Source of the DNA: a phage
Strand: one strand, 5' to 3'
DNA length: 64,000 bases
Sequence record: PZ295659.1
The position numbers were made by a program, and so were the translations under genes. The notes beneath the pieces are model-generated. The model worked only from the letters and a program-made list of their open reading frames with translations, made no database searches and was not told where the DNA came from. Positions 1-64,000 of this stretch are shown here, one piece after another; within the stretch, counting starts at the first letter, position 1, and each line of letters opens with the position of its first letter.

Positions 1-780
1 TTCTTTAAATGGTACCACATCTAAATCTATTGAGCCGCCTGTAATAGCGATTGCATTGGGTATGAATAAACTATCAATAGGGCCTTCCATTACCCAGACG
101 TCTCCTTCCTTAACACGTTCAACACCATAAATTTTTGTTGCAGACTCAAACGCTTTAATAGTGATATATTTCTGAGGAGCATCTTTACGAAGTGCACGTC
201 CTTGGAATGACTCGGCCTTCCCATCTTTATTAAAAATAGGAATCACTAAACGTGGTTCTGGAATCTCTTTCTTATACGTACCAGGTTGAATCTTGTTGAC
301 CAATTTGGGCCATTCTAATGTGAACCATAATCTGTTCCATGATTCTTTAGGAATGCATCGAGACTTAACATATTTCACAATAGGATGCTCTTCAGGCAGC
401 TTGTCCAGACGAGAACAAGACGGCAAAGAATTTATAGTCTTTTTCTCCGGTTCTGGTTTATGTTCAGGAACCTTTTCAATCTTTGGTTCCATTCTAGCTT
501 TTTCTTTACGAACTTCCATTAGATATTCGCGGTAAAGCTCTTCATCATACTCTTTTAAGTATCCGGAAATTGTATTGTGGTATTGACAATTATAGCAATG
601 TACATTACCAGGAGTACCGCCATAATACCATCCACGAGCTTTCATTACATCTGTCTGGGAGTCGCCACAAACTGGACAACGAAATGTTAATTTAAATGTG
701 CTTGAATTATTGATTTGTCTAAAACGAGGTAGGTGAGAAAACGCACGATAAGCAAATTCATTATCTATCCATTCAGCCAT
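1..780 (-). CDS. 61: DNA primase gp61, N-terminal ~260 aa (rest of gene lies beyond window start)
   Basis: Minus-strand translation from ATG 780-778 gives MAEWIDNEFAYRAF...RQINNSSTFKLTFRCPVCGDS, matching T4 gp61 zinc-ribbon N-terminus; absent from ORF track because it runs off the edge. Confidence 0.85.
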   Translation of the reverse strand, partial: MAEWIDNEFAYRAFSHLPRFRQINNSSTFKLTFRCPVCGDSQTDVMKARGWYYGGTPGNVHCYNCQYHNTISGYLKEYDEELYREYLMEVRKEKARMEPKIEKVPEHKPEPEKKTINSLPSCSRLDKLPEEHPIVKYVKSRCIPKESWNRLWFTLEWPKLVNKIQPGTYKKEIPEPRLVIPIFNKDGKAESFQGRALRKDAPQKYITIKAFESATKIYGVERVKEGDVWVMEGPIDSLFIPNAIAITGGSIDLDVVPFKE

Positions 781-819
781 AGTATTCTCCAGAGGCCTTA
801 AATTAATAAGGCCATCATA

Positions 820-1314
820 TCACAACTTATTAATATTTACTTTAATTCGCTTTCTTTTCTTGGAAGGAATTTGTTCTGGACCTTTATTTACGACTGCACC
901 TGTAGTTGTTCCTGATGCAATAGCTTGAGGACTACCGCCTGAATCACCAGCAACCATATCCTCAAATAAAGGGAGTTCTTTAAATATTTCTTTCTGTTGT
1001 TCTTCCGTAATGTTATAGCGTGAAGCTACAGCACTCCAGGCAGACATCATTGAGGCCATTCCATTAAGACCTGGAACAGTGCTCATCATTCGCTTCATTG
1101 AACGAACTGAAGCATGAAAAGGTGTATAAGCCGCTTTCTCTTCGGGAGTAGAAGGACGTTTAAGAACACTTCCACGTTCATCGATGATTTTGGCTTCGTA
1201 TGCTTTCCATTCGGTAAAAGGTTTTTGCATTAGTCGAATAAACTTATATGCATAAACAGAATCTATTGCAGTGTTAATAATACCCATAGGTACCTCCTGA
1301 GTATATTTAATCAA
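820..1314 (-). CDS. hypothetical protein (61.x region)
   Basis: 164-aa ORF in track, same strand as flanking genes; start may be an internal Met. Confidence 0.5.
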   Translation of the reverse strand: MIKYTQEVPMGIINTAIDSVYAYKFIRLMQKPFTEWKAYEAKIIDERGSVLKRPSTPEEKAAYTPFHASVRSMKRMMSTVPGLNGMASMMSAWSAVASRYNITEEQQKEIFKELPLFEDMVAGDSGGSPQAIASGTTTGAVVNKGPEQIPSKKRKRIKVNINKL

Positions 1315-1504
1315 TTACAAAGATTGCTTTGTCACCATTTATATCTGTGACTTCATATGTAGTGCCTTCATACTGTGGAATATTCCAAATTACACCATCA
1401 TTAGCTTTTACGCTAATATGGTATTGGTGTTTTGAAACAACTTCATAATCTTCAAAACTTGTAAAAACACTAATTTTAGAACCAGTGCAAATTGCAGTAG
1501 TCAT
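1307..1504 (-). CDS. hypothetical small protein
   Basis: 65-aa ORF packed between neighbours on the minus strand. Confidence 0.45.
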   Translation of the reverse strand: MTTAICTGSKISVFTSFEDYEVVSKHQYHISVKANDGVIWNIPQYEGTTYEVTDINGDKAIFVID

Positions 1505-1505
1505 T

Positions 1506-2165
1506 TTAACCTCGATTCATAAATGCATTAAATATTTGGTCATCAACAGAAATTTCTAATTCGACTTCAATTGTTTCAGCCTTTTCTTCAGGTGGTAATT
1601 CGTATCCACACACTACAATTTTTTCATCGATATCAAAATACACAGAAGCAATACGATTAATGTTATTTTCGGTTAAGTCTAAATCAACATCAACATCTTT
1701 TTGACCTACACTTAAAGGATAACTAATACGGGTTATTTTATTATCTTTAACAAAGAGACCACCAACATACTCTGTACTACGTTTGAAGTTTACACGTTTC
1801 CGAAATGAAAGATATGATGCATCTTTACCGTGAGCTCGGCTCATAGGACATAATGAATAGCTAGAATAAGAGATGTCAAATCCTACACCTTCAATATGAG
1901 CCAACGCGTCATGATTAAACCAATTATAATCATATGCCAAATCCATTATATTGTAATATGTGAAAGGCACCGGATTAACATCATACGTTGTACCTTTAAA
2001 ATCTGCCCAGGCAACGATTTCGTTATCTTTAACAATTACAAAAATTACACCAATATGATATCCGTTATTATTTTCATTCGGCGTTATATTATAACATTGT
2101 GCATTAGGAAATTTACCATATTTAAACGGCGCATTTTTGTGCATATAATAAATCATATTATTCAC
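1506..2165 (-). CDS. hypothetical protein
   Basis: 219-aa ORF, no recognisable motifs. Confidence 0.55.
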   Translation of the reverse strand: MNNMIYYMHKNAPFKYGKFPNAQCYNITPNENNNGYHIGVIFVIVKDNEIVAWADFKGTTYDVNPVPFTYYNIMDLAYDYNWFNHDALAHIEGVGFDISYSSYSLCPMSRAHGKDASYLSFRKRVNFKRSTEYVGGLFVKDNKITRISYPLSVGQKDVDVDLDLTENNINRIASVYFDIDEKIVVCGYELPPEEKAETIEVELEISVDDQIFNAFMNRG

Positions 2166-2451
2166 CTGTGATTTCGGTTACGATATCTTTGTTATCGAAA
2201 TTAGGGTCACAATACAAGACATAATTGTACTGCATGATACCACCGGACTTAAGTTGTTCAACAACTTTATTAACCATATTAGGACGGTCTCGTTTAGTGA
2301 TGTTCATGATATCAGAGAAAATTTGTTGTTCAACATCTTCTTGATTTGCAGTCATTGACCACTCACAGAGGTCTTTATCATAACCTGCCGTAACTGGAGC
2401 CGGTGCACATGATACTGCAAGTAAGATTGCTGCCAATGATAACTTTTTCAT
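2158..2451 (-). CDS. sp: Spackle, periplasmic inhibitor of tail lysozyme (superinfection exclusion)
   Basis: 97 aa, signal peptide MKKLSLAAILLAVSCA, then GYDKDLCEWSMTA...LKSGGIMQYNYVLYCD as in T4 Sp; AAGGAG SD upstream. Confidence 0.85.
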   Translation of the reverse strand: MKKLSLAAILLAVSCAPAPVTAGYDKDLCEWSMTANQEDVEQQIFSDIMNITKRDRPNMVNKVVEQLKSGGIMQYNYVLYCDPNFDNKDIVTEITGE

Positions 2452-2470
2452 TTTAACTCCTTAGTTGATT

Positions 2471-2510
2471 TGATAGGACTACTATACTATAGTCCATCTA
2501 TAATGTAAAC
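2471..2510 (-). promoter_or_regulatory. early promoter with stem-loop (PeSL type) upstream of sp
   Basis: Minus strand GTTTAC -35 (plus gtaaac 2505-2510), ~18-bp spacer, TATAGT -10 inside inverted repeat gataggact/agtcc. Confidence 0.5.
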
Positions 2511-2514
2511 AAGT

Positions 2515-2763
2515 TTATTCTTTTTCGCGAATAATAATTACTTGTTGAGGCTGCTGAGCAGATTTCTTTTCGGCAACGATAGACCAAATTAAAGTTCCAA
2601 TCCAACCAACCATCGTCCAGTTAAAGAGTAAAGATACAAAGAAGATTGCTGTTGTGCTTTTTGTGCCACGAATAAGTGCGATTACCCAAGGCAACATGTA
2701 AATGATGATTGAACCAATACCTGCGATTAAAACCGCTACTGAACTAGCTACGAATAATTCCAT
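2515..2763 (-). CDS. small membrane protein, superinfection-immunity (Imm)-like
   Basis: 82 aa, two hydrophobic helices; LPWVIALIRG...NWTMVGWIGTLIWSI resembles the Imm_superinfect family signature. Confidence 0.55.
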   Translation of the reverse strand: MELFVASSVAVLIAGIGSIIIYMLPWVIALIRGTKSTTAIFFVSLLFNWTMVGWIGTLIWSIVAEKKSAQQPQQVIIIREKE

Positions 2764-2824
2764 GTTAATTTCCTCTTGATTTGTTATGTTTATAATATCT
2801 TATTTTAACTTTGGCGTAAACCAA

Positions 2825-3193
2825 TTAATTAAATTTGTTTAAACGTTCAATACACTGGACGTAGTTATTTGCGATTTGTTTCTGGGTAGGCTCTTTACCA
2901 GTTGTTTCAATATAGCGAATGAATGCGATTTCAGTAGCCTGTAAGCAATGTTCTTTAACGCGCTGTTCTTTTGACATAGCTACGGTATCAGAATCACGAT
3001 AACGTTGAGCATGAGCATCAGCTTGAATCATTCGATTACCTACAGTAACCGGGTCTTCCACTTCAACTTTAGGTTGGTCATACTGTTTAACATTCGGATT
3101 GTAAATCAGTTGGCCAACGTTATTAGGGATAAAGCCGTGGGCACCACATCCGGTTAATCCAAATACCATTGCTAAAGCGATTAATTTTTTCAT
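2825..3193 (-). CDS. putative lipoprotein
   Basis: 122 aa; MKKLIALAMVFGLTGC signal peptide with lipobox LTGC. Confidence 0.55.
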   Translation of the reverse strand: MKKLIALAMVFGLTGCGAHGFIPNNVGQLIYNPNVKQYDQPKVEVEDPVTVGNRMIQADAHAQRYRDSDTVAMSKEQRVKEHCLQATEIAFIRYIETTGKEPTQKQIANNYVQCIERLNKFN

Positions 3194-3210
3194 TTCAATT
3201 TCCTCTGTAG

Positions 3211-3251
3211 TTGATAGAAAGATAGTAACACAGTATGCGATGCTTGTAAAC
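3211..3251 (-). promoter_or_regulatory. early promoter (GTTTAC -35 type) for lipoprotein gene
   Basis: plus gtaaac at 3246-3251, stem-loop-like gatagaaagatagtaacac, GAGGA SD and ATG at 3193. Confidence 0.45.
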
Positions 3252-3253
3252 AG

Positions 3254-3466
3254 CTATTTTAAACTTTTGCGAAATTTGCGTTTTTCTTGACGAATCTGTC
3301 GTTTAGTCGGACGTACAGCAAATTTAACGAAGTCCACTTTACCGTGTGGAAACTTTTCAGATGCTTCACAGTCCATCATTAGTTCCCATCCTTCCAGAAT
3401 AAGAGCTTTCCATTGTGTAGTTGATGCAAATTCGTATGTTGATGGTTTAAACACAGTTGAATACAT
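3254..3466 (-). CDS. hypothetical small basic protein (VRPTKRQ motif family)
   Basis: ORF 3254..3511 in track; start placed at internal ATG 3466 with GAGGA SD; C-terminus FAVRPTKRQIRQEKRKFRKSLK; paralog at 31249..31446. Confidence 0.5.
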   Translation of the reverse strand: MYSTVFKPSTYEFASTTQWKALILEGWELMMDCEASEKFPHGKVDFVKFAVRPTKRQIRQEKRKFRKSLK

Positions 3467-3467
3467 A

Positions 3468-3659
3468 TTATCCTCTGAAATCAGCTTCGAAAACTTTCTC
3501 GTCATTAACAAACGCTTTAACTAATGCGTTGTTCACTTCAGCAAGTTGTACCGCAACCCACTCGATTTCTTCGCTATCACCTGATAACATGATATCTTTA
3601 GTGAACATCTCGCCGCTTTTAAACCAACCGATAAAAGTAACTTTAGTTAATTTGCTCAT
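3468..3659 (-). CDS. dmd: Dmd, antitoxin against host RnlA/LsoA RNases
   Basis: MSKLTKVTFIGWFKSGEMFTKD...YAEVNNALVKAFVNDEKV matches T4 Dmd (gene 61.5); ATG overlaps upstream stop (ATGA). Confidence 0.8.
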   Translation of the reverse strand: MSKLTKVTFIGWFKSGEMFTKDIMLSGDSEEIEWVAVQLAEVNNALVKAFVNDEKVFEADFRG

Positions 3660-3973
3660 ATTTCCTCGCAAAATGCCCATTCAGCGTGATAAACTGTAGC
3701 ACCTTTAGTATTATTCATTTGAACTACGTCTACCGGAGAAATTACTCGATAGAGACGTGGTTCACCTCCATAAGAGCGTGCTGCTCGTCCTGCATAAATC
3801 TTTGCTAAACCGATATCTTCAGTAAAGAATACACGATCCAAGTTTTTCTTACGTCCAGTTTCAGACAGAACTCCTGTTTCTTCAGGAGGACAAAGTATAT
3901 TTTCGATGTTAGCTGAACTACTTGAACCGTGATAAAAAATCTTAAATTCTGCTTTACAATCGATGGTTTTCAT
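3656..3973 (-). CDS. hypothetical protein with HGS...Y...E motif
   Basis: 105-aa ORF between 41 and dmd; FYHGSSSS, YAGRAARSY, YHAEW motifs noted. Confidence 0.5.
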   Translation of the reverse strand: MKTIDCKAEFKIFYHGSSSSANIENILCPPEETGVLSETGRKKNLDRVFFTEDIGLAKIYAGRAARSYGGEPRLYRVISPVDVVQMNNTKGATVYHAEWAFCEEI

Positions 3974-4039
3974 TTTGTTCTCCTCTTGGTTGGTGTAAGT
4001 ACATCATATCATGCCTAGAGGAAGATGTAAACCCCGAAA

Positions 4040-4061
4040 GGAGACCGAAGTCTCCTTTTTA
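4040..4061. terminator. GC hairpin immediately 3' of gene 41 stop (orientation ambiguous)
   Basis: ggagac-cgaa-gtctcc at 4040-4055; T-run follows on plus strand, weaker U-tract on minus strand. Confidence 0.35.
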
Positions 4062-5504
4062 TTAAAATTTTAACTCATTGGCTAAGCTATCTAGGTCAGC
4101 ACGTGTTGTTTTGGCTTTACCTACGCGTTCCGTACGATTCATCTCTGCCTGACGCATCTGAGCACCTGCGTTTTCATTTACTGTGTTAGGTGTGTTCATG
4201 CCTTCTTGCTCAATCTCAACCCATTTCTGGTTGCCTTTACGTACACCCATCAGGAATTTATTCCACTTATTCTTATCACCGTATCGTGATTTGATTTGTT
4301 TGATAAGTTGTTGTTCAGCTTGTGCAAGTTCTTCGGTTTCAATTACGGCCAACATGAAATCTGCCGTTGCTGGTAAACCTGCTGATTCTGCAATATCGCT
4401 CATGTTCATATCCGAAGCATCCCATGCTGCACGTCCTACTTGAGCTGCAGTCCATAGAACTGTTTCAGATTCTACTGCTAATGCACGAAGTTCTTCTGCG
4501 ATAGCTTTAACTAATGTGTAGCTATTTTCAGTGTAAACTCTGATACGACAAGACCCACAAATACCTAAGTAATCAACCATGATTACAGATGGCACAAAGT
4601 TCTTCTTGAGTTTCAATTCATTAAGCAATGCACGGAATGTATTAGCATTAGCTCCACCAGTAGGATACTGTTTAACTACTAAACGTCCTAATGTGGATTT
4701 TGAACGCCATTTTTCCATCTTGGCTTTATATTCAGCATAAGATACGTTACCATCATCGATATCATCAAGTGATACGTCAAGCATGTTTGCATCTATACGC
4801 TTAGCACAAACTTCTTCAGCCATTTCCATGGAAATATAAAGAACATTATGACCTGTTTGAAGATAATCTGCAGCAAGTGAACAAAGGCCTAAAGATTTAC
4901 CAACGTTAACACCGGCCATTAAAACATTCAGTGTACCGGTTTCAGCACCACCTTTAGTGATTTTATTCAGAATGTTTAATTTGAACGGGACCTTACGTGC
5001 TTTGTTCAGATAAGAAAGCCAGCGGGCTTCATAGTCTTCCATCCAGTCGTGTCCAACATAACTATCAAACGAAATTGAAAGTGCTTGACGCATAATATCA
5101 GGAATAGCTCCTACGTCAGGCATTTTCTTGTTACGTTGTTCTGGAGGTAGTTCAGCATTAGACTGAATCTCAATGATTTTGGATGTAGCATTATACATCG
5201 CTTTTTGCTGGACATATTTCTCAGTTTCTTTAACCAACCATTCGTGGTCTTCAGGAGTATCAGCCAATTTTTCAATTAGGTCTGAAGTTCCTTTATATTC
5301 GGCTTCAGTTAAAGAACTGTTATCTAAAGCCACCTTTAATGCGTTGATAGACGGCATTGCATTATATTCGTTAACGTGGCTCTTTATAATTTTAAAGACG
5401 TTTTTTGCCGGTCCACGCTCAAAATACTCAGAATCCATATAAGGCCAAACCTTAGAAAAATAAGCCTGGTCATATACTAGATGAGACAAAATAATTTCTA
5501 CCAC
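4062..5504 (-). CDS. 41: replicative DNA helicase gp41 (DnaB-like)
   Basis: 480 aa, near-colinear with T4 gp41 (MVEIILSHL...Walker A GVNVGKS...). Confidence 0.95.
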   Translation of the reverse strand: MVEIILSHLVYDQAYFSKVWPYMDSEYFERGPAKNVFKIIKSHVNEYNAMPSINALKVALDNSSLTEAEYKGTSDLIEKLADTPEDHEWLVKETEKYVQQKAMYNATSKIIEIQSNAELPPEQRNKKMPDVGAIPDIMRQALSISFDSYVGHDWMEDYEARWLSYLNKARKVPFKLNILNKITKGGAETGTLNVLMAGVNVGKSLGLCSLAADYLQTGHNVLYISMEMAEEVCAKRIDANMLDVSLDDIDDGNVSYAEYKAKMEKWRSKSTLGRLVVKQYPTGGANANTFRALLNELKLKKNFVPSVIMVDYLGICGSCRIRVYTENSYTLVKAIAEELRALAVESETVLWTAAQVGRAAWDASDMNMSDIAESAGLPATADFMLAVIETEELAQAEQQLIKQIKSRYGDKNKWNKFLMGVRKGNQKWVEIEQEGMNTPNTVNENAGAQMRQAEMNRTERVGKAKTTRADLDSLANELKF

Positions 5505-5513
5505 GATAACTCC

Positions 5514-5855
5514 TTAAAAGAATTTAAATTTTTTCTTGGTCCGTTCATTAAAAGCTTGTTGTACTTGCATTGTAACACATTTTTCAACATGTGGTGCAAG
5601 TTCTGCTTTTCTGTCCTGGTCAAGAACTGCAAAGTCCATTACGATTTTACCATCAACCCAGTCTAGTTTTGTAATATAGACTATATGATGAGAACCATCT
5701 TCAAGCGTAATCAGAATCTCTTGAATGACATTTTCCATTGCTGAACGGATAATTTTAAGAGATTCATTAAACACTCGTTCTTTGCGAATGTCTTCCCCTT
5801 CCGAAGAAGGGGATTCATCAACGATTTCTAGATTTAAATCATCGAGATTATTCAT
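5514..5855 (-). CDS. 40: gp40 head vertex assembly chaperone
   Basis: Syntenic small ORF between uvsX and 41; track ORF starts at a TTG, ATG at 5855 preferred. Confidence 0.6.
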   Translation of the reverse strand: MNNLDDLNLEIVDESPSSEGEDIRKERVFNESLKIIRSAMENVIQEILITLEDGSHHIVYITKLDWVDGKIVMDFAVLDQDRKAELAPHVEKCVTMQVQQAFNERTKKKFKFF

Positions 5856-7020
5856 CGAAATCTTCCATTTCGTCAAGGTCGTTTTCTATATCTGCTGCAG
5901 ACGGAGCATCAGAAGTTTTAACCGGAACTTTAGTTGTTGCTTTGCAATTAATAAGGTCGTTAACAGCGTCATCAACTTCTTTAATAGAAGAGATAGCACC
6001 TAGTTTATATTTAGTTTCAATTGCATCTCGGAAAGGTTTGTGTTTAAACAACGGTCCCCAGAATTCTACACAATCAGTAGCTTTAGCACGCCATGATTTT
6101 TCTTCACGAATCATTTCACCTGTTTCTTCGTCAAGGAATTCACGAGCATACCAACCAGCTTTAGGCTTAACTACAAAACCAATTTCAGTTGCCATTTCTA
6201 ACAAGCCACTGAATGGGTCAATACCACCATCAAAATTAACTGTGATCGGAAAAGTAGATTTCTCTTTAACCGTACGAGATTTTTCTGCTTTCAACGTGAA
6301 GTCATAACCGGTCAATTCTGTACCTTCTTTAACCTGACGTTTAGAGATAAAGAATACAGTGTTAGCAGAGTAAAGAATACCTGTACCACCACCCATAATC
6401 TCTTTAGGATACAATCCGCCAATTTCCATTGCGGTATGGTTAATTGCAACACACGGAATATCTTTAATAGTCAGATACGGGGTCACAATGCGGAACAGAG
6501 ATTTAAGTGCCTTAGCACGAGACATATCACCTACAACTTTCTCGTTCAATGCATCTTCGGTTTCTTTCTTAGATGCAGTATTACCGATTGAATCGATAAA
6601 GATAATAACTTTATCACCGCGTTCAATCGCGTCAAGCTGATTAGTCATATCAACTTTAAGTTGTTCGACAGATTGAATCGGAGTATGAACTACACGGTCT
6701 AAATCAACACCCATTGAACGAAAATAAGATTCTGAAGCACCAAATTCTGAATCATAGAACAAACAAATTGCATCTTTATATTTCTTCATATATGCTGCAA
6801 CCATGGTCAGACCAAACAACGTTTTAAAGTGTTTAGAAGGAGCAGCAAAAATAGTTAAGCCTGATTGCAACCCGGCATTCAGTGCACCACCTAATGCAAT
6901 ATTCAACATCGGAATACGAGTAGGGACTTCATCACGATTATTAAACAGCTTAGACTTAGTCAAGTCTGCAGTCATTTTAGAAGTAGAAGCTTTAATCAGA
7001 CGAGATTTTAAATCAGACAT
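5848..7020 (-). CDS. uvsX: UvsX RecA-like recombinase
   Basis: 390 aa, MSDLKSRLIKASTSK... RecA fold motifs, colinear with T4 UvsX. Confidence 0.95.
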   Translation of the reverse strand: MSDLKSRLIKASTSKMTADLTKSKLFNNRDEVPTRIPMLNIALGGALNAGLQSGLTIFAAPSKHFKTLFGLTMVAAYMKKYKDAICLFYDSEFGASESYFRSMGVDLDRVVHTPIQSVEQLKVDMTNQLDAIERGDKVIIFIDSIGNTASKKETEDALNEKVVGDMSRAKALKSLFRIVTPYLTIKDIPCVAINHTAMEIGGLYPKEIMGGGTGILYSANTVFFISKRQVKEGTELTGYDFTLKAEKSRTVKEKSTFPITVNFDGGIDPFSGLLEMATEIGFVVKPKAGWYAREFLDEETGEMIREEKSWRAKATDCVEFWGPLFKHKPFRDAIETKYKLGAISSIKEVDDAVNDLINCKATTKVPVKTSDAPSAADIENDLDEMEDFDE

Positions 7021-7120
7021 TGTATTTTTTCCATAGGCATCATTATATTTTACTCATGTTTAAAAGATAAGACGATTATATACTAAGGGTTATACAGCAT
7101 TTAAAACTTTAAACAGGCTC

Positions 7121-7669
7121 TTAACGAGCCCATTTGATAATTTCTGTAATCAAATTATTACGTTCGCTTGCATTAAATCCTATAACTTTGTTAGCACCAT
7201 CATGATTAAGTAATTGATACGTTTGGATTTCGTTATGAATTGCAAACTCTTCAAAATATGAAATGACTGTATTAAAACCGAACGAAGACAAAGTAATAAG
7301 GTCGTCTTCAAAACTTTCAGTCATTTCGTTACGTGTTAAAATAATTGTGAACACATCATGGTTTTGGCAAAGACGAACATAATCCTGTTCATAAACGTCA
7401 AGAACCGAGTCCGCATCTTGTCGAATACGTCCATAAACCCAGTTACTAATATATCCACGGTCTAACAGATAAATCTTAGTAGGGTCTAAATAATTCAACA
7501 TCGTTTCGAAACAGCCAACTTCATTTCGAGACTTAACATCGAAACGTCCATCAACTGTTCGTTTAGGGAAATCAATCTTTACATATCTTTCGCTAATTTC
7601 CATTATGTCATTAATGAAAGTTGTTTTACCAGCATTATCCGGGCCATCTACTAAAATAATTTTAGCCAT
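7121..7669 (-). CDS. P-loop nucleoside-monophosphate-kinase-like protein (Tmk-like)
   Basis: 182 aa; Walker A ILVDGPDNAGKTT and LLDRGYIS (DRY-like) motif of thymidylate-kinase-type kinases. Confidence 0.6.
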   Translation of the reverse strand: MAKIILVDGPDNAGKTTFINDIMEISERYVKIDFPKRTVDGRFDVKSRNEVGCFETMLNYLDPTKIYLLDRGYISNWVYGRIRQDADSVLDVYEQDYVRLCQNHDVFTIILTRNEMTESFEDDLITLSSFGFNTVISYFEEFAIHNEIQTYQLLNHDGANKVIGFNASERNNLITEIIKWAR

Positions 7670-7670
7670 T

Positions 7671-8570
7671 TTATTCCTCGATTACGACATCTTCATATTT
7701 AGGTATATTATACGGCGAAGAAATTAAAGCATTAAAGTAGATGAACTCACCAAGACCTGGATGGAATACTTCTTCAGGATTTTCGAAATATTGAATCTTC
7801 GGTCGTCCTTTAAGAATTTGATAGTACTCAGTTTTAGTTGGGTTAAAAATTCGAATCAGCGCTTCTTCAGGATACTTATTTCTGTCGAAGCTATTATTTG
7901 GATCGGTTATATAAAGCGGTTGGCCTAATTGAATTGCACATTCAACCACTTGTTCAAAACGATAACACGGGTCACTAATTCGAAATGGATGAAAAATACC
8001 ATCTAGATGAATAGGAGCCAAATCACCTACAAGACGCTGCATGATGGAAGGACGTATAACTTTCTGCGTTACGATAATCTTATTACCATCTGCACCTGCG
8101 TTAACCAGCACTTCTTTTTGACGTTCATTCAACACAGTAGTTTGAAGTGAACGATTAACCGACAACATGTCGGTTTTTAAGAATTCGTCAATATAAAAAC
8201 GTGGTTTATTAGGGTCCGCAGTGATATTGAAATTGAATTCCACATCAAAAGCGCCGTCATATCCAGTGATATCTGTGATTAGAAAATCACAATCATAATA
8301 AGCAATTAATGAATCAACCACAAATTCATTTTCAGACCAGAAATATTTACGAGTGTTATATGCGTTATCTTTATACCATAATGGAACAAACTTAAATTCT
8401 GGGAAAAGACGTTCACATTCTTTAATATCAGATGCATTACGTGGATATGTAATCACATCACCCGGATTAGCACGGTGCAAATGAAGTTGGAAGTTGCCAT
8501 CCTTAAGGATAGCATACTGTCCAGTTTCATAAGACCGCATACTCAAGATAGGTACGCGGAAAATAGCCAT
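7671..8570 (-). CDS. hypothetical protein; candidate DNA glycosyl(arabinosyl)transferase
   Basis: 299-aa ORF at the position T4 uses for beta-gt, no clear T4 bgt similarity; HPGLGEF region faintly GT-B-like. Confidence 0.5.
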   Translation of the reverse strand: MAIFRVPILSMRSYETGQYAILKDGNFQLHLHRANPGDVITYPRNASDIKECERLFPEFKFVPLWYKDNAYNTRKYFWSENEFVVDSLIAYYDCDFLITDITGYDGAFDVEFNFNITADPNKPRFYIDEFLKTDMLSVNRSLQTTVLNERQKEVLVNAGADGNKIIVTQKVIRPSIMQRLVGDLAPIHLDGIFHPFRISDPCYRFEQVVECAIQLGQPLYITDPNNSFDRNKYPEEALIRIFNPTKTEYYQILKGRPKIQYFENPEEVFHPGLGEFIYFNALISSPYNIPKYEDVVIEE

Positions 8571-9286
8571 TAGTCAAGGAATCCTTTAACATAATCAAAA
8601 TCACGTTCAAACACATGGGCACTTACCATGGTATGAGTATAATCACCAACTTCTACACCACATTCGTTAGCGATATAATGAAGTAATTTTCCTTGGAGAT
8701 AAAAATCCAACTGCATAACAACAGCACAGTTCTGAGAACGCATATGACAGTGGGTATAAAGCTTACCATCACGAATATAATAAGTCACTGAGTCAGTACA
8801 TGGATATTCAAGTGTTTCGTCCGAATCAAGCAAAGCCTGATCTGAACTTTCTAGAATTTGGAACACAACTCTTCGGGAGTTAGGCTTCTCTTTAAGTTCT
8901 TTTAGAAGAGCTGGTAATTGAGCCGCAATGCGAGGACCGTAGAAAGTGTTGAAGTTTGCAGGCAAAGCGTCTGATTTAGGTTTAGAAATAAATTTAGCGA
9001 CATTAGGATATGCCTTAAATGCTTCTTCTGCATCAGTACCACCAGAAATCATAAACTTCCAGAAGTCTTCGGCATATTCATAAGAGATGCGATTAATACG
9101 TGGATCGGTCATTTTGAATGATGAAGGGGTATCAACAACTACTGTCATAGACCCAATTTCATTACAACGTCCAATACGAGAATCAGTAACGAACTGTGGA
9201 TTTTCTAAAATTTCACGATTAACAGCTTTAAATGCGGATTGAAAATCTGCGGCTTTAATATATTTCATTGTGTTATGTTTTCCCAT
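8570..9286 (-). CDS. 42: deoxypyrimidine (dCMP) hydroxymethylase, thymidylate-synthase family
   Basis: NSRRVV, catalytic YPCTDSVTYYIRDGKL, MRSQNCAVVMQLDFY, ECGVEVGDYTHTMVSAHVFERDF align with TS/gp42 core; Asp rather than TS Asn in the pyrimidine-recognition position. Confidence 0.75.
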   Translation of the reverse strand: MGKHNTMKYIKAADFQSAFKAVNREILENPQFVTDSRIGRCNEIGSMTVVVDTPSSFKMTDPRINRISYEYAEDFWKFMISGGTDAEEAFKAYPNVAKFISKPKSDALPANFNTFYGPRIAAQLPALLKELKEKPNSRRVVFQILESSDQALLDSDETLEYPCTDSVTYYIRDGKLYTHCHMRSQNCAVVMQLDFYLQGKLLHYIANECGVEVGDYTHTMVSAHVFERDFDYVKGFLD

Positions 9287-9302
9287 GTTTACCTCAATAC
9301 AG

Positions 9303-9330
9303 TTATTATATACTCAATTCATAAAGCTTA
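9303..9330 (-). promoter_or_regulatory. possible MotA-dependent middle promoter upstream of gene 42
   Basis: Minus strand AAGCTTTA (MotA-box-like) followed ~12 bp later by TATAAT. Confidence 0.35.
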
Positions 9331-9406
9331 TTTGAATTTCTTAGCAATGTTGATATAACGTAAAGCTTCAGCATCGATACTTCCAAGAACACTATGAAGA
9401 AATGCA

Positions 9407-9568
9407 TCAGCGTAGTATTCTAGTTGAACAGGTTTCTTTAATCACTTTAGCCGCTTTAGTTTCAAACAGGCCCATAAGGGCCTTTTTAAGAATTTGTTCG
9501 TTGCTGTTAATTTTCGTAGTCAAAATCTCTTCATTAAGTTGGTGGTTAAAAGTTTTTCTAGAAATCAT
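9407..9568 (-). CDS. micro-ORF (53 aa) translationally coupled to upstream gene
   Basis: ATG overlaps stop of 386-aa gene (ATGA), GAGGT SD; MISRKTFNHQLNEEILTTKINSNEQILKKALMGLFETKAAKVIKETCSTRILR. Confidence 0.35.
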   Translation of the reverse strand: MISRKTFNHQLNEEILTTKINSNEQILKKALMGLFETKAAKVIKETCSTRILR

Positions 9569-10725
9569 TCCGGGTACCTCAAAGCGTCGTCAGAGTTAGT
9601 TATATCAATAATAGATATAGAGTTTTCTGCTAACCCATTTTTAGATAACTGACGTTTATAATATCTTTCACAATATGTACACGTCGTCCCGCAGATTTCA
9701 TTAGCACAATCGAAATCTGGATGTCTGAACCACCTTTTTTCTAAAAAGCCATCTAACAAAGAGGTTTCAATATTTACCGTATGTGAAAACTCGGTCTCAT
9801 TTTCAAGAGTGAAAATAGTCTCTAAAGGCTTCCACAATTCCAACAAATTACCTTCAAATTTTTCAGAAGCATAAGCTTCAAGAACTTTCAAAATGTAGTC
9901 TGTGCTACCTGTACGTCCTGAAACTTTGAATTGAGTGATACCAATATCATTATAAAGTTTCAAATCTTGAGGACGAACAAAACGAGTTCTCAACCAGTTA
10001 AATGGGTCTGTATCACGAGCTTTAATACAGTGTTGCATTGGATAGCCATTTAAGGATTTGGCATCATCTACTGTAACGTCGGTGCTATGGAAAATATAGC
10101 AAGAGTCACGATAGCTACAATGTGTTGTATACCCTTTACCAGCATTAGAACAGAACTCATTTACAAGAACTTCAAATATTATATTGTTCTTATTGCAAAA
10201 CTCTGCTGCACGCTTCAGGAAAGAAACTGAACGGTTCTTATGAATTCCACAGCAGACCTTTTTGATATTATATTGGTCATGCAAGTATTTGATTTGAGTT
10301 ACAGCATCGACATGTAGAATTGTTGAAACTTCAATCTCAATGTCTTTATTAACTTCACGAACAATTTCCATAACAACAGGGTTAGCGATAGTAATACGCC
10401 ATACGCCTATTGACCAAAGATACTGAACATAATCCTGAATAGCTTTCTTCTTCCACTCAACTAGTTCTCTTTTTGAACCAGGATTTATCGTGTTGAGTGT
10501 ATAGTTAAAGCAAATACCTAATTCGTTACAACGTTTAACATAATCTTCTAACATCTTTTTGTCAACGTCAGGAAGCCTAAAATCAGGTCTGGCTGCTACA
10601 AAAGCCATTTCTCTTGTAGAGCCGTATACTTCATTTATCAAGCTATTAGGATAAGTTTTATTGAGCTCTACGATTTTATCAAGAAGAGCTAAATCAAAAT
10701 TCGTTCCGATTTTAAAAGTATTCAT
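9565..10725 (-). CDS. Cys-rich enzyme of unknown function (U32-like layout, C-terminal CX4CX3CX2C cluster)
   Basis: 386 aa; N-terminal region resembles peptidase-U32-type TIM-barrel proteins; C-terminal CANEICGTTCTYC; several central Cys. Confidence 0.5.
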   Translation of the reverse strand: MNTFKIGTNFDLALLDKIVELNKTYPNSLINEVYGSTREMAFVAARPDFRLPDVDKKMLEDYVKRCNELGICFNYTLNTINPGSKRELVEWKKKAIQDYVQYLWSIGVWRITIANPVVMEIVREVNKDIEIEVSTILHVDAVTQIKYLHDQYNIKKVCCGIHKNRSVSFLKRAAEFCNKNNIIFEVLVNEFCSNAGKGYTTHCSYRDSCYIFHSTDVTVDDAKSLNGYPMQHCIKARDTDPFNWLRTRFVRPQDLKLYNDIGITQFKVSGRTGSTDYILKVLEAYASEKFEGNLLELWKPLETIFTLENETEFSHTVNIETSLLDGFLEKRWFRHPDFDCANEICGTTCTYCERYYKRQLSKNGLAENSISIIDITNSDDALRYPE

Positions 10726-10779
10726 TTTTACATCTCGCGTTAATTGATGCGATGGTTTTTGCAGGTCTTACTTAAATTA

Positions 10780-11181
10780 TTATAGATTCGGTTTATATGA
10801 TTTAAATGTTTCGAATTCGCCTTTATTCATAAGAGCTTTGAATTCGTCAGGACGCATAGCTTTGTCGTCGATAATCCAATCATATACTGGTTTATGTGTT
10901 AGCAAATTATGGTACTTCAAGCCAATGTTTGCCAAGTTCTGAATCAGACTTGGGAGAATGTCAATTGCTATACGACCAGGACCTACTGACTTCATACCGC
11001 GAGCAGTGTAAAGCGTTATTGTATGCCCTGCATCATACAGGGCATTAATGGCAGACACCATTTCGACGTCTGGTTTGAAGTTCACGTAATCACGATTGTT
11101 ATTCCACTCGGTTATACAATCATCGACATCAAAACAAAGATTAAGCATGTTTTCTACACGGTGCATTAGATTCGTTCCCAT
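10780..11181 (-). CDS. HAD-superfamily phosphatase-like protein
   Basis: 133 aa; motif I FDVDDCIT, motif II LYTAR, motif IV IIDDK. Confidence 0.6.
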   Translation of the reverse strand: MGTNLMHRVENMLNLCFDVDDCITEWNNNRDYVNFKPDVEMVSAINALYDAGHTITLYTARGMKSVGPGRIAIDILPSLIQNLANIGLKYHNLLTHKPVYDWIIDDKAMRPDEFKALMNKGEFETFKSYKPNL

Positions 11182-12851
11182 TGATGAGTGATATCGCCAC
11201 CGATTGGACGATAGGAAACACCAGTTTCTTTATCAGTTAGTACCCATTTACCAGGATTTTTTGTAATCAGAGTAGCCGTTACAGGTTCTGCTACGTCATA
11301 ACTAATAGAGCCGTCTTGAAGTACACGGCCCATGTTACGTAATTGCTTAGTCAGAAGTTCCATACCTTTATAATATGCGGCTACCGCTTTAAGTGGATTA
11401 TTCTTGAAATAACCACCTAATGCAATCCAGATAATTGCTACAGCCAAATGATGATACTCGTTAAACGAACTCATCTTTCCATATTTGTAAACTAATGGAT
11501 TGATGTTAATAGTCACATTACAAGTTGTTTCATCAATAGTAAACTGACCCCAGGTCGGATTAGCGTTGAATTCATCATAACCTGAAACAGCGTAAAGCAC
11601 TTTAGCTTCATCATACAATTTTGGCCCGTAAATCTTGGTTTCACCAAAATATCCACGAGGGTCGATAAACTTGACTTCACCATTATCAGTAATCATAGTA
11701 TTACTGAAGTTCGGGTCACCATGAATAACAGAGTACTGTCCCTGAGAACGGTTATGATAACGAATAAGGTGTTCTAAAGCTTGTTTCAACATTGGCTTCA
11801 GACGTCCAATCTTAGTGTAGTTCACATGTGTGATTTTACCAAATGAATCAATCAATGGTTGAATACTTTCACAACGATCAATAACTTTCGTATAGAATTC
11901 TTTAGTGAAATCACGACGAACAGTTTCAGGACTTACAAAATAAGTGTCTGTGCTGAATTTCAGTGCATCTAAAATTGCATCAACAATTTGTGGACGAGCA
12001 AGACTCGATTTGGATTTAATATATTCAAATGCCGGCTTACCTTTAATGCGTTCCATTTCAAAGTTATTTTCATTAACAGAAACTAACTGAGGAACTGAAT
12101 CTGATTTCACTTTAAGATACCATGAAATCTCATCTTTCTGAAGAGCTCGACCCTGTTCGGTTAATGCGAATTTAGTTACAGTTTCTTCACCAATTTCAAC
12201 TGCATTAAAACTACGATTAAGTTCACGAACTTCATGAGCTTTTTCAAGTTTAGGCATATCACCTAAATCAATTAGATTCATAAGCTCTGATTTATTGAAT
12301 GCGCTGCCGTAAAGGAATTCTACGAAATCACGCCCTTTGCAGTATTCATGAATTTCCTCATCAGTAGAACCCATATAGAATTCCCAGTCTTTGAACTGAT
12401 AAATTCCTACAACATTACCACCTGTTGAACCTACGTTAGTGATATTTTCACCGTCGAAATTATATCGACATTCGTCACCCTTAACATAGATTGCGTTAAC
12501 ATTCCAAGACCATGAACCAAAATCAGGAATAATATCGCACCAGTTAACAATTACATTATGGCTGTCTAAATCTTTGTGTAATTTAGCAAGAGCATAAGCA
12601 GAACCATACGCTTCATCAACTGTACGAATAGTCACATTGAACCCTTCTTGCTCACAATAAGCTCGAACAGTTTCAGCAAATTTTGAATGAACTACTACAA
12701 TAATTTCATCTGCGCCAAGGTCAGAATAAATTGTATACAAATTGCTCAGAATAGTGTCTTGTTTATAGTTAACAAGCACCTTAGGAATATGATGCGTTAT
12801 TGGATACAAACGAGTTGCCAGTCCAGCACCAAGAATAACAGCTTTTTTCAT
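11166..12851 (-). CDS. bifunctional sugar-1-phosphate nucleotidyltransferase / APH-family anomeric sugar kinase
   Basis: 561 aa; N-terminal VILGAGLATRLYPIT (G-x-G-T-R-L NTase motif); C-terminal VIHGDPNFSN...KFIDPRG (Brenner motif and DxG of choline/aminoglycoside kinase fold). Confidence 0.8.
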   Translation of the reverse strand: MKKAVILGAGLATRLYPITHHIPKVLVNYKQDTILSNLYTIYSDLGADEIIVVVHSKFAETVRAYCEQEGFNVTIRTVDEAYGSAYALAKLHKDLDSHNVIVNWCDIIPDFGSWSWNVNAIYVKGDECRYNFDGENITNVGSTGGNVVGIYQFKDWEFYMGSTDEEIHEYCKGRDFVEFLYGSAFNKSELMNLIDLGDMPKLEKAHEVRELNRSFNAVEIGEETVTKFALTEQGRALQKDEISWYLKVKSDSVPQLVSVNENNFEMERIKGKPAFEYIKSKSSLARPQIVDAILDALKFSTDTYFVSPETVRRDFTKEFYTKVIDRCESIQPLIDSFGKITHVNYTKIGRLKPMLKQALEHLIRYHNRSQGQYSVIHGDPNFSNTMITDNGEVKFIDPRGYFGETKIYGPKLYDEAKVLYAVSGYDEFNANPTWGQFTIDETTCNVTININPLVYKYGKMSSFNEYHHLAVAIIWIALGGYFKNNPLKAVAAYYKGMELLTKQLRNMGRVLQDGSISYDVAEPVTATLITKNPGKWVLTDKETGVSYRPIGGDITHQWERI

Positions 12852-12892
12852 GTTGTGGTCCTCATTGGTAAGTAGGAGTATTGTACACTATT

Positions 12893-13036
12893 CTAGTTAA
12901 AGCATTCATACTTTGCTTGTAGTCCAATCATAATCCATCCGATTACAAGTGTTGGAATCATTACTGGAGCCGTTAAGCTCCAGTAGATAGTCATGACAAG
13001 CATCAATAGTAAAAGTCCTATTGTTATTGCTTTCAT
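12893..13036 (-). CDS. micro-ORF encoding 47-aa hydrophobic peptide
   Basis: ATG overlaps stop of SIS gene (ATGA); MKAITIGLLLLMLVMTIYWSLTAPVMIPTLVIGWIMIGLQAKYECFN; followed by GAGGA SD of NTase/kinase gene. Confidence 0.4.
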   Translation of the reverse strand: MKAITIGLLLLMLVMTIYWSLTAPVMIPTLVIGWIMIGLQAKYECFN

Positions 13037-13668
13037 TGTTCGCCTCGTAACATGGCACCTAGTGCACCGCCAGGGTGGAACTTAAGGAAGTCATTAGAGG
13101 TAAATCCACGTTCAGACGAAAGGTTGATAGCAAACGTATCGATAAGCGCTAACAACAATGTAGTGGACATGGTCGGAGCCAGAGAATTCTCATCAACCTC
13201 TACTGCGATGCCTGTACAGAACGTATAATCAAAAAGAGCTTCATATTCTTGTGGAATGTCTGGGTTACAATGCAACAGAATCTGTTTGACGTTCGGACGA
13301 ATCATTTTAAGATGCTTAGCCACGCCTATCATTTCTTCAGTTTTACCAGAACGACTAATATGAATCAACACATCATTAGGCGCAATGAATCCTGCATCAC
13401 CGTGAGAATAATGCCCGGTGTTCAAGTACATACTAGGGATACCGAGTGAAGCAAATGTTTCAGAAGCTTTAGTTGCAATATTAGCATTCTTACCAACACC
13501 TGTAATAATTACTCGGCTTTCATAATTACTAAGCCCTGGGCGTCGAAGAGTTTCTAGAATAGCATTATAACGAGCAGGGTTTTGACTAATTACTTTGGCC
13601 ATAGCGGCCAAAGAAGAAGCTTGTTTTATGATTGCGTCAATAGCGATAGTAATAGGAGTAGTTTTCAT
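13033..13668 (-). CDS. D-arabinose-5-phosphate isomerase (KdsD/GutQ-like, SIS domain only)
   Basis: 211 aa; IITGVGKNANIATKASETFASLGIPSMYLNTGHYSHGDAG parallels KdsD GMGKSGHIG.K.AATFASTGTPSFF.HPGEASHGDLG. Confidence 0.8.
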   Translation of the reverse strand: MKTTPITIAIDAIIKQASSLAAMAKVISQNPARYNAILETLRRPGLSNYESRVIITGVGKNANIATKASETFASLGIPSMYLNTGHYSHGDAGFIAPNDVLIHISRSGKTEEMIGVAKHLKMIRPNVKQILLHCNPDIPQEYEALFDYTFCTGIAVEVDENSLAPTMSTTLLLALIDTFAINLSSERGFTSNDFLKFHPGGALGAMLRGEQ

Positions 13669-13708
13669 ATTTCTCTCATTTAATTAGTTTACCGTCCATG
13701 ACATTATA

Positions 13709-16420
13709 TCAAAAATCGAACATATCGAAAAGAGATGCTTTCTTCTCGTAATCGAGTTTCGCTGCTGATGTGAATCCTTCAAGTGGTTTAATAAATGTCT
13801 TCTCAAGGAGAACAGTGTAGTCCATCCAATGAAGTACGTCGTCTTTAATTAAATCTGTGATTTCAGTACCAGAAGGCCATGCGATACATTTATCACCGAA
13901 TGGGTTTCCTTCACGTAAAGGCAGAACATATACTTTTTCACCTTCTACAACTTGCGGTGCATCGATATTACCTTTGATGGCCCGGTTATATGTCAGAATT
14001 CCACGAATATGGAACGGACATTTAGGACCAGGGAATCCACCTACGTCATATTTAGCGATGTTATTCGCAGAAGATACCGACGCGATGCTAATATAATTCA
14101 ATTGACGGAATTCTTTTTCAAACTCTTTAAAATATTCTTGTAATGATTCTTCACCTTCTTGAAGCATACGACGAATACATTCTTTAAGAGCTTTCTGTAC
14201 GGCTTTAGGAGTCGAAGATTTCTGCGTCTCTAGACCCATGATTTTGAGTTTAGGCTCAGCGTAACGAGTACCTTCCATATCCCACACGTTTAATGCATAA
14301 CGTTTCTTACCAGTCCAGAATCCACCAATACCTTTAGAACCAAGTGGAGGCCCAGCGATAGCTTCTCGGTCCATGAACATTAAGTGTTGTTTATTGTTCA
14401 TGTATTCACACATTTCACGGAAACCTCTATCAATAGCTGGTTCCATACGTTCACGTGCAAACTTATCTAAGAAGTCTACCCAGTGGTTGGTATCACGGAA
14501 TTTAGATTCACCAACCTTATCGATAATTTTATCAGCAGATACGTAAATAGAGTCTGTATCACCATAAAGAACGAAAGCTTCACCTTCTGTACCACAAACT
14601 TCGTTCAGATATTCATTAACTTTACGTTCAATCCACTGTAAAGCCATTTGCCCAAATGTTGTGATTGCAGTAGCATTACGCAAATCATAATAACGGAACC
14701 AAACGTTGCCAAGTGCACCATAAAGTGAGTTGATAAGCAATTTACGGTTAATTTGAGCAGTCATACCTGCAACTTCGGTACGTTGAGCTCTAAACAACAT
14801 TTCATTAAGAGATTTAGCAGACAACTTTTTAATCTTTTCTTTAATCTCATCACTGAAGTCGAAACGATAATCAACATCTAATGGTTCGTCAACAGAAAGA
14901 TTAGGATTATGCAATGCCTCTTTAATTATTTCACCGTTACGTTGAGCTGCAAGCATGTAACCTTTATGTTCTTTACGTTGATTAAAGACCTTAGTGATTT
15001 CAGTTGGAACTACACCATCACGGTCTTTATAATACATCATGCCGTTAGGAGAGCAACTGTACACATCTGAAGGACGTTCAGCAACAGCGTTAATATAATC
15101 ATGCAATGGAGCTACTTTAAACGTTCCTGCTATTGTTTCCGGGCTAATATTCACTTGGCGAATAATACTTGGATACAGAGATGTAAGGTCGAAACTCATT
15201 ACATATTTGTATCGATTTGGAATAGGTTCCTTAACAAAAGCACCAGGATAAGGTTGAACCGGGTGAGAACGACCTTGTGGAATCACCTTGTTCTGCTCTT
15301 TAAGGCTATTAAAAATAATAGCATCCCATGTTTTAATTGGGCTAAACACAGATTGAATCTGTATCTTAGCATAATAACCCATGTCCAAACTCAAGTTGAT
15401 GAACTGACGCTTAGCATCAATTTGCAATACACGATACACGTCGATAATGTTATAAGAAATATATCGTTGGTGATTGCTTTCACGAAGCTTAGAAATAGGG
15501 CCGTCATATTTCAGTTTACCAACGTTCAATTCAAATTCTGAAATGTAATCCAGAGAATATGACGGCTGATTGGTAAAAGAGAATTTTTTGTAAAGGTCAA
15601 TGTAATCAAGAACAGAGATACCGAACAATGTAATGATTTCACGAGAACCATACATGTTTTCGATAACTTTAACACGAGTTTTACGATGTGGTGATAAACG
15701 TTTCGCAGTAGATTCGCCAAAAATATTCTTGATTCGGTTATACACATATGGAATATCAAATGACTCAACGTTCCATCCAGTCAAAATGACAGGAGTTTTC
15801 TGTTGCCAGAAGTTGAGATATTCCATCAACAATTCTTTTTCGTTATCGAACGGCATATAAATGATTTTATCGATAATTTCGGATGGAACTTCATCACCGC
15901 CTTGTTCTTGAAGCTTGGCCGCAATTTCGATAGACCATTCTTCTACATTACCATATGGAGAATTCAATAGATCAAATACGTAGAACCTGTCGTCAATTGA
16001 GTCATAATGGGTGATAGCATCAATCGGATGTTTTGCTTGTGACGGCTCAGGGAACCCATCCGGGGATGTTACTTCGATGTCGAAGTTAGCCACACGAATT
16101 TTTGTATGGTCGTATTTGATTTCATAGTTATAAGTGTCAGACAAATACGCCAATTTGAAATCGTCCATGCCAAGTGCTTCAAGTCCGATATCTTCCATGC
16201 GTTTAATCCATTGGGAGGCATCACGCATATTGGCGAACAACTTACGAGTACACGGCTTACCATAGATATCAAAATATTTCGTGGCCTGACTTTCAGGACA
16301 ATGTGCAAACAATGATGGTTTATACTCTACTTCACGAGTACGTTCACGGCCGTTAGAATCGATGTAACGTTCAAAAATTGAATCACCAATCTGTTCAACC
16401 GTTAAGTAAAATTCTTTCAT
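13709..16420 (-). CDS. 43: DNA polymerase gp43 (family B)
   Basis: 903 aa; exo motifs FDIE, YNIIDV; pol motifs SLYPSII, YGDTDS; matches RB69 gp43 as I recall it. Confidence 0.97.
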   Translation of the reverse strand: MKEFYLTVEQIGDSIFERYIDSNGRERTREVEYKPSLFAHCPESQATKYFDIYGKPCTRKLFANMRDASQWIKRMEDIGLEALGMDDFKLAYLSDTYNYEIKYDHTKIRVANFDIEVTSPDGFPEPSQAKHPIDAITHYDSIDDRFYVFDLLNSPYGNVEEWSIEIAAKLQEQGGDEVPSEIIDKIIYMPFDNEKELLMEYLNFWQQKTPVILTGWNVESFDIPYVYNRIKNIFGESTAKRLSPHRKTRVKVIENMYGSREIITLFGISVLDYIDLYKKFSFTNQPSYSLDYISEFELNVGKLKYDGPISKLRESNHQRYISYNIIDVYRVLQIDAKRQFINLSLDMGYYAKIQIQSVFSPIKTWDAIIFNSLKEQNKVIPQGRSHPVQPYPGAFVKEPIPNRYKYVMSFDLTSLYPSIIRQVNISPETIAGTFKVAPLHDYINAVAERPSDVYSCSPNGMMYYKDRDGVVPTEITKVFNQRKEHKGYMLAAQRNGEIIKEALHNPNLSVDEPLDVDYRFDFSDEIKEKIKKLSAKSLNEMLFRAQRTEVAGMTAQINRKLLINSLYGALGNVWFRYYDLRNATAITTFGQMALQWIERKVNEYLNEVCGTEGEAFVLYGDTDSIYVSADKIIDKVGESKFRDTNHWVDFLDKFARERMEPAIDRGFREMCEYMNNKQHLMFMDREAIAGPPLGSKGIGGFWTGKKRYALNVWDMEGTRYAEPKLKIMGLETQKSSTPKAVQKALKECIRRMLQEGEESLQEYFKEFEKEFRQLNYISIASVSSANNIAKYDVGGFPGPKCPFHIRGILTYNRAIKGNIDAPQVVEGEKVYVLPLREGNPFGDKCIAWPSGTEITDLIKDDVLHWMDYTVLLEKTFIKPLEGFTSAAKLDYEKKASLFDMFDF

Positions 16421-16447
16421 TTAATTTCCTTTAGACGAGTTATTGTC
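16421..16447 (-). promoter_or_regulatory. gene 43 translational operator-like hairpin plus SD
   Basis: Minus strand GAC-AAUAACUC-GUC hairpin followed by UAAAGGAAAUUAA AUG; loop resembles the T4/RB69 gp43 autoregulatory operator. Confidence 0.5.
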
Positions 16448-16501
16448 TTTTGTTTGTTGATGAACTTATTATACTCCAAATGGGACCGAAGTCCCATTGC
16501 T

Positions 16502-16870
16502 TTAATTACCAATTGTATATTTTGCTTTCAAAGTCCAGTCATCTTTCTGTTTAAAAGAGATAACTCGGAAGTTATTAGTCAGGCTAAATAGATCTTCACG
16601 AGCAGAGTCTTCAATAATAATCAATCCCCAGTCTTCAAGCAACTGAGCAATCGAATCACGTCGCTGATAGTCTTCACCATCAATATCAACCTGACGTCCG
16701 TCCATACGCAGCATTTCTTTAAAGTGGACGATATAGTACTTACCTTGCTTTTGGAGGATATGACAAGACTGGTAAAGGACTTTATCCTTGTTATTAGCGA
16801 TGCCCATACGGGTCAAAGTCTCTTTGACTTTCAGAAAATCTTCAGGGTTCTTCAATTTAATTTCAATCAT
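16502..16870 (-). CDS. regA: RegA translational repressor
   Basis: MIEIKLKNPEDFLKVKETLTRMGIANNKDKVLYQSCHILQK... matches T4 RegA; start at ATG 16870. Confidence 0.9.
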   Translation of the reverse strand: MIEIKLKNPEDFLKVKETLTRMGIANNKDKVLYQSCHILQKQGKYYIVHFKEMLRMDGRQVDIDGEDYQRRDSIAQLLEDWGLIIIEDSAREDLFSLTNNFRVISFKQKDDWTLKAKYTIGN

Positions 16871-16872
16871 TT

Positions 16873-17436
16873 TTACCATTCCAATGCTAATTTTTTAAAT
16901 TGTTTTTGTTCTTTCACATTTTTTGTAACTTCTTTGAGAAACTCATCGGTGACCATGGCCTTCAGTTCTTTAAGGACTATTGGCAACTTGTTATTTTTTT
17001 CAAGGAGCCGCTTATACTCAGTAGCATCATTCATGTTGATTGTGTAATGTTTCATCAACAGTTTGATAACTAGTAACTCTGAAGTGTCTTCGACTAGTTT
17101 AGCCCATTTAGAGAATCGACGACCACGTGGAATTGCCGCCATCATATAGTTGAAGTGCGCTTCATCACTTAATTCAGAACCGACTAAGTTCATCATGTAA
17201 ACAGCTGGCATACATTCTGGGAACTGGGATAATGAGTTCTCAACCATAAATTTTGAGTAGTCGACCTGAGCAATTGACATAGATTTCTTTTCATTAATAG
17301 CATTAATGATTTTAAAGAATTCATTCTCAGGTTTTTCTTTAAACATATCAGCACATTTTTGAATCGCATCAGCGTCATTAGACTTCCATGCAATTTGGTG
17401 CTCGTTAAGCCGGACGTCATCATCGAATAAGTTCAT
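16873..17436 (-). CDS. 62: clamp loader small subunit gp62
   Basis: 187 aa, syntenic and colinear with T4 gp62. Confidence 0.9.
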
Positions 17437-17437
17437 A

Positions 17438-18400
17438 TTATTTCCAAGTCAGTTCGCAGGTCAGTTGAAGAAGCATATACATAACATGTAATTCAATATT
17501 ACTTGCTAATCCATGAAACTTATTGTTTTCGCCTGCAATTTCATAAAGCGAAATAATACTTTTACCAGGTGCAACTTGGTCATAACATTCTGAAACTAAT
17601 TTATCGATGAACCATGAATAATCTGCGGCATATTTTGGAGCTAATGCACGAAGCTGTTTGATATCTTTGTTCTTCATTGCTTCGATAACATCAGAGACTG
17701 TGCCACGGTCATTAGTTACGATAGACAAAATACCCGCATCAAGAACACCTTTAGACGAGTACTGGTCTAATTGACCAATTGTACGACGAAAGTCCGGGAA
17801 GTTCTTTTTAACCAGAGCTGCAACAACTTTCATATCAGCGATTTCGATATTTTCGTTCTTACAGATTTCAACCATACGATGAATCATTTTCTTCATCATC
17901 GAGATTTTATCTTCTTCGGTTGGACGTCCGAATTCGATAACTCGACAACGACTACGTAACGGTTCGATAATTCCATCGATGTTGTTGGCAGTAATAATAA
18001 TAGAACAGTTACTAGAGAATTCTTCCATGAATGTACGAAGGTGTCGTTGTGATTCGGCAAGGCCACTACGGTCAAATTCATCAATAACAATAACTTTCGG
18101 CTTGCCTTCCATTGAGACTGAACGAGCAAATGCAGTTAACGGTCCACGTACAAAATCAATCTTACAATCAGAACCGTTGACGAACATCATTTCGGCATTG
18201 ATATCATTACATAATGCTTTTGCTACGGTTGTTTTACCTGTACCAGGAGAAGGAGAGTGCAAAATAATATGAGGAAGTTTTCCTTTAGATACTAAAGACT
18301 TGAATGTTTCATGGTCATACGCAGGCAGAATACATTCGTCAATGGAAGAAGGACGATATTTCTGTTCTAGAATGTGTTCTTTGGAATTGATAGTAATCAT
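17438..18400 (-). CDS. 44: clamp loader AAA+ subunit gp44
   Basis: 320 aa, Walker [11 protein letters not shown], colinear with T4 gp44. Confidence 0.95.
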
Positions 18401-18475
18401 GTAATTTTCCTCATTATCATTAAACTGGAGGATTTCTCCTCCATAATCGTATCACAATAAACGTAAAGCTTTGAC

Positions 18476-19162
18476 TTAGAAGTCGTGAGTAGAATCAGCT
18501 TCCATCGCAATAACATAACTTACTTGAGAGCTTTCAAACTTAGCTGCAACTTTATCACCAGCTCCCCACAACATTACTTTATAGTTACCTGGCTGGATTT
18601 TCATATTAGCCATATTGATTACGAAGTTAAAGTTATTAGAACCATCATAATCGGTAAGAGTCAAAGAATACTTAGGACGGGTTAGTCTAGAATCTTCAAC
18701 TTTATTATAGCCATTGATAACAATTTTACCATCTTTATTTGTAATAGCAATTGTATCAATCTGAAGACCACGTGAAACTCGAAGCAATTGTTGAAGGTCT
18801 TCAGCTTTAATTTCAGTAATCACAGAAGCCACTGGGAATTGAATTGGCTTATTAGGAAAAACAATGGTGCTCTTGTCAGCGGCAGGCCAATAAACCGTGG
18901 AACGTGTATCTGCAATTTTAATATTGCCATCAGTGTGCATTGAAATTTCAGCATCATCAGACACTAGACTCAAAATGCTTAAGAAGCTATTCAAATCATA
19001 AAGTGCTACGTCAAAATCAATTTCATCAGAGATATTTGCTTCTGCATAAGTGGTGCCATTAACTGCACGAGTCATAATAAATTTACCTTGACTCAGCAGA
19101 ATGCCGGAGTTAATAGAGGCAAAGTTTTTCAGAATAGCGATAGTATCTTTAGACAGTTTCAT
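18476..19162 (-). CDS. 45: sliding clamp gp45
   Basis: MKLSKDTIAILKNFASINSGI... matches T4 gp45; start at second Met of track ORF. Confidence 0.9.
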   Translation of the reverse strand: MKLSKDTIAILKNFASINSGILLSQGKFIMTRAVNGTTYAEANISDEIDFDVALYDLNSFLSILSLVSDDAEISMHTDGNIKIADTRSTVYWPAADKSTIVFPNKPIQFPVASVITEIKAEDLQQLLRVSRGLQIDTIAITNKDGKIVINGYNKVEDSRLTRPKYSLTLTDYDGSNNFNFVINMANMKIQPGNYKVMLWGAGDKVAAKFESSQVSYVIAMEADSTHDF

Positions 19163-19202
19163 TTTATTTCCTTTCAAGACAATTCAAAGTTTAACAAATT
19201 TA

Positions 19203-19619
19203 TTATGCAGCAGCCATTTGCTTTTTAATAGCTTCAGGCAGTGATTCAATATATTCTGGAATTTTAGAAGCAACAATTTCGCCAGCTGCAATTAGTTGTT
19301 CGTCGGCATCAACACAGTAGAAATCTTCCAGACGCTCAGAACCATCTTTATCAAGAACGATTTTTCCGCCGGCTTCAATAGAATCTTTATAGTGCTTACG
19401 CATCAGATGAATCCACATATCAGATACATCGTTATCAATAAAACCATAAATCATAAAACGAGTTTCTTGTGGCAAAGATTGGAGTTTTTTAGCACTTGCG
19501 TCATCACAATGCAGGACCCATGCTTTACGAACACGATTATGGTTATGTGGGTTAGCGTCAGTACGGATAGAAGTAACTTTCAGATCAGCAGCAGTGAAAC
19601 CTTTAGCAGTAGTAAACAT
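19203..19619 (-). CDS. rpbA: RNA polymerase binding protein RpbA
   Basis: 138-aa ORF at the T4 rpbA position between 45 and 46. Confidence 0.7.
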   Translation of the reverse strand: MFTTAKGFTAADLKVTSIRTDANPHNHNRVRKAWVLHCDDASAKKLQSLPQETRFMIYGFIDNDVSDMWIHLMRKHYKDSIEAGGKIVLDKDGSERLEDFYCVDADEQLIAAGEIVASKIPEYIESLPEAIKKQMAAA

Positions 19620-19631
19620 ATTATTTCTCTC

Positions 19632-19832
19632 TTATTCGTAGAAGTCGGTAACTGTCCATGCGGAATTGCGATTAGACATTATTTTATTATACTCATCTTT
19701 AAAAGCAGATTTGAGCATTTGTTCAGTAACAATATGTTCTTCACCTGAAAACGTATTGGTCAAAACATATTTTTTAATTTCAGGGACAACGAGAAGATGT
19801 TGGCCAGTTGAATACTCCATGTTGTTCTCCAT
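19632..19832 (-). CDS. hypothetical protein (45.2 position)
   Basis: 66-aa ORF. Confidence 0.5.
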   Translation of the reverse strand: MENNMEYSTGQHLLVVPEIKKYVLTNTFSGEEHIVTEQMLKSAFKDEYNKIMSNRNSAWTVTDFYE

Positions 19833-19874
19833 TTAATTTGATGTGGTCATTATAACCACATCGTGTTAAAGCAT

Positions 19875-21563
19875 TTATGAAACAGTCATTACAGTAAATC
19901 GTCCAACTTTGCTCATCTGAAGATGTTGTCCATAACGTTGAGGGTCATGGTCTCGATGAGAGATAATGAACACGTTAGTATTTTGTAAACTTCCAAGAAT
20001 GGTATCTATAGCCTTAACAGCCTCAGAATCGACAGCACCATCAAAAACCTCATCAAGAATCAGAGTGTTGATTTTAACACCAGAGACCTTTTCAGCAATA
20101 TCTCGCCATGTAAACAACAATGCGATATCGATACGTGCCTTTTCACCTTGACTAAATGAAGCATAACTGAAATCTTCACGGCCACGTGATTTTATAGATT
20201 CATTGAATTCTTCGTCAATAGAAAACACGTAATCAGCTTCCATGATTTTAAGATAATAGTTAATCTGCTTGTTGAACAGAGGCACATATTTTTTAATGAT
20301 AGCACCTTTAATACCAGAATCTTTTAACATATCTGTGATAATACCACGATGGTATTTTTCAAGAACGATATCCGATTTTGTTTTAATGATTTTATCAAGT
20401 TCTTTTTGAAGCAAAGCTATCTCATCGGCATGGTCGATAAATTCCGCCGAGGCTTGTTCTATTGCAGCTTTAACTTTCTTAGCTTTATCAATAGTGGCAA
20501 TCATTGCTTGTTTCTTGGTACGAATATCAGATGCAAGGTCCTGTTTAGTCTTAACATTAGCTCTATATTCGTCCACTAGGACACTCAGATTATCTCTGTG
20601 ACATGTAAGTTGCTCGAATGAGTGATTACATTCATGAAGCTTATCGGTAATCTTAGAGACAATAGGGTCACCCTGGTGCAACTGTGACGCACAAGTAGGA
20701 CATGTGCCACCGTCATGATACATCTTAATAACTTTGTTATATGAGTCGATTTTAGATTTAATCAAGAATGCTTCTTGTCCGATCTTGTTGAATGCCTCAG
20801 TAGGGTCTTCATCAAGAACGATATTAAGTAGTCGCTCATTAGCTTCTTCGATTTCTGCTTTTAATGAACGAGCTTCTTTGGCTAGGTCGTCATACATATT
20901 CTGTAGACGCGCTACATTATCACCAGATAATTTCTTTTGACGTTCGATATTCTCGTTATAAATCTTAATTTGTTGGATAATACCATCTTTCTTGGCATCG
21001 AGAACTTGTCCCTGGGAATTAAGTTCTCGAACTTGAGACTTATTGATTTTATCCATTTCAGCGAGTGTGCCGACTTCTAAAAGGTCTTCGACAAGTTTTC
21101 TACGAGCAGGGGTGCTAAGAGCCATGAAAGGGGTATACCCTGCCGTCCCAAGCACAACGATTTGTTTAAAAGACGCGTATGACATTCCGATGCTACGTTC
21201 AAATTCTTCTTGGAAGTCACGACTGCTGGCAGATTCATCAAGACGAACACCGTCAACGGAGATTTCGAAAATATTGGGCTTTTGGCCACGTTTAATGAAG
21301 TATTTTTTACCATCGAATTCCATCCAAAGCTCAACTAAGAGCTCTTTCTTGTTCGTGCTATTAATGATTTGCCCTTTCTTAACATCACGAAATGGTTTAC
21401 CGAAAAGTCCGAAAGTAATGGCTTCTAACATCGTAGATTTACCACCGCCGTTTTTACCAGTGATTAATGTCTTTTGGACTTTATCTAATTGGATGTCAAT
21501 AGGATTCCCACCTACCGACATGATGTTTTGATAACGAACACGATTTAATTTAAATGATTTCAT
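19875..21563 (-). CDS. 46: recombination endonuclease subunit gp46 (Rad50/SbcC-like)
   Basis: 562 aa, Walker A GKNGGGKST, coiled-coil middle, signature and D-loop; colinear with T4 gp46. Confidence 0.95.
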   Translation of the reverse strand: MKSFKLNRVRYQNIMSVGGNPIDIQLDKVQKTLITGKNGGGKSTMLEAITFGLFGKPFRDVKKGQIINSTNKKELLVELWMEFDGKKYFIKRGQKPNIFEISVDGVRLDESASSRDFQEEFERSIGMSYASFKQIVVLGTAGYTPFMALSTPARRKLVEDLLEVGTLAEMDKINKSQVRELNSQGQVLDAKKDGIIQQIKIYNENIERQKKLSGDNVARLQNMYDDLAKEARSLKAEIEEANERLLNIVLDEDPTEAFNKIGQEAFLIKSKIDSYNKVIKMYHDGGTCPTCASQLHQGDPIVSKITDKLHECNHSFEQLTCHRDNLSVLVDEYRANVKTKQDLASDIRTKKQAMIATIDKAKKVKAAIEQASAEFIDHADEIALLQKELDKIIKTKSDIVLEKYHRGIITDMLKDSGIKGAIIKKYVPLFNKQINYYLKIMEADYVFSIDEEFNESIKSRGREDFSYASFSQGEKARIDIALLFTWRDIAEKVSGVKINTLILDEVFDGAVDSEAVKAIDTILGSLQNTNVFIISHRDHDPQRYGQHLQMSKVGRFTVMTVS

Positions 21564-21814
21564 ATGTATTCTCTTCGAATGAAGTCCTCTACATATTTTA
21601 ACATGTTATCTCTATCAGCAAAATATTCATCTAGTTCTGCATACATAACAACACCTGGTGCGTACTCACAGGTAACATACATTGTTCCAAAGAAACGAGG
21701 AGTTGATTCCTCGTAATTCTCGGTCCATTCAACGATACCAATATAACCGTCACCAATACTAAATTCATGACGATGGATTTCATAATCAGTCTTCGTCATT
21801 ATACGCGTCCTCAA
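21560..21814 (-). CDS. hypothetical protein (46.1 position)
   Basis: 84-aa ORF overlapping stops/starts with neighbours. Confidence 0.5.
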   Translation of the reverse strand: MRTRIMTKTDYEIHRHEFSIGDGYIGIVEWTENYEESTPRFFGTMYVTCEYAPGVVMYAELDEYFADRDNMLKYVEDFIRREYI

Positions 21815-22043
21815 TACACGCTTCAGCCATTTTAAGAATAGAGCCAGGAGTATCGTTGTCCATTATATTAAAGCTAAATTCAATAGCCCAGTCTGTGCAG
21901 ACATGAACTGCTTTAACTTCATTGCCTTCAACGCGTAATGGCTCAATCCAATACTTGATAGTGTTCTCGAATCCATCATCATCTTTAACGTCCATTTCAA
22001 CTTCAAGCCCAAGCCCAGCATTGTTAAATTCATCTAAAGTCAT
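21786..22043 (-). CDS. hypothetical protein (46.2 position)
   Basis: 85-aa ORF. Confidence 0.5.
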   Translation of the reverse strand: MTLDEFNNAGLGLEVEMDVKDDDGFENTIKYWIEPLRVEGNEVKAVHVCTDWAIEFSFNIMDNDTPGSILKMAEACIEDAYNDED

Positions 22044-23059
22044 TGTGTTGCCTCAATATAAAGTTCATTGGAATATTTGACCAGCGCTTCTCTTTCTTCG
22101 TCTGAGATATCTGGAATCGCGTCAATATATTCTTTAATGATATCTTGAAGTGATTTAATCTCGATTTCCTGGTCATCATCAGATTCAACACTGTTATCAA
22201 CTTTAGAAACCATACGAAGAGAGTGAACTACTTTTTCAAGTTCAGATTCAAACTTAGTCAACTCTGAATCAATTTCTGATACTATAACACGTACGGCTAG
22301 ATTAGTATAATCAGAATAATTGATTTTGCCTTTAAACGGATAAGTGATTCGTCGATGCCATGTTGTTTCATTAGGAATAAATTCCATACGTTCAACATCA
22401 GTGTCAAATACCCAGAATCCGCGCGGGTCGTTCTCATCGCCTGCAGTAAGGGTCCATGGTGTCCCAATATATTTAACGTTAGCAGCTTCAGAGATTGTGT
22501 GGAAGTGGCCAGACCAGACTTGTTTATAGGTCTTTAAGAAATCAGGTTCAAGCCCATGAGACTTCATTCCTTTATAGAAATAAAAGCCATTCAGTTCCCA
22601 GTGACCAACACAATACGCCGCAGAAGAAGTCTTGATGTGCTCTAAGATTTCACCTGTATTTTCTTCACACATCCATGGAACGATATCAATAAGACATCCG
22701 TCAAAATCTACAGTAGTTGGATGTTCGTAAATAGTAAAGTTTTCAAATTGAGTTAACAATTCAGAAACAGTGTTAGGTGTTATTGTATTCTTAAACGCCA
22801 TGTCATGATTTCCTATCGTGACATGAACGTGAATGCCTGCTTTAGAAATCATATCAACGATTTCACGATTGAATTCCATTGTACGATGTGTTATTGCTTT
22901 ACGGACGTCAAACCAATCACCGTACTGAATCCAAGTTTTAATCCCGTGTTTCTTAGAGTATTCAATTGCTTGACGAATACCATCACGTTGAATATCTTGA
23001 ACCCATGGGTCGTCTTGTTTGACTCCGATATGGAAGTCGCCTAAGTGCAAAATTTTCAT
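22040..23059 (-). CDS. 47: recombination endonuclease subunit gp47 (Mre11/SbcD-like)
   Basis: 339 aa, phosphoesterase motifs GDFH, GNHD, GHFH; colinear with T4 gp47. Confidence 0.95.
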   Translation of the reverse strand: MKILHLGDFHIGVKQDDPWVQDIQRDGIRQAIEYSKKHGIKTWIQYGDWFDVRKAITHRTMEFNREIVDMISKAGIHVHVTIGNHDMAFKNTITPNTVSELLTQFENFTIYEHPTTVDFDGCLIDIVPWMCEENTGEILEHIKTSSAAYCVGHWELNGFYFYKGMKSHGLEPDFLKTYKQVWSGHFHTISEAANVKYIGTPWTLTAGDENDPRGFWVFDTDVERMEFIPNETTWHRRITYPFKGKINYSDYTNLAVRVIVSEIDSELTKFESELEKVVHSLRMVSKVDNSVESDDDQEIEIKSLQDIIKEYIDAIPDISDEEREALVKYSNELYIEATQ

Positions 23060-23100
23060 ATTATTTCCTCATTAGTTAATTCATTCTATCATCCGTTTAT

Positions 23101-23132
23101 AAAGCAAAAAAAAAGGAACTCCGAAGAGTTCC
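23101..23132 (-). terminator. rho-independent terminator
   Basis: Minus strand GGAACUC-UUCG-GAGUUCC followed by U9. Confidence 0.6.
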
Positions 23133-23290
23133 TATCCACATAGTACACCGTACAGAGGCTCACGGTTCGATTTGAACTTGATCGGCCTACGGGTAATAGT
23201 ACCTTCTGCTTTAGCTTTTTCATATGATGCGTTAAAACGCTTAATCATATTAGTTTTGCTTTCTCTAATCTTGTTGAAATCGATGTCCAT
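23132..23290 (-). CDS. small ORF (52 aa) ending in the terminator
   Basis: AAGGA SD, MDIDFNKIRESKTNMIKRFNASYEKAKAEGTITRRPIKFKSNREPLYGVLCG; below track length cutoff. Confidence 0.35.
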   Translation of the reverse strand: MDIDFNKIRESKTNMIKRFNASYEKAKAEGTITRRPIKFKSNREPLYGVLCG

Positions 23291-23344
23291 AGGAGTCCTT
23301 AGAAATCTGGATGTTCGTCATTCATTAACCAGCGGTCCATGTTA

Positions 23345-23560
23345 TCACCGTTGCCACCATTTTTTAAGTTGATGTGAATCTACCCACACCTTCGCTACAG
23401 GTTCAATCTGAAAAATACCATCAGACGTACGTCCAATCATTTTGTATTCGGTCTCAGATTGTTTGACACAAATATCACCGTAAGAGCGAAGTCTAAAAGC
23501 GGCTCCTACTAGAAGCCGTTTAAATGGTTTATTTACTAGCGCCATTAATGATGTCCTCAA
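23345..23560 (-). CDS. hypothetical protein
   Basis: 71-aa ORF. Confidence 0.45.
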   Translation of the reverse strand: MRTSLMALVNKPFKRLLVGAAFRLRSYGDICVKQSETEYKMIGRTSDGIFQIEPVAKVWVDSHQLKKWWQR

Positions 23561-23852
23561 TAGCCTGACGAGTAGTAACCCACTGAATTTTAATCAATTC
23601 GTCAGTGTAGGGTTGACGCAGAATATCACGAGATTTTTTAATAGCGTATTCGTAAGCTTCGAAGTTATTTTGAATTGCAGCTTCTTGCGCGTGAGCATAA
23701 AGACGATTAAGTTCGCTACGATTCTTTTTAAGAATCTTTTCGGCTTTCTTAACCGCTTCTGCTTCATTTTTCTTTTGAATTTCTTGTAGCATTTTAGCTA
23801 CTTTATCTTCGGCTTCTTTGTTTTCAGCTCTTTCAATAATCTCAGTATTCAT
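23529..23852 (-). CDS. hypothetical helical protein
   Basis: 107-aa ORF, Lys/Glu/Ala rich. Confidence 0.45.
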   Translation of the reverse strand: MNTEIIERAENKEAEDKVAKMLQEIQKKNEAEAVKKAEKILKKNRSELNRLYAHAQEAAIQNNFEAYEYAIKKSRDILRQPYTDELIKIQWVTTRQAIEDIINGASK

Positions 23853-23853
23853 A

Positions 23854-24147
23854 TTATCTCATTAAATTAAAATAAAAACGTCCGTCCTCTTCAATACAGA
23901 ACTCATACTCAACCGGAGTCCCATTTATCGAAAATGACACGTCATGTGGGTTCAAAGGGTCGATGTCAAAATTAATTTTAAATTCTCGACCCAACAGTTT
24001 TACCAAATAAGGGATTGCTTCGTCAAAAGGTTCTTCTAAGTAGTTAGAGATGTCAATTGTCATCCTCATATAAAAAATCCAAACTAGGCGAATCGCTAAC
24101 AACTTCCTTCTTTTCAGCCCCAGGAGCTTTATAAGCGGATTCTTCAT
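23854..24147 (-). CDS. hypothetical protein (start uncertain, overlaps 3' end of gene 55 in track)
   Basis: 97-aa track ORF; internal Met (MRMTIDIS) more likely start. Confidence 0.4.
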
Positions 24148-24610
24148 AATGCGTCATTTTATCGTAGATGTCTTGAATAAACGTTTCATCTACCAACGCT
24201 ACCATATCATCGTCATGACTGTCGTAGACATTATGAACGAAGTAACTATATTTCTTTGCAACTTCCTTACGTTCTTTTTTGATACGTTGGACAAAAGCAT
24301 TAAAACAAGCTCGAGTTATGTATGCATGTGGGTTATTGTACTTAGTTTCGTCGAAATTATGAAGTCCCTTAATAGAGGCTTCAATCCCATCTGCAATCAT
24401 CTCCTGCTTCCAAGACTGGGTATATCCTGAAAAGTTGAAACGTTTGGACAGGCCTTCGGCGATAAGCATAATTGCTAAACCGATGGTATCATTCTGACGA
24501 ATAATTTTGTTTGGGTCTTTATTATTTAAGAGCTCCTTTTTCCACTCGATTATAGCGGCGAGAAGCTCTTTATTATTCACATAGTTATTTTTAGGTTTTT
24601 GTTCAGTCAT
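24053..24610 (-). CDS. 55: late-transcription sigma factor gp55
   Basis: 185 aa; ...[27 protein letters not shown]...[31 protein letters not shown] colinear with T4 gp55. Confidence 0.95.
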
Positions 24611-24682
24611 AAGTACCTCTTAGCTCAATTCATAGGTCTATTATATCATAATATTTAGAGACCTATCTTAAAGCACGAGATA

Positions 24683-24952
24683 CTATCGGAGCAAACAATA
24701 AGCCTGAAACACTTTTTCCATTAAACGTTTGAACTCATGGATATCGATATAAAGCTCAGTAAGACCGGCATTATAAAGAAAATCTAAAAAGTTCTCATGT
24801 GTTTCATTATAGTCGCCTTCGTTTAATTGAGATACATGAGTTTCCCAAAAACCAACACCTTTAACAAATGGAAAATACGTGACTTTCATGTATTCGTCAA
24901 CATAAAATTCGCCCAGCTTTTCTTCAGTTATACTGATTCGAGTTAATTTCAT
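24683..24952 (-). CDS. hypothetical protein
   Basis: 89-aa ORF. Confidence 0.45.
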   Translation of the reverse strand: MKLTRISITEEKLGEFYVDEYMKVTYFPFVKGVGFWETHVSQLNEGDYNETHENFLDFLYNAGLTELYIDIHEFKRLMEKVFQAYCLLR

Positions 24953-25176
24953 TCTAGTTCCTTTGCTGCTTCAAGAGCAGCATCCAGCGAATCAAATTGG
25001 TCAACGAAATCAATATTCAACGCATCGTCAACCGTAGCATATAACCACCATTGTTTGAATTCATATTCTAGGATAAATCCAGGACCTTCAATCTGAGGAA
25101 GACCTAGGCTATTTGTACCAACTTCGTAACCAGCTAGACGCAGGTCGTTAATCAAAGTTTCTGTTAATACGCTCAT
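24949..25176 (-). CDS. hypothetical acidic protein
   Basis: 75-aa ORF. Confidence 0.45.
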   Translation of the reverse strand: MSVLTETLINDLRLAGYEVGTNSLGLPQIEGPGFILEYEFKQWWLYATVDDALNIDFVDQFDSLDAALEAAKELE

Positions 25177-25505
25177 TTTACCGCCTTAACAATTTTCAGG
25201 TCAACGAATTTTTTCTTACGTTGATTTTTCATACGACGGATAGTCTTTTCAGAGATTTCATGTTTCTGATAAGCTTTAGATTCAACACCAAATGCAGCAA
25301 CGTCAAATTCAGAAAGAATATATTGTACTAGAATTTCACGAATAGAATTACGTCCAATTTTCTGGTCGTGTTTTTGCATGATTTCATAAAGACGGAATTC
25401 CCACGCGTCAAGAACTTGAGGAGTAACAATATTGCCGGATTCCAGAAGAGCAACAACTTTATCGAAAGCGAAAGAATTAACTACGTTTTTGATTTTAGTA
25501 GACAT
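25173..25505 (-). CDS. hypothetical protein
   Basis: 110-aa ORF; preceded by promoter repeat 25536-25570. Confidence 0.5.
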   Translation of the reverse strand: MSTKIKNVVNSFAFDKVVALLESGNIVTPQVLDAWEFRLYEIMQKHDQKIGRNSIREILVQYILSEFDVAAFGVESKAYQKHEISEKTIRRMKNQRKKKFVDLKIVKAVK

Positions 25506-25535
25506 ATTATTTTCCTAGGTTATTTTATTATCCAA

Positions 25536-25570
25536 TGAGAGAATTATACTTTGCTCTCAAGAGTTTGTAT
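25536..25570 (-). promoter_or_regulatory. early promoter stem-loop (TTTACA-17-TATAAT), copy A
   Basis: ~45 nt about 90 percent identical to 55700-55748; inverted repeat gagagaa.../...ttgctctc brackets the -10. Confidence 0.45.
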
Positions 25571-25571
25571 A

Positions 25572-25811
25572 CTATTTTTTAAGCATGAAAAGTAAGTAAT
25601 TTGTATCACGTGGAGTAATATCAACACCCATATCAAAGATGCCTTTATAGATTGGGTATTTGTTTTCGGTTGTATCGAAGCTGAAACTATTTCCATCGCA
25701 TCTAACAGTAATAGCATCTGTTAAAATGTCATACTCAATCCTAACAATTGAATCCCCAATTTTAACGTCGAGGTGTTTTTTGAATTTGATAAAATCTAAT
25801 TCTTGGGCCAT
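25572..25811 (-). CDS. hypothetical protein
   Basis: 79-aa ORF. Confidence 0.45.
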   Translation of the reverse strand: MAQELDFIKFKKHLDVKIGDSIVRIEYDILTDAITVRCDGNSFSFDTTENKYPIYKGIFDMGVDITPRDTNYLLFMLKK

Positions 25812-25874
25812 GATATTTTCCTCGTTTTAAGACGATAGGAAGACATGTTATTATCTTCCTATCGTTGTACATTA

Positions 25875-26087
25875 TTAACCGAACTTTTTAGCGCCTTTCC
25901 AGCCTTCGTACATAACTGCACAAGTCAGTAGTACAGCGTGCTGGCATTCTTTGTATTTGTAAATCCAGAACCAGCGTAAGAAGTCTTCGTCCTCAACGCC
26001 GTTGAGTTTCATATTGGCAAAGAATTCGGCACGTTCTTCACGAAGTTGCCATGACACAATATTTTCAGGATTCATTTTGTGTTCCAC
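25875..26087 (-). CDS. hypothetical protein
   Basis: 70-aa ORF. Confidence 0.4.
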   Translation of the reverse strand: MEHKMNPENIVSWQLREERAEFFANMKLNGVEDEDFLRWFWIYKYKECQHAVLLTCAVMYEGWKGAKKFG

Positions 26088-26299
26088 GCCCCGTTTTCGT
26101 CGATGAACTTAATCCAGTCATTTACAGACCATTTAGTTGTATCATCCTTTGGATTAACATTTAAAGTATATAATCCCTGCTTAAAAAGCATTCGTTTGAT
26201 ATTCATAATTTCCTCAACTGTAACGATAACATTCGTTAGCTTTACGTTTGGCTTCAGTATGAGAAGTATTATAATCATAATCTTCTTTACTGTAAACAT
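26072..26299 (-). CDS. hypothetical protein
   Basis: 75-aa ORF. Confidence 0.4.
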   Translation of the reverse strand: MFTVKKIMIIILLILKPNVKLTNVIVTVEEIMNIKRMLFKQGLYTLNVNPKDDTTKWSVNDWIKFIDENGAWNTK

Positions 26300-26534
26300 C
26301 TTTTTTCAACTTACGAACTTCTTTGCGAAGTTGTCGATTCATTTCGTTCTTGACTTCAGAATCAACCCCGCTCATACGCTTCCATTTATCTGAGCGGAAT
26401 ATGTTTTCAACCATGTCTTTGTGGCTAACACCGTCAGGAGCTTTACGTTTACCAAAATAGTCGTAATCACGAACTTTCAAATCTTTACGACGATACGTTT
26501 TACCCATAAGTACCTCAGAGGTTGATTGATACAA
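26214..26534 (-). CDS. hypothetical basic protein
   Basis: 106-aa ORF, Lys/Arg rich. Confidence 0.4.
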   Translation of the reverse strand: MYQSTSEVLMGKTYRRKDLKVRDYDYFGKRKAPDGVSHKDMVENIFRSDKWKRMSGVDSEVKNEMNRQLRKEVRKLKKDVYSKEDYDYNTSHTEAKRKANECYRYS

Positions 26535-26763
26535 TGCGTTTGATAAAATTCACTTCACTTACTGAAAGGTCTTTGAGACCGATTGATTCTAAACGTTGAG
26601 TAAGCGTCAACATTGGGATATAGTCCCATTGTGTTTTAGACGTTTGATAAGTACGGACGCCATTAGCAATTTCAACATGCAAATCGGAAATGGTAACGAA
26701 TACTGGACGCTCATCATTAACTTTAAGGGTTAGAACAACTTTCTTTGAATCTAAACTAATCAT
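26515..26763 (-). CDS. hypothetical protein
   Basis: 82-aa ORF. Confidence 0.45.
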   Translation of the reverse strand: MISLDSKKVVLTLKVNDERPVFVTISDLHVEIANGVRTYQTSKTQWDYIPMLTLTQRLESIGLKDLSVSEVNFIKRIVSINL

Positions 26764-26942
26764 GGCTTAATTTCCTTTGCAATTGAACAGAAGATACCAC
26801 GGTCACAAAGCATTTCACCAATTTCTGGATATTTGATTGAACGGTACCAAACATCCAGGCTTGAAACTCTGGTTATCTGTACTGCATTACCGTTGACAGA
26901 ATAGTACTGGTCGACCTTAATTTCTTTATCTTCAATTGTCAT
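26760..26942 (-). CDS. hypothetical protein
   Basis: Track ORF 26760..27062 trimmed to ATG 26942 (GAGG SD) downstream of promoter. Confidence 0.45.
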   Translation of the reverse strand: MTIEDKEIKVDQYYSVNGNAVQITRVSSLDVWYRSIKYPEIGEMLCDRGIFCSIAKEIKP

Positions 26943-26955
26943 TTTATTTTCCTCT

Positions 26956-26999
26956 ATAGTAGATGGCTTAATCTTAACACATCTATTGAGGATGTAAAC
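26956..26999 (-). promoter_or_regulatory. early promoter (GTTTAC -35)
   Basis: plus gtaaac 26994-26999; -10-like TAAGAT; sits between terminator and next gene. Confidence 0.45.
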
Positions 27000-27070
27000 T
27001 GTTTTATGAAAATATTTTCGATTTGAGAGGGGCACAAGGAGATAGTGAAGTGAAGATTCCAATGGATTAT

Positions 27071-27109
27071 ATTAGAAATGAGATAAAGAAGACCAGGCGG
27101 CACCTGGTC
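27071..27109 (-). terminator. rho-independent terminator after nrdH
   Basis: Perfect hairpin gaccagg-cggca-cctggtc (27091-27109), then U-rich tract on minus strand. Confidence 0.6.
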
Positions 27110-27431
27110 AATCTTCTATAATATCAGAGTCATATCCTAATGAAATCAAGGACTTTTTAAACTCTGCAATATTCTTTTGTTTCTTATCATTTAAAAATAT
27201 GACAGGATAACGAATATTAAGTGAAGTGAATCCTGCACGTTTAGCAAGAGATACGATTAAAGGACGGTCATATTCAATCTTACCATTATTAGTGAGGACT
27301 TTATAAAATGTATAAGGAGCATTGAGCTCCTTTAAAAGTTTTGTAACAGTATAACATCCCGGACAACGTCCTACTTCTTCAGGGATGCCGTAAATTTCAA
27401 TCTTATTCTTTAAGTTCGAGTTTTGTTCCAC
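27108..27431 (-). CDS. nrdH: glutaredoxin-like protein NrdH
   Basis: ...IEIYGIPEEVGRCPGCYTVTKLL... CPGC redox motif; start set at GTG 27431 with AAGGAA SD (track ORF extends to 27560). Confidence 0.6.
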   Translation of the reverse strand: MEQNSNLKNKIEIYGIPEEVGRCPGCYTVTKLLKELNAPYTFYKVLTNNGKIEYDRPLIVSLAKRAGFTSLNIRYPVIFLNDKKQKNIAEFKKSLISLGYDSDIIED

Positions 27432-27714
27432 GAGAAATAATTCCTTGGTAAGCCCAATAAGGAGGATTAACAGAATCCTCGCCAGAGTTTTCTTCAGGAA
27501 AATAAACCTGGATAACAAATCCAGATTCATCAAAGGTAAAATAAACTGTAGGCAGTTCACCTAACAATTCGGCACGAGCATTAATTTCTTCGAGATCTCG
27601 TTCACGTCCAGCCCAAAAACTAGGATTTAGATTACATTCGTAAAAATAATAGTCATTACCGAACATATCAAAACCTTTCCAACTCTCTACCACATACCGC
27701 TCAAAACTAATCAT
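27403..27714 (-). CDS. hypothetical protein
   Basis: 103-aa ORF. Confidence 0.5.
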   Translation of the reverse strand: MISFERYVVESWKGFDMFGNDYYFYECNLNPSFWAGRERDLEEINARAELLGELPTVYFTFDESGFVIQVYFPEENSGEDSVNPPYWAYQGIISRGTKLELKE

Positions 27715-27716
27715 AA

Positions 27717-27932
27717 TTAAGCCTTTTTATCAAGAACAGAATTCAGTTTATTAGTAATTTTGTCCAAACGTTCATTGAATTCGCTGGAGGATAATCCCTT
27801 TTCCGGAGAAATTAAACTAATCACGAAAAATACACCAGTAAAAGGAATAAGAAAAATAGCTCCAACTGCCATAAACAAAAAGAATGTTACGGTTGTAAGA
27901 AAATCAGCTAAACCTTTACGAAATTTATACAT
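27717..27932 (-). CDS. small membrane protein
   Basis: Hydrophobic stretch FLTTVTFFLFMAVGAIFLIPFTGVFFVISLI; ATG 27932 with AAGGG SD. Confidence 0.5.
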   Translation of the reverse strand: MYKFRKGLADFLTTVTFFLFMAVGAIFLIPFTGVFFVISLISPEKGLSSSEFNERLDKITNKLNSVLDKKA

Positions 27933-28046
27933 ATTTACCCTTAATTGATTAACCAAGCATTGATAAGCACTAAACTATATTGCGAATAAAATTCTGGACC
28001 AAAATGAAAAATCATATCATTTATAGTATCCATAATATAATTCAAT

Positions 28047-28517
28047 TTAATCATGTTTCCACACCCCATCGGTATTTGACCAAAGTCGCTGATTATCTGA
28101 TCCTCGCCACAGTTTTTTGGTCGGAAGATTTTTCTCATACTTCCCATCAATAATAACATCAACATATTTAAGCATTTCTAGTTGTTTAATATCTTCAAAC
28201 TTATATCCTGTCCACAACCAAATGCTTTTATTGGGATAAAGATTTTTTACTGTTTGAACAATGCAATGAACAACATCTCGGTTATCAGGATAGAGAGGGT
28301 CTCCTCCAGTTATAGTTAATCCTTCTATATAATCATTATTCAAACATTCAATTAATTGTTCTAGCGTTTCACCAGTGAATGGAACGCCATTTCTAGCATT
28401 CCATGTTGATTTATTATAACACCCTTCGCATTTATGCAAACAACCGGTAACGAAAAGAACGACCCTGCAACCAGGGCCATTCACAAAATCACAGGGATAA
28501 AATCTATCATAATTCAT
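28047..28517 (-). CDS. nrdG: anaerobic ribonucleotide reductase activating protein NrdG (radical SAM)
   Basis: 156 aa; CX3CX2C-like GCRVVLFVTGCLHKCEGC; syntenic with nrdD. Confidence 0.9.
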   Translation of the reverse strand: MNYDRFYPCDFVNGPGCRVVLFVTGCLHKCEGCYNKSTWNARNGVPFTGETLEQLIECLNNDYIEGLTITGGDPLYPDNRDVVHCIVQTVKNLYPNKSIWLWTGYKFEDIKQLEMLKYVDVIIDGKYEKNLPTKKLWRGSDNQRLWSNTDGVWKHD

Positions 28518-30331
28518 TGGTGTTTAACCCTATGCATGATTTCTTTATTTTTGCCGAGATTAAATCCACGTTCGTTCGGATTTCCAAGATAACCGCATGT
28601 TCTTCTTATGGTGTTCATCTTTTTAGGATCAGTTTCTCCACAAATAGAACAAACAAATCCGTTTTCAGTAGGAGTCATTTCATGGGTACTTCCACACGTA
28701 AAACATTTATCTACTGGCATATTAACACCAAAATAATCTAAATGTTGCGCAGCATAATCCCATACAGCCTCAAGACCTTTTAGGTTATTTTTCATATCAG
28801 GAAGTTCAACATAAGAAATGTGACCGCCAGTCGCAATGAAATGATATGGGGCTTCGCGAGAAATCTTTTCAAACGGAGTAATATTTTCTTCTACTGAAAC
28901 ATGGAAACTATTAGTGTACCATCCTTTATCAGTAACATCTTTTACACTTCCATATTTTTCAGTATCGAGTTTACAGAAGCGATAGCACAGGTTTTCAGCA
29001 GGAGTAGAATACAAGCTAAAAGCAAAACCGGTTCTTTCAGTCCACTGCTTAAGACGAGCATTCATTTTAGTTAAAATTTCTTGTCCAATATCACGACCGA
29101 CAAGAATATTCAATTCGTGAATACCAATGTATCCTAGGGACACTGAACTTCTACCGTTTTTAAATAACTCAATTATGTCGTCGTCAGGTTTAAGACGAAC
29201 CCCGAATGCACCTTCTTGGTAAAGAATAGGAGCAACAGTCGCTTTAACTCCTTTTAAGGAACTAATTCTACACATCAAAGCTTCAAAACATAAATCCATT
29301 CGTTCATTGAACAATTCGGTAAATTTCTGTTCATTGAACTGTGTTCCAATATAAGAATCTAACGCAATACGAGGAAGATTCAGTGTTACAACACCAAGAT
29401 TATTACGTCCATCAAGAATTTCATTACCAGTCGAATCTTTCCATACACTCAAGAAACTACGACAACCCATTGGAGAAACAGGAATAGATGAACCGGTGAT
29501 AGCTTTATTATTCTTAACTGAAATAATATCAGGATACATTCTTTTGCTTGCACACTCTAGAGCAAGCTGCTTAATATCATAGTTCGGGTCGTCTTTATAA
29601 AGATTGACACCCTCTTCAACGAACATAACAAGTTTAGGGAAAATAGGAGTTATTCCATCACGACCAAGGCCTTTAATACGGTTTTTAAGAATTGCCTTCT
29701 GAATAATTCGTTCAGTCCAGTCAGTTCCAGTACCAAATGTAATTGTTACAAAAGGCGTTTGCCCGTTTGAACTAAAGAGAGTATTTACTTCGTATTCATA
29801 CGCTTGGAATGCATCGTATACGTCTTTTTCTGTTTTAGATTGGGCATAATTCAACGCATCAGCGATTTGCCATTTTTCTGCATCCTCAATATGTTTTGCA
29901 TAGGTGCGTTTAACATAAGGAGAAAGTACTTTATCTACATTCGCAAAAGTCGTTCCGCCATATTGATGGGAAGCAACCTGTGCAGTAATTTGTGCCATAA
30001 TTGCAGTAGCAACGCCGATTGATTTAGGAGTTTCAATCTGTGCATTACCTAGCTTAAATCCGTTTTCAAGCATTCCTTTTAAATCTACTAAACAGCAATT
30101 AGTAAATGGAAGAGCAGGGGAATAATCAATATCATGGAAATGGATAATTCCGCTTTCATGTGCTTTCATAATAAAAGACGGGACCATATTTTTGGCAATG
30201 TGCTTAGACACAATACCAGCCATAAGGTCCCGTTGAGTTGGAAAAACACGAGAATCTTTATTAGCATTCTCGTTCAAAAGATCTTTATTAGTTTTATGAA
30301 TTAATCCTTCAATTTCTTTTTCAATTTTCAT
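28514..30331 (-). CDS. nrdD: anaerobic ribonucleoside-triphosphate reductase NrdD
   Basis: 605 aa; C-terminal glycyl-radical motif RRTCGYLGNP; colinear with T4 NrdD. Confidence 0.95.
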   Translation of the reverse strand: MKIEKEIEGLIHKTNKDLLNENANKDSRVFPTQRDLMAGIVSKHIAKNMVPSFIMKAHESGIIHFHDIDYSPALPFTNCCLVDLKGMLENGFKLGNAQIETPKSIGVATAIMAQITAQVASHQYGGTTFANVDKVLSPYVKRTYAKHIEDAEKWQIADALNYAQSKTEKDVYDAFQAYEYEVNTLFSSNGQTPFVTITFGTGTDWTERIIQKAILKNRIKGLGRDGITPIFPKLVMFVEEGVNLYKDDPNYDIKQLALECASKRMYPDIISVKNNKAITGSSIPVSPMGCRSFLSVWKDSTGNEILDGRNNLGVVTLNLPRIALDSYIGTQFNEQKFTELFNERMDLCFEALMCRISSLKGVKATVAPILYQEGAFGVRLKPDDDIIELFKNGRSSVSLGYIGIHELNILVGRDIGQEILTKMNARLKQWTERTGFAFSLYSTPAENLCYRFCKLDTEKYGSVKDVTDKGWYTNSFHVSVEENITPFEKISREAPYHFIATGGHISYVELPDMKNNLKGLEAVWDYAAQHLDYFGVNMPVDKCFTCGSTHEMTPTENGFVCSICGETDPKKMNTIRRTCGYLGNPNERGFNLGKNKEIMHRVKHQ

Positions 30332-30801
30332 TTTAAACTCTTTCTAAGCTGCTTTTTGAATGAAGCTATTAATTGTGTTTTGGTATCAGATTCATTATAT
30401 TCAAATCCTCTTTGAAGCATCTCAGCCATCATTTCCTCTTTACCTAGTCTTGAGAACTCTTTAGTTTTGTCTGGAACAAAATTAGGATGGATATTATTAT
30501 CAGAATAATCTTGTTTCAAATAAGCAAGAAGAGCTTCAAGCCATTCGAGGTAGTCGACATCACGTCCTTTAAGACCGGAACGGTTGAACTTATGCTTCAT
30601 TTGACCTTCTGCTGCGTTGCACAGATTACAGAGTAACCCACGAACTCTACCTGCTTTTGGCCCGTTTAATTCGTGGTCGTGGTCAAGATGGTTACCTTGA
30701 ACATCAGGGTCTAATTCACGGTGGCAAATAGGACACTTACCATTCTGTGCATCATAAAATTTTTGTTTTTCTTCTTTATATTTTGTGCCTGATAATAACA
30801 T
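30328..30801 (-). CDS. 49: endonuclease VII (Holliday junction resolvase) gp49
   Basis: 157 aa; CPICHRELDPDVQGNHLDHDHELNGPKAGRVRGLLCNLCN as in T4 endo VII. Confidence 0.95.
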   Translation of the reverse strand: MLLSGTKYKEEKQKFYDAQNGKCPICHRELDPDVQGNHLDHDHELNGPKAGRVRGLLCNLCNAAEGQMKHKFNRSGLKGRDVDYLEWLEALLAYLKQDYSDNNIHPNFVPDKTKEFSRLGKEEMMAEMLQRGFEYNESDTKTQLIASFKKQLRKSLK

Positions 30802-30836
30802 GATAAACCCTTACCTTAAATAGATAAGGGTATTTA

Positions 30837-31247
30837 TTAACTTAAACGTCTTTCTAAATATTCAATGTATTCTGCGGCTGCTTGCATCAGGTTACCTTCA
30901 TAGCCGTCGTTATTTTCTTGTCCGGCTAATTTAGCTAATGCATAAGAAATTCGTTCACCTTCGAATTCACCAAGTTTACTGCCACAAACTACTTGATCAA
31001 TTTCTTCGAGTTCATCTATTGAATTGGATTCCCAGAAACACCAAAAACCAATATCACGGTCGTGAATGCAAAGTTTCTCGCCGGTAGACAACATCACTTC
31101 AACGATGCCGCCGTCAAGGTCAGCCGTTGTTGAAATACCAATTACCTTGATTATTGTTCCTTTCTTTAATTCAGGAAACTTGACTTGTAGTTCTTCATCT
31201 TCTTTAACAATCTTGAACCATTTACCGCGAGTTTCAGAAATATTCAT
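30837..31247 (-). CDS. hypothetical protein (syntenic with T4 pin region)
   Basis: Track ORF trimmed to ATG 31247 (MNISETRGKW...). Confidence 0.45.
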   Translation of the reverse strand: MNISETRGKWFKIVKEDEELQVKFPELKKGTIIKVIGISTTADLDGGIVEVMLSTGEKLCIHDRDIGFWCFWESNSIDELEEIDQVVCGSKLGEFEGERISYALAKLAGQENNDGYEGNLMQAAAEYIEYLERRLS

Positions 31248-31248
31248 A

Positions 31249-31446
31249 TCAATATTCTCTATAAAAGTTACGATGAGAACGTTTAGCTTTGCGAAGCTGA
31301 CGTTTAGTAGGACGAACTGTAAACGGTTGTCCAGAGAAAAAATTCGGATCGGTTTTAATAAGCAAATACCAATCATGCTTGCCATTTTTTAATAAACGGT
31401 ACAATAATTTAACTTGCATAATAATCTCTTCCCATTTCCATATCAA
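31249..31446 (-). CDS. hypothetical small basic protein (VRPTKRQ motif family)
   Basis: C-terminus FTVRPTKRQLRKAKRSHRNFYREY, paralogous to 3254..3466. Confidence 0.45.
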   Translation of the reverse strand: MIWKWEEIIMQVKLLYRLLKNGKHDWYLLIKTDPNFFSGQPFTVRPTKRQLRKAKRSHRNFYREY

Positions 31447-31547
31447 TTAATTCATTTATTGAAGGTTCATCATAACATGGTTCTTCGTAGTTGTAAACCG
31501 TTTCGACGTCTGGCTCGACAGTTTCCCATCGAGCCGAATACCATGGT

Positions 31548-31904
31548 TTAACCCCGGAGTTTATTGAGCTCTTCATAATCAATCCAGGATTCTAGCCCTG
31601 ATGGCAAATCAGATTCAACATCCCACAGAAGCTCTTCAATGGCTTGCAGGCGATTATATTCTTCAACGGTAATGGTAACCATTGGTGCAACCGGTTCCGC
31701 CTTTTTAACCATCATATCGTTCATCAGGACGTAAAGGTCATCACGAACGACAGTGTCGTTCCAACCCCATGATTTGGCTTCGTAAGCTAACGATGAAGGG
31801 AGCACATTTAAAACTTCAATAATAGTTGGAGCATCAGGACCAAGTTCATTGGCACAAACTTCGTATACATCTTGGAAATCTTTAAGATTTAATGAATATG
31901 TCAT
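31548..31904 (-). CDS. hypothetical protein
   Basis: 118-aa ORF. Confidence 0.5.
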   Translation of the reverse strand: MTYSLNLKDFQDVYEVCANELGPDAPTIIEVLNVLPSSLAYEAKSWGWNDTVVRDDLYVLMNDMMVKKAEPVAPMVTITVEEYNRLQAIEELLWDVESDLPSGLESWIDYEELNKLRG

Positions 31905-32164
31905 TTAAAATATTCTCGTAGTTGGTCAAATCCACCAATGTGACTTCCGTCAGGAGCAAACACTTGAGGCATAGTCAATCCGACTTGTGATTCACGTCCA
32001 AGCTTAACCAGAAGCTCAGCAATTTTCTCATCATCGAACACACCTTTTTCTGGCATAACATTAATGAATTCGAATGGCTGTTTCTTAACAGTCAGCAATC
32101 GTTTCGCATTATCGCAATAAATGCATTTATGAATAGTAGAGTCATACCCGTACACTTTAAACAT
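31901..32164 (-). CDS. nrdC: thioredoxin/glutaredoxin NrdC
   Basis: MFKVYGYDSTIHKCIYCDNAKRLL... CIYC redox motif, matches T4 NrdC. Confidence 0.9.
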   Translation of the reverse strand: MFKVYGYDSTIHKCIYCDNAKRLLTVKKQPFEFINVMPEKGVFDDEKIAELLVKLGRESQVGLTMPQVFAPDGSHIGGFDQLREYFK

Positions 32165-32570
32165 TATTTTTCCTTTCATCAATTAAATATGCAACGCCAA
32201 ATACAATACATGTAATAAAACCTGTGATACAGATAGAAACCAACAACACTGTACCAAAGAACCAAATCAAGTTATCTTTAGTAGTTTGTTTGATATCCAT
32301 CTCACGAATTTCTATAGCTATCGTATCACCTTTATTCAGAAGCGTATAAAACGATGGCGATACACGCCTGTCAAAAACTCGTCCTTGTTCATCTTTATAA
32401 ACTGCAATAAATTCCAATTTAGAATATTTTCCTGTAGATTGACCTGAAATTAACTCCACTACCTCCACAGGAATTACTTTAGTTTCCATGTAAGTATTCT
32501 GGCTGTTCCAAATGAATGGAATGATGGCAAAAACTAAAGCTGCAATAAAACAACGAAGGCTATATCTCAT
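32157..32570 (-). CDS. membrane protein
   Basis: 137 aa with N- and C-terminal TM helices. Confidence 0.5.
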   Translation of the reverse strand: MRYSLRCFIAALVFAIIPFIWNSQNTYMETKVIPVEVVELISGQSTGKYSKLEFIAVYKDEQGRVFDRRVSPSFYTLLNKGDTIAIEIREMDIKQTTKDNLIWFFGTVLLVSICITGFITCIVFGVAYLIDERKNNV

Positions 32571-32875
32571 TATAATGTTCTCTCAAATTTGTGGAAGCAT
32601 TTACGGCATTTCAATTTCAAGTTATCAGTTGTCCAGTTAACCAGTTGGACTTGGATAGTTCCACATTCCGGGCATGGATGTTTTGCTGCCGATTTGGCAG
32701 CATTTTCACGTCGTTCAACCATTTTCATTATTTCGTTCCATGCCGGAGGAACGAACTCTTCTTCACCGTGGATTTTATCTCGCTGAACAAATTCAATCTT
32801 TGAACTATCGTCAATAAACTTAACCAAGCTGTGATTAGTGCTCATGTCAATATCCTCTAAAAGACGTAGTTTCAT
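32570..32875 (-). CDS. zinc-ribbon protein
   Basis: 101 aa; CPECG...CRKC. Confidence 0.5.
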   Translation of the reverse strand: MKLRLLEDIDMSTNHSLVKFIDDSSKIEFVQRDKIHGEEEFVPPAWNEIMKMVERRENAAKSAAKHPCPECGTIQVQLVNWTTDNLKLKCRKCFHKFERTL

Positions 32876-33825
32876 TATAAAACCTCAATTGCATTTCGTA
32901 AACCATCCGCTTTTGCATTCAGAGCTTTTAACGATTTAGTTTGTTCTGCAATCTGGGCTTCGACTTCTTTCAGACGAGATTTGAGATATTCGCGTTCTTC
33001 TCTTAAGTTATCAACTTTTTCTGCTTTAGGCTCTTTAATAGGCTTAGGCTTATACTCGTTAGGGTTCTTCAACTTAATTTGAATGCGAGAACTGTATAAC
33101 ATTGAACCATTATCTTCGGTTTCATCATACATTTCTACCACGTCCATGATTCTTAACATCATGCGAAGTTTATAAGACAGCGAACGAATGGTTTTGTTGC
33201 GCTTATTAATTTCTTCGGCTTTCATGGTACCGAGATTACGTGAGTAGTAATAAGGAACCTGGATATCAATTGACAATGATGCGTTACCATTACCAGTTGG
33301 TTTGAATACTGCAGTAACCCAATCTTTAACATGAACTTTATTTGTACGACCATCACCGCCTGTGAATAATTTACGTGAATGTTTAAAAAGCATATTCACT
33401 TGGTTATTGAATTCACAAGCAAATTTATCAGCGAATTTAGTTTCAGGAATGGTAGATAACCAATCAGCCAAATGAGTCTTTTTAACATCGTTAATAATAG
33501 TAAATTCAACCAAATCAGTTTTAGATGTCACAGATTTAATAAAGCTCGGCTTCATAAAGTTTTTAATGTTATCACGAGCTACAGTAGAAGATAATAAACG
33601 AGAACGTTTAAACCATTGAAGCAGCGTCCCTAATGAATGAGAATACGCATTCTGAGTATCTTTACAGATATGATTTTCTTGGCCTGTGTATGTACCAAAA
33701 TCGCGAAGAATACCACTTACTACAACTCGGTGTGGAACATCAAATCCTAGTGCACCAGTAGCGCGCTGAGCATGAACGTTAGCGATAAGACCTGCAAAAT
33801 AATCAATGTAATGTGAACGTGTCAT
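32875..33825 (-). CDS. hypothetical protein with C-terminal coiled coil
   Basis: 316-aa ORF; own promoter 33850-33883. Confidence 0.55.
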   Translation of the reverse strand: MTRSHYIDYFAGLIANVHAQRATGALGFDVPHRVVVSGILRDFGTYTGQENHICKDTQNAYSHSLGTLLQWFKRSRLLSSTVARDNIKNFMKPSFIKSVTSKTDLVEFTIINDVKKTHLADWLSTIPETKFADKFACEFNNQVNMLFKHSRKLFTGGDGRTNKVHVKDWVTAVFKPTGNGNASLSIDIQVPYYYSRNLGTMKAEEINKRNKTIRSLSYKLRMMLRIMDVVEMYDETEDNGSMLYSSRIQIKLKNPNEYKPKPIKEPKAEKVDNLREEREYLKSRLKEVEAQIAEQTKSLKALNAKADGLRNAIEVL

Positions 33826-33849
33826 AATATTTTCCTCTCGTTAAGATAG

Positions 33850-33883
33850 ATTCATTATACTCCAACCATCCTTGGTTGTAAAC
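33850..33883 (-). promoter_or_regulatory. early promoter GTTTAC-18-TATAAT with internal inverted repeat
   Basis: minus CAGTTTACAACCAAGGATGGTTGGAGTATAATGAATC; similar element at 34845-34876. Confidence 0.5.
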
Positions 33884-33887
33884 TGAT

Positions 33888-34820
33888 TTATGATTTTAAT
33901 GCATTCATTGCGTTAAAAAGTTTAGAGTACTGCAACTGGAGCTTGGTAACTACTTGTTGAGCATCATGAAGCTTAGCTTGTGCTTTGTCAAGTTCAACAG
34001 ACAGTTGGTCCACAGTGGCTTTGATTTGATTATAATAGTAATCTTCTGCAGGAAGAAGACCGTTAGAGATTTCCAGTTTAGACGACGGTGTACCGTTAAA
34101 CATAACAGGTTGTGCTGAAGCTGAATTAATCTTACCGATAGTCGGGGCGACAATAATTGACGCTTCAAACGTTGCATTTTCCTTTTTAAGATTTTTATAA
34201 TATTCAGAGTCTTTGTGCCACCATGGCGCAGGAACCTTTTTACCAATAGATACACGAGCCTGGATAGCGATATGGCCCTTATTCTTGATAGGGTCGATAA
34301 TATTAAGCTCACGAGAATAAATTGCTTTAATCTGGTGGATATTATCACCTAACACTTCCAACGCTTGGTGGAATACACGAGCAACGTTATCATTCTTAGG
34401 TTTATACGTAAGAGTGAACTCGTTCTCACTGATAACCATGATTTCTAACTTATCGTAAGTATATTTCAAATGTTTCATGTTAATTGCTTGAGGACGAATA
34501 CGAGAAGCAATGGCCATCAGATTGTTAAGGTTATTCCGGAACTGCTTAGCGAAATATTGTCCTTCACCACCAATACAAAAATTACGAAGTTTCTGTTTGG
34601 CTAATAAACGGCTGAACTCACCATTTTTAATGAACTCTTTAACGGGTGTGTTAGTAACGCATTCAAATTGAGTAAACTTACGAGAAGTAATCCCATAATA
34701 TGAACAGATTTCCTCAATCTCTTCAGGAGTCTTTACAGGCATACGGATAGGATTAGGACCTGGGGTATATGCGTTAGAGGTAAATTCTTTGATAAGTTCT
34801 CTACGTGTAATAGAAGCCAT
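33888..34820 (-). CDS. hypothetical protein with C-terminal coiled coil
   Basis: 310-aa ORF. Confidence 0.55.
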   Translation of the reverse strand: MASITRRELIKEFTSNAYTPGPNPIRMPVKTPEEIEEICSYYGITSRKFTQFECVTNTPVKEFIKNGEFSRLLAKQKLRNFCIGGEGQYFAKQFRNNLNNLMAIASRIRPQAINMKHLKYTYDKLEIMVISENEFTLTYKPKNDNVARVFHQALEVLGDNIHQIKAIYSRELNIIDPIKNKGHIAIQARVSIGKKVPAPWWHKDSEYYKNLKKENATFEASIIVAPTIGKINSASAQPVMFNGTPSSKLEISNGLLPAEDYYYNQIKATVDQLSVELDKAQAKLHDAQQVVTKLQLQYSKLFNAMNALKS

Positions 34821-34844
34821 TTTATATTCCTCATGTTGAAAAAT

Positions 34845-34876
34845 TTATTATACTCCAACCATCCTTGGTTGTACAT
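34845..34876 (-). promoter_or_regulatory. early promoter, second copy of CCAAGGATGGTTGG type
   Basis: ttatactccaaccatccttggttgtaca shared with 33850-33883. Confidence 0.45.
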
Positions 34877-35871
34877 CATTCCTTAAGAAGTTTTACTACT
34901 TGAATAAGATTAGCTCGTTCTGTTTTATTTTTACCATTTAAGCCTGCTAATCGTGAGATTTCATCGTCAGTTTGTTGAATAGTTACATTAAGTTCGTTAA
35001 TCAAAGCTTCAAAGTATTTGATTTGCTCAGCATGTTTTGATTCAAATTTCTGAACCGGAATAACGTCTTGGTTTAGTTCATCAATAAGGTCTTTAAGAGC
35101 ATCTTCTTGGTTGATGTCATATTCAACTTCTTTTATTTCTTCAACGAGCTCGTCTTTATATCTAACGTCTTTTAGTCCTGGTGCTGGTCCTGAAATCTCT
35201 TCTTTAAGAGTACAAACATATCCAATACGATATCCAATGCCGTCTCGCTTGATAACAACTTCGTCAATAAATCCACAATGTTTAAGACCAGAGCCGATTA
35301 AGTCAAAATATCCTTGACGTCGTCCTTCAAACGTTACACGAACTACTAAGACAGTTTTACCTGCAACCTTTTGAAGCTCACATTTATAAAAGTCTGTTGA
35401 ACCTGAATAACGTGGATGAGTTTTAAAGTTCATCTGACGATCTAGGCCCATTTGTAAGCGTGCTGATACGGCCATAAAACGTGTTTGGTTCTCGTTAAGA
35501 TGAGCAACAATCCATTTCAAAGGCATTTTACCTTGTTCACGACCGAACAAATCAGTATATCCTAGATTACGCAGGATGTTGTTAGAGTTAATCATCGACA
35601 GAACGTTAAGTTTATTCAGCGCGCTGAAGATTCCATCAGCCATTGATTTTCCGTAACCTTTACACGCTTTAATAAGCGCTCGCGGTAGATTAGTATAGAT
35701 TTCAGACGGCATATGAAAATCAAATTTACTAGTCAGTAATTGATGGACTTGGATAGCAATTTGCTCATAATTAAGTGCTCTGCGATCATTATGGTCTTTA
35801 AACCACACTTTAATCTGTGAAGCACATAAACCGTTAATTTCATGTTTTACCGCATCAGATGTAATGCTCAT
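34876..35871 (-). CDS. hypothetical protein with C-terminal coiled coil
   Basis: 331-aa ORF. Confidence 0.55.
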   Translation of the reverse strand: MSITSDAVKHEINGLCASQIKVWFKDHNDRRALNYEQIAIQVHQLLTSKFDFHMPSEIYTNLPRALIKACKGYGKSMADGIFSALNKLNVLSMINSNNILRNLGYTDLFGREQGKMPLKWIVAHLNENQTRFMAVSARLQMGLDRQMNFKTHPRYSGSTDFYKCELQKVAGKTVLVVRVTFEGRRQGYFDLIGSGLKHCGFIDEVVIKRDGIGYRIGYVCTLKEEISGPAPGLKDVRYKDELVEEIKEVEYDINQEDALKDLIDELNQDVIPVQKFESKHAEQIKYFEALINELNVTIQQTDDEISRLAGLNGKNKTERANLIQVVKLLKE

Positions 35872-35933
35872 AACTATTTCCTCAGATTGAATTGGAACTC
35901 AAAACCATTATAACCCGTCCTTGGGTAAAGCGT

Positions 35934-36461
35934 TTATGCGTGAACCGTCTTTAAACGTTCTTCAAATTTCCGAAGAGTACTAATACGTTCTGCTTTCTGT
36001 TTTGTATAGTTTGCAATACGTTCTGAAGTGAGAGCGTATCGTTCGTTTACTGTTTCTTTCATGAAGTCAGGGATTTCACGAGAAGCTTTAATTTCATCAA
36101 ACTTATCGAGTACTGCCTGGTCTTCAGCGATTAAATTTTCATACATCTCGATATCTTTCTTGATAAACTCGATATCTTCCTGGGTTACTTTGGATAAACG
36201 AGATGCTTTATCCTTTTTGTACTGCTCGTTAGTTTCACGAGACCAGAATAATGTACGTTTTTTGTTAGTGTTTTTGTAGACTTCCACAATTCCAACTGAA
36301 TCGATGATAGCAATCCAATTCCAGCGAGATTTGAAAATCTGACCTCCGTCCACGGTAATCTCGTTACCATAAGCAATGTCATTAAAGAACTTGCTTTGTG
36401 CTTCAGATTTAAATTTACCGTCGTTATAATTTACCAGGTTGAAAATATCTTTAGCGTTCAT
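35934..36461 (-). CDS. hypothetical protein
   Basis: 175-aa ORF. Confidence 0.5.
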   Translation of the reverse strand: MNAKDIFNLVNYNDGKFKSEAQSKFFNDIAYGNEITVDGGQIFKSRWNWIAIIDSVGIVEVYKNTNKKRTLFWSRETNEQYKKDKASRLSKVTQEDIEFIKKDIEMYENLIAEDQAVLDKFDEIKASREIPDFMKETVNERYALTSERIANYTKQKAERISTLRKFEERLKTVHA

Positions 36462-36475
36462 GTTTTACCTCCAGT

Positions 36476-36517
36476 AGTTGATAGGTCTATAATAACATAA
36501 CCATAGACCTTGTAAAC
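36476..36517 (-). promoter_or_regulatory. early promoter stem-loop (PeSL)
   Basis: plus gtaaac 36512-36517; inverted repeat ataggtctat...atagacct around TATTAT -10; GGAGGT SD. Confidence 0.5.
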
Positions 36518-36519
36518 AA

Positions 36520-36807
36520 CTAAAAGAAACTTTTTTCGGTATTTTTTCCACTGAACCAAACCGATTTCGGAATTTTCTGTGATTTTTCAGATTTAAGTTT
36601 CTCTTCCTGTTCTTTCTTATATGCATCCTTGTCGTACTGGAACAACTCTAGGGCATTCTTTTGTAGACGGTCTAAGGTAATTAAGGCTTTAGTTTTTCCT
36701 TTCAAGGAAGAGTCCTGGCGAACCTCCTCGCTATATTGCATCGTAGAACTAACCATACGATGAGCATAGAGTTCTACTGCGGCTTTAATTTTTTGCATAA
36801 AATCCAT
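36520..36807 (-). CDS. hypothetical protein
   Basis: 95-aa ORF. Confidence 0.45.
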   Translation of the reverse strand: MDFMQKIKAAVELYAHRMVSSTMQYSEEVRQDSSLKGKTKALITLDRLQKNALELFQYDKDAYKKEQEEKLKSEKSQKIPKSVWFSGKNTEKSFF

Positions 36808-36945
36808 AACATATCCTCTTTGATTTGTACATCATTATTTTTAAATATTTCTATGCCCTCAGTAGGTTCCTGGTGTCCTTCTTTGAGGTAAGCCATATGA
36901 TTATTCATCTTTATGGCTTTTGTTACCTCAGAACTTCCTATAAGC

Positions 36946-37947
36946 TTATTTCAGTAAAGTAACTTCAGAGATTTCCTCCCAACCATCTTTATCAGTTGAA
37001 ATAAAATCTGCTACATAAAGAGCCGTACGTAATGATACATTGCGAAGACGAGATACGTTAGCCTTCATCCAGGACAATGCTTTATACGTTTCTGCATCTG
37101 TCAGACCACGTTTCTGCATCATGTCAGTAGATAATATTACATCTTCAACTCGAACCATAATCTCTTCATTAGAGTGTACTCCAAGGTCGAGATACACTGA
37201 ACGAGATACTAAAGCTTGAAGGTGTGGGGCAAGTTTCGAACCGCGTTCTAACTCTTTATCGATATCAACGTTTGTAATGAAAACGATAGTACCTTCAAAC
37301 TCAAATTCTTTATCAATACCCTTATCATCGAGATAAGATGACGCAGTGCTCCAGCAAACTTTGCGTTTATCTCCGGTATCTAATGCTGCTTTAAGAAGGT
37401 TCAAGATGTCCATATCTGAGAATACGTCAACGTCGTCGATTAAGAGAACGCTGTCTGCATCACGGTTGAGCCAAAGTTGTTCGTAAAGACCAATACCAGA
37501 GATTTTACCATTAATGCTTTTGTATTTGATGAAACCGTTATCATTAGCATTATTAAGCGCTTTATCCAGAGAATACGTCTTACCAATACCTGCTGCACCT
37601 GAAATAATGAGTGAACGAATTTTGCCATCGATAATGCCATTCGTCATCATGTTCATTACTTTAAAGCGTTTGTTGATACGAGTTTTCATATCTTCAGTGC
37701 TTTCAACAACTGCAACTGGTGATGTCTCAGCTCCTTCCATTATGATGTCTGATTTGAAGACCCATACTCCACGTTCAGAACCATCGATCATAACGAAAAT
37801 TTTACCGTCACCTAAGTGGGAACATTCAGGATTAAGCTTTGCCGGGAACCATGTCTTTGTGGCAACATAAGAACCAGAGATTTCGTTATTACGATAGATA
37901 CCTTTTTTGATTTGAACGTTGAACATTTTATTCTCCAATTTACTCAT
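36946..37947 (-). CDS. P-loop ATPase (AAA-like)
   Basis: 333 aa; Walker A ISGAAGIGKT, Walker B-like VLLIDDVD. Confidence 0.55.
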   Translation of the reverse strand: MSKLENKMFNVQIKKGIYRNNEISGSYVATKTWFPAKLNPECSHLGDGKIFVMIDGSERGVWVFKSDIIMEGAETSPVAVVESTEDMKTRINKRFKVMNMMTNGIIDGKIRSLIISGAAGIGKTYSLDKALNNANDNGFIKYKSINGKISGIGLYEQLWLNRDADSVLLIDDVDVFSDMDILNLLKAALDTGDKRKVCWSTASSYLDDKGIDKEFEFEGTIVFITNVDIDKELERGSKLAPHLQALVSRSVYLDLGVHSNEEIMVRVEDVILSTDMMQKRGLTDAETYKALSWMKANVSRLRNVSLRTALYVADFISTDKDGWEEISEVTLLK

Positions 37948-37954
37948 TTCGTTT

Positions 37955-37993
37955 CGATAGGTCTATAATAACATGTTTAAAGCAAAAGTAAAC
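37955..37993 (-). promoter_or_regulatory. early promoter stem-loop (PeSL)
   Basis: cgataggtctataataacat...gtaaac (37988-37993). Confidence 0.5.
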
Positions 37994-37995
37994 AA

Positions 37996-38214
37996 TTATT
38001 TGCGACGAGATTTTTTGGTAAGAGGTTGAAAGAACACTGCTTTACCTGCAGGAGTCAAAGTAACTCGTAATGCATTACCGATTCCCAAGGATGCTTTAAC
38101 AAGACCTTTAGATTTCAGTTCACCGAATGCTTGACGTTGGTCTGCATCACGAGTGTTAACCATAAGACCTTTATCACCAGCTTCACGAATCATTTCTAAC
38201 ATTTTGGTTTTCAT
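37996..38214 (-). CDS. hypothetical small protein
   Basis: Track ORF trimmed to ATG 38214 (GAGGAG SD) so it no longer overlaps its promoter. Confidence 0.45.
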   Translation of the reverse strand: MKTKMLEMIREAGDKGLMVNTRDADQRQAFGELKSKGLVKASLGIGNALRVTLTPAGKAVFFQPLTKKSRRK

Positions 38215-38230
38215 TTTGTTCTCCTCTTGT

Positions 38231-38271
38231 TTTGATAGGTCTATAATAACATATCCTAAAAGCATGTACAC
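38231..38271 (-). promoter_or_regulatory. early promoter stem-loop (PeSL)
   Basis: ttgataggtctataataacat with GTGTAC -35-like box. Confidence 0.45.
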
Positions 38272-38301
38272 TACTTTTTAAAAATATTTTGACCCCCTAA
38301 A

Positions 38302-38315
38302 GGGCCCGAAGGCCC
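38302..38315 (-). terminator. GC hairpin 3' of NTase-like gene (weak terminator)
   Basis: gggcc-cgaa-ggccc directly after stop codon; short U-tract only. Confidence 0.35.
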
Positions 38316-38318
38316 TTA

Positions 38319-39308
38319 TCATTTATAGTATGAATTGTGGTTTTCTAAGTAGACTTGCTCAAGGAAGTCATCCCAGAAACTCATATCTACTTTTTGCTGC
38401 ATACCATTCTTGGCAGCTTGTTCTGATGCTTGTTCAACTTGGTCAACGATATCTTCTAGGAATTCTTGTACAGTTTTAAATGTATGTTTACCAAGCTTAA
38501 CATCGAGAATAAATGGAGCATCCTGAAGTGGGTAAACCAGGTCGCCTGTTTTGTAAATTTCCAATAATTGAAGTCCACCACGACATGCATGACTCAATGC
38601 TTTCCAGTCAATACCTTCGTTAGCTTCTGCCTTACGAGCACGTTCACCATAGTTCTCTTCCAGTTTAACTAGGATGGCATTGAACTCTTTATTGGTTAAC
38701 GTGTCTTGGAATTTACGGTCTAACAGATTATAGAATGTTTGCTTACCTGTTTTCTCGTTTTCAGTTTCAACCCACGAAGCAAATTCACCTACAGGCAGAA
38801 CATTCTTCATATGTGATAAACGAATTACTGCACCATTATCAAAGTATTGTCCCCATTCGTTAGAACGTTTAAGGGCTTGACGAAGAACAGCCAGTCGAGA
38901 ACCCTTGACACCGTATTTAGAAGCTTGCTTACGGACATACCCTAAATAAGATTTCATGTTAGTAGTATAGAAACGAGACCTGTTATCTTGAATATACTTC
39001 CATACATCAGGCAAATCAGATTTAACTACTAAACTTGGTGGAGTGTGAAGCATATCTAATGCGACGGTTTCACCATCCGCAGCTAGTTTAAAGAAATATT
39101 TGAGACTATACAACTCATGGTCAACGTCGTCTTTTGTGTTCTTAGAAGATGTGTTATTCGTGTTCTTGCTCATGTGTTCTTTAACGTTACCGGTCAAGAT
39201 GTCACGAGCATGAGGGACATAAATTTCTTTAAAATCAACGTCAGATTCAGGAGTAGACGTTCCATAAAGGTGGCTACCAAAGTAGCCTTTCATAATTGTT
39301 TTCATCAT
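38319..39308 (-). CDS. Pol-beta-superfamily nucleotidyltransferase-fold protein
   Basis: 329 aa; N-terminal YFGSHLYGTSTPESDVDF (GS...DxD NTase motif). Confidence 0.55.
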   Translation of the reverse strand: MMKTIMKGYFGSHLYGTSTPESDVDFKEIYVPHARDILTGNVKEHMSKNTNNTSSKNTKDDVDHELYSLKYFFKLAADGETVALDMLHTPPSLVVKSDLPDVWKYIQDNRSRFYTTNMKSYLGYVRKQASKYGVKGSRLAVLRQALKRSNEWGQYFDNGAVIRLSHMKNVLPVGEFASWVETENEKTGKQTFYNLLDRKFQDTLTNKEFNAILVKLEENYGERARKAEANEGIDWKALSHACRGGLQLLEIYKTGDLVYPLQDAPFILDVKLGKHTFKTVQEFLEDIVDQVEQASEQAAKNGMQQKVDMSFWDDFLEQVYLENHNSYYK

Positions 39309-39778
39309 TTAGCCTTATATTCAAGAGTAGGACAGACTTTTTCTTTACGAGCTTTAAGGTATTCGCCTATTAATGATTTCTTACGTTCAATAGGCTCAAG
39401 TCCATTTTTAATTCGTTCTTGGTTTTGCGCAATGAGCTCAATTTCTTTATAATATTTTCTGTCGTTATATTTGTCTAACAACCAAGACGGACCAATTATC
39501 AACCCGGCAGAAATAAAAGCCATGACTGATACCATTAAAATGCCTACGCCAATTGAGGCTGGAACTAATGTCCATAGACTGCTAAAAACAAAGAATCTAG
39601 TTAAAATTTCCTGGCCAATGATTACGACTGCTGCTAAAATAGCAAATCCGATAATTGAAACAGACAATACCGGGATTAACGTTTTCCAAAAATAAGCACA
39701 CAACGTTTTAGGGCGATTCCATGTACTATTGAACGCGGCATAAATTTTAAAGTGCCAAGAGTTTTCATTGATAATCAT
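39305..39778 (-). CDS. polytopic membrane protein
   Basis: 157 aa, 3-4 predicted TM helices; stop overlaps NTase-like gene start. Confidence 0.55.
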   Translation of the reverse strand: MIINENSWHFKIYAAFNSTWNRPKTLCAYFWKTLIPVLSVSIIGFAILAAVVIIGQEILTRFFVFSSLWTLVPASIGVGILMVSVMAFISAGLIIGPSWLLDKYNDRKYYKEIELIAQNQERIKNGLEPIERKKSLIGEYLKARKEKVCPTLEYKAK

Positions 39779-39787
39779 AATAATTCC

Positions 39788-40330
39788 TTATTTCAAAGTC
39801 GGGATAATGGAATCAAGATAAGCTTTAAGAGCAACTGCTTCATCTTTGTCTAATGTAACGATATGTTGACGAAGGTCATCAATTTGACGAATAACTACGA
39901 CATCACCATCTTCATAAGAAGGATTAACGCCTAGGACTGTTGTATAGTCAGGGCGGTCCTGATTTGTAATAAAAGCATTACGGCATTTAGCCCATTGAAG
40001 TTTGGCCTTTTTGGCTGTTTCAGATTCCACGAATTCTTTCACCTTAGTGACGAATGTTTTCCAATTATTAATAGAAAAACATTCGTCTTCAGTTTCGATA
40101 TTAACCCCACTATAAAGTCCACGATAAAAACGAACTTGAAGGTCTTCGTCAATGTTAATTACAGATGCATGGCCCGGTGGATTGAGTTTCAAAATCTTGT
40201 CCAGTTCCATAGGAAGAATAGTAACCGCATCATCTTCTTGCGTCAGAACGTAAGCACAACCACGTTTTTCTATACATAAATCACCAAACAACTCAGTCGT
40301 TTCAATTACAGTTTTCATATTATTCACCAA
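39788..40330 (-). CDS. hypothetical protein
   Basis: 180-aa ORF. Confidence 0.5.
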   Translation of the reverse strand: MVNNMKTVIETTELFGDLCIEKRGCAYVLTQEDDAVTILPMELDKILKLNPPGHASVINIDEDLQVRFYRGLYSGVNIETEDECFSINNWKTFVTKVKEFVESETAKKAKLQWAKCRNAFITNQDRPDYTTVLGVNPSYEDGDVVVIRQIDDLRQHIVTLDKDEAVALKAYLDSIIPTLK

Positions 40331-40499
40331 TTAAAGTTTCAACAAAATTCACCAAAGCATTCTGGCAAGCATCAACCTGATTTTCATAAAAGTCTCCGTT
40401 ATCATTTACCGCATGATAAGCTACATCATTCAAATCTGAATCGGCTTCACGTAAGTCACGGATAAGGTCCATCAATTTATTAGCTTGTTCACGGGTCAT
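40320..40499 (-). CDS. small ORF (59 aa)
   Basis: MTREQANKLMDLIRDLREADSDLNDVAYHAVNDNGDFYENQVDACQNALVNFVETLIGE; just below track cutoff. Confidence 0.35.
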   Translation of the reverse strand: MTREQANKLMDLIRDLREADSDLNDVAYHAVNDNGDFYENQVDACQNALVNFVETLIGE

Positions 40500-40623
40500 T
40501 TTACCATACTCGTTTCAATAAGATTCACTATGCCGTTTACCATGTTATAAGTAAACATCGGATAATTGTATTGTACTACAACATAAGCGATAAGCAAAAG
40601 TTTCATTTTGTTCTCCATTTGTT

Positions 40624-40664
40624 TTGGTAGGATTACTATATCATAGTCCTACCAAGACGTAAAC
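40624..40664 (-). promoter_or_regulatory. early promoter stem-loop (PeSL)
   Basis: gtaggattactatatcatagtcctac inverted repeat with GTTTAC -35. Confidence 0.5.
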
Positions 40665-40879
40665 TACCGATTGTGTTTTAAAATACTATAAAGAGCTTCT
40701 ACTTGGCTTGCATCCAGGTAAATAACAACATCATCTTGCTCAATGGAAATTCCGCCAGTATTACCTTCAACGAAATTACATTCGCATACTTCAACGGTGC
40801 GATATACATCACCAACTGGATGCTCAGGCTCCAGAACAATCACACCATCTTCAGAACAACCGCTTGGGTCATATAACAT
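40664..40879 (-). CDS. small Cys-containing protein (MLYD family)
   Basis: MLYDPSGCSEDGVIVLEPEHP...; tandem paralog of 40971..41135. Confidence 0.45.
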   Translation of the reverse strand: MLYDPSGCSEDGVIVLEPEHPVGDVYRTVEVCECNFVEGNTGGISIEQDDVVIYLDASQVEALYSILKHNR

Positions 40880-40970
40880 TACAGTTTCCTCGCTAACCAT
40901 GAAAAGAATAAACCAATTAAAACAGGTCCTACAGCCATTGTTAACCAAGCCCAAGGTTCAAGATAATAAA

Positions 40971-41135
40971 TCATCTCATGCTCCTGTGCCAACAGTTTCT
41001 TGGTTCACGTTTAAAAATTTCATCATGCATTGATTGACAACCAACACAATATATCATCACCATATCATCTTCAGCGCTTTCAGGTAAAAGTTCAAGTACG
41101 CCGTCTTCAGATTTTCCAGTATAATCGTAAAGCAT
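40971..41135 (-). CDS. small Cys-containing protein (MLYD family)
   Basis: MLYDYTGKSEDGVLELLPESAEDD...CVGC. Confidence 0.45.
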   Translation of the reverse strand: MLYDYTGKSEDGVLELLPESAEDDMVMIYCVGCQSMHDEIFKREPRNCWHRSMR

Positions 41136-41142
41136 AATATCC

Positions 41143-41322
41143 TCACATAATCTCGTTAACATACATTTGCAATTCGGTGTGGGCTTCGGCCATCTTTTTC
41201 ATAGCTCTGTTAATGTCGATGTCTCCATCTTCGCAACCATGAGCATTTTCCCAATCAGACACCGCATTAGCATACTCTTCAATCAAAAACATTAACTTAG
41301 AAATTTTTTCTTTACGTGTCAT
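41143..41322 (-). CDS. small acidic helical protein
   Basis: MTRKEKISKLMFLIEEYANAV...; GAGGAG SD. Confidence 0.45.
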   Translation of the reverse strand: MTRKEKISKLMFLIEEYANAVSDWENAHGCEDGDIDINRAMKKMAEAHTELQMYVNEIM

Positions 41323-41337
41323 AACGTTCTCCTCTAG

Positions 41338-41378
41338 TAAGTAAAGACTACTATAACACAACCTGAGGAGAAGTAAAC
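41338..41378 (-). promoter_or_regulatory. early promoter stem-loop (PeSL)
   Basis: gtaaac 41373-41378; inverted repeat tcctc...gaggag around TATAGT. Confidence 0.5.
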
Positions 41379-41386
41379 TGCTAAAT

Positions 41387-41416
41387 GCAAAAAAGCCCCA
41401 ACCTTTCGGAAGGGGC
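41387..41416 (-). terminator. rho-independent terminator (copy 1 of a repeated hairpin)
   Basis: Minus strand GCCCCUUCCGAAAGGUUGGGGC then U6; same hairpin recurs at 57493-57521. Confidence 0.55.
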
Positions 41417-41423
41417 AGGTAAA

Positions 41424-41726
41424 TTAGATAGATTTAGGCTCTAATTTTATTTTCATGAACTCGGCAAATTGTCTGGCAGTTTTTATGCCTTGTTCATGAC
41501 ATTCAAATGCATCATCACAGGGGCTATTTTTGTAATGCTTTGCCATATACTTATAAAATTTTTCAGAATTCTCAACATTTTGAATTTCGAACAAAGTATA
41601 TACGTTTTTAATCCCTGATTCCATAAAGTTGTCAAAGTACGGGTCAACATATGCAGTGCCAACGATAGGAGTTGTTGCTGCAAAAAACCCCAGCATCGCC
41701 ACAATGGCTATCGCTCTTAAGGCCAT
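41424..41726 (-). CDS. secreted/periplasmic protein
   Basis: 100 aa with N-terminal signal-peptide-like hydrophobic segment. Confidence 0.5.
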   Translation of the reverse strand: MALRAIAIVAMLGFFAATTPIVGTAYVDPYFDNFMESGIKNVYTLFEIQNVENSEKFYKYMAKHYKNSPCDDAFECHEQGIKTARQFAEFMKIKLEPKSI

Positions 41727-41738
41727 ATAGGCCTCCTG

Positions 41739-41951
41739 TTAATTTTGGCCAGTATTTATTTTTCGCCTTTGGACGGCCTTAACATCTGCGAGGTATTTTT
41801 CCAGCTTGCGCTTGCGTGTATAATCTGCTTTAGAACCAGTTTGACGGATATCCTCGTTTAAATGAGAAATAGAATGTCCTAATTCTCTTCGGATTTCATC
41901 CAATTGGGTTACAGTAAGATTACGAAGTTGTTTTTCGTTTAATTGCTGCAT
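41739..41951 (-). CDS. hypothetical protein
   Basis: 70-aa ORF. Confidence 0.45.
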
Positions 41952-41978
41952 ATATACCTCTTGGTTAGATATTAGTAT

Positions 41979-42560
41979 TTATAACAACCCTGTCAAATCA
42001 TTCCAATGCTTCCGGCATAATGACACATATCTATCGGTGTCACCAATTTCAATTTGACTGCCATCTGTAATTGGAAGTCCGTCTTCCGTGACTCTAGCTA
42101 CCATTGTGGCCTTTTTACCACAATGACAGACACCTTTAAGTTCAACAAGCTTATCGGCAATAGCCATTAATGCTTGAGAACCTTCAAATAGATTACCTTT
42201 AAAATCTGTTCGTAGTCCATATGCCATTACCGGCACATTGTATACGTCAACAATACGACTAAGTTGATACACCTTTTCAGTAGTTAAGAATTGAGCTTCA
42301 TCAACAAATACACAATGAATATCCTTTTGTGCTGCAGCCCATTTATAGAATTCAAAGATATCCATGTCTTTTGTAATTATATTGGCGTCCTGACGAATAC
42401 CAATACGAGAGACTATTTCACCTTTTGAATCGCGAGTATCAATAGCCGGTTTAAGAACTAATACACTCATGCCACGTTCTTTATAGTTATGAGCGGCAGT
42501 AAGTAATGAAGCAGACTTACCAGCGTTCATAGCGGCATATGTAAAAATTAAACTAGCCAT
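41979..42560 (-). CDS. tk: thymidine kinase
   Basis: 193 aa; P-loop YAAMNAGKS, zinc-ligand Cys pairs CHCGKK...SLCRKH; colinear with T4 Tk. Confidence 0.95.
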   Translation of the reverse strand: MASLIFTYAAMNAGKSASLLTAAHNYKERGMSVLVLKPAIDTRDSKGEIVSRIGIRQDANIITKDMDIFEFYKWAAAQKDIHCVFVDEAQFLTTEKVYQLSRIVDVYNVPVMAYGLRTDFKGNLFEGSQALMAIADKLVELKGVCHCGKKATMVARVTEDGLPITDGSQIEIGDTDRYVSLCRKHWNDLTGLL

Positions 42561-42750
42561 AAGAGTCCTTAGTTAAATTTTCTAAATATGTTTCTAAATC
42601 ATTTTCAGCTTTATCGATAGATTTTACTAATTCGTAGTATGTTTCAGCATCTCCATAATCCGAAGCCAATTCAAAAGATAAATCTCGTTCTAAACTAATA
42701 ATTTCGCTGATTAAAAATCGTATTTCATTCTTTTGTTCGCGAGTAATCAT
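42553..42750 (-). CDS. hypothetical small acidic protein
   Basis: 65-aa ORF. Confidence 0.45.
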   Translation of the reverse strand: MITREQKNEIRFLISEIISLERDLSFELASDYGDAETYYELVKSIDKAENDLETYLENLTKDSYG

Positions 42751-42953
42751 AAGGAATTTATATAATCAATAAGTTCTTGTTCTTTATCGTCGAAATCTTT
42801 ACACAGTTCTTCGTATTCGTCGGTATTAAAAGGACCGCATTCATCGTAAACTTTTTCCAATTCACTATTTTTATCCATAACTTCGTGAATAAGAGAAAAT
42901 AGTCTGTCTTTTTGTTCTTTACTTAAACTCATAACCATGTAACCTTTAAGCAA
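42747..42953 (-). CDS. hypothetical small acidic protein
   Basis: 68-aa ORF. Confidence 0.45.
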   Translation of the reverse strand: MLKGYMVMSLSKEQKDRLFSLIHEVMDKNSELEKVYDECGPFNTDEYEELCKDFDDKEQELIDYINSL

Positions 42954-43141
42954 TATTCTTCTACATGTTGTTTACGACCTTTCTTATCAATAAAGGTATA
43001 TTCAACGAATGTTCCGATGTAGTCTTTATCTACGTCATGTGGACTATTAATTGGGCATTTAGTACGGCAAATGCGTTCCCATTGACGAATAATTACTGCC
43101 TTATTCTTTGGGTCATATGGATGTGGATAATGTATATTCAT
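42929..43141 (-). CDS. hypothetical protein
   Basis: Track ORF trimmed to ATG 43141 (MNIHYPHPY...). Confidence 0.45.
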   Translation of the reverse strand: MNIHYPHPYDPKNKAVIIRQWERICRTKCPINSPHDVDKDYIGTFVEYTFIDKKGRKQHVEEYCLKVTWL

Positions 43142-43635
43142 AATAATGGTTCCCAATCAACAATCACAATTTCTAGTTTAGTGGAATACGTATCTAAAAT
43201 CTCTTCGATGATATCCCAGTTTCCGCCACCGATACCTGCACCAATTCTTGGCATATAAATTACAGGCTTTGTTATCTTATTCTTTCCGAATTCATTTAAT
43301 TCTATTATACAATTCATTAAAGCAGAGTACTCAAAATTAGGTCCTGGCTCAAACTGTGTATAAAGATTAAAGCAATAAGCTTTATGTGTCTTAAAATATT
43401 TTTCATAAACCGAATAAGTCCCGAGTTTAGACTCGTCTCCGAATTCGGTTTGAAGTTTATCGGCTTCTAGAATTTTTGGATAAGCCTTTGCTAATTGTCC
43501 TGCCACACCAGCGCCCATTGTATGAAAACAATTACACCCATGAGCGATATTATTACCTTTAGAAAACAGGGCGACAATATCGCCCTTGATATAGTTTTTA
43601 ATCACTTGCTGCAAGTCCTCTAGTATAAGAGTCAA
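43138..43635 (-). CDS. macrodomain protein (ADP-ribose binding/hydrolase fold)
   Basis: 165 aa; IAHGCNCFHTMGAGVAGQL and MPRIGAGIGGGNWD glycine-rich macrodomain motifs. Confidence 0.75.
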   Translation of the reverse strand: MTLILEDLQQVIKNYIKGDIVALFSKGNNIAHGCNCFHTMGAGVAGQLAKAYPKILEADKLQTEFGDESKLGTYSVYEKYFKTHKAYCFNLYTQFEPGPNFEYSALMNCIIELNEFGKNKITKPVIYMPRIGAGIGGGNWDIIEEILDTYSTKLEIVIVDWEPLL

Positions 43636-43945
43636 CTAGACGGTCCACCATAGAATTGCATGCTGCCTTATCTTTAGGTTCCGCCACCGAGCATTCTAAT
43701 ATTTGCCATTTTTTATGATATCGTTTAATTAAGGTAGACGCCTTGAACCTACTAGACGCCCCATCTTTTTCTCCGTCTTTATACGCATATAACAATTTTT
43801 GTGAAAAATCTACTTTACACTCTTGACTTTTACCACAATAATCAGACGCCGTTCTGTTTGTATACTCCGTTACATCAGTATATGTAGTATTAGCAAGAGC
43901 GTTAAATGAAACCAAGCCAACTATTAAAGCCAACATTTTGGTCAT
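43598..43945 (-). CDS. secreted Cys-containing protein
   Basis: 115 aa; signal peptide MTKMLALIVGLVSFNALA. Confidence 0.5.
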   Translation of the reverse strand: MTKMLALIVGLVSFNALANTTYTDVTEYTNRTASDYCGKSQECKVDFSQKLLYAYKDGEKDGASSRFKASTLIKRYHKKWQILECSVAEPKDKAACNSMVDRLVDSYTRGLAASD

Positions 43946-44484
43946 TCTTTTATTTCCAGTAGTTTGTTTGATTTAAGGTAATTAGCCTTTTCTAGGACTT
44001 CAGAAGCATATTTACTTCCAGCACTTGTCTTCCATCCCGCATTATATGAGGATATAGCTTTTCTTATATCCCCGTTATGTATATTTAACCAATAAGAAAA
44101 TTCGATATAAGCCCATCTGGCTGAATTAGACCGCTTAGATAGCATTTTCTTAATTTGGGCATCAGACATATTATAACCAAGCTGGTTAATTCTTGCCCTC
44201 ATTGTTGGTAGATAATTTTGGAACATTCCATACGCATGGTGACCTTTCTTATCTTTAAGATTAATACCAGCAGATGATTCCTGCCATAGTATTGCGGCCA
44301 TTATGTATCCAAGTCCTTTCTTATGCATATTTTCATGCGTTTTAAATTTTCCATCCTTAGAAAACTGTTCCCCAAACTGATAAGCATAATTCAAGTTATC
44401 GAGTTGGACATTACTAAAAGTATGCTCGGAGCTATGTGCTGATAAAGAAAGAGCAAATAGACCAGCGAGTAGTGCTTTTCTCAT
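43942..44484 (-). CDS. secreted lytic-transglycosylase-like protein (SLT domain)
   Basis: 180 aa; signal peptide; WQESSAG...AYGMFQ resembles SLT catalytic Glu and AYGLMQ motif. Confidence 0.55.
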   Translation of the reverse strand: MRKALLAGLFALSLSAHSSEHTFSNVQLDNLNYAYQFGEQFSKDGKFKTHENMHKKGLGYIMAAILWQESSAGINLKDKKGHHAYGMFQNYLPTMRARINQLGYNMSDAQIKKMLSKRSNSARWAYIEFSYWLNIHNGDIRKAISSYNAGWKTSAGSKYASEVLEKANYLKSNKLLEIKE

Positions 44485-44492
44485 GTTTACCT

Positions 44493-44951
44493 CTAGATTT
44501 TAATCACTGCTTTAGAAGCTTTTCCTGGTAGTCGTTTACTGTTAATAATAGCCATTCTGCATTGAAGAGTCTTCATTTTGAATGCTGGATTTTCGCGACA
44601 AACTGTAAGTCCTAACCAAAGATTTCCATCAGTTATTTCTAAACGGCCTGGGCGATATTCGACGCCTTCGACAAAATCTTCATCAACATCTGGACGTGCC
44701 GGCATTGATAAAAATTCTGCAACTTCTTTAACATGATTTTTTACTTTACGAAATAATTCAAAAACGTAGTTCTCATCTATTTCCCTCTGGATGGCACGAT
44801 CTAAGAGATGTTGAGAATACTTGATATGAAAGCCTGGTAGTCCAAGAGACTTTGCAGCATCTTTTATACCGGCATTTATTTTGCGGAACTCCGTTTCAAA
44901 GATTCGACGGAGTTTATTACGGCGGATAAAAACGTCTGAATTGATAGTCAT
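44493..44951 (-). CDS. regB: RegB endoribonuclease
   Basis: MTINSDVFIRRNKLRR...KYSQHLLDRAIQREIDENYVFELF...GVEYRPGRLEITDGNLWLG colinear with T4 RegB. Confidence 0.9.
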   Translation of the reverse strand: MTINSDVFIRRNKLRRIFETEFRKINAGIKDAAKSLGLPGFHIKYSQHLLDRAIQREIDENYVFELFRKVKNHVKEVAEFLSMPARPDVDEDFVEGVEYRPGRLEITDGNLWLGLTVCRENPAFKMKTLQCRMAIINSKRLPGKASKAVIKI

Positions 44952-44960
44952 TTTGATTTC

Positions 44961-45008
44961 TCCTCTAGTTGACAGGTCTATAGTAACACAACTAGAGGAG
45001 AAGTAAAC
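44961..45008 (-). promoter_or_regulatory. early promoter stem-loop (PeSL) upstream of regB
   Basis: 12-bp inverted repeat ctcctctagttg/caactagaggag around TATAGT, gtaaac at 45003-45008. Confidence 0.5.
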
Positions 45009-45012
45009 TACT

Positions 45013-45228
45013 TTATTGATAAAATGGAGTTAAAGCCCAAGATTCTTTAGATACCATATCGGCGAAATGCCTCATCTCTTCGATTTGGCGACGACGCTGG
45101 TCAGCGTAGTCTTCTTCGCCTTCTTCCTTACAATCTTCAAGGTCTTCTTCAAGATACTTTAAGTATTCACTACAAATTTTGTTGACCTTTTCTTGAAAGT
45201 CTAATAACCCTGTAATAGTAGAAGCCAT
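45013..45228 (-). CDS. hypothetical acidic protein
   Basis: 71-aa ORF. Confidence 0.45.
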   Translation of the reverse strand: MASTITGLLDFQEKVNKICSEYLKYLEEDLEDCKEEGEEDYADQRRRQIEEMRHFADMVSKESWALTPFYQ

Positions 45229-45662
45229 TAGTATTTTTCCTCAGGTCGAAATACTGCACGACACGCCCACATGCTGGCTTCTTTTAGATGTTGCTTAGCA
45301 TACTTAAGAGCCTGCACTGCATCCATATCTTCTTTGGTTTGTTGCTCTGTTTCGTTTTCTTTCAAGATATATGCTTCTTCAATCAGAGCATCAAACATCA
45401 ATCCAAGACGGACTTCTGCATCTTTAATAGCATTCACTTTACTGATTTTATCGTCGGTATGCGGCTTGTAGCCTTTGATGTCTTCAATCGACATAAGGAA
45501 TTTCCTCATCGGTGGCAAGGTCATATTCGACCAATTGGATAGGCTCATTAATACCATATCCACGTACAGTGATATCGGTTGACGGATATTTTCCAGTAAT
45601 ATCACCCGTTCTAAATGATTCAATGAATGATTGCTCGCCTGAGCAACTAAACCAGGCGGCAA
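45228..45662 (-). CDS. hypothetical protein (start uncertain)
   Basis: 144-aa track ORF; an internal Met (MSIEDIKG) may be the true start. Confidence 0.4.
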   Translation of the reverse strand: MPPGLVAQASNHSLNHLERVILLENIRQPISLYVDMVLMSLSNWSNMTLPPMRKFLMSIEDIKGYKPHTDDKISKVNAIKDAEVRLGLMFDALIEEAYILKENETEQQTKEDMDAVQALKYAKQHLKEASMWACRAVFRPEEKY

Positions 45663-45708
45663 AACATTTTAAAACATCTTCAGACCCTTCTATAATCAAT
45701 TTAGCCAT
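45484..45708 (-). CDS. hypothetical protein
   Basis: 74-aa ORF. Confidence 0.4.
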   Translation of the reverse strand: MAKLIIEGSEDVLKCFAAWFSCSGEQSFIESFRTGDITGKYPSTDITVRGYGINEPIQLVEYDLATDEEIPYVD

Positions 45709-46070
45709 TATAGACTCTCAGTAAAGGTACGAGCGATAACGTCACGCTGCTGTTCCGGAGTCAGAGAGTTAAAGCGAACTGCATAACCGGATACACGGAT
45801 GGTCAGCTGCGGATATTTTTCAGGATGCTTAACTGCATCTTCCAGAGTTTCGCGACGCAGAACGTTAACGTTCAGGTGTTGACCACCTTCAATTTTAACT
45901 TTAGGTTGATGTTCAATTTCAATTTCACGAGCATTAAAACCGTAGAAAATTTCCGGGTCTACAATAGCGTCTTCTTTAAAAGTCTTAGAGACAATAATCC
46001 GGGCTTGAGTATCGTCTTCAAAATAAATAGTGCCTTTATGTGCACCTTCAAGAATTTGATATGCTTTCAT
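45708..46070 (-). CDS. grcA: autonomous glycyl-radical cofactor (GrcA/YfiD-like)
   Basis: C-terminal [59 protein letters not shown] carries the glycyl-radical motif RVSGYAV; 3' half visibly more GC-rich than phage average. Confidence 0.8.
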
Positions 46071-46076
46071 ATAACC

Positions 46077-46385
46077 TCAATTAGAAAATAAATTTATCCA
46101 AGATTTTTCTTTAATCAAAAATGGGTCGGAATTATACGCCATTAAACTTTGAGTGATTAATCCCTTAAATGGTCCATCAATAAATTCCATTTTGAAATGT
46201 GGAATACTAGTCATCAACCGTGCATTAGGAGCAGTACAAAGAACCTGCTGCCCTGCGAACGGACCTTTAGTCAAACGATATCGTTTAGGTTTAAAATGGT
46301 AAATCTCGTAATTTTCTACAAGAGCCCTTTTATTGCATACTGGGCTGTTATAACAATACTCAAAAACTTCAATAGTGGTCATCAT
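46077..46385 (-). CDS. hypothetical protein
   Basis: Track ORF trimmed to ATG 46385, which overlaps upstream stop. Confidence 0.45.
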   Translation of the reverse strand: MMTTIEVFEYCYNSPVCNKRALVENYEIYHFKPKRYRLTKGPFAGQQVLCTAPNARLMTSIPHFKMEFIDGPFKGLITQSLMAYNSDPFLIKEKSWINLFSN

Positions 46386-46921
46386 TGCATTCCAATCACA
46401 AAAAATTGAGGACGAGCAATACCGCCGATGCAATATTTGCTTTTGCAGCAGTGCTGTACTGATTTAATATGGACATTGTAAATCTTATCCATATCAGGAG
46501 CTTTAATAGGCTCGTCAATTATATACAGAATACGAGAAAGCATTAATCCACGGAATTTAGAACCTTCATTGCCAATAAAACTACGGACAGAATCAGTAAA
46601 TAAACGGAATCGAATATCATCGCTAGAATAACGAGAAAATTCTTTTTTAATGTTGCCAACAGAAATTTTAGCATAAGCTGAAGTATTAGAAAGAACAATA
46701 ACTGTTCCACCGTCGTACAGCCAATTAACCGCAAAATTAGTTACTGCGGTCGATTTACCTGATTGTCTGCCACCATCTAAACGAAGTGTACAGTACTGCT
46801 TGAGTACGTCTTCAAATGGCGGGGCATAACCGTTCTTACAAATTTCTTCTACTCTAGCATCAGAATGGTGTGTAAAAGCATTCATCAGGGATAGATAAGG
46901 TCCAGTTAAAAATGTTCTCAT
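46382..46921 (-). CDS. P-loop NTPase-like protein
   Basis: 179 aa; Walker A-like GGRQSGKST. Confidence 0.5.
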   Translation of the reverse strand: MRTFLTGPYLSLMNAFTHHSDARVEEICKNGYAPPFEDVLKQYCTLRLDGGRQSGKSTAVTNFAVNWLYDGGTVIVLSNTSAYAKISVGNIKKEFSRYSSDDIRFRLFTDSVRSFIGNEGSKFRGLMLSRILYIIDEPIKAPDMDKIYNVHIKSVQHCCKSKYCIGGIARPQFFVIGMQ

Positions 46922-47094
46922 TTAGTTTCTCTTAAGGTTGGGGGCCATTCCGTGGCACATGTTAGGTCCTTCGACTCGCTATGTAAACCCATTACCGCAT
47001 TGCGCTCGACCTTATTACAGGTTGGAAAAGGTACATCACTCAGAGGACTCGACGTTCATAAGGAGAGGTTGCGTTTCCCTTTATTAGGCAAGAA

Positions 47095-47424
47095 TTATAC
47101 TCTAGGCTTTTGAGCTTGTTTGGTATTGGATTCCCATGCGGCTTTGGTAATTTTGTTAGCGGCATAACCAAAGGCACTAGATAGAACACCTTTAGAGTTG
47201 AATACATCCAATCCAATAAGTACACCGGCTGTGTTAAATTTAGGAGCAAAGTACGCATTAGTTTTAGAAAGAGCTTTTTTCAATTCAGGGTCTTGAACCA
47301 AGCCATCAAAAACGCCTTTACTATTTACTTTATATGTTACTTTGGGATTTTTAGCTTCTTCGATAGCAGCTTTCTGTTCCGCAGATAATGTAACTTCAGT
47401 GATAAACTCTTGATATGTTTTCAT
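47095..47424 (-). CDS. internal-protein-like (Ip) with capsid targeting sequence
   Basis: N-terminus MKTYQEFITE matches T4 internal protein CTS (MKTYQEFIAEA) with LxE-type gp21 cleavage context. Confidence 0.65.
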   Translation of the reverse strand: MKTYQEFITEVTLSAEQKAAIEEAKNPKVTYKVNSKGVFDGLVQDPELKKALSKTNAYFAPKFNTAGVLIGLDVFNSKGVLSSAFGYAANKITKAAWESNTKQAQKPRV

Positions 47425-47465
47425 ATGTTTCCTTTAAATGTAAATAGGCCTAAGTATAGGCCTTA

Positions 47466-48044
47466 TTAATTACCACGGGCTGCATTAGCAACGGCATAAG
47501 CGTACTGAACATTAGCGTCTTTAAACGTACCTTTAGAGGTATCTATTTCTGCCTTAAAGCCGCCTTTAGCCATAACATCGGCAAATTCTTTACGGAAAGC
47601 CATTGCATCAAGACCTTTCCATGATGATTTGTGCTTGGCGAATTCAAGACCAGCGTAGTTGACAGCCTTAGCTAATTTATTATCAATAACCCATTTACCG
47701 GCTTTAGGCACAAACTTCGGGCCTTTTTGTTTAGAGAACAGTTTTAAATTCCAGCGACGAAGATCACTGTCGGCTTTAACAAAAGCTGCGTCTAAGTTAC
47801 TAGCAACAACATCTTCAATATGAGCAAATTTAAGTCCGTCAACTTCAATATTTAGATCGTTACGCCAGCGAAGTCCTTCCCAAGCGAAGGCTTTAAAATC
47901 AGAAGCTTTTGTGGCTAGATATCGTTCAATTGGAGCAGTTTTAGGGTCAAAGCCGTTTCCACCACGATAAGTCCACTCGTCCTTATTAATGCCTTGAGCT
48001 TTTCCTGCAAAGGCCTCGGCGATAAATTCTTTATACGTTTTCAT
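47466..48044 (-). CDS. internal-protein-like (Ip) with capsid targeting sequence
   Basis: N-terminus MKTYKEFIAEA; 192 aa. Confidence 0.65.
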   Translation of the reverse strand: MKTYKEFIAEAFAGKAQGINKDEWTYRGGNGFDPKTAPIERYLATKASDFKAFAWEGLRWRNDLNIEVDGLKFAHIEDVVASNLDAAFVKADSDLRRWNLKLFSKQKGPKFVPKAGKWVIDNKLAKAVNYAGLEFAKHKSSWKGLDAMAFRKEFADVMAKGGFKAEIDTSKGTFKDANVQYAYAVANAARGN

Positions 48045-48169
48045 TTTTGTTTCCTTGTTTGTTTTGATAGAGTAATTATACCATATTAATACTTAAGCGT
48101 AAACTGTTTAAGCTTTACCGCCGGAAATAATTCCGAAGTTGTTAAAATCGTATCCAATATCGTCAACAT

Positions 48170-48367
48170 CTACTTTAGGCTTGCTACAACATAAGCAATT
48201 TCACTACGTTTTGCATAGGTGTTGATTTCTTTACCATCGCCACCTAAGAAAAAATACCCATTACGTTTTAATGAGCCAAAGTCTTCCGCATCACCAATGA
48301 AAGCTTTAACTTTAAATTTAGGACCTTTGGCATCTGCTTCAGCGATAAATTCTTGATACATTTTCAT
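48170..48367 (-). CDS. internal-protein-like (Ip) with capsid targeting sequence
   Basis: N-terminus MKMYQEFIAEA; 65 aa. Confidence 0.55.
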   Translation of the reverse strand: MKMYQEFIAEADAKGPKFKVKAFIGDAEDFGSLKRNGYFFLGGDGKEINTYAKRSEIAYVVASLK

Positions 48368-48373
48368 TTTTCC

Positions 48374-48787
48374 TTAGTAAATTGATTTACCATAGTATTT
48401 GTACCAAGTAGGACGTTGAGCAATTTTTTCATCTAAGCGTGCTTGACTTATCGCAATGGACGCTTCTGACGGGACATAATTATTACGAAATTCGGCAGGG
48501 ATGTCAGAAATATCCTGAACAGTCGTGTCCTTGATTTTGAAACCACGTTTCAAGCATTCAGCGATTAGCTCGATTTGTCGTAAACGTAAAAATTCGAGTT
48601 TGTCGTAAAAGAATGTTACGTGACCTGTGCCTAAGATAAATGTTGGAGAGATTTTAAAATCCTTTACACGTTTACCGTTTTGAACATGTTTACGGACCGC
48701 ACCAAATACGCGTGGTAATTCACGATACTCAGCCATAAGATGTTGGTCGGTCAGTTCAGAAACAAGTGTTAAATTGATACGAGTCAT
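48374..48787 (-). CDS. denV: endonuclease V (pyrimidine dimer DNA glycosylase) DenV
   Basis: [35 protein letters not shown]... colinear with T4 DenV; start at ATG 48787. Confidence 0.9.
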
Positions 48788-48794
48788 AATTTCC

Positions 48795-48844
48795 TCCAAG
48801 TAGTTGATGAATGTATAGTATCAAAGTCCTTGGAGGAAGTAAAC
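48795..48844 (-). promoter_or_regulatory. early promoter stem-loop (PeSL) upstream of denV
   Basis: inverted repeat cctccaag.../...cttggagg, gtaaac at 48839-48844. Confidence 0.45.
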
Positions 48845-48845
48845 A

Positions 48846-49127
48846 CTATTTTTCTGAAGCGCCCGAAATATATTTTTCAAGACGTTGTTTCATCAGCGAA
48901 CCGTTCTTGGCGATTTCTTCCGGTTTATCACACATACGCAACAAGGCTTCAAGCTTAACGATATCACTGGTACGTTCAAATTTGCGAGTATCTATCTTAC
49001 TAGCAAGTTCAGAAATACGTGCTAATAGACTTTCAGCTTCAACCAAAGCTGCACCTAGCTTAGTTGCAAATGTGTCAGTAGCTTCGTTAAGAATAGATTC
49101 TGATAAAAATTCACTATATGTTTTCAT
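48846..49127 (-). CDS. internal-protein-like (Ip) with capsid targeting sequence
   Basis: [11 protein letters not shown]-terminus; ATG overlaps stop of lysozyme gene. Confidence 0.6.
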
Positions 49128-49612
49128 ATATACGCTTTCCAAGTTCCTGTTTTAAATGTTGAGATTACGCGTTTCGCACGATTAGGTGTCTGACGATACC
49201 ATTTAGATTGGGCTAGATTTACTGCCGCTTCGTCCCAACGTTTCTGTTGAAGCATACGAAGAGAATTAGTAAAACCAGCGACGCCTGCTACACCCATTTG
49301 GAAGACCATATTAACCAATGCACATCGACGAACTGCATCTAAAGAATCATATACCGGTTTAAGTTTAGCATTACCCAAGATTCCGCGAACGGCTTTATCA
49401 ACGTCTTCATTAAATAGCTTTTCGGCCTCATCAAGGGTAATTGTACCGTTGCATTTACGTCCGATCATTCTGTCAAGTTCAGCTTTAGCTACGGCTAAAG
49501 ACGGGTTCTTTGTTACTAAATGACCTATGCCAATCGTCCAAAAGCCTTCAGTGTCTTTGTATAAAGTCAGTCTAAGACCTTCGTCATTACGAAGCATTTC
49601 AAATATATTCAT
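49124..49612 (-). CDS. e: lysozyme (endolysin) E
   Basis: [32 protein letters not shown]... catalytic E11/D20/T26 context as T4 lysozyme. Confidence 0.95.
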
Positions 49613-49646
49613 AATACCTCCCACGTTTATAGGAGGTATTTATTAC

Positions 49647-50120
49647 TTATAGGATGGTAGTGAGCACCTTATATAATGATTTGCCCATTACATATTCCCA
49701 TTGAGAAGGTTTAATTAAAGCGAATGCATCAAATTCAGGAATCTGTCGTCCGTCTGGGAATGTATGATAGGAATTACAAACACTGTTTCTGAATTGCTCG
49801 TGCTCTACAGGGATGGTATATAGGAACAGATGAATATTCTTATTGTCTGAGTAATGATGTTCACCTAGGTCTTTCAGGAAGGCAGGGTCATATTGTGTAA
49901 ACCCAGTTTCTTCTTCGCATTCACGAATAGCGGCTTCGATAGGAGATTCACCGGGCTCGACACGACCTTTAGGAATATCCCACCGATGAGCTAAAGAACC
50001 TTTAGGACGAGAACCAGTTACACGCCCCATGAATAATTCTTTATCTTCGGTAAGGAAAATAATACCAGCTGATAGTTCTTTCACTTTATTTTTCTTACTC
50101 ATCATCTCAAATTCCTGCAT
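49647..50120 (-). CDS. nudE: Nudix hydrolase NudE
   Basis: Nudix box GRVEPGESPIEAAIRECEEETGF. Confidence 0.8.
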   Translation of the reverse strand: MQEFEMMSKKNKVKELSAGIIFLTEDKELFMGRVTGSRPKGSLAHRWDIPKGRVEPGESPIEAAIRECEEETGFTQYDPAFLKDLGEHHYSDNKNIHLFLYTIPVEHEQFRNSVCNSYHTFPDGRQIPEFDAFALIKPSQWEYVMGKSLYKVLTTIL

Positions 50121-50593
50121 TCGGTAATAAAACGTTCAACTTCATTATTCTTGGCCTTTATCTTGTCTTTATGTTCTTGTAAACTACTTTTAATAAGATT
50201 AATAATGATGGCGGCGGTACCGCCGCCAATGATGCCACCAACAACACTTATGATAATAGATACTAATAAGATAGCAATAATATCAACAAAACCGAAAGAA
50301 CTCACCTTAGTACTGAAAAACCATATAGATGGTACAAATATAATCCATCCTGTTATCCATTGGCACTTATTGAAAAACTTTTCAAGCTCAGCTTGAGTTG
50401 TTCGTATTACTTCATCAATAGGTTGATATCCATTAATGTATCTGTTCACGATAATACCTGCTGGCTGGTCGATTTTAAATTCTTGGCAAATACGTTTCAC
50501 TAAGTAGGATGGACAGGATGTCCAATCTACTGAATAGTATGAAATACCTTCATTGCCGTCGTCTATATTAGACCAATATGTTTTGTTAATCAT
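50102..50593 (-). CDS. membrane protein with C-terminal FITECR motif
   Basis: 163 aa, two TM helices, C-terminus ...ERFITECRNLR. Confidence 0.5.
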   Translation of the reverse strand: MINKTYWSNIDDGNEGISYYSVDWTSCPSYLVKRICQEFKIDQPAGIIVNRYINGYQPIDEVIRTTQAELEKFFNKCQWITGWIIFVPSIWFFSTKVSSFGFVDIIAILLVSIIISVVGGIIGGGTAAIIINLIKSSLQEHKDKIKAKNNEVERFITECRNLR

Positions 50594-51279
50594 TACCAGC
50601 CTTCCATAGGGAATTCCAGATAAACTTGAGCATTGACACGAATTTCATTGGTAATCTTTTTAACTCGGTCTGTATTACGAGATACACGTCCGAACCAACG
50701 CCATCCATTACTAATTGCACGAGAACCAGTGTGCCATGTTTGCCAATCAAACTGAAGAAGAGTACGATCTGGAGCTTCCCATTTCTCTAGTTCACCTTTT
50801 TCAATTTTTTCGAGGACTTCTTTGTGCCACTGACGATAGATAAGTTCGCCATCAGGAATCTGACTGAACTCTGCAGTTCCTGTTGCAAAATGAGTAGGAC
50901 ACACATCAGCGTTAACAAGACCAAGAATATGTTCAGACAAATAGCGAGGATTGTCATAATCAGGTTGTCCTGCAGTAATAAAGTGCTGACCAACTGGAAT
51001 ATCTGGGCGTGGTACGTCATCATGGTGATATCCAGGAATAGCAGGATACCAACCAGGCATCAGCATGTGGACTCGTGAATCAAATACTACATCCGAGTCT
51101 TTCCAATTATCAGGAAGATTTTGGATAAAGCTACGAGTAATTGGGCCGCCATTATCAAAAGCAAAATTCAAATCACAGTTAAAGAACATAGGCTCGTTTT
51201 TAATCTGGTCGTTTTTAATCGCATGAGCAAAACCACCTACTGCACGAGCTTGGCTATTAAACACTTTAGAACTATTCAT
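50593..51279 (-). CDS. hypothetical protein
   Basis: 228-aa ORF. Confidence 0.5.
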   Translation of the reverse strand: MNSSKVFNSQARAVGGFAHAIKNDQIKNEPMFFNCDLNFAFDNGGPITRSFIQNLPDNWKDSDVVFDSRVHMLMPGWYPAIPGYHHDDVPRPDIPVGQHFITAGQPDYDNPRYLSEHILGLVNADVCPTHFATGTAEFSQIPDGELIYRQWHKEVLEKIEKGELEKWEAPDRTLLQFDWQTWHTGSRAISNGWRWFGRVSRNTDRVKKITNEIRVNAQVYLEFPMEGW

Positions 51280-51280
51280 A

Positions 51281-51586
51281 TTATTTTCCTCGACATTCTT
51301 TAATGAAATTTTCTAGATTGGTAGATTCAATAGCTTTTTTACGAGCTTCTGCGTGTTCTTCTTCAGACAATTTACATTTATAATTGACCCAGACATTATG
51401 GTCGAAACTAGTCGTGGCATATAATAACAATGCTCCGACGAATAATAAAAACGGTGATAAGAATACAAAACCGGGAACACCATCCATATCGTAAGCCTTT
51501 TGTAATACTGCAACAGAAAGGGCTGCGTAAAAAGGTGATGCAAATATTGTTAAAAGACCAATTCGGTTGGTTTCGCCTAATTTCAT
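51281..51586 (-). CDS. membrane protein with C-terminal FIKECR motif
   Basis: 101 aa, two TM helices, C-terminus ...ENFIKECRGK whose codons contain the SD of the next gene. Confidence 0.5.
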   Translation of the reverse strand: MKLGETNRIGLLTIFASPFYAALSVAVLQKAYDMDGVPGFVFLSPFLLFVGALLLYATTSFDHNVWVNYKCKLSEEEHAEARKKAIESTNLENFIKECRGK

Positions 51587-51605
51587 AATATTCTCCTCAT
51601 GTTTT

Positions 51606-51644
51606 AATAGGACTACTATAACATAATCCTATAATTGTGTAAAC
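51606..51644 (-). promoter_or_regulatory. early promoter stem-loop (PeSL)
   Basis: ataggactactataacataatcctat with gtaaac at 51639-51644. Confidence 0.5.
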
Positions 51645-51656
51645 AGTTTTGTGAAG

Positions 51657-52613
51657 TTATTTGAAAGGTTTCACCATATGAAAATTTTCTTTAAACCGTT
51701 TGATGTAATCATCATGTCCTAAGCTTTGGTACATACTTACTACTTTGCTGTAGTTTTCCCAGGCGTATTCACGGAACCAACCGGAGGTGATGCTTGTACA
51801 GACTTTTTCCAATGCCATCATGAAACTGGCTTCAGGATTAATTTTAAAGTCATTAGGAATCTGAGAACGTTCTAATGCTAGTACACATGATTCTTCATAT
51901 ACACCGGCCAATTTGACCATTTCTGGTAAAGATTCGAACTTCTCGCGTGAGGTCATGACTTCAGAACCGTCTTTCATATAAAATGTATATGCTGGACGGT
52001 CTGTTAGTGCAATGGCTTCATGAATAGTATCATGGTCATATGTATAGATGTCATCTTTAAAGAACGCACTTTTAGAAGTGTCAAGAACTGGGTGAGCATA
52101 GTTCAAGGTTTCTTTCTGGCGTTTCAGCATAATTTCAGTAAGTTCATCGTTCAGTGTAACACCTTTACCACGAAGATACTGAATATGGTTCATAGTCTTT
52201 AAAAAGAATGGATTATTTTTCTTGAAACGATGAGACATCTTAATTGCAAGACATATCTCAGGAGTTGCCCAGTAAAACCCGTTCAAACGGTCTTTAGTCA
52301 AATTTTTCTTGGCGTATTTTAAAAGGTCATAAGAAGACGTGAAATCTTCAGGAGTGAGTTCACCGACTAATTCACGGACATTAGTGATTGCCGGAACAAT
52401 ATATGCTTCAAAATGAGTTTCGCGTCCATTATGGAAGCATTTGAAAACTTGGACATCAGGGTTATCTTGATGAACATATACACCCATCATTTGATTTTTG
52501 AACACATTCCAAGAACATTGGTCCGCAATAAAGTCCCAATCACTATTTTTGATAGCACTAGAATCAATAAGACCGTGATAGTGAAGTGCACGAGAACCAA
52601 TAACTAACATCAT
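51657..52613 (-). CDS. nucleotidyltransferase-fold-like protein
   Basis: 318 aa; N-terminal MMLVIGSRALHYHGLIDSSAIKNSDWDF resembles the GS...DxD start of 38319..39308. Confidence 0.45.
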   Translation of the reverse strand: MMLVIGSRALHYHGLIDSSAIKNSDWDFIADQCSWNVFKNQMMGVYVHQDNPDVQVFKCFHNGRETHFEAYIVPAITNVRELVGELTPEDFTSSYDLLKYAKKNLTKDRLNGFYWATPEICLAIKMSHRFKKNNPFFLKTMNHIQYLRGKGVTLNDELTEIMLKRQKETLNYAHPVLDTSKSAFFKDDIYTYDHDTIHEAIALTDRPAYTFYMKDGSEVMTSREKFESLPEMVKLAGVYEESCVLALERSQIPNDFKINPEASFMMALEKVCTSITSGWFREYAWENYSKVVSMYQSLGHDDYIKRFKENFHMVKPFK

Positions 52614-52641
52614 AATATTTTCCTCGGATTAATTCATTAAC

Positions 52642-52893
52642 TTAAATTTCACGACATGCGGTATCATATTCATCCCAGAGGTCATCGTGTGAAGCCTCTA
52701 CCAATGGAACGATTGTACCATTTATATCTTCATTATAAGGACAAATTGTACAATGTGCATCTTCGAATCGGATGCCTTTGTGTTCAGATTTTTTATAACG
52801 CATATCGAATATCTTTGCAAACTTTTCACGAGTAATGGTTTTAGCAACCACTTCGGTTCTAATACTTTCGTAATAAATCATTGTGGGCTCCAT
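52642..52893 (-). CDS. hypothetical protein
   Basis: 83-aa ORF. Confidence 0.45.
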   Translation of the reverse strand: MEPTMIYYESIRTEVVAKTITREKFAKIFDMRYKKSEHKGIRFEDAHCTICPYNEDINGTIVPLVEASHDDLWDEYDTACREI

Positions 52894-52898
52894 TTAAT

Positions 52899-52939
52899 TT
52901 GATAGGACTACTATAACATAGCCCTATCTTGTTGTAAAC
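52899..52939 (-). promoter_or_regulatory. early promoter stem-loop (PeSL)
   Basis: gataggactactataacatagccctatc with gtaaac at 52934-52939. Confidence 0.5.
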
Positions 52940-52944
52940 TGTTT

Positions 52945-53142
52945 TTAGCAAGAATAACTAGATGATACCCAGCCTTGAACAGTAATACTATTATTTGATA
53001 CCGAGATTGCGTTCTGGAGATTCAGACCTGCGTTATCTTCAATCCATAATGTAACTTCTTCGCGTTCTTCTGTTGCAATTTGGAACAGGTTTTCCAGGGC
53101 AGCTACTGCCGTACGTACAGCACAATCTAATTCACGAGACAT
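52945..53142 (-). CDS. small protein, C-terminal WxSSxxC family (member 1)
   Basis: 65 aa ending QGWVSSSYSC. Confidence 0.45.
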   Translation of the reverse strand: MSRELDCAVRTAVAALENLFQIATEEREEVTLWIEDNAGLNLQNAISVSNNSITVQGWVSSSYSC

Positions 53143-53151
53143 ATGATTTCC

Positions 53152-53424
53152 TTAACAAGTGTGAGAAGATGCAATCCAACCACCGGTTTCGAGGCTTAGG
53201 TTGTAGTCGTATTGGTAAACGTCAGCCCATTCAGCATAGCCGTTTTTTGTACAACGTTCAAGGTCGGCTTTAAGCTGTCCGGGTGAATGATAGGTTCCAC
53301 CCATACCATAAGCTGGATACAAGTCGAATGTTGTGTTTTGTTTATCAGCAATTTCTTTGGCGGCCTCAATAGCTGCATAGATTTTTGCTACAGCTTCAGC
53401 CAGTTCGGTTTGTTCTTTAGACAT
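53152..53424 (-). CDS. small protein, C-terminal WxSSxxC family (member 2)
   Basis: 90 aa ending GGWIASSHTC. Confidence 0.45.
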   Translation of the reverse strand: MSKEQTELAEAVAKIYAAIEAAKEIADKQNTTFDLYPAYGMGGTYHSPGQLKADLERCTKNGYAEWADVYQYDYNLSLETGGWIASSHTC

Positions 53425-53433
53425 AGTGATTCC

Positions 53434-53739
53434 TTAGCACAACGCAGAAGACGAAACCCAAGCACCTTCAGTAATAACGTAACCATTACCTTCACGCTTA
53501 ACATCGCCACCATTATTTTCAATTTCATTTTTCATCCACTGGGATACGATTTCACCCTTAGGATAATAAGTACGACCGCTACCATAATCACCTACAGAAA
53601 ATGATACGGCATATTGGTCTGCGATCTTTGTTGCTTCTTCTTCGATACGTTCAGCTTGATTCAGAAGTTTATAAATTGCATCTGAAGCGGATTTGGCATC
53701 ATTAAACTCTGGTACTTTAATTTCAATAATCTTACTCAT
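53434..53739 (-). CDS. small protein, C-terminal WxSSxxC family (member 3)
   Basis: 101 aa ending GAWVSSSALC; internal similarity to member 2. Confidence 0.45.
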   Translation of the reverse strand: MSKIIEIKVPEFNDAKSASDAIYKLLNQAERIEEEATKIADQYAVSFSVGDYGSGRTYYPKGEIVSQWMKNEIENNGGDVKREGNGYVITEGAWVSSSALC

Positions 53740-54095
53740 TTTCTACATTCCTTAATAAAGTTTTTGATTGTTTCATTTTCACGTCTAGATAAGAGTTCAT
53801 TATAACTAATCATTTGAGAAGCGTAAACCTTTTTATTTTTCTTGTTATGGTTTATAAAATCGTAGTAAAAATAGACTACAGTACAAAATGATGCGATGGA
53901 TGCAAAGGCTTGGGTATACCGTAAGTCCTGCCATTGGTCTGTGAATCCACCAGTGTTCCCTATAAATCCTAACACAACGCCGTCAATAAGAAATCCAACT
54001 AATCCAAAGGCAAATCCCATGCCAATACTCATAATAAAAATTAGAATGTTCTCACCAAGAGAAGGCCATACGGTTAAGAGTTCAGGCTTTTGCAT
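53736..54095 (-). CDS. membrane protein with C-terminal FIKECR motif
   Basis: 119 aa, TM helices, ends NFIKECRK. Confidence 0.5.
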   Translation of the reverse strand: MQKPELLTVWPSLGENILIFIMSIGMGFAFGLVGFLIDGVVLGFIGNTGGFTDQWQDLRYTQAFASIASFCTVVYFYYDFINHNKKNKKVYASQMISYNELLSRRENETIKNFIKECRK

Positions 54096-54469
54096 CTTAT
54101 CTCCTTAACGAATTCCATGGCTTCTTCATATTCATACTTTTTAACAGCTTCATCATACTGAGCTTGGGCTTTTGCGCACTGAACTTTCCATTCTCTTAAT
54201 CGGGCTCTGTGATGACGGCCTTGGTACCAATATCCCACCCAGTTAATAGGCATTAATAAAAACGGTACAATAAGTGGTGCGACGAACATTAATGAAAATG
54301 CTGCATCAGACGATATAACTTCACTAGAATCTAAAACAGCTCCTATAATCATAAAGATTAAAAATGCTAAAGCTAAAATAGGGCCAAATAGTACTTCGTT
54401 TGGGATTAATTTACGTTTGTATTCATACGCCCAGGGCTTAATTGGCATGTATAGGGTTGGCTTTGACAT
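54074..54469 (-). CDS. membrane protein with C-terminal FVKEIR motif
   Basis: Track ORF trimmed to ATG 54469 (MSKPTLYMP...); ends ...EFVKEIRCKSLNS. Confidence 0.5.
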   Translation of the reverse strand: MSKPTLYMPIKPWAYEYKRKLIPNEVLFGPILALAFLIFMIIGAVLDSSEVISSDAAFSLMFVAPLIVPFLLMPINWVGYWYQGRHHRARLREWKVQCAKAQAQYDEAVKKYEYEEAMEFVKEIRCKSLNS

Positions 54470-55034
54470 ATTCTCTACATTCCATAATAAATTGCTCAAG
54501 GATTAAATTGTTAGTGAAATTAGGACTAACAACCATGGTTTCATAAAGCGCATCAATAGCACTTAAAGCATCAACTCTTTTAAGCAAAGGCTTGCCTTCA
54601 TACATAGTTTCAGAATCGACGATTAACGTAAAGTAATATTTTTTATTATTGACCAGAACTTCTGTATCAATATAAAACATGTTAGATCTTAAAAGCTTGT
54701 CTCTAAAACCATAATAATCTTCAGAGCGTTCGCTGATATATTCCCATTCAGTGTTTAAACAACAAACAGACCACGTAGGAGCAACGAAATCAGTGAATCT
54801 AATATCATGGTCTGCAACTAGTTTAGCAATAGCTCCGATATCATGAATCATAATACCTGGGGCTAATAAAGATTTTCGGTTATTTGCATATTCAGTTGTC
54901 TCATAAGAAGACGACCAGTACCATTTACGTCCAGTTGCAACATATCGTAATGAATCAACTAAAGACGTAGGTGGATTTACCTTATTTCGGAACTCTTCGA
55001 ACATTGAGTCAATATCATTATTTTGGTTTCGCAT
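54438..55034 (-). CDS. hypothetical protein with C-terminal FIMECR motif
   Basis: Track ORF starts at TTG; ATG 55034 with AAGGA SD preferred. Confidence 0.5.
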   Translation of the reverse strand: MRNQNNDIDSMFEEFRNKVNPPTSLVDSLRYVATGRKWYWSSSYETTEYANNRKSLLAPGIMIHDIGAIAKLVADHDIRFTDFVAPTWSVCCLNTEWEYISERSEDYYGFRDKLLRSNMFYIDTEVLVNNKKYYFTLIVDSETMYEGKPLLKRVDALSAIDALYETMVVSPNFTNNLILEQFIMECREYVKANPIHAN

Positions 55035-55051
55035 GTTAACTCCTTTATTAT

Positions 55052-55075
55052 CCAAAAGGAGGACCGGAGTCCTCC
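55052..55075 (-). terminator. hairpin terminator
   Basis: ggaggac-cgga-gtcctcc; U4 follows on minus strand. Confidence 0.45.
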
Positions 55076-55083
55076 GTATTATT

Positions 55084-55677
55084 TTATTTCAAAGAGTTAA
55101 TATATTCTTGTACATCAGCAGAAGTGGTTTCGACACCAGCTGGAGTGCCATTGAACGTTTCAACACGAGTCAGAGTGTCTTCGATATCAACCTTAGTTAG
55201 TGCAGCGATTTCAATTACATCATCAGCCGTAGAGATACCAAGGGCATTGGCTGCTCGAGTTTCACGAATGTATTCGAGTTTGATTGCCAGATTCTGACGA
55301 GCATCGTCAAGTTCAACCACCTTACGAGCAATTTCAATTCGCATAGCGGCATACCCGTCAGCTTTTGTATTAAGTTGTTCGGCAGTTCGACGATACAGAA
55401 GACCAAGCTTAGCATGCATGGTAACATCTTGTCCTTCAGCCAGGAGCTTACGAATTTCACGTTCCTTAGAAGCGGCTTGCTTATTCTTTTCAATAACAAG
55501 TTCGCGAATACGTTTTTCTTCATTAATAGATTTAACAGAAGCCGTTTTTAGTTCTTTGATTTGGGTAATCAACTTATCTGCAGCTGCGTTATACTGTTCT
55601 TCAACAGTCAGATTTTTAGCCATAGCAGTACCCAGTTTAGTGCGGATGAATTCAACAAGTTTCTTCAGTGTGTTCAT
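55084..55677 (-). CDS. coiled-coil protein (possible PspA/IM30-like)
   Basis: ~197 aa, almost entirely helical heptad-like sequence; ATG 55677 with AAGG SD. Confidence 0.45.
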
Positions 55678-55711
55678 ATTATTACCTTTCAATTGGTGGT
55701 TTATTATCCAA

Positions 55712-55748
55712 TGAGAGCATTATACTCTGCTCTCAAGAGTTTGTAAAT
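55712..55748 (-). promoter_or_regulatory. early promoter stem-loop (TTTACA-17-TATAAT), copy B
   Basis: Near-identical to 25536-25570. Confidence 0.45.
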
Positions 55749-55975
55749 TATTTTTTAATCAAATTGACATAAAACTTGGCGTCTTCCGGATGCATGCCTT
55801 CACAGTATTCTTCAACCATGAACTTCTTAACGGCTTCATAAGGACCACTCAGATTAAGCTCAGTTGTCCAGAACTTGGAATCTTGGACTGAATCGATACG
55901 AACTTCAGGGTGACGGTTGCGAATAACTTCTTCAGTGTATTCATAATCAACGACATCAATACTAACTGTAGCCAT
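55748..55975 (-). CDS. hypothetical protein
   Basis: 75-aa ORF. Confidence 0.45.
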   Translation of the reverse strand: MATVSIDVVDYEYTEEVIRNRHPEVRIDSVQDSKFWTTELNLSGPYEAVKKFMVEEYCEGMHPEDAKFYVNLIKK

Positions 55976-55989
55976 TTTGTTTCTCCTCT

Positions 55990-56034
55990 GTAGTTGATAA
56001 GTCTATAGTATCACCATCCTTGGTGCTTGTACAT
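55990..56034 (-). promoter_or_regulatory. early promoter with CACCAAGGATGGTG inverted repeat
   Basis: Hybrid of PeSL and CCAAGGATGG promoter types. Confidence 0.4.
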
Positions 56035-56042
56035 CATTATTT

Positions 56043-56348
56043 TTAATTTTTCCAACTTAACAACTTGTAGTGCCCTTCATTCGTACGAGGTTTATCCCAA
56101 GAAATACTAATATATGATTCACTGTCAATAGAAGTCGCCGGGTTTTTCTCTACCGTAAGACCTTCACTTTCCAGCCATTCAATAGTATTTGCGCATAAAT
56201 CAGAAGAACACCTCATCGGAAACCTGCAAGATTTTTCACCTTTAGCTGCAGTGTTATACATCTTTTCTAAAATACGCTTTTGCACGTTTTTAAAAATAGT
56301 TTCAGCGGATTCTTCAGATTTTTTATTCAGTTCAGTATAAAGACTCAT
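56043..56348 (-). CDS. hypothetical protein
   Basis: Track ORF trimmed to ATG 56348. Confidence 0.45.
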   Translation of the reverse strand: MSLYTELNKKSEESAETIFKNVQKRILEKMYNTAAKGEKSCRFPMRCSSDLCANTIEWLESEGLTVEKNPATSIDSESYISISWDKPRTNEGHYKLLSWKN

Positions 56349-56405
56349 AACATTCTTCTCATTAATAGGGCTCATAATATCTCAATCATAAGCCCATGTA
56401 AACAA

Positions 56406-56669
56406 TTATTTCATATTATTGAAATAATCTTCCGCATCAAAATCGTTATCATGGTAAACTTTGGTAGACGATTTGGCGTAGCCTTCAGCCGAGAACATAT
56501 TAATCACAACTTTAATTGTATACCACTGTCCGTCTTCATTACCCATTACTGCATAGGTTTCATACACAGGGTGTTCAGGACCGATAACTTTAATATCATT
56601 CACCGTACGTCCGAAATCTTCTGGAACGCATTTCATAAAGAAGTTGAACAGTTCACCGTAATTATCCAT
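56406..56669 (-). CDS. hypothetical protein
   Basis: Track ORF trimmed to ATG 56669 (GGAG SD) so it no longer overlaps its promoter. Confidence 0.45.
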   Translation of the reverse strand: MDNYGELFNFFMKCVPEDFGRTVNDIKVIGPEHPVYETYAVMGNEDGQWYTIKVVINMFSAEGYAKSSTKVYHDNDFDAEDYFNNMK

Positions 56670-56699
56670 TTCATTCTCCAAGTTTTTCTGTATCGGTAG

Positions 56700-56740
56700 T
56701 TGATAGTTGTATAGTACCACAGAAGAACAGGGATGTAAAC
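56700..56740 (-). promoter_or_regulatory. early promoter stem-loop (PeSL)
   Basis: gtaaac at 56735-56740. Confidence 0.45.
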
Positions 56741-56840
56741 AGTTTTGTGAAAAAATTTTTAAAAAGTTTTGTGGAATTCTAGGACATGGAGAGGAAAGGC
56801 CTAGATACCAAAAAGCCCTATCTAAATGATAGGGCTAAAA

Positions 56841-57404
56841 TTATTTACCTAGTTTAGTTATTATAGCTTCGGCAGCAGCTTTTAGCTTAGATGCAGTGTT
56901 AATACGATTTTTAATTTCAGTATACGCATCGCCAAGAACATCAAGGCTATCAGAATAAACACTTACACTATTGCGTTCGCTATTTGAAATAGAACCTTTA
57001 GTTTTACGATCAAAATCAGTGTACACGTCTTGAAGATCACGGGCTGCCTTCTTTGCATCATCCAATGCATCAAGAGCTTTATTCAAAGCATTGACATATT
57101 TTTTAGTGTCAAACATATTCTTAGAAATTTTAACAGGTGCACGTTCAGGAGTAGCTAAGGCGGATTTAGGAACCTGCGTGCCAGATGCCAGTTTCTTAGA
57201 AATTTTGAAAAACGCTTTATTGAAACTATTTTCTTGACTCATCGTAAAAGAACTAGTATCGATGTTATACATTTCAATAGCTTTAGCTTTCCACTTAAGA
57301 AAATCGCCACGGTCTTTTGGATCCAAGTGGAAGAATACTTTAGTAAGATCTGCTTCAGATGGTAATTTTGCTGCTTCTGTTAAAAATTCGGCATAGGTTT
57401 TCAT
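56841..57404 (-). CDS. internal-protein-like (Ip) with capsid targeting sequence
   Basis: N-terminus MKTYAEFLTEA; 187 aa. Confidence 0.6.
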   Translation of the reverse strand: MKTYAEFLTEAAKLPSEADLTKVFFHLDPKDRGDFLKWKAKAIEMYNIDTSSFTMSQENSFNKAFFKISKKLASGTQVPKSALATPERAPVKISKNMFDTKKYVNALNKALDALDDAKKAARDLQDVYTDFDRKTKGSISNSERNSVSVYSDSLDVLGDAYTEIKNRINTASKLKAAAEAIITKLGK

Positions 57405-57492
57405 TTAAAATCCTTGAAATAATTTATCGGTTTGTTATTAATTATTTATTACTTTGGTATTATTAGTAACAGCATTCTCTGAGTGATTCAAA

Positions 57493-57521
57493 CTAAAAAG
57501 CCCCAACCTTTCGGAAGGGGC
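57493..57521 (-). terminator. rho-independent terminator (copy 2 of repeated hairpin)
   Basis: Same GCCCCUUCCGAAAGGUUGGGGC + U-tract as 41387-41416. Confidence 0.55.
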
Positions 57522-57833
57522 TAAGCCTTGCGGCAACCTTGTCGGGGTTCCACCTGCTAAGGCAAGTGTTTGTACGAAACGCCGGGATTCGAACCCGGTT
57601 ATTAAGCAGTTGACGCTACTCAATATTTTTAAAAGGCCATATCTCGACCATATCCGAACGTTCCGTCAAAAACGCTACTCGGCTTACGGCAAAGATATTT
57701 CCTCGAATCGATAATTCTGTGCGCCGTTTCTGCTGTGATGTAAGGGGATATTAACAAATCATAAAGATTTATTAAGACCAGTCCTTACGCAGGGAACATC
57801 AGTCCGACGACTTACCGGTAGCGACCCGGCTTC
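57522..57833 (-). ncRNA. possible small stable RNA / degenerate tRNA region
   Basis: ~310 nt without convincing ORF, relatively GC-rich, canonical T-arm CCGGG-TTCGAAT-CCCGG (plus 57582-57598) but no full cloverleaf found; ends at a terminator. Confidence 0.25.
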
Positions 57834-58178
57834 TTATTTTGGCATATCATCAATTTGCTCTCGACGCCGACGCCATAGATTAATCGCTTCATTAGCACAT
57901 TCGGCGTTTGGTATATGGCGGCAATAATATAATGATTCGCGTTTCTGGAACCGATGTTGCAACGGGATTTCGTTTAAAAGGTCTTTACGGTCAAAGTATT
58001 CAAAACTAGTTAACCCGGAACGATTTTTAAGGAACTTCCAATGGCCGAATTCATTTTGAACATAGATGTAATCTGCATGTTGGTATAACAAATTAATCAA
58101 TCGGTCTGAAATAACTGTATCATATTCGTTAAAATAAAACGTTAAATCATGAACTACCAGATAAATATTGCCTTTCAT
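57834..58178 (-). CDS. hypothetical protein
   Basis: Track ORF trimmed to ATG 58178 to avoid overlapping tRNA. Confidence 0.45.
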   Translation of the reverse strand: MKGNIYLVVHDLTFYFNEYDTVISDRLINLLYQHADYIYVQNEFGHWKFLKNRSGLTSFEYFDRKDLLNEIPLQHRFQKRESLYYCRHIPNAECANEAINLWRRRREQIDDMPK

Positions 58179-58196
58179 ATTTTCCTCACTTAAAGT

Positions 58197-58273
<77 letters not shown>

Positions 58274-58279
58274 AATATA

Positions 58280-58353
58280 TGACCCAGACCAGATTCGAAC
58301 TGGTAACCTTTCCCTTATGAGGGGACTGCTGCTAACCGTTGAGCTACAGGGCC
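58280..58353 (-). tRNA. tRNA with anticodon CAU (Ile2 or Met)
   Basis: Acceptor GGCCCTG/CTGGGTC (one U-U mismatch), T-arm ACCAG-TTCGAAT-CTGGT, anticodon loop CTCATAA; D-stem weak. Confidence 0.5.
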
Positions 58354-58432
58354 TAAATAACTTTCTATTATTAAAGGCACTTTAGAGCACCTTTGGTAAT
58401 AGAGGGTATGAATTAATAATAACACATAATTC

Positions 58433-58948
58433 TTAAAGCAAATCAATCATTTTAACGGTTGGCAAAACGATTTCTTCTTCAATATAAGCAAATTCGACAC
58501 GTTCAACTACACGCAAGAAATCATAATCATAATATTCAGAAGCATAGCCAAGAATATCAGTGAGACCTTCTGATACCAAATATCCATTCTCACGGAACAG
58601 GTCAAATACACGTGATTCGTCTTCTTCAGATTTATTACCGAGGTCGACTTCAATATCAAAGACCTTTTTAATGAATTCTGGATAAAGCTGGTCTGAGAAC
58701 AGTCCTTCAACCAAGTATTCATAGATTAAAAGCGAGCAATCACTGAATAGTGTATTACCACAGTAACGTTCAACTTTAGTACTAGAATGACGACTCTTAA
58801 ATTTCTTCAAGAGATATTTAAACTGTTGGAGCTCATGCTCTTCTACACCAAATAATGTTTTGGTTTTATAGTTGTCGCCGTCATTTTCCCAAGTAGTGAC
58901 ATCAATTACATAACCTTTAGGAATTGTACTGCCTAAACAAATATTCAT
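58433..58948 (-). CDS. hypothetical protein
   Basis: 171-aa ORF. Confidence 0.5.
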   Translation of the reverse strand: MNICLGSTIPKGYVIDVTTWENDGDNYKTKTLFGVEEHELQQFKYLLKKFKSRHSSTKVERYCGNTLFSDCSLLIYEYLVEGLFSDQLYPEFIKKVFDIEVDLGNKSEEDESRVFDLFRENGYLVSEGLTDILGYASEYYDYDFLRVVERVEFAYIEEEIVLPTVKMIDLL

Positions 58949-58952
58949 TTAA

Positions 58953-59243
58953 TCACCGTACCATATTAATGTAGTTATATTCAATGCAACGTAATTTCAA
59001 AGGGTTCTTGAAAATATCATATTCAAGAGGGCCTGATTCAGTTTCAATAAAGAAATCAAAGTTAACTGTGTTAAATTTATCATCTTCACAGAGTAATTTA
59101 ACCTGTGAAGACGAACGGTCGATGTAAACCTTTTCAACTTCAAAACATGTTAAAATGCCATAATCATCAATCAAGGCTTTAGCTGCTTCTTGATCATATT
59201 TATATCCATTTTCAATGGATGATACTTTCGCATAAAGAATCAT
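58953..59243 (-). CDS. hypothetical protein
   Basis: 96-aa ORF. Confidence 0.45.
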   Translation of the reverse strand: MILYAKVSSIENGYKYDQEAAKALIDDYGILTCFEVEKVYIDRSSSQVKLLCEDDKFNTVNFDFFIETESGPLEYDIFKNPLKLRCIEYNYINMVR

Positions 59244-59245
59244 TA

Positions 59246-59620
59246 TTAACCTTTATCAACAATAGTATGTGTATGGGCATTTACGATTTGCCACCAGTCA
59301 AAACTATCGCCAAATCGTTTTGATTTATTGTCTTCAATAATTTGGCGTAATTCATCTTCAGTAGCGGCTTTCGCGATTAAATCAGCATATCCACCACGAG
59401 GATAATAATTATCACCTGCAAAAAGTAAAAAGTTTGGTTTAATATTATTAAACTCTTCAAGAGTAATAACTGTTCCACCAGGTTGAACAATATCTACATA
59501 ACTATATCCTAATTTTTGAGCAGCATCTACTGCTTCAAGCAGGGTATCATGAGCCCATCCAATTTGGCAATCTGGCTTTTCAGATGGATTAGCCTGATAA
59601 TCCGCGTACACTTTATACAT
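59246..59620 (-). CDS. hypothetical protein
   Basis: Track ORF trimmed to ATG 59620. Confidence 0.45.
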   Translation of the reverse strand: MYKVYADYQANPSEKPDCQIGWAHDTLLEAVDAAQKLGYSYVDIVQPGGTVITLEEFNNIKPNFLLFAGDNYYPRGGYADLIAKAATEDELRQIIEDNKSKRFGDSFDWWQIVNAHTHTIVDKG

Positions 59621-59621
59621 T

Positions 59622-59828
59622 CTATTCACCTTTTGCAATTTTATCCATAACGATAGCGATTAAGCCGATTAGAAATGCTACTACCAATGAGATAGAATTT
59701 TCTGTTGTTGTCAGTAGTCCGCAAATGAATCCTACAAACATCGAAAAACTAAAAGCCATTGAAGCAATTACTACAGCAACATTACGAATCAGTTCAGCGC
59801 GTTTCATTTTATTTCTCCATTTACTCAT
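59622..59828 (-). CDS. small membrane protein
   Basis: 68 aa, two hydrophobic helices. Confidence 0.5.
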   Translation of the reverse strand: MSKWRNKMKRAELIRNVAVVIASMAFSFSMFVGFICGLLTTTENSISLVVAFLIGLIAIVMDKIAKGE

Positions 59829-59834
59829 TTGATT

Positions 59835-59874
59835 TGATAGGACTACTATAACATAGTCCTATCAGCATGTAAAC
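59835..59874 (-). promoter_or_regulatory. early promoter stem-loop (PeSL)
   Basis: 10-bp inverted repeat gataggacta/tagtcctatc around TGTTATAG, gtaaac at 59869-59874. Confidence 0.55.
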
Positions 59875-59877
59875 TAC

Positions 59878-60165
59878 TTACAGAAGAGTTTTTGCAATAA
59901 TTTTAAGCTGAGCTACAGAAATATGCTTAGCTTTAAACAGTGCAGTCTCTTCAGCCGGAGAGATAACAATAGTAGCGCCATCTTTCTTAGCAGACCATCC
60001 ATCCCCTAAGTAAACAGTACCTTTTACTTCTTCGCCGTCAACCAGACTAATCATTGGTTTACCCTCGCGTCCTTTATTTGCTTTAATAACTTCAGAAGTA
60101 AGGGTTGCTTCGGTCAGAGTAGAAACGTTAGCAACAGGTGATATAAATTCTTTAAATGTTTTCAT
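59878..60165 (-). CDS. internal-protein-like (Ip) at the ipI locus next to 57B
   Basis: N-terminus MKTFKEFISP...LTEA; sits where T4 carries ipI. Confidence 0.55.
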   Translation of the reverse strand: MKTFKEFISPVANVSTLTEATLTSEVIKANKGREGKPMISLVDGEEVKGTVYLGDGWSAKKDGATIVISPAEETALFKAKHISVAQLKIIAKTLL

Positions 60166-60189
60166 TTTATTTCCTTGAGGTCGTTTATT

Positions 60190-60229
60190 TGATAGGATGA
60201 TAGTAACACACCATCATCCTTATGTAAAC
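60190..60229 (-). promoter_or_regulatory. early promoter stem-loop (PeSL)
   Basis: gataggatgatagtaacacaccatcatcc, gtaaac at 60224-60229. Confidence 0.5.
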
Positions 60230-60242
60230 TGTTTTGTGAAAA

Positions 60243-60928
<686 letters not shown>

Positions 60929-60932
60929 TTTA

Positions 60933-61667
60933 TTACCTTAAGATTTTTTCAATTTTAGAATAAAGCTCTTCTAAAGAGCCGTCGTTTGTAATAACTAAGT
61001 CGCCTTCTTCAATAGGCAACCCAGCTTCTGTAATATGTTTATCAGTGGATTCAGTACCAGAGCGAACCACATGAATAACTGTAGCACCCATCGCTCTAGC
61101 GGTTTCCATTTCATGGACTTGGCGTGTATCGGTCACAACGTAGTAATCGAAATCACTTCCAATATAATCCATATAGTTTAATGCAAAAAGCTTAACCCAA
61201 TACATACGGTCAAATAAATTAACGACAACATCCGTACCGAGGGCTTGCATAAGACGGCGGATTGACCACGTGTCGTTGATATTATTTATAGCTTCACGCA
61301 GGGCTTCATACGGTTTAATATCTAGATATGAATATCCACCTTCTAGTGATGATAATACGTTAACACCATTAATTGGCAGGTATTGTCGCTGTAAATAAAT
61401 TAGCGTTTCTTCCATTAATTCAATAACATCCAATTTATTGAGATTTAATGGTGTTTCACGGTCGTATCCAATGCCTTCAAAGTATTCATATTTCAACTCG
61501 GTGAATACATCAGGGTTTTCGGCATGTTTACGCTCCCAAGCTATTGCTAGAGCGTCTTTAATTGGATATGCTAATTGATATTTTATGGATTTAAAGTTTG
61601 AATTGATGTAATCAGCAGTAGTGTCTTTACCACTACGTTTGATGCCGCTTAAAAAGATTAGCTCCAT
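60933..61667 (-). CDS. 1: deoxynucleoside monophosphate kinase gp1
   Basis: MELIFLSGIKRSGKDTTADYINS...DRMYWVKLFALNY...AMGATVIHVVR colinear with T4 gp1. Confidence 0.95.
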   Translation of the reverse strand: MELIFLSGIKRSGKDTTADYINSNFKSIKYQLAYPIKDALAIAWERKHAENPDVFTELKYEYFEGIGYDRETPLNLNKLDVIELMEETLIYLQRQYLPINGVNVLSSLEGGYSYLDIKPYEALREAINNINDTWSIRRLMQALGTDVVVNLFDRMYWVKLFALNYMDYIGSDFDYYVVTDTRQVHEMETARAMGATVIHVVRSGTESTDKHITEAGLPIEEGDLVITNDGSLEELYSKIEKILR

Positions 61668-61721
61668 AGGTTTTTCCTCATATAATTTATGAACGATTAT
61701 AACATATGGAGCTAGAAGCGA

Positions 61722-62312
61722 TTAACGCAAGGAAGGGTGTCTAGAAATGGATTTAGATTCGACCGCTTGACGTGGCTGTTGAGATACAATGACTTCGCCA
61801 TCCTTTTCTATCGTCATATACGCGTAGTGAATAGTTGCTACGCACGTAACGGCAGGGTCAGAGTCTTCGGTGTAACTAAATTCAATTTCACTCAAATCAG
61901 AAATCCATGGTTTATAGAAATTTGCCGTCAAAACTACTTCGGTCTTATTGTTGTTTAAAATGTGCAAAGTAACAAACTCAGGACCATCTGAGTGGGCCGT
62001 ATTATGTCCGGTTATATAGTTATTAGTGCTGAGCATCCATTTATACATGTTCATCCAGGACGTCATGTCTTCATCAACTATAAATCGTACAACAAAAGGG
62101 TCATATTCAAATGTGGTGCCTGCACGCATTGCACGTCCTAACCCCATTGTGCCTGTCACAGTTTCAACAACAGGAATTCTCACACCTGGTAATGGAGCCG
62201 TTTGGGCATTGAGCACAAAACCTGAAGTTCGTGTACTATCTGGGATATCCACAACAAAGTTTGTTATATTTGTTTGGTTAAAAATCTGTCTCGTTGGACG
62301 AGTCATAAGCAC
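61722..62312 (-). CDS. 3: tail completion / sheath stabiliser gp3
   Basis: 196-aa ORF at the T4 gene 3 position between 1 and 2. Confidence 0.65.
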   Translation of the reverse strand: MLMTRPTRQIFNQTNITNFVVDIPDSTRTSGFVLNAQTAPLPGVRIPVVETVTGTMGLGRAMRAGTTFEYDPFVVRFIVDEDMTSWMNMYKWMLSTNNYITGHNTAHSDGPEFVTLHILNNNKTEVVLTANFYKPWISDLSEIEFSYTEDSDPAVTCVATIHYAYMTIEKDGEVIVSQQPRQAVESKSISRHPSLR

Positions 62313-62408
62313 CTCAAAAACGCTTTAATAAAAATGCAGTATAATGGTTTTAGGTCTCTTCCATTAATCTGGTTCAACAGAATATCAGAAGAACGGAAGA
62401 GAATAGAA

Positions 62409-63230
62409 TTAAGATTTCCAAACAGTATTCGCAGAGAAACGTTTTCCTTTTGACATAAACTGCTGAGTAGGTAACATGATTATGTTAGCCCAGTCTTTGG
62501 GAGCTATTTCTGTTATTGTTCCTCTAATGTGGCCTGGCAGGTATGCTTTAATCATTTTGTCAGCACCTTGAAATCCTTTCACCTTGCTCCAGTCTATCTT
62601 CAACTTTGTGTTATTAGTAATAGTAGTTGTGCTAGCATATTGCTTCAGCAATTCTTCAAGAAACTGTTGACGTGCTTTAGGTGGGATATAGTGCAAGTTT
62701 AGCCCATACATCAAATTATGTTTACCTAATCCTAAATAAATAATCAAAGGATATCGGTCCCAGTATGGCAGAGTATCTTTATGTTTAGCATCATACACGT
62801 AAGTATAAATTTTGCCTGGCGTAGGCTTGACTACTTTATGACCTTTTACACTTTTCTTAATTGTTTCAACGAACCACTTGGATGATTTGTTGTTTACTGC
62901 TGCGCCTTCATTTCTAATCTTTTCTCGTATTGAACTGCGAAACGAGTTTATCATCAGAAGCTGGCGTTCTTGCTTATTGAGTTTATTTTTAGGTTTAGAT
63001 TCAAGCGTTTCAATTTTCTGTGCAGTCTTAATAGATGATGCGTATCTAGACATTGCAGATGTAAACGACGAGTATTTTATTCCTTTTGATTCTGCAAATG
63101 CTTTTGCAGTGATTCCTTTCTCTTTAGCTTTCTTGTATTCTAATCCTATCTCAATCCATTTTCTTTCATTCATAGACTGAGTAATCTTAGGGGCTTGTAC
63201 GCCTTCAGATATAATTTGGAATATGCTCAT
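62409..63230 (-). CDS. 2: DNA end protector gp2
   Basis: 273-aa ORF at the T4 gene 2 position. Confidence 0.75.
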
Positions 63231-63232
63231 AA

Positions 63233-63682
63233 TTACCCCTTGTATCCGAGTTTCCTAAGCCCGTCTTCGGTTAGAACTCGAAATTTTATATTTCTCTTTT
63301 CTGCGACAGCAGAAGCAGCTTTCCATTTGTCACAGTTCACAGACCAGGTATATATTTCATTCATATAACGTTTCTTTGCTGCAGTCGTAAGATTTACAGG
63401 CTTAATAGGCGGCTGAGTTTCTTTCTTTGGTTTTATTTCTACAAAGAACTCTTGACCTGATGCATCTTTCATCCATATATCCATAAAGTATCGACGTTTT
63501 TTACCTTCTGCGTTACAGAAATATGGAATTACTGCTGTTTCGCTGCCCCACGCAATAATTTCTGGATTTTTATCTAACCATTCGAAAAAGAATTTTTCCC
63601 AGTTTGAACGATACGTTATTTTGGTATGGTCTCCACGGTATTTTTTTAAATTTTTCGGGACCCATTTACCAGAGTAGGCCAT
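63233..63682 (-). CDS. 4: head completion protein gp4
   Basis: [42 protein letters not shown]...; ATG 63682 downstream of late promoter. Confidence 0.8.
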
Positions 63683-63693
63683 GTTGTCCTCCT

Positions 63694-63701
63694 TATAAAT
63701 A
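63694..63701 (+). promoter_or_regulatory. late promoter TATAAATA for gene 53
   Basis: Exact T4 late-promoter octamer on plus strand ~40 nt upstream of gp53 start. Confidence 0.6.
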
Positions 63702-63708
63702 GTATTAT

Positions 63709-63716
63709 TATTTATA
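63709..63716 (-). promoter_or_regulatory. late promoter TATAAATA for gene 4
   Basis: plus tatttata = minus TATAAATA, ~27 nt upstream of gp4 ATG; divergent from the gene 53 promoter. Confidence 0.6.
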
Positions 63717-63742
63717 CCAATTTCATATTGGAAGGAGACTAT

Positions 63743-64000
63743 CTTGTTATTTACATTCTTCGACCCAATAGGATATAGTGCTAAAACAGTTAATAAGAAC
63801 GCACCTACTATTCCTATGACAGACATATTTCGTAACTATAAAGAGTACTTTAAGCGTGTTGCTGCCAATTATAGATTACGTTCTTATTATATTAAAGGCT
63901 CTCCACGTCCTGAAGAACTAGCAAACATAATTTATGGCAACCCTCAATTATACTGGGTCCTTTTGATGTGTAATGATAACTATGATCCGTATTATGGTTG
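63743..64000 (+). CDS. 53: baseplate wedge protein gp53, N-terminal part (continues beyond window end)
   Basis: Only plus-strand gene; AAGGAGA SD then TTG 63743 (or ATG 63815); ...MTDIFRNYKEYFKRVAANYRLRSYYIKGSPRPEELANIIYGNPQLYWVLLMCNDNYDPYYG. Confidence 0.6.

Follow-up and report, generated by a model that had tools for sequence, protein, structure and literature searches.

The three genes at positions 2158–3193 of the window, the whole 64-kb stretch of phage DNA that was analysed, are very probably RB69-type orthologues of T4 sp, imm and imm.1, with the imm.1–imm pair relocated within the early region; an accessory role is the likeliest one for Imm.1. The window DNA is ∼98% identical to the RB69-like Mosigvirus phages PNJ-9, HX01, and ST0, and its source is an RB69-like Mosigvirus. 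The cluster itself is already known and represents the standard RB69-type layout of known superinfection-exclusion genes together with imm.1. It is ordinary in that the lineage-specific rearrangement is visible in the public annotation of RB69, where the order 61.4–imm.1–imm–sp–61.2 is already recorded in GenBank (AY303349, ∼18654–19689). The RB69 locus has the same genes, order, spacing, and strand, with no difference in these respects within the three genes (Imm.1 plus Imm is 97.6% identical in protein sequence); nearby, the 124-aa RB69ORF041c-like gene is missing in the window. The same arrangement is found in ∼155 Mosigvirus records, which is every Mosigvirus record having these genes. Beyond the existing annotation, the analysis adds the linkage of Imm.1 to imm in 13 loci, a second lineage with adjacent imm and sp, and the presence of the sugar module beside imm/imm.1 elsewhere.

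Gene content and transcription of the locus

The minus strand of 2158–3193 carries three complete ORFs, sp, imm, and the lipoprotein gene imm.1, as an earlier note had proposed in describing a cluster of Spackle, an Imm-like membrane protein, and a lipobox lipoprotein. Their profile matches are far above chance. The earlier note had placed the lipoprotein last in order. Since the genes are read from right to left, transcription across 2158–3251 runs imm.1, imm, sp, and the lipoprotein gene is the first. The features of the locus and of the region that holds the pair in T4 are as follows.

1506–2156, minus strand: 61.2/adfA (anti-DarT factor A), PF23813 at E=1.4e-120; downstream boundary, as in T4
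2158–2451, minus strand: sp (Spackle, T4 gp61.3 orthologue), 97-aa periplasmic protein; PF25676, phrog_1586
2481–2510, minus strand: predicted T4-type early promoter of sp, GTTTACA-17-TATAGT
2515–2763, minus strand: imm (superinfection immunity), 82-aa inner-membrane protein; PF14373, phrog_1039
2792–2821, minus strand: predicted T4-type early promoter of imm, GTTTACG-17-TATTAT
2825–3193, minus strand: imm.1 (T4 Imm.1 orthologue; DUF5481/phrog_1754), 122-aa lipoprotein; PF17578
3222–3251, minus strand: predicted T4-type early promoter of imm.1, GTTTACA-17-TACTAT, with a TG extension
3254–3466, minus strand: 61.4 (DUF7279), upstream boundary of the insertion; in T4 it directly precedes sp
8570–9286: gene 42
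9287–13708, minus strand: 42–43 interval, arabinose/sugar module; site of imm.1–imm in T4
13709–16420: gene 43 (DNA polymerase)

Counter-defence genes, such as dmd and adfA, are plentiful around the locus.

In the window, 20 copies of the early promoter motif GTTTAC-N18-TANNNT were found, always on the minus strand, against an expectation of 0.99 ± 0.97. The ∼60-nt spacers that immediately precede the sp, imm, and imm.1 genes hold three of these matches, and the one before imm.1 bears out the proposal that the lipoprotein gene has a promoter of its own. The -10 box of the sp promoter is overlapped by a 20-nt palindrome, GGACTATAGTATAGTAGTCC (2476–2495). T4 has no counterpart to the imm promoter because its imm.1 and imm are just 11 nt apart, whereas a 61-nt spacer separates them in the window. 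With three promoter motifs and spacers of 61–63 nt among the three genes, neither a single shared transcription unit nor translational coupling was found, and imm.1, imm, and sp appear to be separate early transcription units. As each gene has its own early promoter, adjacency is unnecessary for their co-expression. In contrast, the adfA ATG lies 1 nt past the sp stop codon with no promoter between, so that sp and adfA, the one coupled pair at the locus, are probably co-transcribed.

Spackle and Imm

The sp product matches the PF25676 T4_Spackle profile over residues 1–96 of 96 (E=1.1e-42, 145 bits, cutoff 27) and phrog_1586 (E=2.9e-42), and its gapless alignment to T4 Sp shows 66% identity. 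The signal peptide ends ...PVTA/GYDKD (the slash marks cleavage), a context common to T4 Sp. Cys29 and Cys81 are conserved within the stretches ...A/GYDKDLC29EW and LYC81D retained in the T4 alignment, and the Cys29–Cys81 disulfide of the mature Spackle helical bundle has been described (PMC7677548). After export to the periplasm, T4 Sp acts as an inhibitor of gp5, the tail lysozyme of the superinfecting phage, a mechanism solved in 2020 (PMC7677548). From the 66% identity, we infer that the Sp of the window would likewise be exported to the periplasm and would bind and inhibit gp5 lysozyme.

The earlier note had termed the neighboring membrane protein Imm-like and suggested a search with the Imm_superinfect profile. 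The assignment to the Imm family stands, but the wording understates the relationship. PF14373 is matched above its cutoff over profile positions 1–42 of 42 (E=1.8e-15, 56.9 bits, cutoff 27.9), so that the possibility of a protein lacking any Imm-family match falls away; phrog_1039 is matched at E=1.2e-30. Aligned end to end with T4 Imm, the protein shows 64% identity (53 of 83 positions); it is hydrophobic across residues ∼3–62 and carries R32 and W49, the equivalents of T4 Imm R33 and W50, which are invariant in a nine-lineage alignment. The window contains one Imm-family HMM match, and the family has one place per record in 1041 records. A paralogue besides the canonical imm is ruled out by the single Imm-family ORF in the window. 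On full-length identity and single copy, the membrane protein is the true Imm orthologue and not merely an Imm-like one.

In T4, Imm binds gp29, the tape-measure protein, at its helical-bundle domain and thereby blocks formation of the DNA channel; R33A and W50A data show that these residues are needed for activity, and Imm expressed from a plasmid excludes T4 without other phage genes (bioRxiv 10.64898/2026.03.06.709160). By homology, the Imm of the window would reside in the inner membrane, bind the gp29 helical bundle, and prevent the DNA channel from forming, thereby excluding superinfecting phage. These mechanisms for Sp and Imm are transferred from T4 orthologues that are 64–66% identical.

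The Imm.1 lipoprotein

The lipoprotein is the orthologue of T4 Imm.1 and not a novel third element. It matches PF17578 DUF5481 (E=4e-9, 37.2 bits, cutoff 27) and phrog_1754 (E=1.1e-28), is 32% identical to T4 Imm.1 over its full length, and provides the only Imm.1 HMM match in the whole 64-kb window. Lengths agree with T4 for Imm, Sp, and Imm.1 alike, as do the lipobox, the cysteine pairs, Imm R33/W50, and the Sp cleavage context; Imm.1 is far more diverged from T4 than Imm or Sp (32% versus 64% and 66%). The window lipoprotein alone recovered 3 proteins, a nine-lineage alignment was then used as the query, and an exhaustive HMMER scan gave only 37 clusters at E<=0.001. NCBIfam returned no match for any of the small proteins. 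Nothing in Pfam, NCBIfam, or PHROGs supports 'iduronate sulfatase', the RefSeq product name of T4 imm.1, and the name is best treated as an annotation artefact.

The N-terminus of Imm.1, MKKLIALAMVFGLTG/C, contains the lipobox LTG/C16 with Gly at +2. A lipobox is present in 38 of the 41 short sequences recovered (the Imm.1 family plus a few weaker matches), none of which has Asp at +2. The residues from the signal peptide to ∼46 are predicted to be disordered, followed by a predicted three-helix bundle at 48–121; Cys83 and Cys114 are invariant in the family alignments. With a mean pLDDT of 61.5 (77–88 at residues 70–120), the AF2 model has only moderate quality, and Foldseek found no match to it in the PDB with E<1, Spackle structures included. 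A Spackle-like fold for Imm.1 is thus unsupported.

Relocation of the imm.1–imm pair

The T4 layout is 43–imm.1–imm–42, with imm.1 just upstream of imm, while in the window imm lies directly beside sp; the difference from T4 to which the earlier note drew attention is borne out. Outside the Morganella/Providencia group, 13 loci were examined (T4, three Mosigvirus, fDHCT2, RZ, Merlin, Ursula, one Gelderlandvirus, JD18, Roth01, Serratia 4S, and PS2), and in every one a phrog_1754 lipoprotein adjoins imm. Adjacency was counted by tblastn of fused-protein queries, and the fused Imm.1 plus Imm query gave one joined place in 659 records. The order is flipped to imm→imm.1 in fDHCT2 and RZ, and an intervening ORF separates the two in RZ. 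In every non-Mosigvirus member of the 13 loci the pair lies downstream of 43, which indicates that the Mosigvirus position is the derived one. The imm.1–imm pair thus very probably left its site downstream of 43 as one block and entered the 61.4/sp junction. This shift, in the Mosigvirus ancestor, spanned ∼6 kb inside the same early region; in T4 only ∼6 kb separates imm.1–imm from sp.

The 42–43 interval is occupied by a sugar module, as the earlier note stated. Its genes encode U32-like (386 aa), 133-aa, NTP-transferase-like (561 aa), and SIS (211 aa) proteins and match the RB69 arabinosyl-hmC module described in PMC6024577. No remnant of imm or imm.1 was found in the interval, the window having single Imm and Imm.1 HMM matches. 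Displacement of imm by the sugar module was considered and rejected. In Serratia phage 4S and the Dhakavirus-like fDHCT2, imm/imm.1 and a homologue of the 561-aa gene are immediate neighbors downstream of 43, and because module and pair coexist in these lineages, the module need not have forced the pair out.

Small early genes are flanked by repeated early-promoter/RBS elements, and recombination between such repeats is the probable route of the move, in the manner of the promoter-early stem-loop (PeSL) shuffling described in T4-type phages (PMC2839356, PMC4122927). As in PeSL shuffling, the small early genes of the window are flanked by near-identical early promoter/RBS elements. The window also lacks the RB69ORF041c-like gene between 41 and ORF040c, and the junction of this nearby one-gene indel falls between the -10 box and the SD of a hairpin-plus-promoter element; a crossover at this position is documented in PMC2839356. 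In contrast to PeSLs, the imm.1, imm, and sp spacers have promoters but no detectable terminator hairpin, and hence are not full PeSL elements; the full hairpin-plus-promoter element occurs only at 3974–4061, in the 41/ORF040c spacer. Alignment of the window and T4 spacers did not locate the breakpoints of the imm.1–imm move, as all early-promoter spacers resemble each other. The adjacency of imm.1, imm, and sp may be a largely neutral outcome of such cassette shuffling.

A consolidated envelope-defense island, as the earlier note had it, is only partly upheld. The adjacency of imm and sp recurs in the Morganella/Providencia straboviruses (MP1, PSTRCR_127, and PSTCR6), but the genes of the window are separate transcription units in an arrangement already annotated in RB69. 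A selected exclusion module, in which imm.1, imm, and sp together are adaptive because recombination between co-infecting relatives then passes on or preserves all of the exclusion phenotype at once, is improbable. Such a module would fit the recurrence of the adjacency in a second, distant lineage with another neighborhood (tk–rI–...–imm–sp), and the fixation of the arrangement throughout the Mosigvirus records, although common descent by itself would be enough to fix it within a genus. The Morganella/Providencia locus also differs from the window in that imm and sp overlap by 1–4 nt (translational coupling), Sp is shorter (80 versus 97 aa), and no Imm.1-family gene lies within 3 kb. Among the more than 980 records that contain these genes, imm and sp are adjacent in only ∼160, from two lineages; in the window the three promoters are separate; and in T4 imm and sp are already merely ∼6 kb apart. 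Moreover, gp5 and gp29 are encoded far away, so that linkage of imm and sp joins neither gene to its target.

Possible functions of Imm.1

Imm.1 would be an outer-membrane lipoprotein whose three-helix bundle, held by a disulfide bond, extends into the periplasm on a flexible tether; sorting to the outer membrane is suggested by the lack of Asp at +2. The likeliest role is that of a non-essential accessory factor in envelope protection or exclusion, the target being some component of the incoming phage that is conserved and specific to the genus. This exclusion role we infer from synteny only.

There is a real, if minority, chance that Imm.1 is unrelated to exclusion, that its linkage to imm reflects a shared ancestral transcription unit, and that it acts elsewhere in envelope biology, for example in lysis timing, control of envelope stress, or countering a host envelope-based defence. 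Imm functions without Imm.1 (bioRxiv 10.64898/2026.03.06.709160), the Morganella/Providencia lineage keeps imm–sp without a nearby Imm.1, the order of imm and imm.1 flips in fDHCT2 and RZ, and the counter-defence genes dmd and adfA are near imm.1, all of which would suit a separate role, as would the absence of any paper on imm.1 from the literature search. However, the linkage outlasts an order inversion, an inserted ORF (RZ), a separate promoter (window), and a translocation, and this persistence exceeds what operon inertia predicts for so plastic a region.

A more specific and rather tentative form of the exclusion role makes Imm.1 a third component of T-even exclusion or envelope protection. 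Imm.1 would then co-evolve with its target, a region of the arriving tail tip exposed in the periplasm, such as the spike complex or the tape-measure protein as it emerges, and would neutralise it. This would explain why Imm.1 has stayed beside imm, across the 13 loci, through inversion, promoter gain, and translocation. If true, Imm.1 would complement Sp (cell wall) and Imm (inner membrane) from the outer membrane.

It is very unlikely that Imm.1 masks a receptor in the manner of T5 Llp/Cor, inactivating the phage's own outer-membrane receptor from the periplasmic side to block further adsorption. T5 Llp is an outer-membrane lipoprotein with such a role, and Imm.1 resembles these phage-encoded, early-expressed small lipoproteins linked to exclusion in its canonical lipobox, the lack of Asp at +2 in all 38 lipobox-bearing sequences, its predicted early promoter, and its small periplasm-facing domain, but no relationship in sequence or fold was detected. 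The 502 Tequatrovirus records cover T4, T6, and phages whose isolation hosts were Yersinia, Salmonella, and Citrobacter, and these phages use different receptors. Identity of Imm.1 is at least 95% throughout these records, yet only 32% between genera; the protein hence tracks phage genus and not receptor usage. In addition, secondary adsorption is not blocked by T-even exclusion (PMC6832632).

Significance

The locus offers a clean natural example of a two-gene cassette moved within a hyperplastic early region flanked by repeated promoters. While the mechanisms of Sp (2020) and Imm (2026 preprint) have been described, the literature search on imm.1 or DUF5481 found nothing relevant and no studies of the lipoprotein. 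As a cluster, the three genes alter the picture little; an experimental lead comes from the lipoprotein, the companion of imm across nearly all lineages examined. If Imm.1 aids exclusion or resistance to lysis from without, the model of T-even superinfection exclusion would gain a third, outer-membrane-anchored layer.

Gene content of the 41-61 interval

Every gene in window 1-7000 lies on the minus strand. RB69-like Mosigvirus phages such as PNJ-9, HX01 and ST0 share ∼98% DNA identity with the window, and in nucleotide comparison the 7-kb query is matched over 80% or more of its length in 151 records. Small genes for the envelope and for counter-defence (dmd, 61.4, imm.1, imm, sp and adfA) are gathered in the 41-61 interval, which thus mixes exclusion with counter-defence functions.

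Genes of window 1-7000 in transcription order
5848-7020, minus: uvsX, first in the order
between uvsX and 41, minus: gene 40
4062-5504, minus: gene 41
3656-3973, minus: 105-aa ORF (RB69ORF040c-like, phrog_2110), no Pfam match; overlaps dmd start by 4 nt
3468-3659, minus: dmd, just upstream of the imm.1-imm-sp cluster
3254-3466, minus: 61.4
2825-3193, minus: imm.1, lipoprotein, 122 aa; PF17578 (DUF5481), E=4e-9
2515-2763, minus: imm, membrane protein, 82 aa; PF14373 (Imm_superinfect), E=1.8e-15
2158-2451, minus: sp; PF25676, E=1.1e-42
1506-2156, minus: 61.2/adfA (anti-DarT factor); PF23813, E=1.4e-120
after 61.2/adfA, minus: 65-aa ORF, then 61.1-like ORF
extending off the left end of the window, minus: primase gene 61

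T4 differs in having no annotated gene between 41 and dmd, where the window has the 105-aa ORF. At 820-1314 lies a single 164-aa ORF (phrog_2086) whose C-terminal part matches phrog_1823, a family of ∼54 positions that may be that of T4 gp61.1. The RB69 GenBank record has RB69ORF032c and 61.1, split, at roughly this place, and the split could reflect a frameshift or sequencing difference in that old record.

Identity of the three genes

The earlier note had placed a Spackle gene, an Imm-like gene and a lipoprotein gene at 2158-3193, a span bounded precisely by the stop codon of sp and the start codon of the lipoprotein gene. That observation is confirmed, and its gene assignments are in essence correct: the Imm_superinfect profile (PF14373) matched at 56.9 bits against a cutoff of 27.9, and the PHROG assignments of all three proteins agree with their Pfam families. 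Transcription order, however, puts the lipoprotein gene first, not last.

Direct comparison with T4 revealed 66% gapless identity for Sp, 64% for Imm and 32% for Imm.1, the latter two over the whole length and with the lipobox included in Imm.1. In HMM scans of the 64-kb window, the Imm and Imm.1 families each had exactly one ORF. Membership of the Imm family thus stands, while a separate Imm-like paralogue with a new lipoprotein is rejected. What the window holds is the imm.1-imm pair itself, which has moved in one piece to the 61.4/sp junction. The cluster is an already-annotated RB69-type arrangement of known genes: RB69 (GenBank AY303349) names 61.4, imm.1, imm, sp and 61.2 in the window's order, and all ∼155 Mosigvirus records share it.

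Position of imm.1-imm across lineages

The T4 order is 43, imm.1, imm, 42 and, separately, 41, dmd, 61.4, sp, 61.2. A fused Imm.1+Imm query matched a single joined place, over at least 80% of its length, in 659 records; these are every Mosigvirus and Tequatrovirus record with a detectable Imm.1, BLAST being blind to Imm.1 outside both genera. A phrog_1754 (Imm.1-family) lipobox lipoprotein also adjoins imm, just downstream of gene 43, in Merlin (Moonvirus), Ursula, a Gelderlandvirus, JD18 (Jiaodavirus), Roth01, Serratia 4S, PS2 (Muldoonvirus), Dhakavirus-like fDHCT2 and RZ (Gaprivervirus); fDHCT2 and RZ have the reverse order (imm, then imm.1), RZ with a 47-aa ORF between. Since the pair sits downstream of 43 in all of these other lineages, parsimony makes the Mosigvirus position a derived one.

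As the earlier note had stated, the 42-43 interval of the window holds a sugar module (U32-like, 561-aa NTP-transferase-like and SIS-domain genes at 9287-13708), the same module described in RB69 with its 561-residue ORF53_52c (Thomas et al. 2018; PMC6024577). The module as cause of the move is rejected, because a homologue of the 561-aa gene directly follows imm/imm.1 in Serratia 4S and fDHCT2 (51% and 42% identity) and coexists with the pair.

Promoters and a probable route of the move

An extended GTTTAC -35 element is typical of T4 early promoters. Upstream of all three genes (sp, imm and the lipoprotein gene), a ∼60-nt spacer carries a sigma-70-like site of this kind, which bears out the promoter that the earlier note had assigned to the lipoprotein gene. 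The 64-kb window has 20 matches to GTTTAC-N18-TANNNT (0.99 expected by chance), all of them on the transcribed minus strand, and three lie directly upstream of these genes; the full set is a ready map of early transcription units over the 64 kb. Tight coupling of sp is confined to the anti-defence gene adfA, and the two are probably co-transcribed, because the gap is 1 nt with no promoter between. The sp promoter shares its -10 box with a 20-nt palindrome (GGACTATAGTATAGTAGTCC, 2476-2495) that overlaps it; the T4 spacer between 61.4 and sp lacks this palindrome, which could be an operator-like site or 5' RNA hairpin.

In alignment, a single early-promoter/RBS element recurs, with variations, in every spacer around imm.1, imm and sp as well as in the T4 spacers of the two loci. 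The pair probably moved by recombination at such repeats, in the manner of promoter-early stem-loop (PeSL) cassettes. This route is an inference, since breakpoints were not located in the window-versus-T4 spacer comparison and the imm.1, imm and sp spacers have no terminator hairpin of a full PeSL. A close parallel lies ∼800 bp from the cluster, where the window lacks the 124-aa RB69ORF041c (phrog_10668) that most relatives (PNJ-9, RB69) carry between 41 and ORF040c. The single 41/ORF040c spacer (3974-4061) has a full hairpin and early-promoter element (AAAAGGAGACTTCGGTCTCCTTT, then GTTTACA-17-TATGAT) and is chimeric, joining parts of both flanking elements with the switch between the -10 box and Shine-Dalgarno, a type of crossover shown for PeSL cassettes in RB49/phi1 (PMC2839356).

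Co-location of imm and sp

Fused Imm+Sp queries detected imm-sp adjacency in ∼160 records, the two genes being at separate places elsewhere. The holders are Mosigvirus, five Gualtarvirus records (Morganella MP1, Rgz1; Providencia PSTRCR_127, _121) and Providencia PSTCR6. In the Morganella/Providencia phages, sp is short (80 aa) and overlaps imm by 1-4 nt (PSTRCR_127, L008 2519-2952; PSTCR6, L010 3001-3467); the two lie ∼2 kb downstream of tk and rI, with no Imm.1-family gene within 3 kb, and this is a second, independent juxtaposition. It is the one observation suggesting that co-location is favoured, as in the consolidated envelope-defense island of the earlier note. The co-location holds, but a single unit does not, as the three genes have separate promoters; moreover, only ∼6 kb separates them in T4, within a single early region.

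Predicted functions of Sp, Imm and Imm.1

The literature describes Sp as soluble and periplasmic, with 75 aa left after cleavage behind residue 22. A lipobox-like motif precedes Cys15 of Spackle signal peptides (T4 LAS↓C, L002 3008-3052; window AVS↓C, 2407-2451, residues 1-15). T4 Spackle, a helical periplasmic protein with a disulfide bond, binds the gp5 tail lysozyme and inhibits it (PMC7677548); window Sp, in which alignment to T4 Sp shows the cleavage context and Cys29/Cys81 kept, would act likewise. For T4 Imm, a 2026 preprint reports co-purification with the tape-measure protein gp29, binding to the helical-bundle domain of gp29, and weaker exclusion in the W50A and R33A mutants (bioRxiv 10.64898/2026.03.06.709160). 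The equivalent W49 and R32 of window Imm, hydrophobic from about residue 3 to 62, are invariant over nine lineages, and this protein would also bind the tape-measure protein.

No publication on Imm.1 was found, and the tape-measure preprint (bioRxiv 10.64898/2026.03.06.709160) does not mention it. Its family is a small one, with 37 clusters at E≤0.001 in a search of 1.84 billion representatives. A canonical lipobox is present in 38 of 41 short sequences recovered (family members and a few weaker matches); because none has Asp at +2, the E. coli sorting rule predicts an outer-membrane anchor. P0002 (metagenomic, 122 aa; 45% identical to window Imm.1 and between the Mosigvirus and T4 forms) and P0031 end in an ordinary signal peptide (..LAGFSAHA↓S) in place of the lipobox cysteine, and so some variants do without the tether. 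The AlphaFold2 model has no ordered structure over residues 1-46 (signal peptide and linker) and a three-helix bundle at 48-121 (pLDDT 77-88 over 70-120), with two C-terminal cysteines, invariant in alignments, on helices 2 and 3; a Foldseek search of PDB with this model returned no structural neighbour. RefSeq names T4 imm.1 (L002 9637-10014, NC_000866) 'iduronate sulfatase', a name that has spread to other phage records and looks like an annotation artefact, because Pfam, NCBIfam and PHROGs give it no support.

Imm.1 is at least 95% identical in 502 of 502 Tequatrovirus records, among them T6 and phages with Yersinia, Salmonella or Citrobacter as isolation host, but only 32% identical to the Mosigvirus form. 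Such genus-specific conservation argues against a receptor-masking lipoprotein of the Llp/Cor kind, and the sequence pattern is in keeping with a partner among the phage's own conserved components. Imm.1 is not essential for Imm function, since plasmid-expressed Imm protects alone (bioRxiv 10.64898/2026.03.06.709160) and the Morganella/Providencia lineage has no Imm.1 nearby. The best guess, a doubtful one, is an accessory periplasmic exclusion or envelope-protection factor. The residual interest of the cluster lies in this uncharacterised lipoprotein and its unusually persistent linkage to imm.

Follow-up and report, generated by a model that had tools for sequence, protein, structure and literature searches.

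What does the small gene directly upstream of the phage antitoxin gene dmd encode, and does its product work together with Dmd or apart from it? The locus that raises this question lies in a 64,000 nt stretch of phage DNA (sequence record PZ295659.1; hereafter the window), the source of which is a Mosigvirus, an RB69-like phage of the T4 type. A first-pass annotation had described two ORFs here, dmd itself and one encoding a 105-aa protein that was speculatively linked to the ADP-ribosyltransferase (ART) fold. Both are present on the minus strand, as are all the features described below.

The genes and their early-type transcription unit

The first of the two genes (3973..3656, stop codon included), a homologue of RB69ORF040c belonging to phrog_2110 and hereafter termed the ART gene, encodes 105 aa beginning MKTIDCKAEFKIFYHGSSSS. 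It is followed by dmd (3659..3468), the 63-aa product of which starts MSKL and is an antitoxin-like inhibitor of the RnlA and LsoA toxins. The identification of Dmd was correct: the protein matches Pfam PF17587 (E 3.1e-20; 72.7 bits, where the gathering score is 27) and phrog_2102 (E 1.3e-32), and its gene occupies the position of the annotated RB69 dmd, with the expected synteny in that the DUF7279/61.4 gene comes next. This third gene (3254..3466), starting 1 nt past the dmd stop codon and forming the last cistron of the early unit, encodes a 70-aa homologue of TifA (Pfam DUF7279, E 5e-20; gp61.4 in the RB69 annotation).

The ART gene and dmd had been described as start-stop coupled, and this coupling is real, as the ATG of dmd and the TGA of the upstream ORF share an ATGA at 3659-3656. 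The Shine-Dalgarno sequence of dmd, GAGGAA, is itself made by codons E103-E104 of the ART gene, which has its own Shine-Dalgarno sequence, GAGGAG, 6 nt 5' of its ATG (3980..3985). A consensus scan identified a single early-type sigma-70 promoter-like site upstream of both genes (4003..4031), and none between them; consisting of (G)TTTACA-17 nt-TATGAT with an upstream TG, it has 10/12 consensus matches, the best in the region. Directly past the stop codon of gene 41, and adjoining the promoter on its upstream side, is a stem-loop, GGAGAC-TTCG-GTCTCC (4039..4054), which has the same sequence in RB69; the two together presumably correspond to the 'promoter-early stem-loop' cassette of T4-type phages. 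In T4, an early promoter upstream of dmd drives the dmd-tifA locus, TifA is an inhibitor of ToxN, with the RB69 protein among those tested, and Dmd, TifA and AdfA, neighbours at such loci, are experimentally established counter-defence genes (PMC9391042).

That the 105-aa ORF is a genuine gene, rather than a chance ORF, follows from its full-length match to phrog_2110 (E 3.7e-59), the presence of homologues in 610 phage records (tblastn), its low dN/dS against relatives (0.07-0.12) and its possession of its own ribosome-binding site and promoter-like site. The dN/dS values indicate strong purifying selection, and members of the family remain 60-70% identical between phages infecting Escherichia, Klebsiella, Acinetobacter, Aeromonas and Vibrio, which argues for a conserved target.

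An ART fold related to Arr

The window protein had no match in Pfam (E<=1), NCBIfam or PADLOC, and none in a search of PDB sequences using either the single sequence or a close-family profile. This lack of direct matches favours the interpretation that the protein has some other fold and bears its HGS motif by coincidence, but that interpretation is extremely improbable, being essentially refuted by evidence that includes two profile comparisons. A profile built from 36 diverse members of the wider family, the only query with which Arr was reached by sequence, matches the Arr structures 2hw2 and 9iaf (E 1.2e-5), albeit over residues 6-84 only, and hhalign of the family profile against Arr-2 gave a probability of 95.6% (E 1e-8). 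The PF12120 (Arr-ms) model also matches distant relatives within this domain, with scores of 16-29 bits where 25 is the cut-off; the window protein itself does not match this model, and falls short of the Arr family threshold. Similarly, a confident AlphaFold2 model (pLDDT 89.4, pTM 0.79) is predicted to contain the split beta-sheet core of the ART fold, Arr ranked top in a Foldseek search of the PDB with this model (TMq 0.61) and a search of BFVD found a phage 'rifampin ADP-ribosyl transferase' (38% identity, E 6e-9). Structure prediction and structure search, which had been suggested as a check on the ART assignment, both supported it, and the fold, the homology to Arr and the conservation of NAD-pocket residues described below can be regarded as shown.

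Arr, the rifampin ADP-ribosyltransferase (PF12120; PDB 2HW2, 9IAF, 9IBA), shares with the phage protein a 'YHGT' motif on strand 1, an E-x-G-R motif in the following loop and the arrangement of strand 2 and its helix, and both are unusually small for ARTs. Nevertheless, Arr is 143-150 aa in length, and its C-terminal third, around 45 residues, is absent from the 105-aa protein. Furthermore, while Arr acts on rifamycin, there is no sign of a rifamycin substrate for the phage protein.

The FYHGSSSS motif noted in the first-pass annotation spans residues 13-20. The conserved features of the protein comprise H15-G16-S17 on strand 1, an E38-x-G-R41-K-K43-N44 loop, V48-F49-F-T51 on strand 2, Y60/R63 in the helix after strand 2, G69-G70, G91 and F101/E103. 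Across the wide family H15, G16, E38, A57, Y60, A61 and G70 are invariant, and R41, F49 and T51 at least 90% conserved; H15 and G16 are unchanged in all 32 close and 36 distant members, with position 17 being either S or T, and R63 is kept in the T4-like subfamily but at times replaced by K in the wider family.

These patterns match the proposed H-Y-E signature only in part. Its histidine fits, as H15 aligns with H19 of Arr, just as E38, G40 and R41 align with E40, G42 and R43. By contrast, the canonical strand-2 tyrosine, Y49 in Arr, aligns with F49 of the 'VFFT' sequence, an aromatic residue that is neither Tyr nor His. The 'tyrosine-rich middle' is a modest one, consisting of Y60, Y68 and Y75, plus Y95, of which Y60 alone is invariant; it falls 11 residues past F49, a spacing we take to be equivalent to that of Y54 and Y65 in diphtheria toxin and Y896 and Y907 in PARP1. 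Of the late glutamates, at positions 98, 103 and 104, E103 is the sole conserved one, and its conservation is confined to the T4-like clade; this residue lies on strand 6, where the wider family mostly has 'AK[VI][VI]K'. E103 was considered as a family-wide catalytic glutamate and rejected, given that it is missing from most distant members and that its codon doubles as part of the dmd Shine-Dalgarno sequence. Strand 5 (residues 94-97, VYHA) has no conserved acid, and hence lacks the catalytic Glu, Asp or Gln of the H-Y-[EDQ] and R-S-E clades; its pattern instead fits the H-H-h type, as represented by KptA. Of the residues reportedly key to Arr, H19, Y49 and D84, the first is present, the second is replaced by phenylalanine and the region of the third could not be aligned.

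Tpt1/KptA, an RNA 2'-phosphotransferase, has no sequence-level match to the 105-aa protein, but its NAD+ lobe has in common with it an H-G-T-type strand 1, the lack of a catalytic glutamate, a hydrophobic residue on strand 5 and an arginine in the helix after strand 2. The latter is R63 in the phage protein, which resembles the essential arginine of the KptA lobe. The two differ in that the strand-2 histidine of KptA is a phenylalanine here, and that the N-terminal winged-helix RNA-binding lobe of KptA, with its catalytic Arg-His, is wholly absent. The 105-aa protein has no obvious substrate-binding module.

Independent distribution of the ART and Dmd

The pairing of an ART with Dmd is already on record: a toxin-antitoxin system composed of an ART and Dmd was predicted in the 2022 computational survey of Iyer, Burroughs, Anantharaman and Aravind (PMC9503650). 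Matched by its description, their 'p0068-family' pair is almost certainly the one found here, such that neither the fold assignment nor the adjacency is a new concept. That survey places its ART in the H-Y-[EDQ] clade, with Dmd as its antitoxin, whereas the nearest relatives identified here are Arr and KptA. If this were a phage-borne type II system, the ART would be a toxin, perhaps acting on RNA, with Dmd its cognate antitoxin. The ATGA overlap and the toxin-first order, as seen in rnlAB and lsoAB, would be consistent with such an arrangement, as would the adjoining of the two genes throughout Mosigvirus and Dhakavirus, the description of the 'p0068 family' ART with Dmd in phages of Escherichia, Shigella and Salmonella and the occurrence of an ART resembling Mod at this position in phages of Klebsiella (PMC9503650, section 3.7.1).

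The genes are adjacent, co-transcribed as judged by their layout and translationally coupled, but they do not consistently co-occur across genomes. Of the 610 records with the ART, 116 are of phages of Klebsiella, 68 of Acinetobacter and 62 of Aeromonas, and phages of these three hosts with no detectable Dmd are among them, bearing in mind that Dmd is short and fast-evolving, such that very divergent Dmd-like partners may escape tblastn and jackhmmer. Dmd is found in 798 records, nearly all from phages of Escherichia, Shigella, Yersinia or Salmonella, so the host ranges of the two proteins are largely different. In IMG/VR, Dmd was present within 4 kb at 10 of 69 ART loci and absent from the other 59; the search for related loci used an alignment less divergent than that of the wider family. 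Conversely, Dmd is widespread among T4-type phages that have no ART, as in Tequatrovirus, where gene 41 is followed directly by dmd. At three loci (L016, L017 and L023) an ART 77-85% identical to that in the window occupies the same slot after gene 41 but is followed by other genes, and elsewhere 150-215 nt of non-coding sequence or convergent genes follow it. In KP27, Konradin and avDM1 the ART is followed by small ORFs, that of KP27 being 58 aa; these were considered as divergent Dmd proteins, and rejected on finding them hydrophobic or unrelated, with no Pfam Dmd signal.

More distant relatives of the 105-aa protein form part of much larger proteins, of 870-3924 aa, in which the neighbouring domains include ART-PolyVal (in six of the relatives scanned), NUDIX, 2H/Acb1-like, GNAT and LPD23, as well as lambda-type portal, minor-tail, CHAP, Toprim and PcfJ domains. 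Such an architecture is that of injected 'polyvalent' proteins (PMC5512222), and the fusions show that the ART domain has been recruited into virion-associated proteins of this kind. ART-PolyVal (PF18760; Iyer et al. 2017), often found within 100-200 residues of these relatives, is a different ART family, and the 105-aa domain has no PF18760 match; as the two occur together in single giant proteins associated with the virion, entry into the host at an early stage of infection is implied. The window protein, which is not part of a larger protein, would on present evidence be made from an early promoter rather than packaged.

The distribution data therefore argue against the ART and Dmd being an obligate pair, and make it unlikely, as a rule, that Dmd is the antitoxin of this ART. 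A toxin-antitoxin role for the locus in the window is likewise distinctly unlikely: besides the spread of each gene without the other, which for the ART extends to Vibrio phages, the domain is fused into injected proteins with no antitoxin-like partner, the phages are strictly lytic and four-nucleotide overlaps are frequent between unrelated adjacent genes in such genomes. The ATGA junction would instead reflect the compact packing of the T4-type hyperplastic region, with no dedicated partnership between the two products.

Predicted activity and possible role

Catalysis by the 105-aa protein is not assured, because there is no conserved acid at the glutamate site of the H-Y-E and R-S-E clades, E103 is specific to one clade and the D84 region of Arr cannot be aligned. 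The protein could accordingly be a catalytically dead ART fold that acts as a binder only, whether as a sponge for NAD+, ADP-ribose or an ADPr-derived signal, or as a decoy for a host protein. Its very small size would suit such a role, for which there is precedent in Tad1 and Tad2, phage sponges for NAD-derived signals. We nonetheless consider a dead enzyme improbable, since the NAD-pocket residues H-G-[ST], F49 and Y60 are kept, along with R63 in the T4-like subfamily, Arr and KptA have no need of a catalytic glutamate for their activity and the domain has been reused beside other enzymes in polyvalent proteins. The protein is probably active as an ART.

The explanation we favour, to which we would assign a probability of around 60%, is that the 105-aa protein is a minimal NAD+-using ART of the Arr/KptA-like branch, serving as an early host-directed effector that is independent of Dmd. 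We infer that the protein binds NAD+ and is catalytic, and likewise infer what it targets and what it does for the phage; the early-promoter context and the independent phyletic spread are observed. As the first cistron of an early unit, arranged as promoter, ART, dmd and tifA, the protein would be made in the first minutes of infection; it would then transfer ADP-ribose to a conserved host molecule, as an effector of host takeover or counter-defence, and work apart from Dmd. Candidate targets would include a nucleic-acid or nucleotide phosphate, as for KptA, or a core host protein.

Other phage ARTs provide points of comparison. AcrF11, an anti-CRISPR mono-ADP-ribosyltransferase (PDB 6KYF) without sequence similarity to the 105-aa protein, modifies one specific residue of Cas8f; a family so highly conserved between phages of different hosts as the present one would be expected to have a target that is more universal. 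Among lytic phages, those of the T4-like group are the best studied; the classic viral ARTs are their Alt, ModA and ModB, which are used at or just after infection on host proteins or RNA. With a length of about 200-680 aa, these enzymes belong to the R-S-E clade, and have a different active-site configuration and no sequence relationship to the 105-aa protein, which represents a fourth, unrelated ART family of T4-like phages. Members of this family, of about 100 residues, are encoded by over 600 sequenced phages, which infect many Gammaproteobacteria. The ART gene heads an operon that otherwise consists of genes with a proven inhibitory action on the toxin-antitoxin defences of the host, and identifying the target of its product would both add a mechanism of host takeover or counter-defence and define the minimal functional core of an ART. 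A search of the literature on RB69ORF040c, 'Arr-like' phage ARTs and phage ARTs in T4-like defence contexts found no experiment on any member of the family, and the passages of the HIDEN-SEQ preprint (T4 and Bas phages) that deal with ADP-ribosylation and dmd do not mention the gene.

Alternatively, the enzyme might be directed at a small molecule or nucleotide, in the manner of Arr, and ADP-ribosylate or consume a compound of low molecular weight, such as a toxin resembling an antibiotic, a second messenger of immunity or NAD+ itself, instead of a macromolecule. Arr, the closest relative by sequence, is a small-molecule ART; the H-H-h clade, to which KptA-type enzymes belong, is described as acting in RNA repair and on small molecules and soluble derivatives of ADPr (PMC9503650); and the NUDIX and 2H/Acb1-like domains found beside the distant relatives are processors of ADPr derivatives and cyclic nucleotides. 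Such an activity is possible, if rather doubtful, as the C-terminal region of Arr and the stretch around D84 are missing or unalignable, selection by rifamycin-like compounds on enteric lytic phages does not seem evident and the conserved basic loop, G-R-K-K-N, with R63 would suggest a phosphate-rich or macromolecular ligand. A more speculative suggestion, which we regard as fairly unlikely, is that the protein is the smallest autonomous ART known, equivalent to the NAD lobe of KptA freed from its RNA-binding lobe, and acts on the phosphate at the end of an RNA or DNA molecule, or else on a nucleotide used in immune signalling. Were this the case, the ends of host or phage RNA or DNA would be ADP-ribosylated at the phosphate, counter-defence against toxins that target RNA would gain an enzymatic component at the head of the dmd-tifA anti-RNase operon, and the repeated fusions to 2H and NUDIX domains would represent the processing of ADP-ribose cyclic-phosphate by-products.

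Gene order and probable expression of the dmd-linked gene

The window is from an RB69-like T4-type phage, Mosigvirus, and shares 98% identity with phages TH58, HX01 and RB69 over bases 3200-4100. Its minus strand carries uvsX (7020..5848), gene 40 (5876..5514), the gene 41 helicase (5504..4062), a 105-aa open reading frame (ORF) homologous to RB69ORF040c (3973..3656), dmd (3659..3468), gene 61.4 (tifA; 3466..3254), imm.1, imm and sp in that order, and gene 61.2 (2165..1506), a homologue of the anti-DarT gene AdfA. Lying 3' of the ORF, dmd and the genes following it at 1506-3466 amount to an anti-defence island in the interval from gene 41 to gene 61, combining counter-defence with superinfection exclusion.

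The 105-aa ORF, which starts with MKTIDCKAEFKIFYHGSSSS, is a real gene. It is matched end to end by phrog_2110 (function unknown; E 3.7e-59), was found by tblastn in 610 phage records, has 140 cluster representatives with 58-97% identity in a search of 5.8 billion proteins, and shows dN/dS of 0.07-0.12 against relatives with 82-69% nucleotide identity. The first-pass annotation described it as start-stop coupled to dmd, which can be read directly as an ATGA overlap between its TGA and the dmd ATG, and Dmd is securely identified (Pfam PF17587, E 3.1e-20; phrog_2102, E 1.3e-32). The codons GAG GAA (E103-E104; 3656-3665) make up the dmd Shine-Dalgarno sequence, such that C-terminal conservation in Dmd-linked phages may partly be a nucleotide-level constraint.

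The gene is preceded by a hairpin, GGAGAC-TTCG-GTCTCC (4054..4039), a promoter-like site at 4031..4003, TTTACA-17 nt-TATGAT with an upstream TG, and the ribosome-binding site GAGGAG. An early promoter 5' of dmd drives the dmd-tifA pair in T4 (PMC9391042); as the 105-aa gene sits between the early-type promoter-like site and dmd, it forms the first cistron of the unit. The 375 nt RB69ORF041c, which in RB69, HX01 and most relatives separates gene 41 from the homologous gene, is absent from the window (3974-4061). Alignment with RB69 (locus L002, 2240-2800) reveals a clean deletion of ~430 nt, the ends of which lie within two similar cassettes of ribosome-binding site and start codon, AAGAGGAAAACATTATGAATATG and CTGGAGAACAAAATGAAAACC. 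In RB69 a second promoter-like site, GTTTACTTCTCC...TATTAT, belongs to the gene itself, whereas in the window the gene has been joined to the hairpin and promoter-like site upstream. TH58 aligns to the window as a single colinear match lacking the ~430 nt gap.

Predicted fold and active site

GenBank and RefSeq homologues in HX01, Konradin, Apostate, VAC13, Phynn and 501E54-1 are labelled 'putative ADP-ribosyl transferase'. The HX01 RefSeq entry (NC_018855.1, locus L001) names the 61.4/tifA homologue 'DNA polymerase' and imm.1 'iduronate sulfatase'; product names being unreliable here, the ADP-ribosyltransferase (ART) label needed testing. The protein sequence has no match in Pfam, NCBIfam, PADLOC or the PDB. 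The AlphaFold2 model (pLDDT 89.4, pTM 0.79; 32-sequence alignment) consists of one long helix and six strands, and its structural comparison scores were 8.5 with the RNA 2'-phosphotransferase Tpt1/KptA, 8.1 with the rifampin ART Arr, 6.3 with AcrF11, 5.7 with diphtheria toxin and 5.2 with both DarT1 and PARP15. Foldseek ranked Arr first and KptA second, and in a viral structure set the match was to a phage protein annotated as rifampin ADP-ribosyl transferase (38% identity, E 6e-9). Searching 1.84 billion representatives exhaustively with a profile recovered 227 relatives. A profile of 36 diverse members matched Arr structures by sequence (E 1.2e-5), hhalign paired the family with Arr-2 over residues 6-84 at 95.6% probability (using an Arr-2 sequence identical to PDB chain 9iba_A at 149 of 150 positions), and Pfam Arr-ms recognizes this domain in several of the distant relatives. 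The speculative ART call of the first-pass annotation is therefore upheld against the refuting condition set there, a predicted fold unrelated to ART domains, and it is very improbable that the protein is not an ART. It is a relative of Arr and KptA and a member of neither family: the alignment ends just before the E-D-D-P-N segment of Arr, the last ~45 residues of which are absent, as is the whole RNA-binding lobe of KptA.

The same annotation had suggested an H-Y-E triad, of which the histidine stands. H15-G16-[ST]17 is invariant in the family, and H15 aligns with H19 of Arr. The canonical strand-2 position, Y49 in Arr, is F49, within a V-F-F-T strand, and the invariant Y60 lies 11 residues beyond it, which is also the distance between the pair of tyrosines that stack on nicotinamide in diphtheria toxin and in PARP1. 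The late glutamate, E103, is invariant solely in the T4-like clade, and A-K-[VI]-[VI]-K takes its place in most of the distant members. Given F49 and the absence of an acid from strand 5 (V94-A97), the pattern is H/aromatic/hydrophobic, which is closer to the KptA-type 'H-H-h' than to H-Y-E. Across the wide family E38 is invariant and R41 ~90% conserved; as Arr has E40 and R43 at the aligned positions, an E-x-G-R loop motif is common to both families. A catalytically dead binder might be expected to lack the acid, although neither Arr nor KptA needs a catalytic glutamate, and with the NAD-pocket residues of the H-G-[ST] motif and Y60 invariant this alternative is improbable.

Association with Dmd

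Iyer et al. reported in 2022 that a predicted ART of the 'p0068 family' adjoins Dmd in Escherichia, Shigella and Salmonella phages, and proposed that the two form a type II toxin-antitoxin system in which Dmd is the antitoxin (PMC9503650, section 3.7.1). This pair is almost certainly the locus in the window, and the adjacency is an already published computational observation. The pairing was tested through the distribution of each gene. The 610 ART records include phages of Escherichia (216), Klebsiella (116), Acinetobacter (68), Aeromonas (62), Enterobacter (29), Vibrio (14) and others, whereas the 798 with Dmd come almost exclusively from phages of Escherichia, Shigella, Yersinia, Salmonella or Citrobacter; in T4-type phages dmd directly follows gene 41. 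The ART gene has other neighbourhoods in phages KP27 (Klebsiella), Konradin (Acinetobacter) and avDM1 (Aeromonas), where the short ORFs 3' of it are not Dmd. Just 10 of 69 IMG/VR loci have a Dmd-like ORF < 4 kb from the ART gene, always immediately downstream. In three close relatives occupying the slot after gene 41, what follows ART is a 46-aa Cys-rich ORF or one of two ORFs, of 96 and 117 aa, whose N-termini resemble signal peptides. A non-coding stretch of 150-215 nt lies 3' of ART in Acinetobacter-type loci, and the genes that come next in Vibrio phage 501E54-1 are convergently oriented. These differing distributions indicate independent modules that happen to lie side by side in Mosigvirus and Dhakavirus. 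An obligate toxin-antitoxin reading is not supported, and an ART toxin with Dmd as its antitoxin is correspondingly unlikely, although a lineage-specific functional interaction is conceivable.

Two T4-like IMG/VR contigs (L015, 4319-4740; L019, 4295-4700) have two tandem Dmd-like ORFs after ART (jackhmmer E about 1e-36 and about 1e-15), which suggests that dmd is duplicated or paralogous in some lineages. In Aeromonas T4-like phages (avDM1, locus L006, 2584-3051), a 79-aa ORF separates ART from the gene for an HD_4 domain protein (RelA/SpoT-type HD hydrolase; Pfam E 1.6e-8), a neighbourhood that could be a nucleotide-signalling context.

Wider family and predicted role

Many distant relatives are stand-alone proteins of ~100 aa, while others are domains within proteins of 870-3924 aa. 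Among the 17 large relatives scanned with Pfam, six contain ART-PolyVal, usually within ~200 residues of the mini-ART domain, and further partners are NUDIX, 2H/Acb1-like phosphoesterase, GNAT, Toprim, PcfJ, LPD23, lambda-type portal, minor-tail and CHAP domains. Polyvalent proteins, delivered by phages and conjugative elements into the recipient cell, have such architectures (PMC5512222), which supports a host-directed effector role. Among the phages infecting Escherichia, Klebsiella, Acinetobacter, Aeromonas, Proteus and Vibrio the ART keeps 60-70% identity, a level seldom seen in accessory genes and suggestive of a conserved cellular target rather than a strain-specific immune protein.

The 105-aa protein would be a minimal, NAD+-dependent ART that is expressed early, works independently of Dmd and targets a conserved host molecule, serving as an effector of host takeover or counter-defence; this reading is assigned a probability of roughly 0.6. 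The neighbouring genes are all proven in counter-defence: Dmd against RnlA/LsoA, TifA against ToxN and AdfA (61.2) against DarT (PMC9391042). The best analogy is AcrF11. This small phage ART disables a host defence enzyme. Affinity with Arr might instead point to a small-molecule or NAD-derived substrate, which is rather unlikely; the evidence leans weakly towards a phosphate-bearing nucleic acid or nucleotide as acceptor, based on the KptA-like configuration, the invariant basic G-R-K-K-N loop and R63, and the 2H and NUDIX fusions. In the KptA pathway of tRNA splicing, 2H enzymes process the ADP-ribose cyclic-phosphate product.

A literature search found no experimental work on this ART family. 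The affinity with Arr and KptA, the corrected triad, the link to polyvalent proteins and the evidence that speaks against an obligate ART-Dmd pair are added here; the protein is worth a bench test, while being no surprise to a specialist.

Three of the distant relatives are striking fusions: P0167 (954 aa) joins a lambda-type portal, mini-ART and 2H/Acb1-like phosphoesterase, P0158 (1955 aa) joins ART-PolyVal, mini-ART and NUDIX, and P0142 (3924 aa) joins a minor-tail (tape-measure-like) domain to mini-ART. These may be injected toolkits for NAD and ADP-ribose processing.

Follow-up and report, generated by a model that had tools for sequence, protein, structure and literature searches.

The region between uvsX and gene 43 of the phage studied here raises two questions: which DNA modification its genes encode, and what a protein of the U32 family is doing among them. 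The window, a stretch of 64,000 nucleotides from sequence record PZ295659.1, carries a minus-strand block flanked by uvsX (5848-7020) and gene 43 (13709-16420), in which a sequence-only reading had placed seven open reading frames. The strand and coordinates of all seven, and the flanking genes, were exactly as claimed. The claimed tight packing is also real, with overlaps of 1 to 16 nt or gaps of at most 54 nt throughout, except at 9286-9565. Two small ORFs (12893-13036 and 9407-9568) had been overlooked. The block contains the following features:

7121-7669, minus strand: Tmk-like P-loop nucleotide kinase (RB69 gp45), 182 aa; matches phrog_761, thymidylate kinase (5e-45)
7671-8570, minus strand: GT-B fold glycosyltransferase (RB69 gp46:47), 299 aa; putative first DNA or nucleotide arabinosyltransferase, from predicted fold and synteny
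8570-9286, minus strand: thymidylate synthase (TS) homolog, flavin/O2-dependent 5-hydroxy-dCMP synthase (RB69 gp48), 238 aa; at the T4 gene 42 position
9407-9568, minus strand: truncated RB69 gp49 homolog, 53 of 79 codons; the remainder runs out of frame to about 9329
9565-10725, minus strand: U32-family protein (RB69 gp50), 386 aa, predicted to carry Fe-S; from PF01136, predicted fold and invariant Cys
10780-11181, minus strand: small HAD phosphatase, AfhF homolog (RB69 gp51), 133 aa; Araf-1,5-P2 to Araf-1-P, role per Lee et al. 2026
11166-12851, minus strand: bifunctional AfhE homolog (RB69 gp52:53), 561 aa; N-terminal nucleotidyltransferase, C-terminal kinase
12893-13036, minus strand: 47-aa hydrophobic (membrane) protein (RB69 gp54 homolog); phrog_3610 (7e-27)
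13033-13668, minus strand: SIS-only arabinose-5-phosphate isomerase (RB69 gp55 homolog), 211 aa; ribulose-5-P to arabinose-5-P, role per Lee et al. 2026

Identity and kinship of the block

The 6.5-kb block recurs in 155 phage records, with identities of 95-99%, and its gene pattern is therefore not due to chance. DNA identity over the block is 97.8% to RB69 and 98.0% to HY126, identifying the window as that of a Mosigvirus. Gene set, gene order and signature residues are those of the RB69 (gp45-gp55) and HY126 (Afh enzymes) cluster, with per-protein identities of 97-100% to HY126, and the window is a member of this group that differs at strain level only. We are highly confident that the block is an arabinosyl-5-hydroxycytosine DNA hypermodification cluster of the RB69/HY126-type Mosigvirus. 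This cluster has already been published (Lee et al. 2026 NAR; He et al. 2026 Nat Chem Biol; Mahler et al. 2025 Cell Host Microbe), and the earlier statement that the donor-sugar pathway and transferase were biochemically unassigned is outdated: the module had been pointed out by 2018, and biochemical work and crystal structures were added in 2025-2026. The virion DNA of RB69 and of phage NP contains mono- or di-arabinosyl-5-hydroxy-dC instead of dC (Lee et al. 2026, PMC13326640; PMC13390438), and the approximately 98% identity to RB69 suggests that arabinosyl-5-hydroxy-dC also replaces dC in the window phage.

The gp46:47 and gp52:53 frames are intact in the window and split in the old RB69 reference, in the case of gp52:53 through a sequencing error. 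The gp49 homolog is frameshifted by one extra A relative to RB69, and gp49 is likewise frameshifted in HY126. It gave no Pfam match and is related to Yersinia phiR1-RT g049 and Pectobacterium PM2 gp045; as a candidate chorismate mutase it was rejected, since hhalign found no kinship to CM_2. The 47-aa ORF overlaps the stop of the SIS gene by 4 nt, and small ORFs are annotated at its position in JS98 (citing RB69 orf054c), Pectobacterium PM2 and EcS1. The imm gene, thought to have been replaced, has moved rather than been lost: it lies at 2518-2763, and its product is 100% identical to RB69 Imm.

Sugar donor, base and transferase

Profile searches upheld all of the domain calls of the sequence-only reading (SIS, nucleotidyltransferase/kinase, HAD, TS and Tmk-like), and the sugar logic that it proposed, from isomerase through anomeric kinase, phosphatase and nucleotidyltransferase to an NDP-arabinose for DNA, agrees with the published pathway. 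That route, from ribulose-5-P via arabinose-5-P, Araf-1,5-P2 and Araf-1-P to UDP-Araf, was put forward in 2018. On the basis of profile matches and identity to HY126, the three-enzyme UDP-arabinofuranose route (A5P isomerase, kinase/pyrophosphorylase and HAD phosphatase) is complete in the window.

The SIS protein, identical to its HY126 counterpart at 211 of 211 residues, matches TIGR00393 KpsF/GutQ (2e-32), KdsD NF008141 (1e-30) and PF01380 SIS (2e-10). It had been described as KdsD-like, and indeed KpsF and KdsD lead its NCBIfam matches, with no GmhA model among them. The SIS-only architecture was also borne out, the 211-aa protein aligning with the KpsF model (268 positions) over positions 2-153 only. 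KdsD and GutQ carry a tandem CBS pair after the SIS domain, whereas the window protein is devoid of this pair and probably works like KdsD.

Residues 1-109 of the unbroken 561-aa protein (544/561 identical to HY126) are a sugar-1-P nucleotidyltransferase, matching PF00483 (7e-10, on residues 3-100) and sugar-1-P nucleotidyltransferase models of NCBIfam; weak APH, fructosamine-kinase and EcKL kinase matches fall at residues ~308-409. In HY126, AfhE acts both as arabinose-5-P kinase and as UDP-arabinose pyrophosphorylase, whereas AfhF is the phosphatase, according to He et al. 2026 as cited by Lee et al. 2026 (PMC13326640). The C-terminal kinase would phosphorylate Araf-5-P at C1, yielding Araf-1,5-P2, and the N-terminal nucleotidyltransferase would convert Araf-1-P and UTP to UDP-Araf. 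The HAD protein shows a DVDD motif and matches the EcbF/BcbF capsule-biosynthesis phosphatases (TIGR01689, 4e-13) and phrog_1238 (5e-43). An alternative start at 11166 gives 128 aa, and the HY126 protein is identical over its full length of 128 residues. The GenBank label 'phosphoheptose isomerase' on this gene is a misannotation. For near-identical proteins the sugar steps (SIS, kinase half, HAD and nucleotidyltransferase half) are established in the literature.

The ADP/GDP-heptose pathway (GmhA, HldE or HddA, GmhB and a nucleotidyltransferase) follows the same order of chemistry, that is, isomerisation, C1 phosphorylation, loss of the distal phosphate and nucleotidylation, and it likewise includes a fused kinase-transferase. 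The likeness is one of analogy only, however: the window SIS protein groups with KdsD/KpsF and not with GmhA, the kinase is APH-like and not ribokinase-like, and the substrate is a pentose.

For the enzyme acting on the base, the earlier TS-family call stands (PF00303, 2e-15), but its description as a hydroxymethylase that supplies hmC does not. The TS homolog is identical to PDB 9IQC/9IR2/9IQU at 237 and to RB69 gp48 at 236 of 238 residues, and carries E160, N186, D194 and the catalytic C163, the signature of 5hodCMP synthases, which is set apart from ThyA by L143E, D169N and N177D (Lee et al. 2026, PMC13326640). NMR, MS and 18O2 labelling showed that arabinose in RB69 is ether-linked to 5-hydroxycytosine and that gp48 is an O2-using hydroxylase with bound FMN (Lee et al. 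2026, PMC13326640); a second group termed the hmC assignment erroneous (PMC13390438). A T4-like dCMP hydroxymethylase, with NDP-arabinose being put on 5-hydroxymethylcytosine, might be expected from the TS family, from the gene's place at T4 gene 42 and from the name ara-hmC used in the 2018 paper. These data refute it for RB69, and the window protein has N186 in place of the Asp at ThyA position 169 that goes with the folate-dependent T4-type enzyme, so we regard it as highly improbable here. The TS homolog would instead hydroxylate dCMP at C5 with flavin and O2, as the literature has established for a near-identical protein, and a dNMP kinase encoded outside the block would move the product toward 5-hydroxy-dCTP. 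Under aerobic conditions the TS homolog and the dNMP kinase are sufficient (Lee et al. 2026, PMC13326640).

The two enzymes that had been left unassigned are the GT-B glycosyltransferase at 7671-8570 and the U32-family protein at 9565-10725. The former had no match in Pfam or NCBIfam profile searches, and its structure model (pLDDT 94) retrieved UDP-Glc:tetrahydrobiopterin GT 9v0w (5e-7), MshA 3c4q and the HY126 GT 9ir0 with Foldseek. Its predicted fold thus gives the window the GT-B enzyme adjoining the TS homolog that belongs to Afh-type clusters. Lee et al. 2026 (PMC13326640) used arabinosyltransferase 1 as a putative label, from structure and synteny. Fold and synteny suggest that this enzyme attaches the first arabinose at the 5-hydroxyl, whereas a second transferase, encoded outside the window, may add the next. 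The adjacent Tmk-like kinase (182/182 identical to HY126, P-loop GPDNAGKT) is invariably linked to the TS homolog and glycosyltransferase in the clusters compared and probably phosphorylates the modified dNMP.

The block lies at the same genome position, gene 43 to uvsX, as the hmC glucosylation system of T4 (gene 42, alpha- and beta-glucosyltransferases, host UDP-glucose). As in T4, a TS-superfamily enzyme would modify dCMP before replication and GT-B enzymes would glycosylate the new hydroxyl. T4 introduces a hydroxymethyl group via methylene-tetrahydrofolate, whereas the window cluster introduces a hydroxyl via flavin and O2, and the T4 sugar donor comes from the host. Here the phage has to provide the donor with its own enzymes, since no NDP-arabinose is known from Enterobacteriaceae (Lee et al. 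2026, PMC13326640).

The U32-family protein and its neighbours

The U32 protein is the most conserved protein of the cluster. It matches PF01136 (Peptidase_U32; 6e-11, 42.4 bits against a cutoff of 22.4 bits), and the best PDB match of its structure model (pLDDT 89) is the U32 protein 5D88. It belongs to a phage-only subfamily of about 360-390 aa and has ten invariant Cys, including a C-terminal CX4CX3CX2C. Its best E. coli match is RlhA (E=3e-5); the invariant E190, C203 and C209 align with RlhA E161, C169 and C176, at an hhalign probability of only 73%. In RlhA, mutagenesis showed C169 and C176 to be essential and E161A to be nearly inactive. The Cys spacing, C192-x10-C203-x5-C209-x23-C233, differs from the canonical [4Fe-4S] motif CX6CX15CX3-4C, and RlhA's DUF3656 and C-terminal region are absent.

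All 222 U32 matches were at least 80% identical, and the hosts among the matches listed are facultative anaerobes only. None of the matches listed comes from Acinetobacter or Rhizobium phages, of which 77 records have the TS homolog. In every U32-bearing genus examined, U32 lies within the DNA-modification cluster. A CM_2 chorismate mutase, called by scores above the Pfam gathering score, adjoins it in all eight non-Mosigvirus genera examined and occurs in none of three clusters without U32. These CM_2 proteins keep six of the eight EcCM active-site residues, and the family occurs in 51 phage records, all in these clusters among the matches listed. In Thanatos, the U32 and chorismate mutase pair has been relocated inside the cluster. 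Mosigviruses, including the window, have no chorismate mutase; E. coli Dhakaviruses have no U32 protein, and neither do the arabinosylation clusters of DLP3, Maestro and JS98.

Among 25 non-redundant loci with distant U32 genes, Tmk-like kinases were neighbours in 9, DAHP synthase in 5, and CM_2, dCMP deaminase and dUTPase in 3 each, with Thymidylate_kin being the commonest. DAHP synthase is rare in phages (13 of 50,697 records); those beside distant U32 genes are true DAHPS (2e-65), and CM-DAHPS fusions are also present. Homologs of the 299-aa GT-B glycosyltransferase and SIS and nucleotidyltransferase-kinase genes accompany U32 in several of these loci; other distant relatives have dCMP deaminase, dUTPase and kinases nearby and no sugar genes. 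Translational coupling also links distant U32 genes with dCMP deaminase or with the DNA/nucleotide glycosyltransferase. No TS homolog was found within their 6-8 kb flanks, although one could lie beyond.

Candidate roles of the U32 protein

The U32 proteins RlhA, TrhP and UbiU/V are required for O2-independent hydroxylations, with RlhA and TrhP acting at pyrimidine C5, and prephenate was shown to be the oxygen donor in the UbiU/V pathway. From sequence and gene context we propose, at even chances, that the phage protein hydroxylates pyrimidine C5, in dCMP or DNA, in a reaction that depends on prephenate but not on O2. As a back-up for the O2-requiring TS homolog it would yield the same 5-hydroxypyrimidine, so that enteric phages could go on modifying their DNA in an anoxic gut. 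The phage chorismate mutase with which it is paired in other genera would supply prephenate, and many uncultured phages without a nearby TS homolog would depend on the U32 protein alone for the hydroxylation that precedes DNA glycosylation.

E. coli has comparable dual systems, UbiI/H/F (flavin, O2) with UbiU/V (U32, prephenate) and TrhO (O2) with TrhP (U32, prephenate), as well as the U32 protein RlhA, which makes ho5C2501 in 23S rRNA. The phage protein shares with these the domain, the fold, the Glu and two Cys of the RlhA motif and many invariant Cys; linkage to prephenate supply and pairing with an O2/flavin enzyme that gives the same product would be further parallels. It differs in Cys spacing, in the extra C-terminal CX4CX3CX2C and in forming a phage-only subfamily, and the E. 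coli targets are RNA or quinone, whereas the proposed phage target is a DNA precursor or DNA. Several points count against a hydroxylase: the Cys spacing, the hhalign probability, the Mosigviruses without chorismate mutase, the Dhakaviruses that manage without U32, and the aerobic sufficiency of the TS homolog and dNMP kinase. In addition, no U32 protein has been reconstituted in vitro as a hydroxylase, and the characterised nucleic-acid enzymes RlhA and TrhP use RNA polymers, not dNMPs, as substrates. In the papers covered, among them Lee et al. 2026 and PMC13390438, gp50 has no assigned role; He et al. 2026 and Mahler et al. 2025 may assign or rule out one, with about one chance in three that they already state the hydroxylase role.

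The U32 protein might act on the sugar rather than the base. Lee et al. 2026 (Table 1, PMC13326640) labelled it 'sugar or heterocycle reductase', its annotation in a BASEL-collection record reads 'putative enzyme involved in UDP-arabinose biosynthesis', its gene is placed between sugar and base genes, and SIS and nucleotidyltransferase-kinase genes recur in several distant loci. We nevertheless consider such a role unlikely, because the three published enzymes lead from Ru5P to UDP-Araf without any U32 protein, the arabinosylation clusters of DLP3, Maestro and JS98 contain none, some distant relatives lie near dCMP deaminase, dUTPase and kinases but no sugar genes, and linkage to chorismate mutase or DAHP synthase has no sugar rationale.

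Slightly less likely still is a phage RNA hydroxylase that tunes translation, TrhP-like on tRNA ho5U34 or RlhA-like on rRNA ho5C2501, with an incidental location in the cluster. The prephenate linkage would fit equally, no E. coli protein matches better than RlhA, and RNA is the substrate of every U32 enzyme so far characterised on nucleic acids. However, incidental placement is hard to reconcile with the finding that all U32-bearing genera examined have U32 within this cluster, with the Thanatos pair that moved within its cluster, or with translational coupling to dCMP deaminase or glycosyltransferase in distant relatives; moreover, the parts of RlhA noted above are lacking, and TrhP, TrhO and RlhA are already present in the host. 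A genuine collagenase-like peptidase, as the Pfam family name and many GenBank 'peptidase' or 'collagenase' annotations would have it, is very improbable given that U32 'peptidases' have no known catalytic mechanism, that the ten invariant Cys suggest Fe-S clusters and that the neighbourhoods are those of nucleotide metabolism and prephenate supply.

If the proposed hydroxylase role is true, the phage protein would be the first U32 enzyme in DNA metabolism, and the cluster would provide a third case in which flavin/O2 and U32/prephenate routes are paired to make one product.

Gene layout between uvsX and gene 43

All seven minus-strand ORFs that the sequence-only reading had placed between uvsX and gene 43 were recovered with exactly the coordinates claimed. 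Adjoining genes of this block share 1-16 nt or lie no more than 54 nt apart, except for the interval 9286-9565. Two small ORFs absent from that reading were added, and the imm group, which lies outside the block, is listed first.

Features of the window discussed in the text (gp numbers are those of RB69)
2161-2451, minus: sp (spackle)
2518-2763, minus: imm
2828-3193, minus: imm.1
5848-7020: uvsX, flank of the block
7121-7669, minus: Tmk-like kinase (gp45)
7671-8570, minus: GT-B glycosyltransferase (gp46:47)
8570-9286, minus: thymidylate synthase (TS) homolog (gp48)
9407-9568, minus: 53-codon ORF, gp49 homolog (added)
9565-10725, minus: Peptidase_U32 protein (gp50)
10780-11181, minus: HAD phosphatase (gp51/AfhF)
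11166-12851, minus: nucleotidyltransferase-kinase (gp52:53/AfhE)
12893-13036, minus: very hydrophobic 47-aa ORF with its own PHROG (phrog_3610) and a 4-nt overlap at the SIS gene's stop (added)
13033-13668, minus: SIS protein (gp55)
13709-16420: DNA polymerase gene 43, other flank of the block

Matches to the 6.5-kb block occur in 213 phage records, 155 of which are 95-99% identical, and its identity to RB69 (97.8%) and HY126 (98.0%) identifies the phage as a Mosigvirus. Base composition is unremarkable, with no island signature, and a promoter/terminator scan was uninformative (22 promoter-like sites compared with 25.5 expected). The genes for the 299-aa and 561-aa proteins are intact in the window, whereas each is split in two in the RB69 reference, an old record in which both splits have been attributed to sequencing errors. 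Small ORFs are annotated at the position of the 47-aa ORF in Dhakavirus, Mosugukvirus and Kagamiyamavirus clusters as well, and the RB69 record annotates a shorter version. The gp49 homolog (9329-9568) carries one extra A relative to RB69 in a run at approximately 9431-9433 on the minus strand (AAAGAAACC against AAAGAACC), and the resulting frameshift leaves 53 codons instead of 79. Broken or two-piece versions occur in approximately 11 of approximately 56 sampled Mosigvirus records, including HY126, PHB12, JS09 and TU01, and may reflect gene decay or a slippage-prone A-run.

The block had been thought to replace imm, which is in fact present, its product matching RB69 Imm at 100% identity. 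T4 and JS98 have imm, imm.1 and sp beside gene 43, whereas the window has them together between gene 61 and dmd; imm has thus moved rather than disappeared.

Sugar activation and base modification

The cluster was read correctly from the sequence, with one wrong chemical assumption, and it was already known. This module, with its eight non-T4 genes in the interval from gene 43 to uvsX, was described by Thomas et al. 2018 (PMC6024577), who proposed ORF055c and ORF53_52c as UDP-arabinose enzymes. Profile searches upheld the domain calls for the sugar genes. The SIS protein matched KpsF/GutQ (2e-32) and KdsD (1e-30) over only the SIS part of those models, in keeping with its description as a KdsD-like, SIS-only protein. 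In the 561-aa protein, residues 3-109 form a sugar-1-phosphate nucleotidyltransferase domain, and the region from approximately 308 to 409 resembles APH, fructosamine-kinase and EcKL kinase families weakly; the 133-aa protein matched the EcbF/BcbF capsule-biosynthesis HAD phosphatases (4e-13). Because the SIS protein groups with KpsF/GutQ and KdsD and not with GmhA, and because the nucleotidyltransferase is of a sugar-phosphate type, the proposed sugar logic stands; what does not stand is its novelty, since the route has been published. Lee et al. 2026 (PMC13326640) assigned gp55, gp52:53 and gp51 to Ru5P -> Araf5P -> Araf1,5P2 -> Araf1P -> UDP-Araf and, for this assignment, cite the biochemistry of He et al. 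2026 on AfhE and AfhF of HY126. In the window, UDP-Araf would be made by four activities on three proteins, as shown elsewhere for near-identical proteins; identity to HY126 is 544/561 for the nucleotidyltransferase-kinase and 211/211 for the SIS protein and covers all 128 HY126 residues for the HAD phosphatase.

The clusters of Marfa, Pm5461 and JS98 have no KdsD-like SIS isomerase, and their nucleotidyltransferase-kinases are only 42-44% identical to that of the window; these phages may activate a different sugar or use a host isomerase. The HAD phosphatase is mislabelled 'phosphoheptose isomerase' in the RB69 record (RB69p051, 6662-7048 of the RB69 locus compared here) and in many other GenBank records.

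The wrong assumption concerns the base, which had been taken to be hydroxymethylcytosine made by a hydroxymethylase. The 238-aa protein belongs to the thymidylate-synthase family (Pfam search) and is identical at 237 of 238 positions to PDB entries 9IQC, 9IR2 and 9IQU and likewise to its HY126 counterpart. Its E160, N186 and D194 correspond to ThyA L143E, D169N and N177D, the signature of 5-hydroxy-dCMP synthases (Lee et al. 2026, PMC13326640). The same study showed that near-identical gp48 produces 5-hydroxy-dCMP, incorporates oxygen from 18O2 and binds FMN, and used NMR and MS to show that mono- and di-arabinosyl 5-hydroxycytosine (5hoC) takes the place of cytosine in RB69, with the sugar ether-linked directly to C5. 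The earlier ara-hmC assignment is called erroneous by a second group. The TS homolog of the window would thus be a hydroxylase acting on dCMP with flavin and O2, as its near-identical relatives have been shown to do; public phage annotations widely mislabel it 'dCMP hydroxymethylase'.

The 182-aa protein matched a phage thymidylate-kinase PHROG (5e-45), has a P-loop and is identical to HY126 at 182/182 positions; fold and synteny suggest that it handles the modified nucleotide. The ORF at 7671-8570 had no Pfam or NCBIfam match, and a model built from 31 homologs (pLDDT 94) showed a GT-B fold. A fold search with this model returned UDP-glucose:tetrahydrobiopterin glucosyltransferase and MshA at the top of a list that includes 9IR0, 'phage HY126 glycosyltransferase with UDP', to which phage the protein is 296/299 identical. 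Lee et al. 2026 (PMC13326640) called gp46:47 and gp3 arabinosyltransferases from structure and synteny, and on the same grounds the first arabinose would be added by the GT-B enzyme and the next by a second transferase encoded outside the window.

The U32 protein as a candidate oxygen-independent hydroxylase

The new element is the U32/prephenate lead, which we infer from comparative genomics. The ORF at 9565-10725 encodes a Peptidase_U32 protein (Pfam, 6e-11) identical to its HY126 counterpart at 384 of 386 positions. In Lee et al. 2026 (PMC13326640) it appears only as a table entry, 'sugar or heterocycle reductase', and neither the text of that study nor the Thanatos paper mentions U32, chorismate or prephenate. 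None of the U32 proteins studied functionally is a protease; public phage annotations mislabel this one 'peptidase' or 'collagenase'. RlhA, which is required for 5-hydroxycytidine at position 2501 of 23S rRNA, depends on prephenate and on the biogenesis of Fe-S clusters; it cannot do without Cys169 and Cys176, and its E161A variant retains hardly any activity. TrhP has an equivalent role for tRNA ho5U34, and UbiU/V perform the O2-independent hydroxylations of the ubiquinone pathway, the oxygen coming from prephenate. The family is thus tied to C5 hydroxylation of pyrimidines without O2, which is exactly the chemistry that the known hydroxylase of the cluster performs with O2.

Ten cysteines are invariant in 28 members of the phage U32 family, down to 46% identity, including C192, C203, C209, C233 and a C-terminal CX4CX3CX2C; their spacing differs from the canonical U32 pattern CX6CX15CX3-4C, making the motif atypical. 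In profile comparisons the best E. coli paralog was RlhA (E=3e-5, 195 columns), with phage E190, C203 and C209 aligned to RlhA E161, C169 and C176, and hhalign matches to TrhP and UbiU were too weak for use. A PDB sequence search gave no match; the structural model (pLDDT 89) had the U32 structure 5D88 as its only specific PDB fold match.

The neighbouring genes link U32 to chorismate mutase (CM). The gene that follows U32 in Enterobacter phage Entb_45 carries this annotation and scores 40.9 bits against the 27-bit cutoff of Pfam CM_2. Matches above the gathering score also lie beside U32 in Klebsiella PhiKpNIH-6, Pectobacterium PM2, Yersinia phiR1-RT, Proteus Pm5461, Serratia CHI14, Escherichia EcS1 and Shewanella Thanatos-1, and the phage proteins share R11, R28, K39, E52, S84 and Q88 with E. 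coli CM. In a local HMM scan, CM was found in all eight of these U32-bearing clusters and in 0/3 without U32 (JS98, Acinetobacter Maestro and Pseudomonas PspYZU05). The CM family occurs in 51 phage records; among the matches listed, every one lies beside U32 and/or the TS homolog, and none is from a Mosigvirus. In Thanatos-1 the U32-CM pair (10151-11541 of the compared locus) follows the Tmk-like kinase gene instead of lying between the HAD and TS genes, which indicates that the pair moved as a unit. The Thanatos-1 U32 protein is 82% identical to that of the window and its DNA polymerase only 65%, which suggests horizontal spread of the pair as a cassette. In phiR1-RT and CHI14 a segB-type homing endonuclease gene is inserted between the HAD phosphatase and U32 genes (1852-2490 in each compared locus).

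The possibility that Mosigvirus gp49, encoded just after U32, is a diverged CM was rejected (no Pfam match, hhalign probability 0.2%); gp49 belongs to a small family of its own, whose members in Yersinia and Pectobacterium phages lie between U32 and the true CM. Mosigviruses lack CM, and their prephenate would have to come via host PheA and TyrA.

A search for the U32 gene gave 222 phage records, none below 80% identity, with listed hosts in Escherichia, Shigella, Klebsiella, Serratia, Proteus, Yersinia, Enterobacter, Providencia, Edwardsiella, Pectobacterium and Shewanella, all of them facultative anaerobes. The TS homolog was found in 374 records, including 57 from phages of Acinetobacter and 20 from phages of Rhizobium, both aerobes, and none of the 222 U32 matches falls in the lower identity range expected for orthologs from those phages. 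The host correlation is one-directional, as E. coli Dhakaviruses also lack U32. No other protein of the cluster is as well conserved across genera as U32 (82-89% identity, compared with 62-84% for DNA polymerase and 70-82% for the TS homolog). In anoxia, when the O2-dependent step stops, the U32 Fe-S enzyme would supply 5-hydroxy-dCMP or 5hoC in DNA by using host prephenate.

Distant U32 relatives and implications

A large family of U32 proteins, 40-58% identical to that of the window, occurs in metagenomes and IMG/VR viral contigs. In a scan of 25 non-redundant loci that covered the three genes flanking U32 on either side (145 proteins), the commonest neighbours were Thymidylate_kin (9), Pol III alpha (7), DAHP_synth_1 (5) and SIS (4), followed by CM_2, dUTPase, dCMP deaminase and NTP_transferase (3 each). 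The DAHP_synth_1 neighbours are true Bacillus-type DAHP synthases (2e-65 and 3e-70, compared with approximately 1e-17 for KDO8P synthase), which rules out their being KdsA of arabinose-5-phosphate sugar chemistry. CM-DAHP synthase fusions lie just upstream of U32 in four loci, and in another U32 is followed by DAHP synthase. Because only 13 of 50,697 phage records contain DAHP synthase homologs, this association is not due to chance.

A homolog of the window glycosyltransferase lies directly upstream of U32 in many distant loci, and some, such as L019, carry the glycosyltransferase, SIS, nucleotidyltransferase-kinase, U32 and DAHP synthase genes in one run. Within 6-8 kb on either side of U32 there was no clear TS homolog, the only match being a weak one (3e-5) in locus L042. 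Because glycosyltransferase homologs accompany U32 while a TS homolog is missing from these flanks, the simplest reading of the gene content is that U32 provides the hydroxyl that the glycosyltransferase decorates. One locus encodes U32, then a TAGT-like DNA glycosyltransferase, dUTPase/DCD and UDP-galactopyranose mutase; in this locus (L022, 4777-13179) Gly_transf_sug and the homolog of the window glycosyltransferase precede U32 in the same run, and a galactofuranosyl pyrimidine modification is likely made there without a TS homolog.

Pfam-annotated neighbourhoods also show U32 translationally coupled to dCMP deaminase, near thymidylate kinase, UDG-family genes and Pol III alpha. U32 directly follows dCMP deaminase in L016 (7447-9086, overlapping) and L020 (6504-8083), one of these contigs being 466 kb long. 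Thymidylate kinase and UDG-family genes are nearby and sugar genes are absent, an arrangement that hints at a hydroxylated uracil (5-hydroxy-dU) rather than cytosine as the DNA base. Elsewhere U32 lies beside 5'-nucleotidase, deoxynucleoside kinase and radical-SAM genes, or beside dUTPase, kinase, Pol III alpha and RecA. On the L017 contig another U32 gene, more divergent than the first and only a few genes away from it, lies beside a radical-SAM/SPASM gene and a nucleoside 2-deoxyribosyltransferase (12160-14360); the contig also encodes a dockerin/GH43 protein, which suggests an anaerobic, cellulolytic host.

The cluster explains how the DNA of RB69-type phages, which are common phage-therapy candidates, is shielded from restriction enzymes and CRISPR, as already published. 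Its known hydroxylase is O2-dependent, yet the hosts are gut bacteria, and a U32 hydroxylase, if confirmed, would explain modification without oxygen. It would also extend this hydroxylase family beyond RNA and quinones to DNA precursors and would indicate a large group of uncultured phages whose hydroxylated and glycosylated pyrimidines arise from a different enzyme. In vitro reconstitution is still lacking for the U32 hydroxylases, and a soluble, phage-encoded member with a simple substrate would be a candidate for it.
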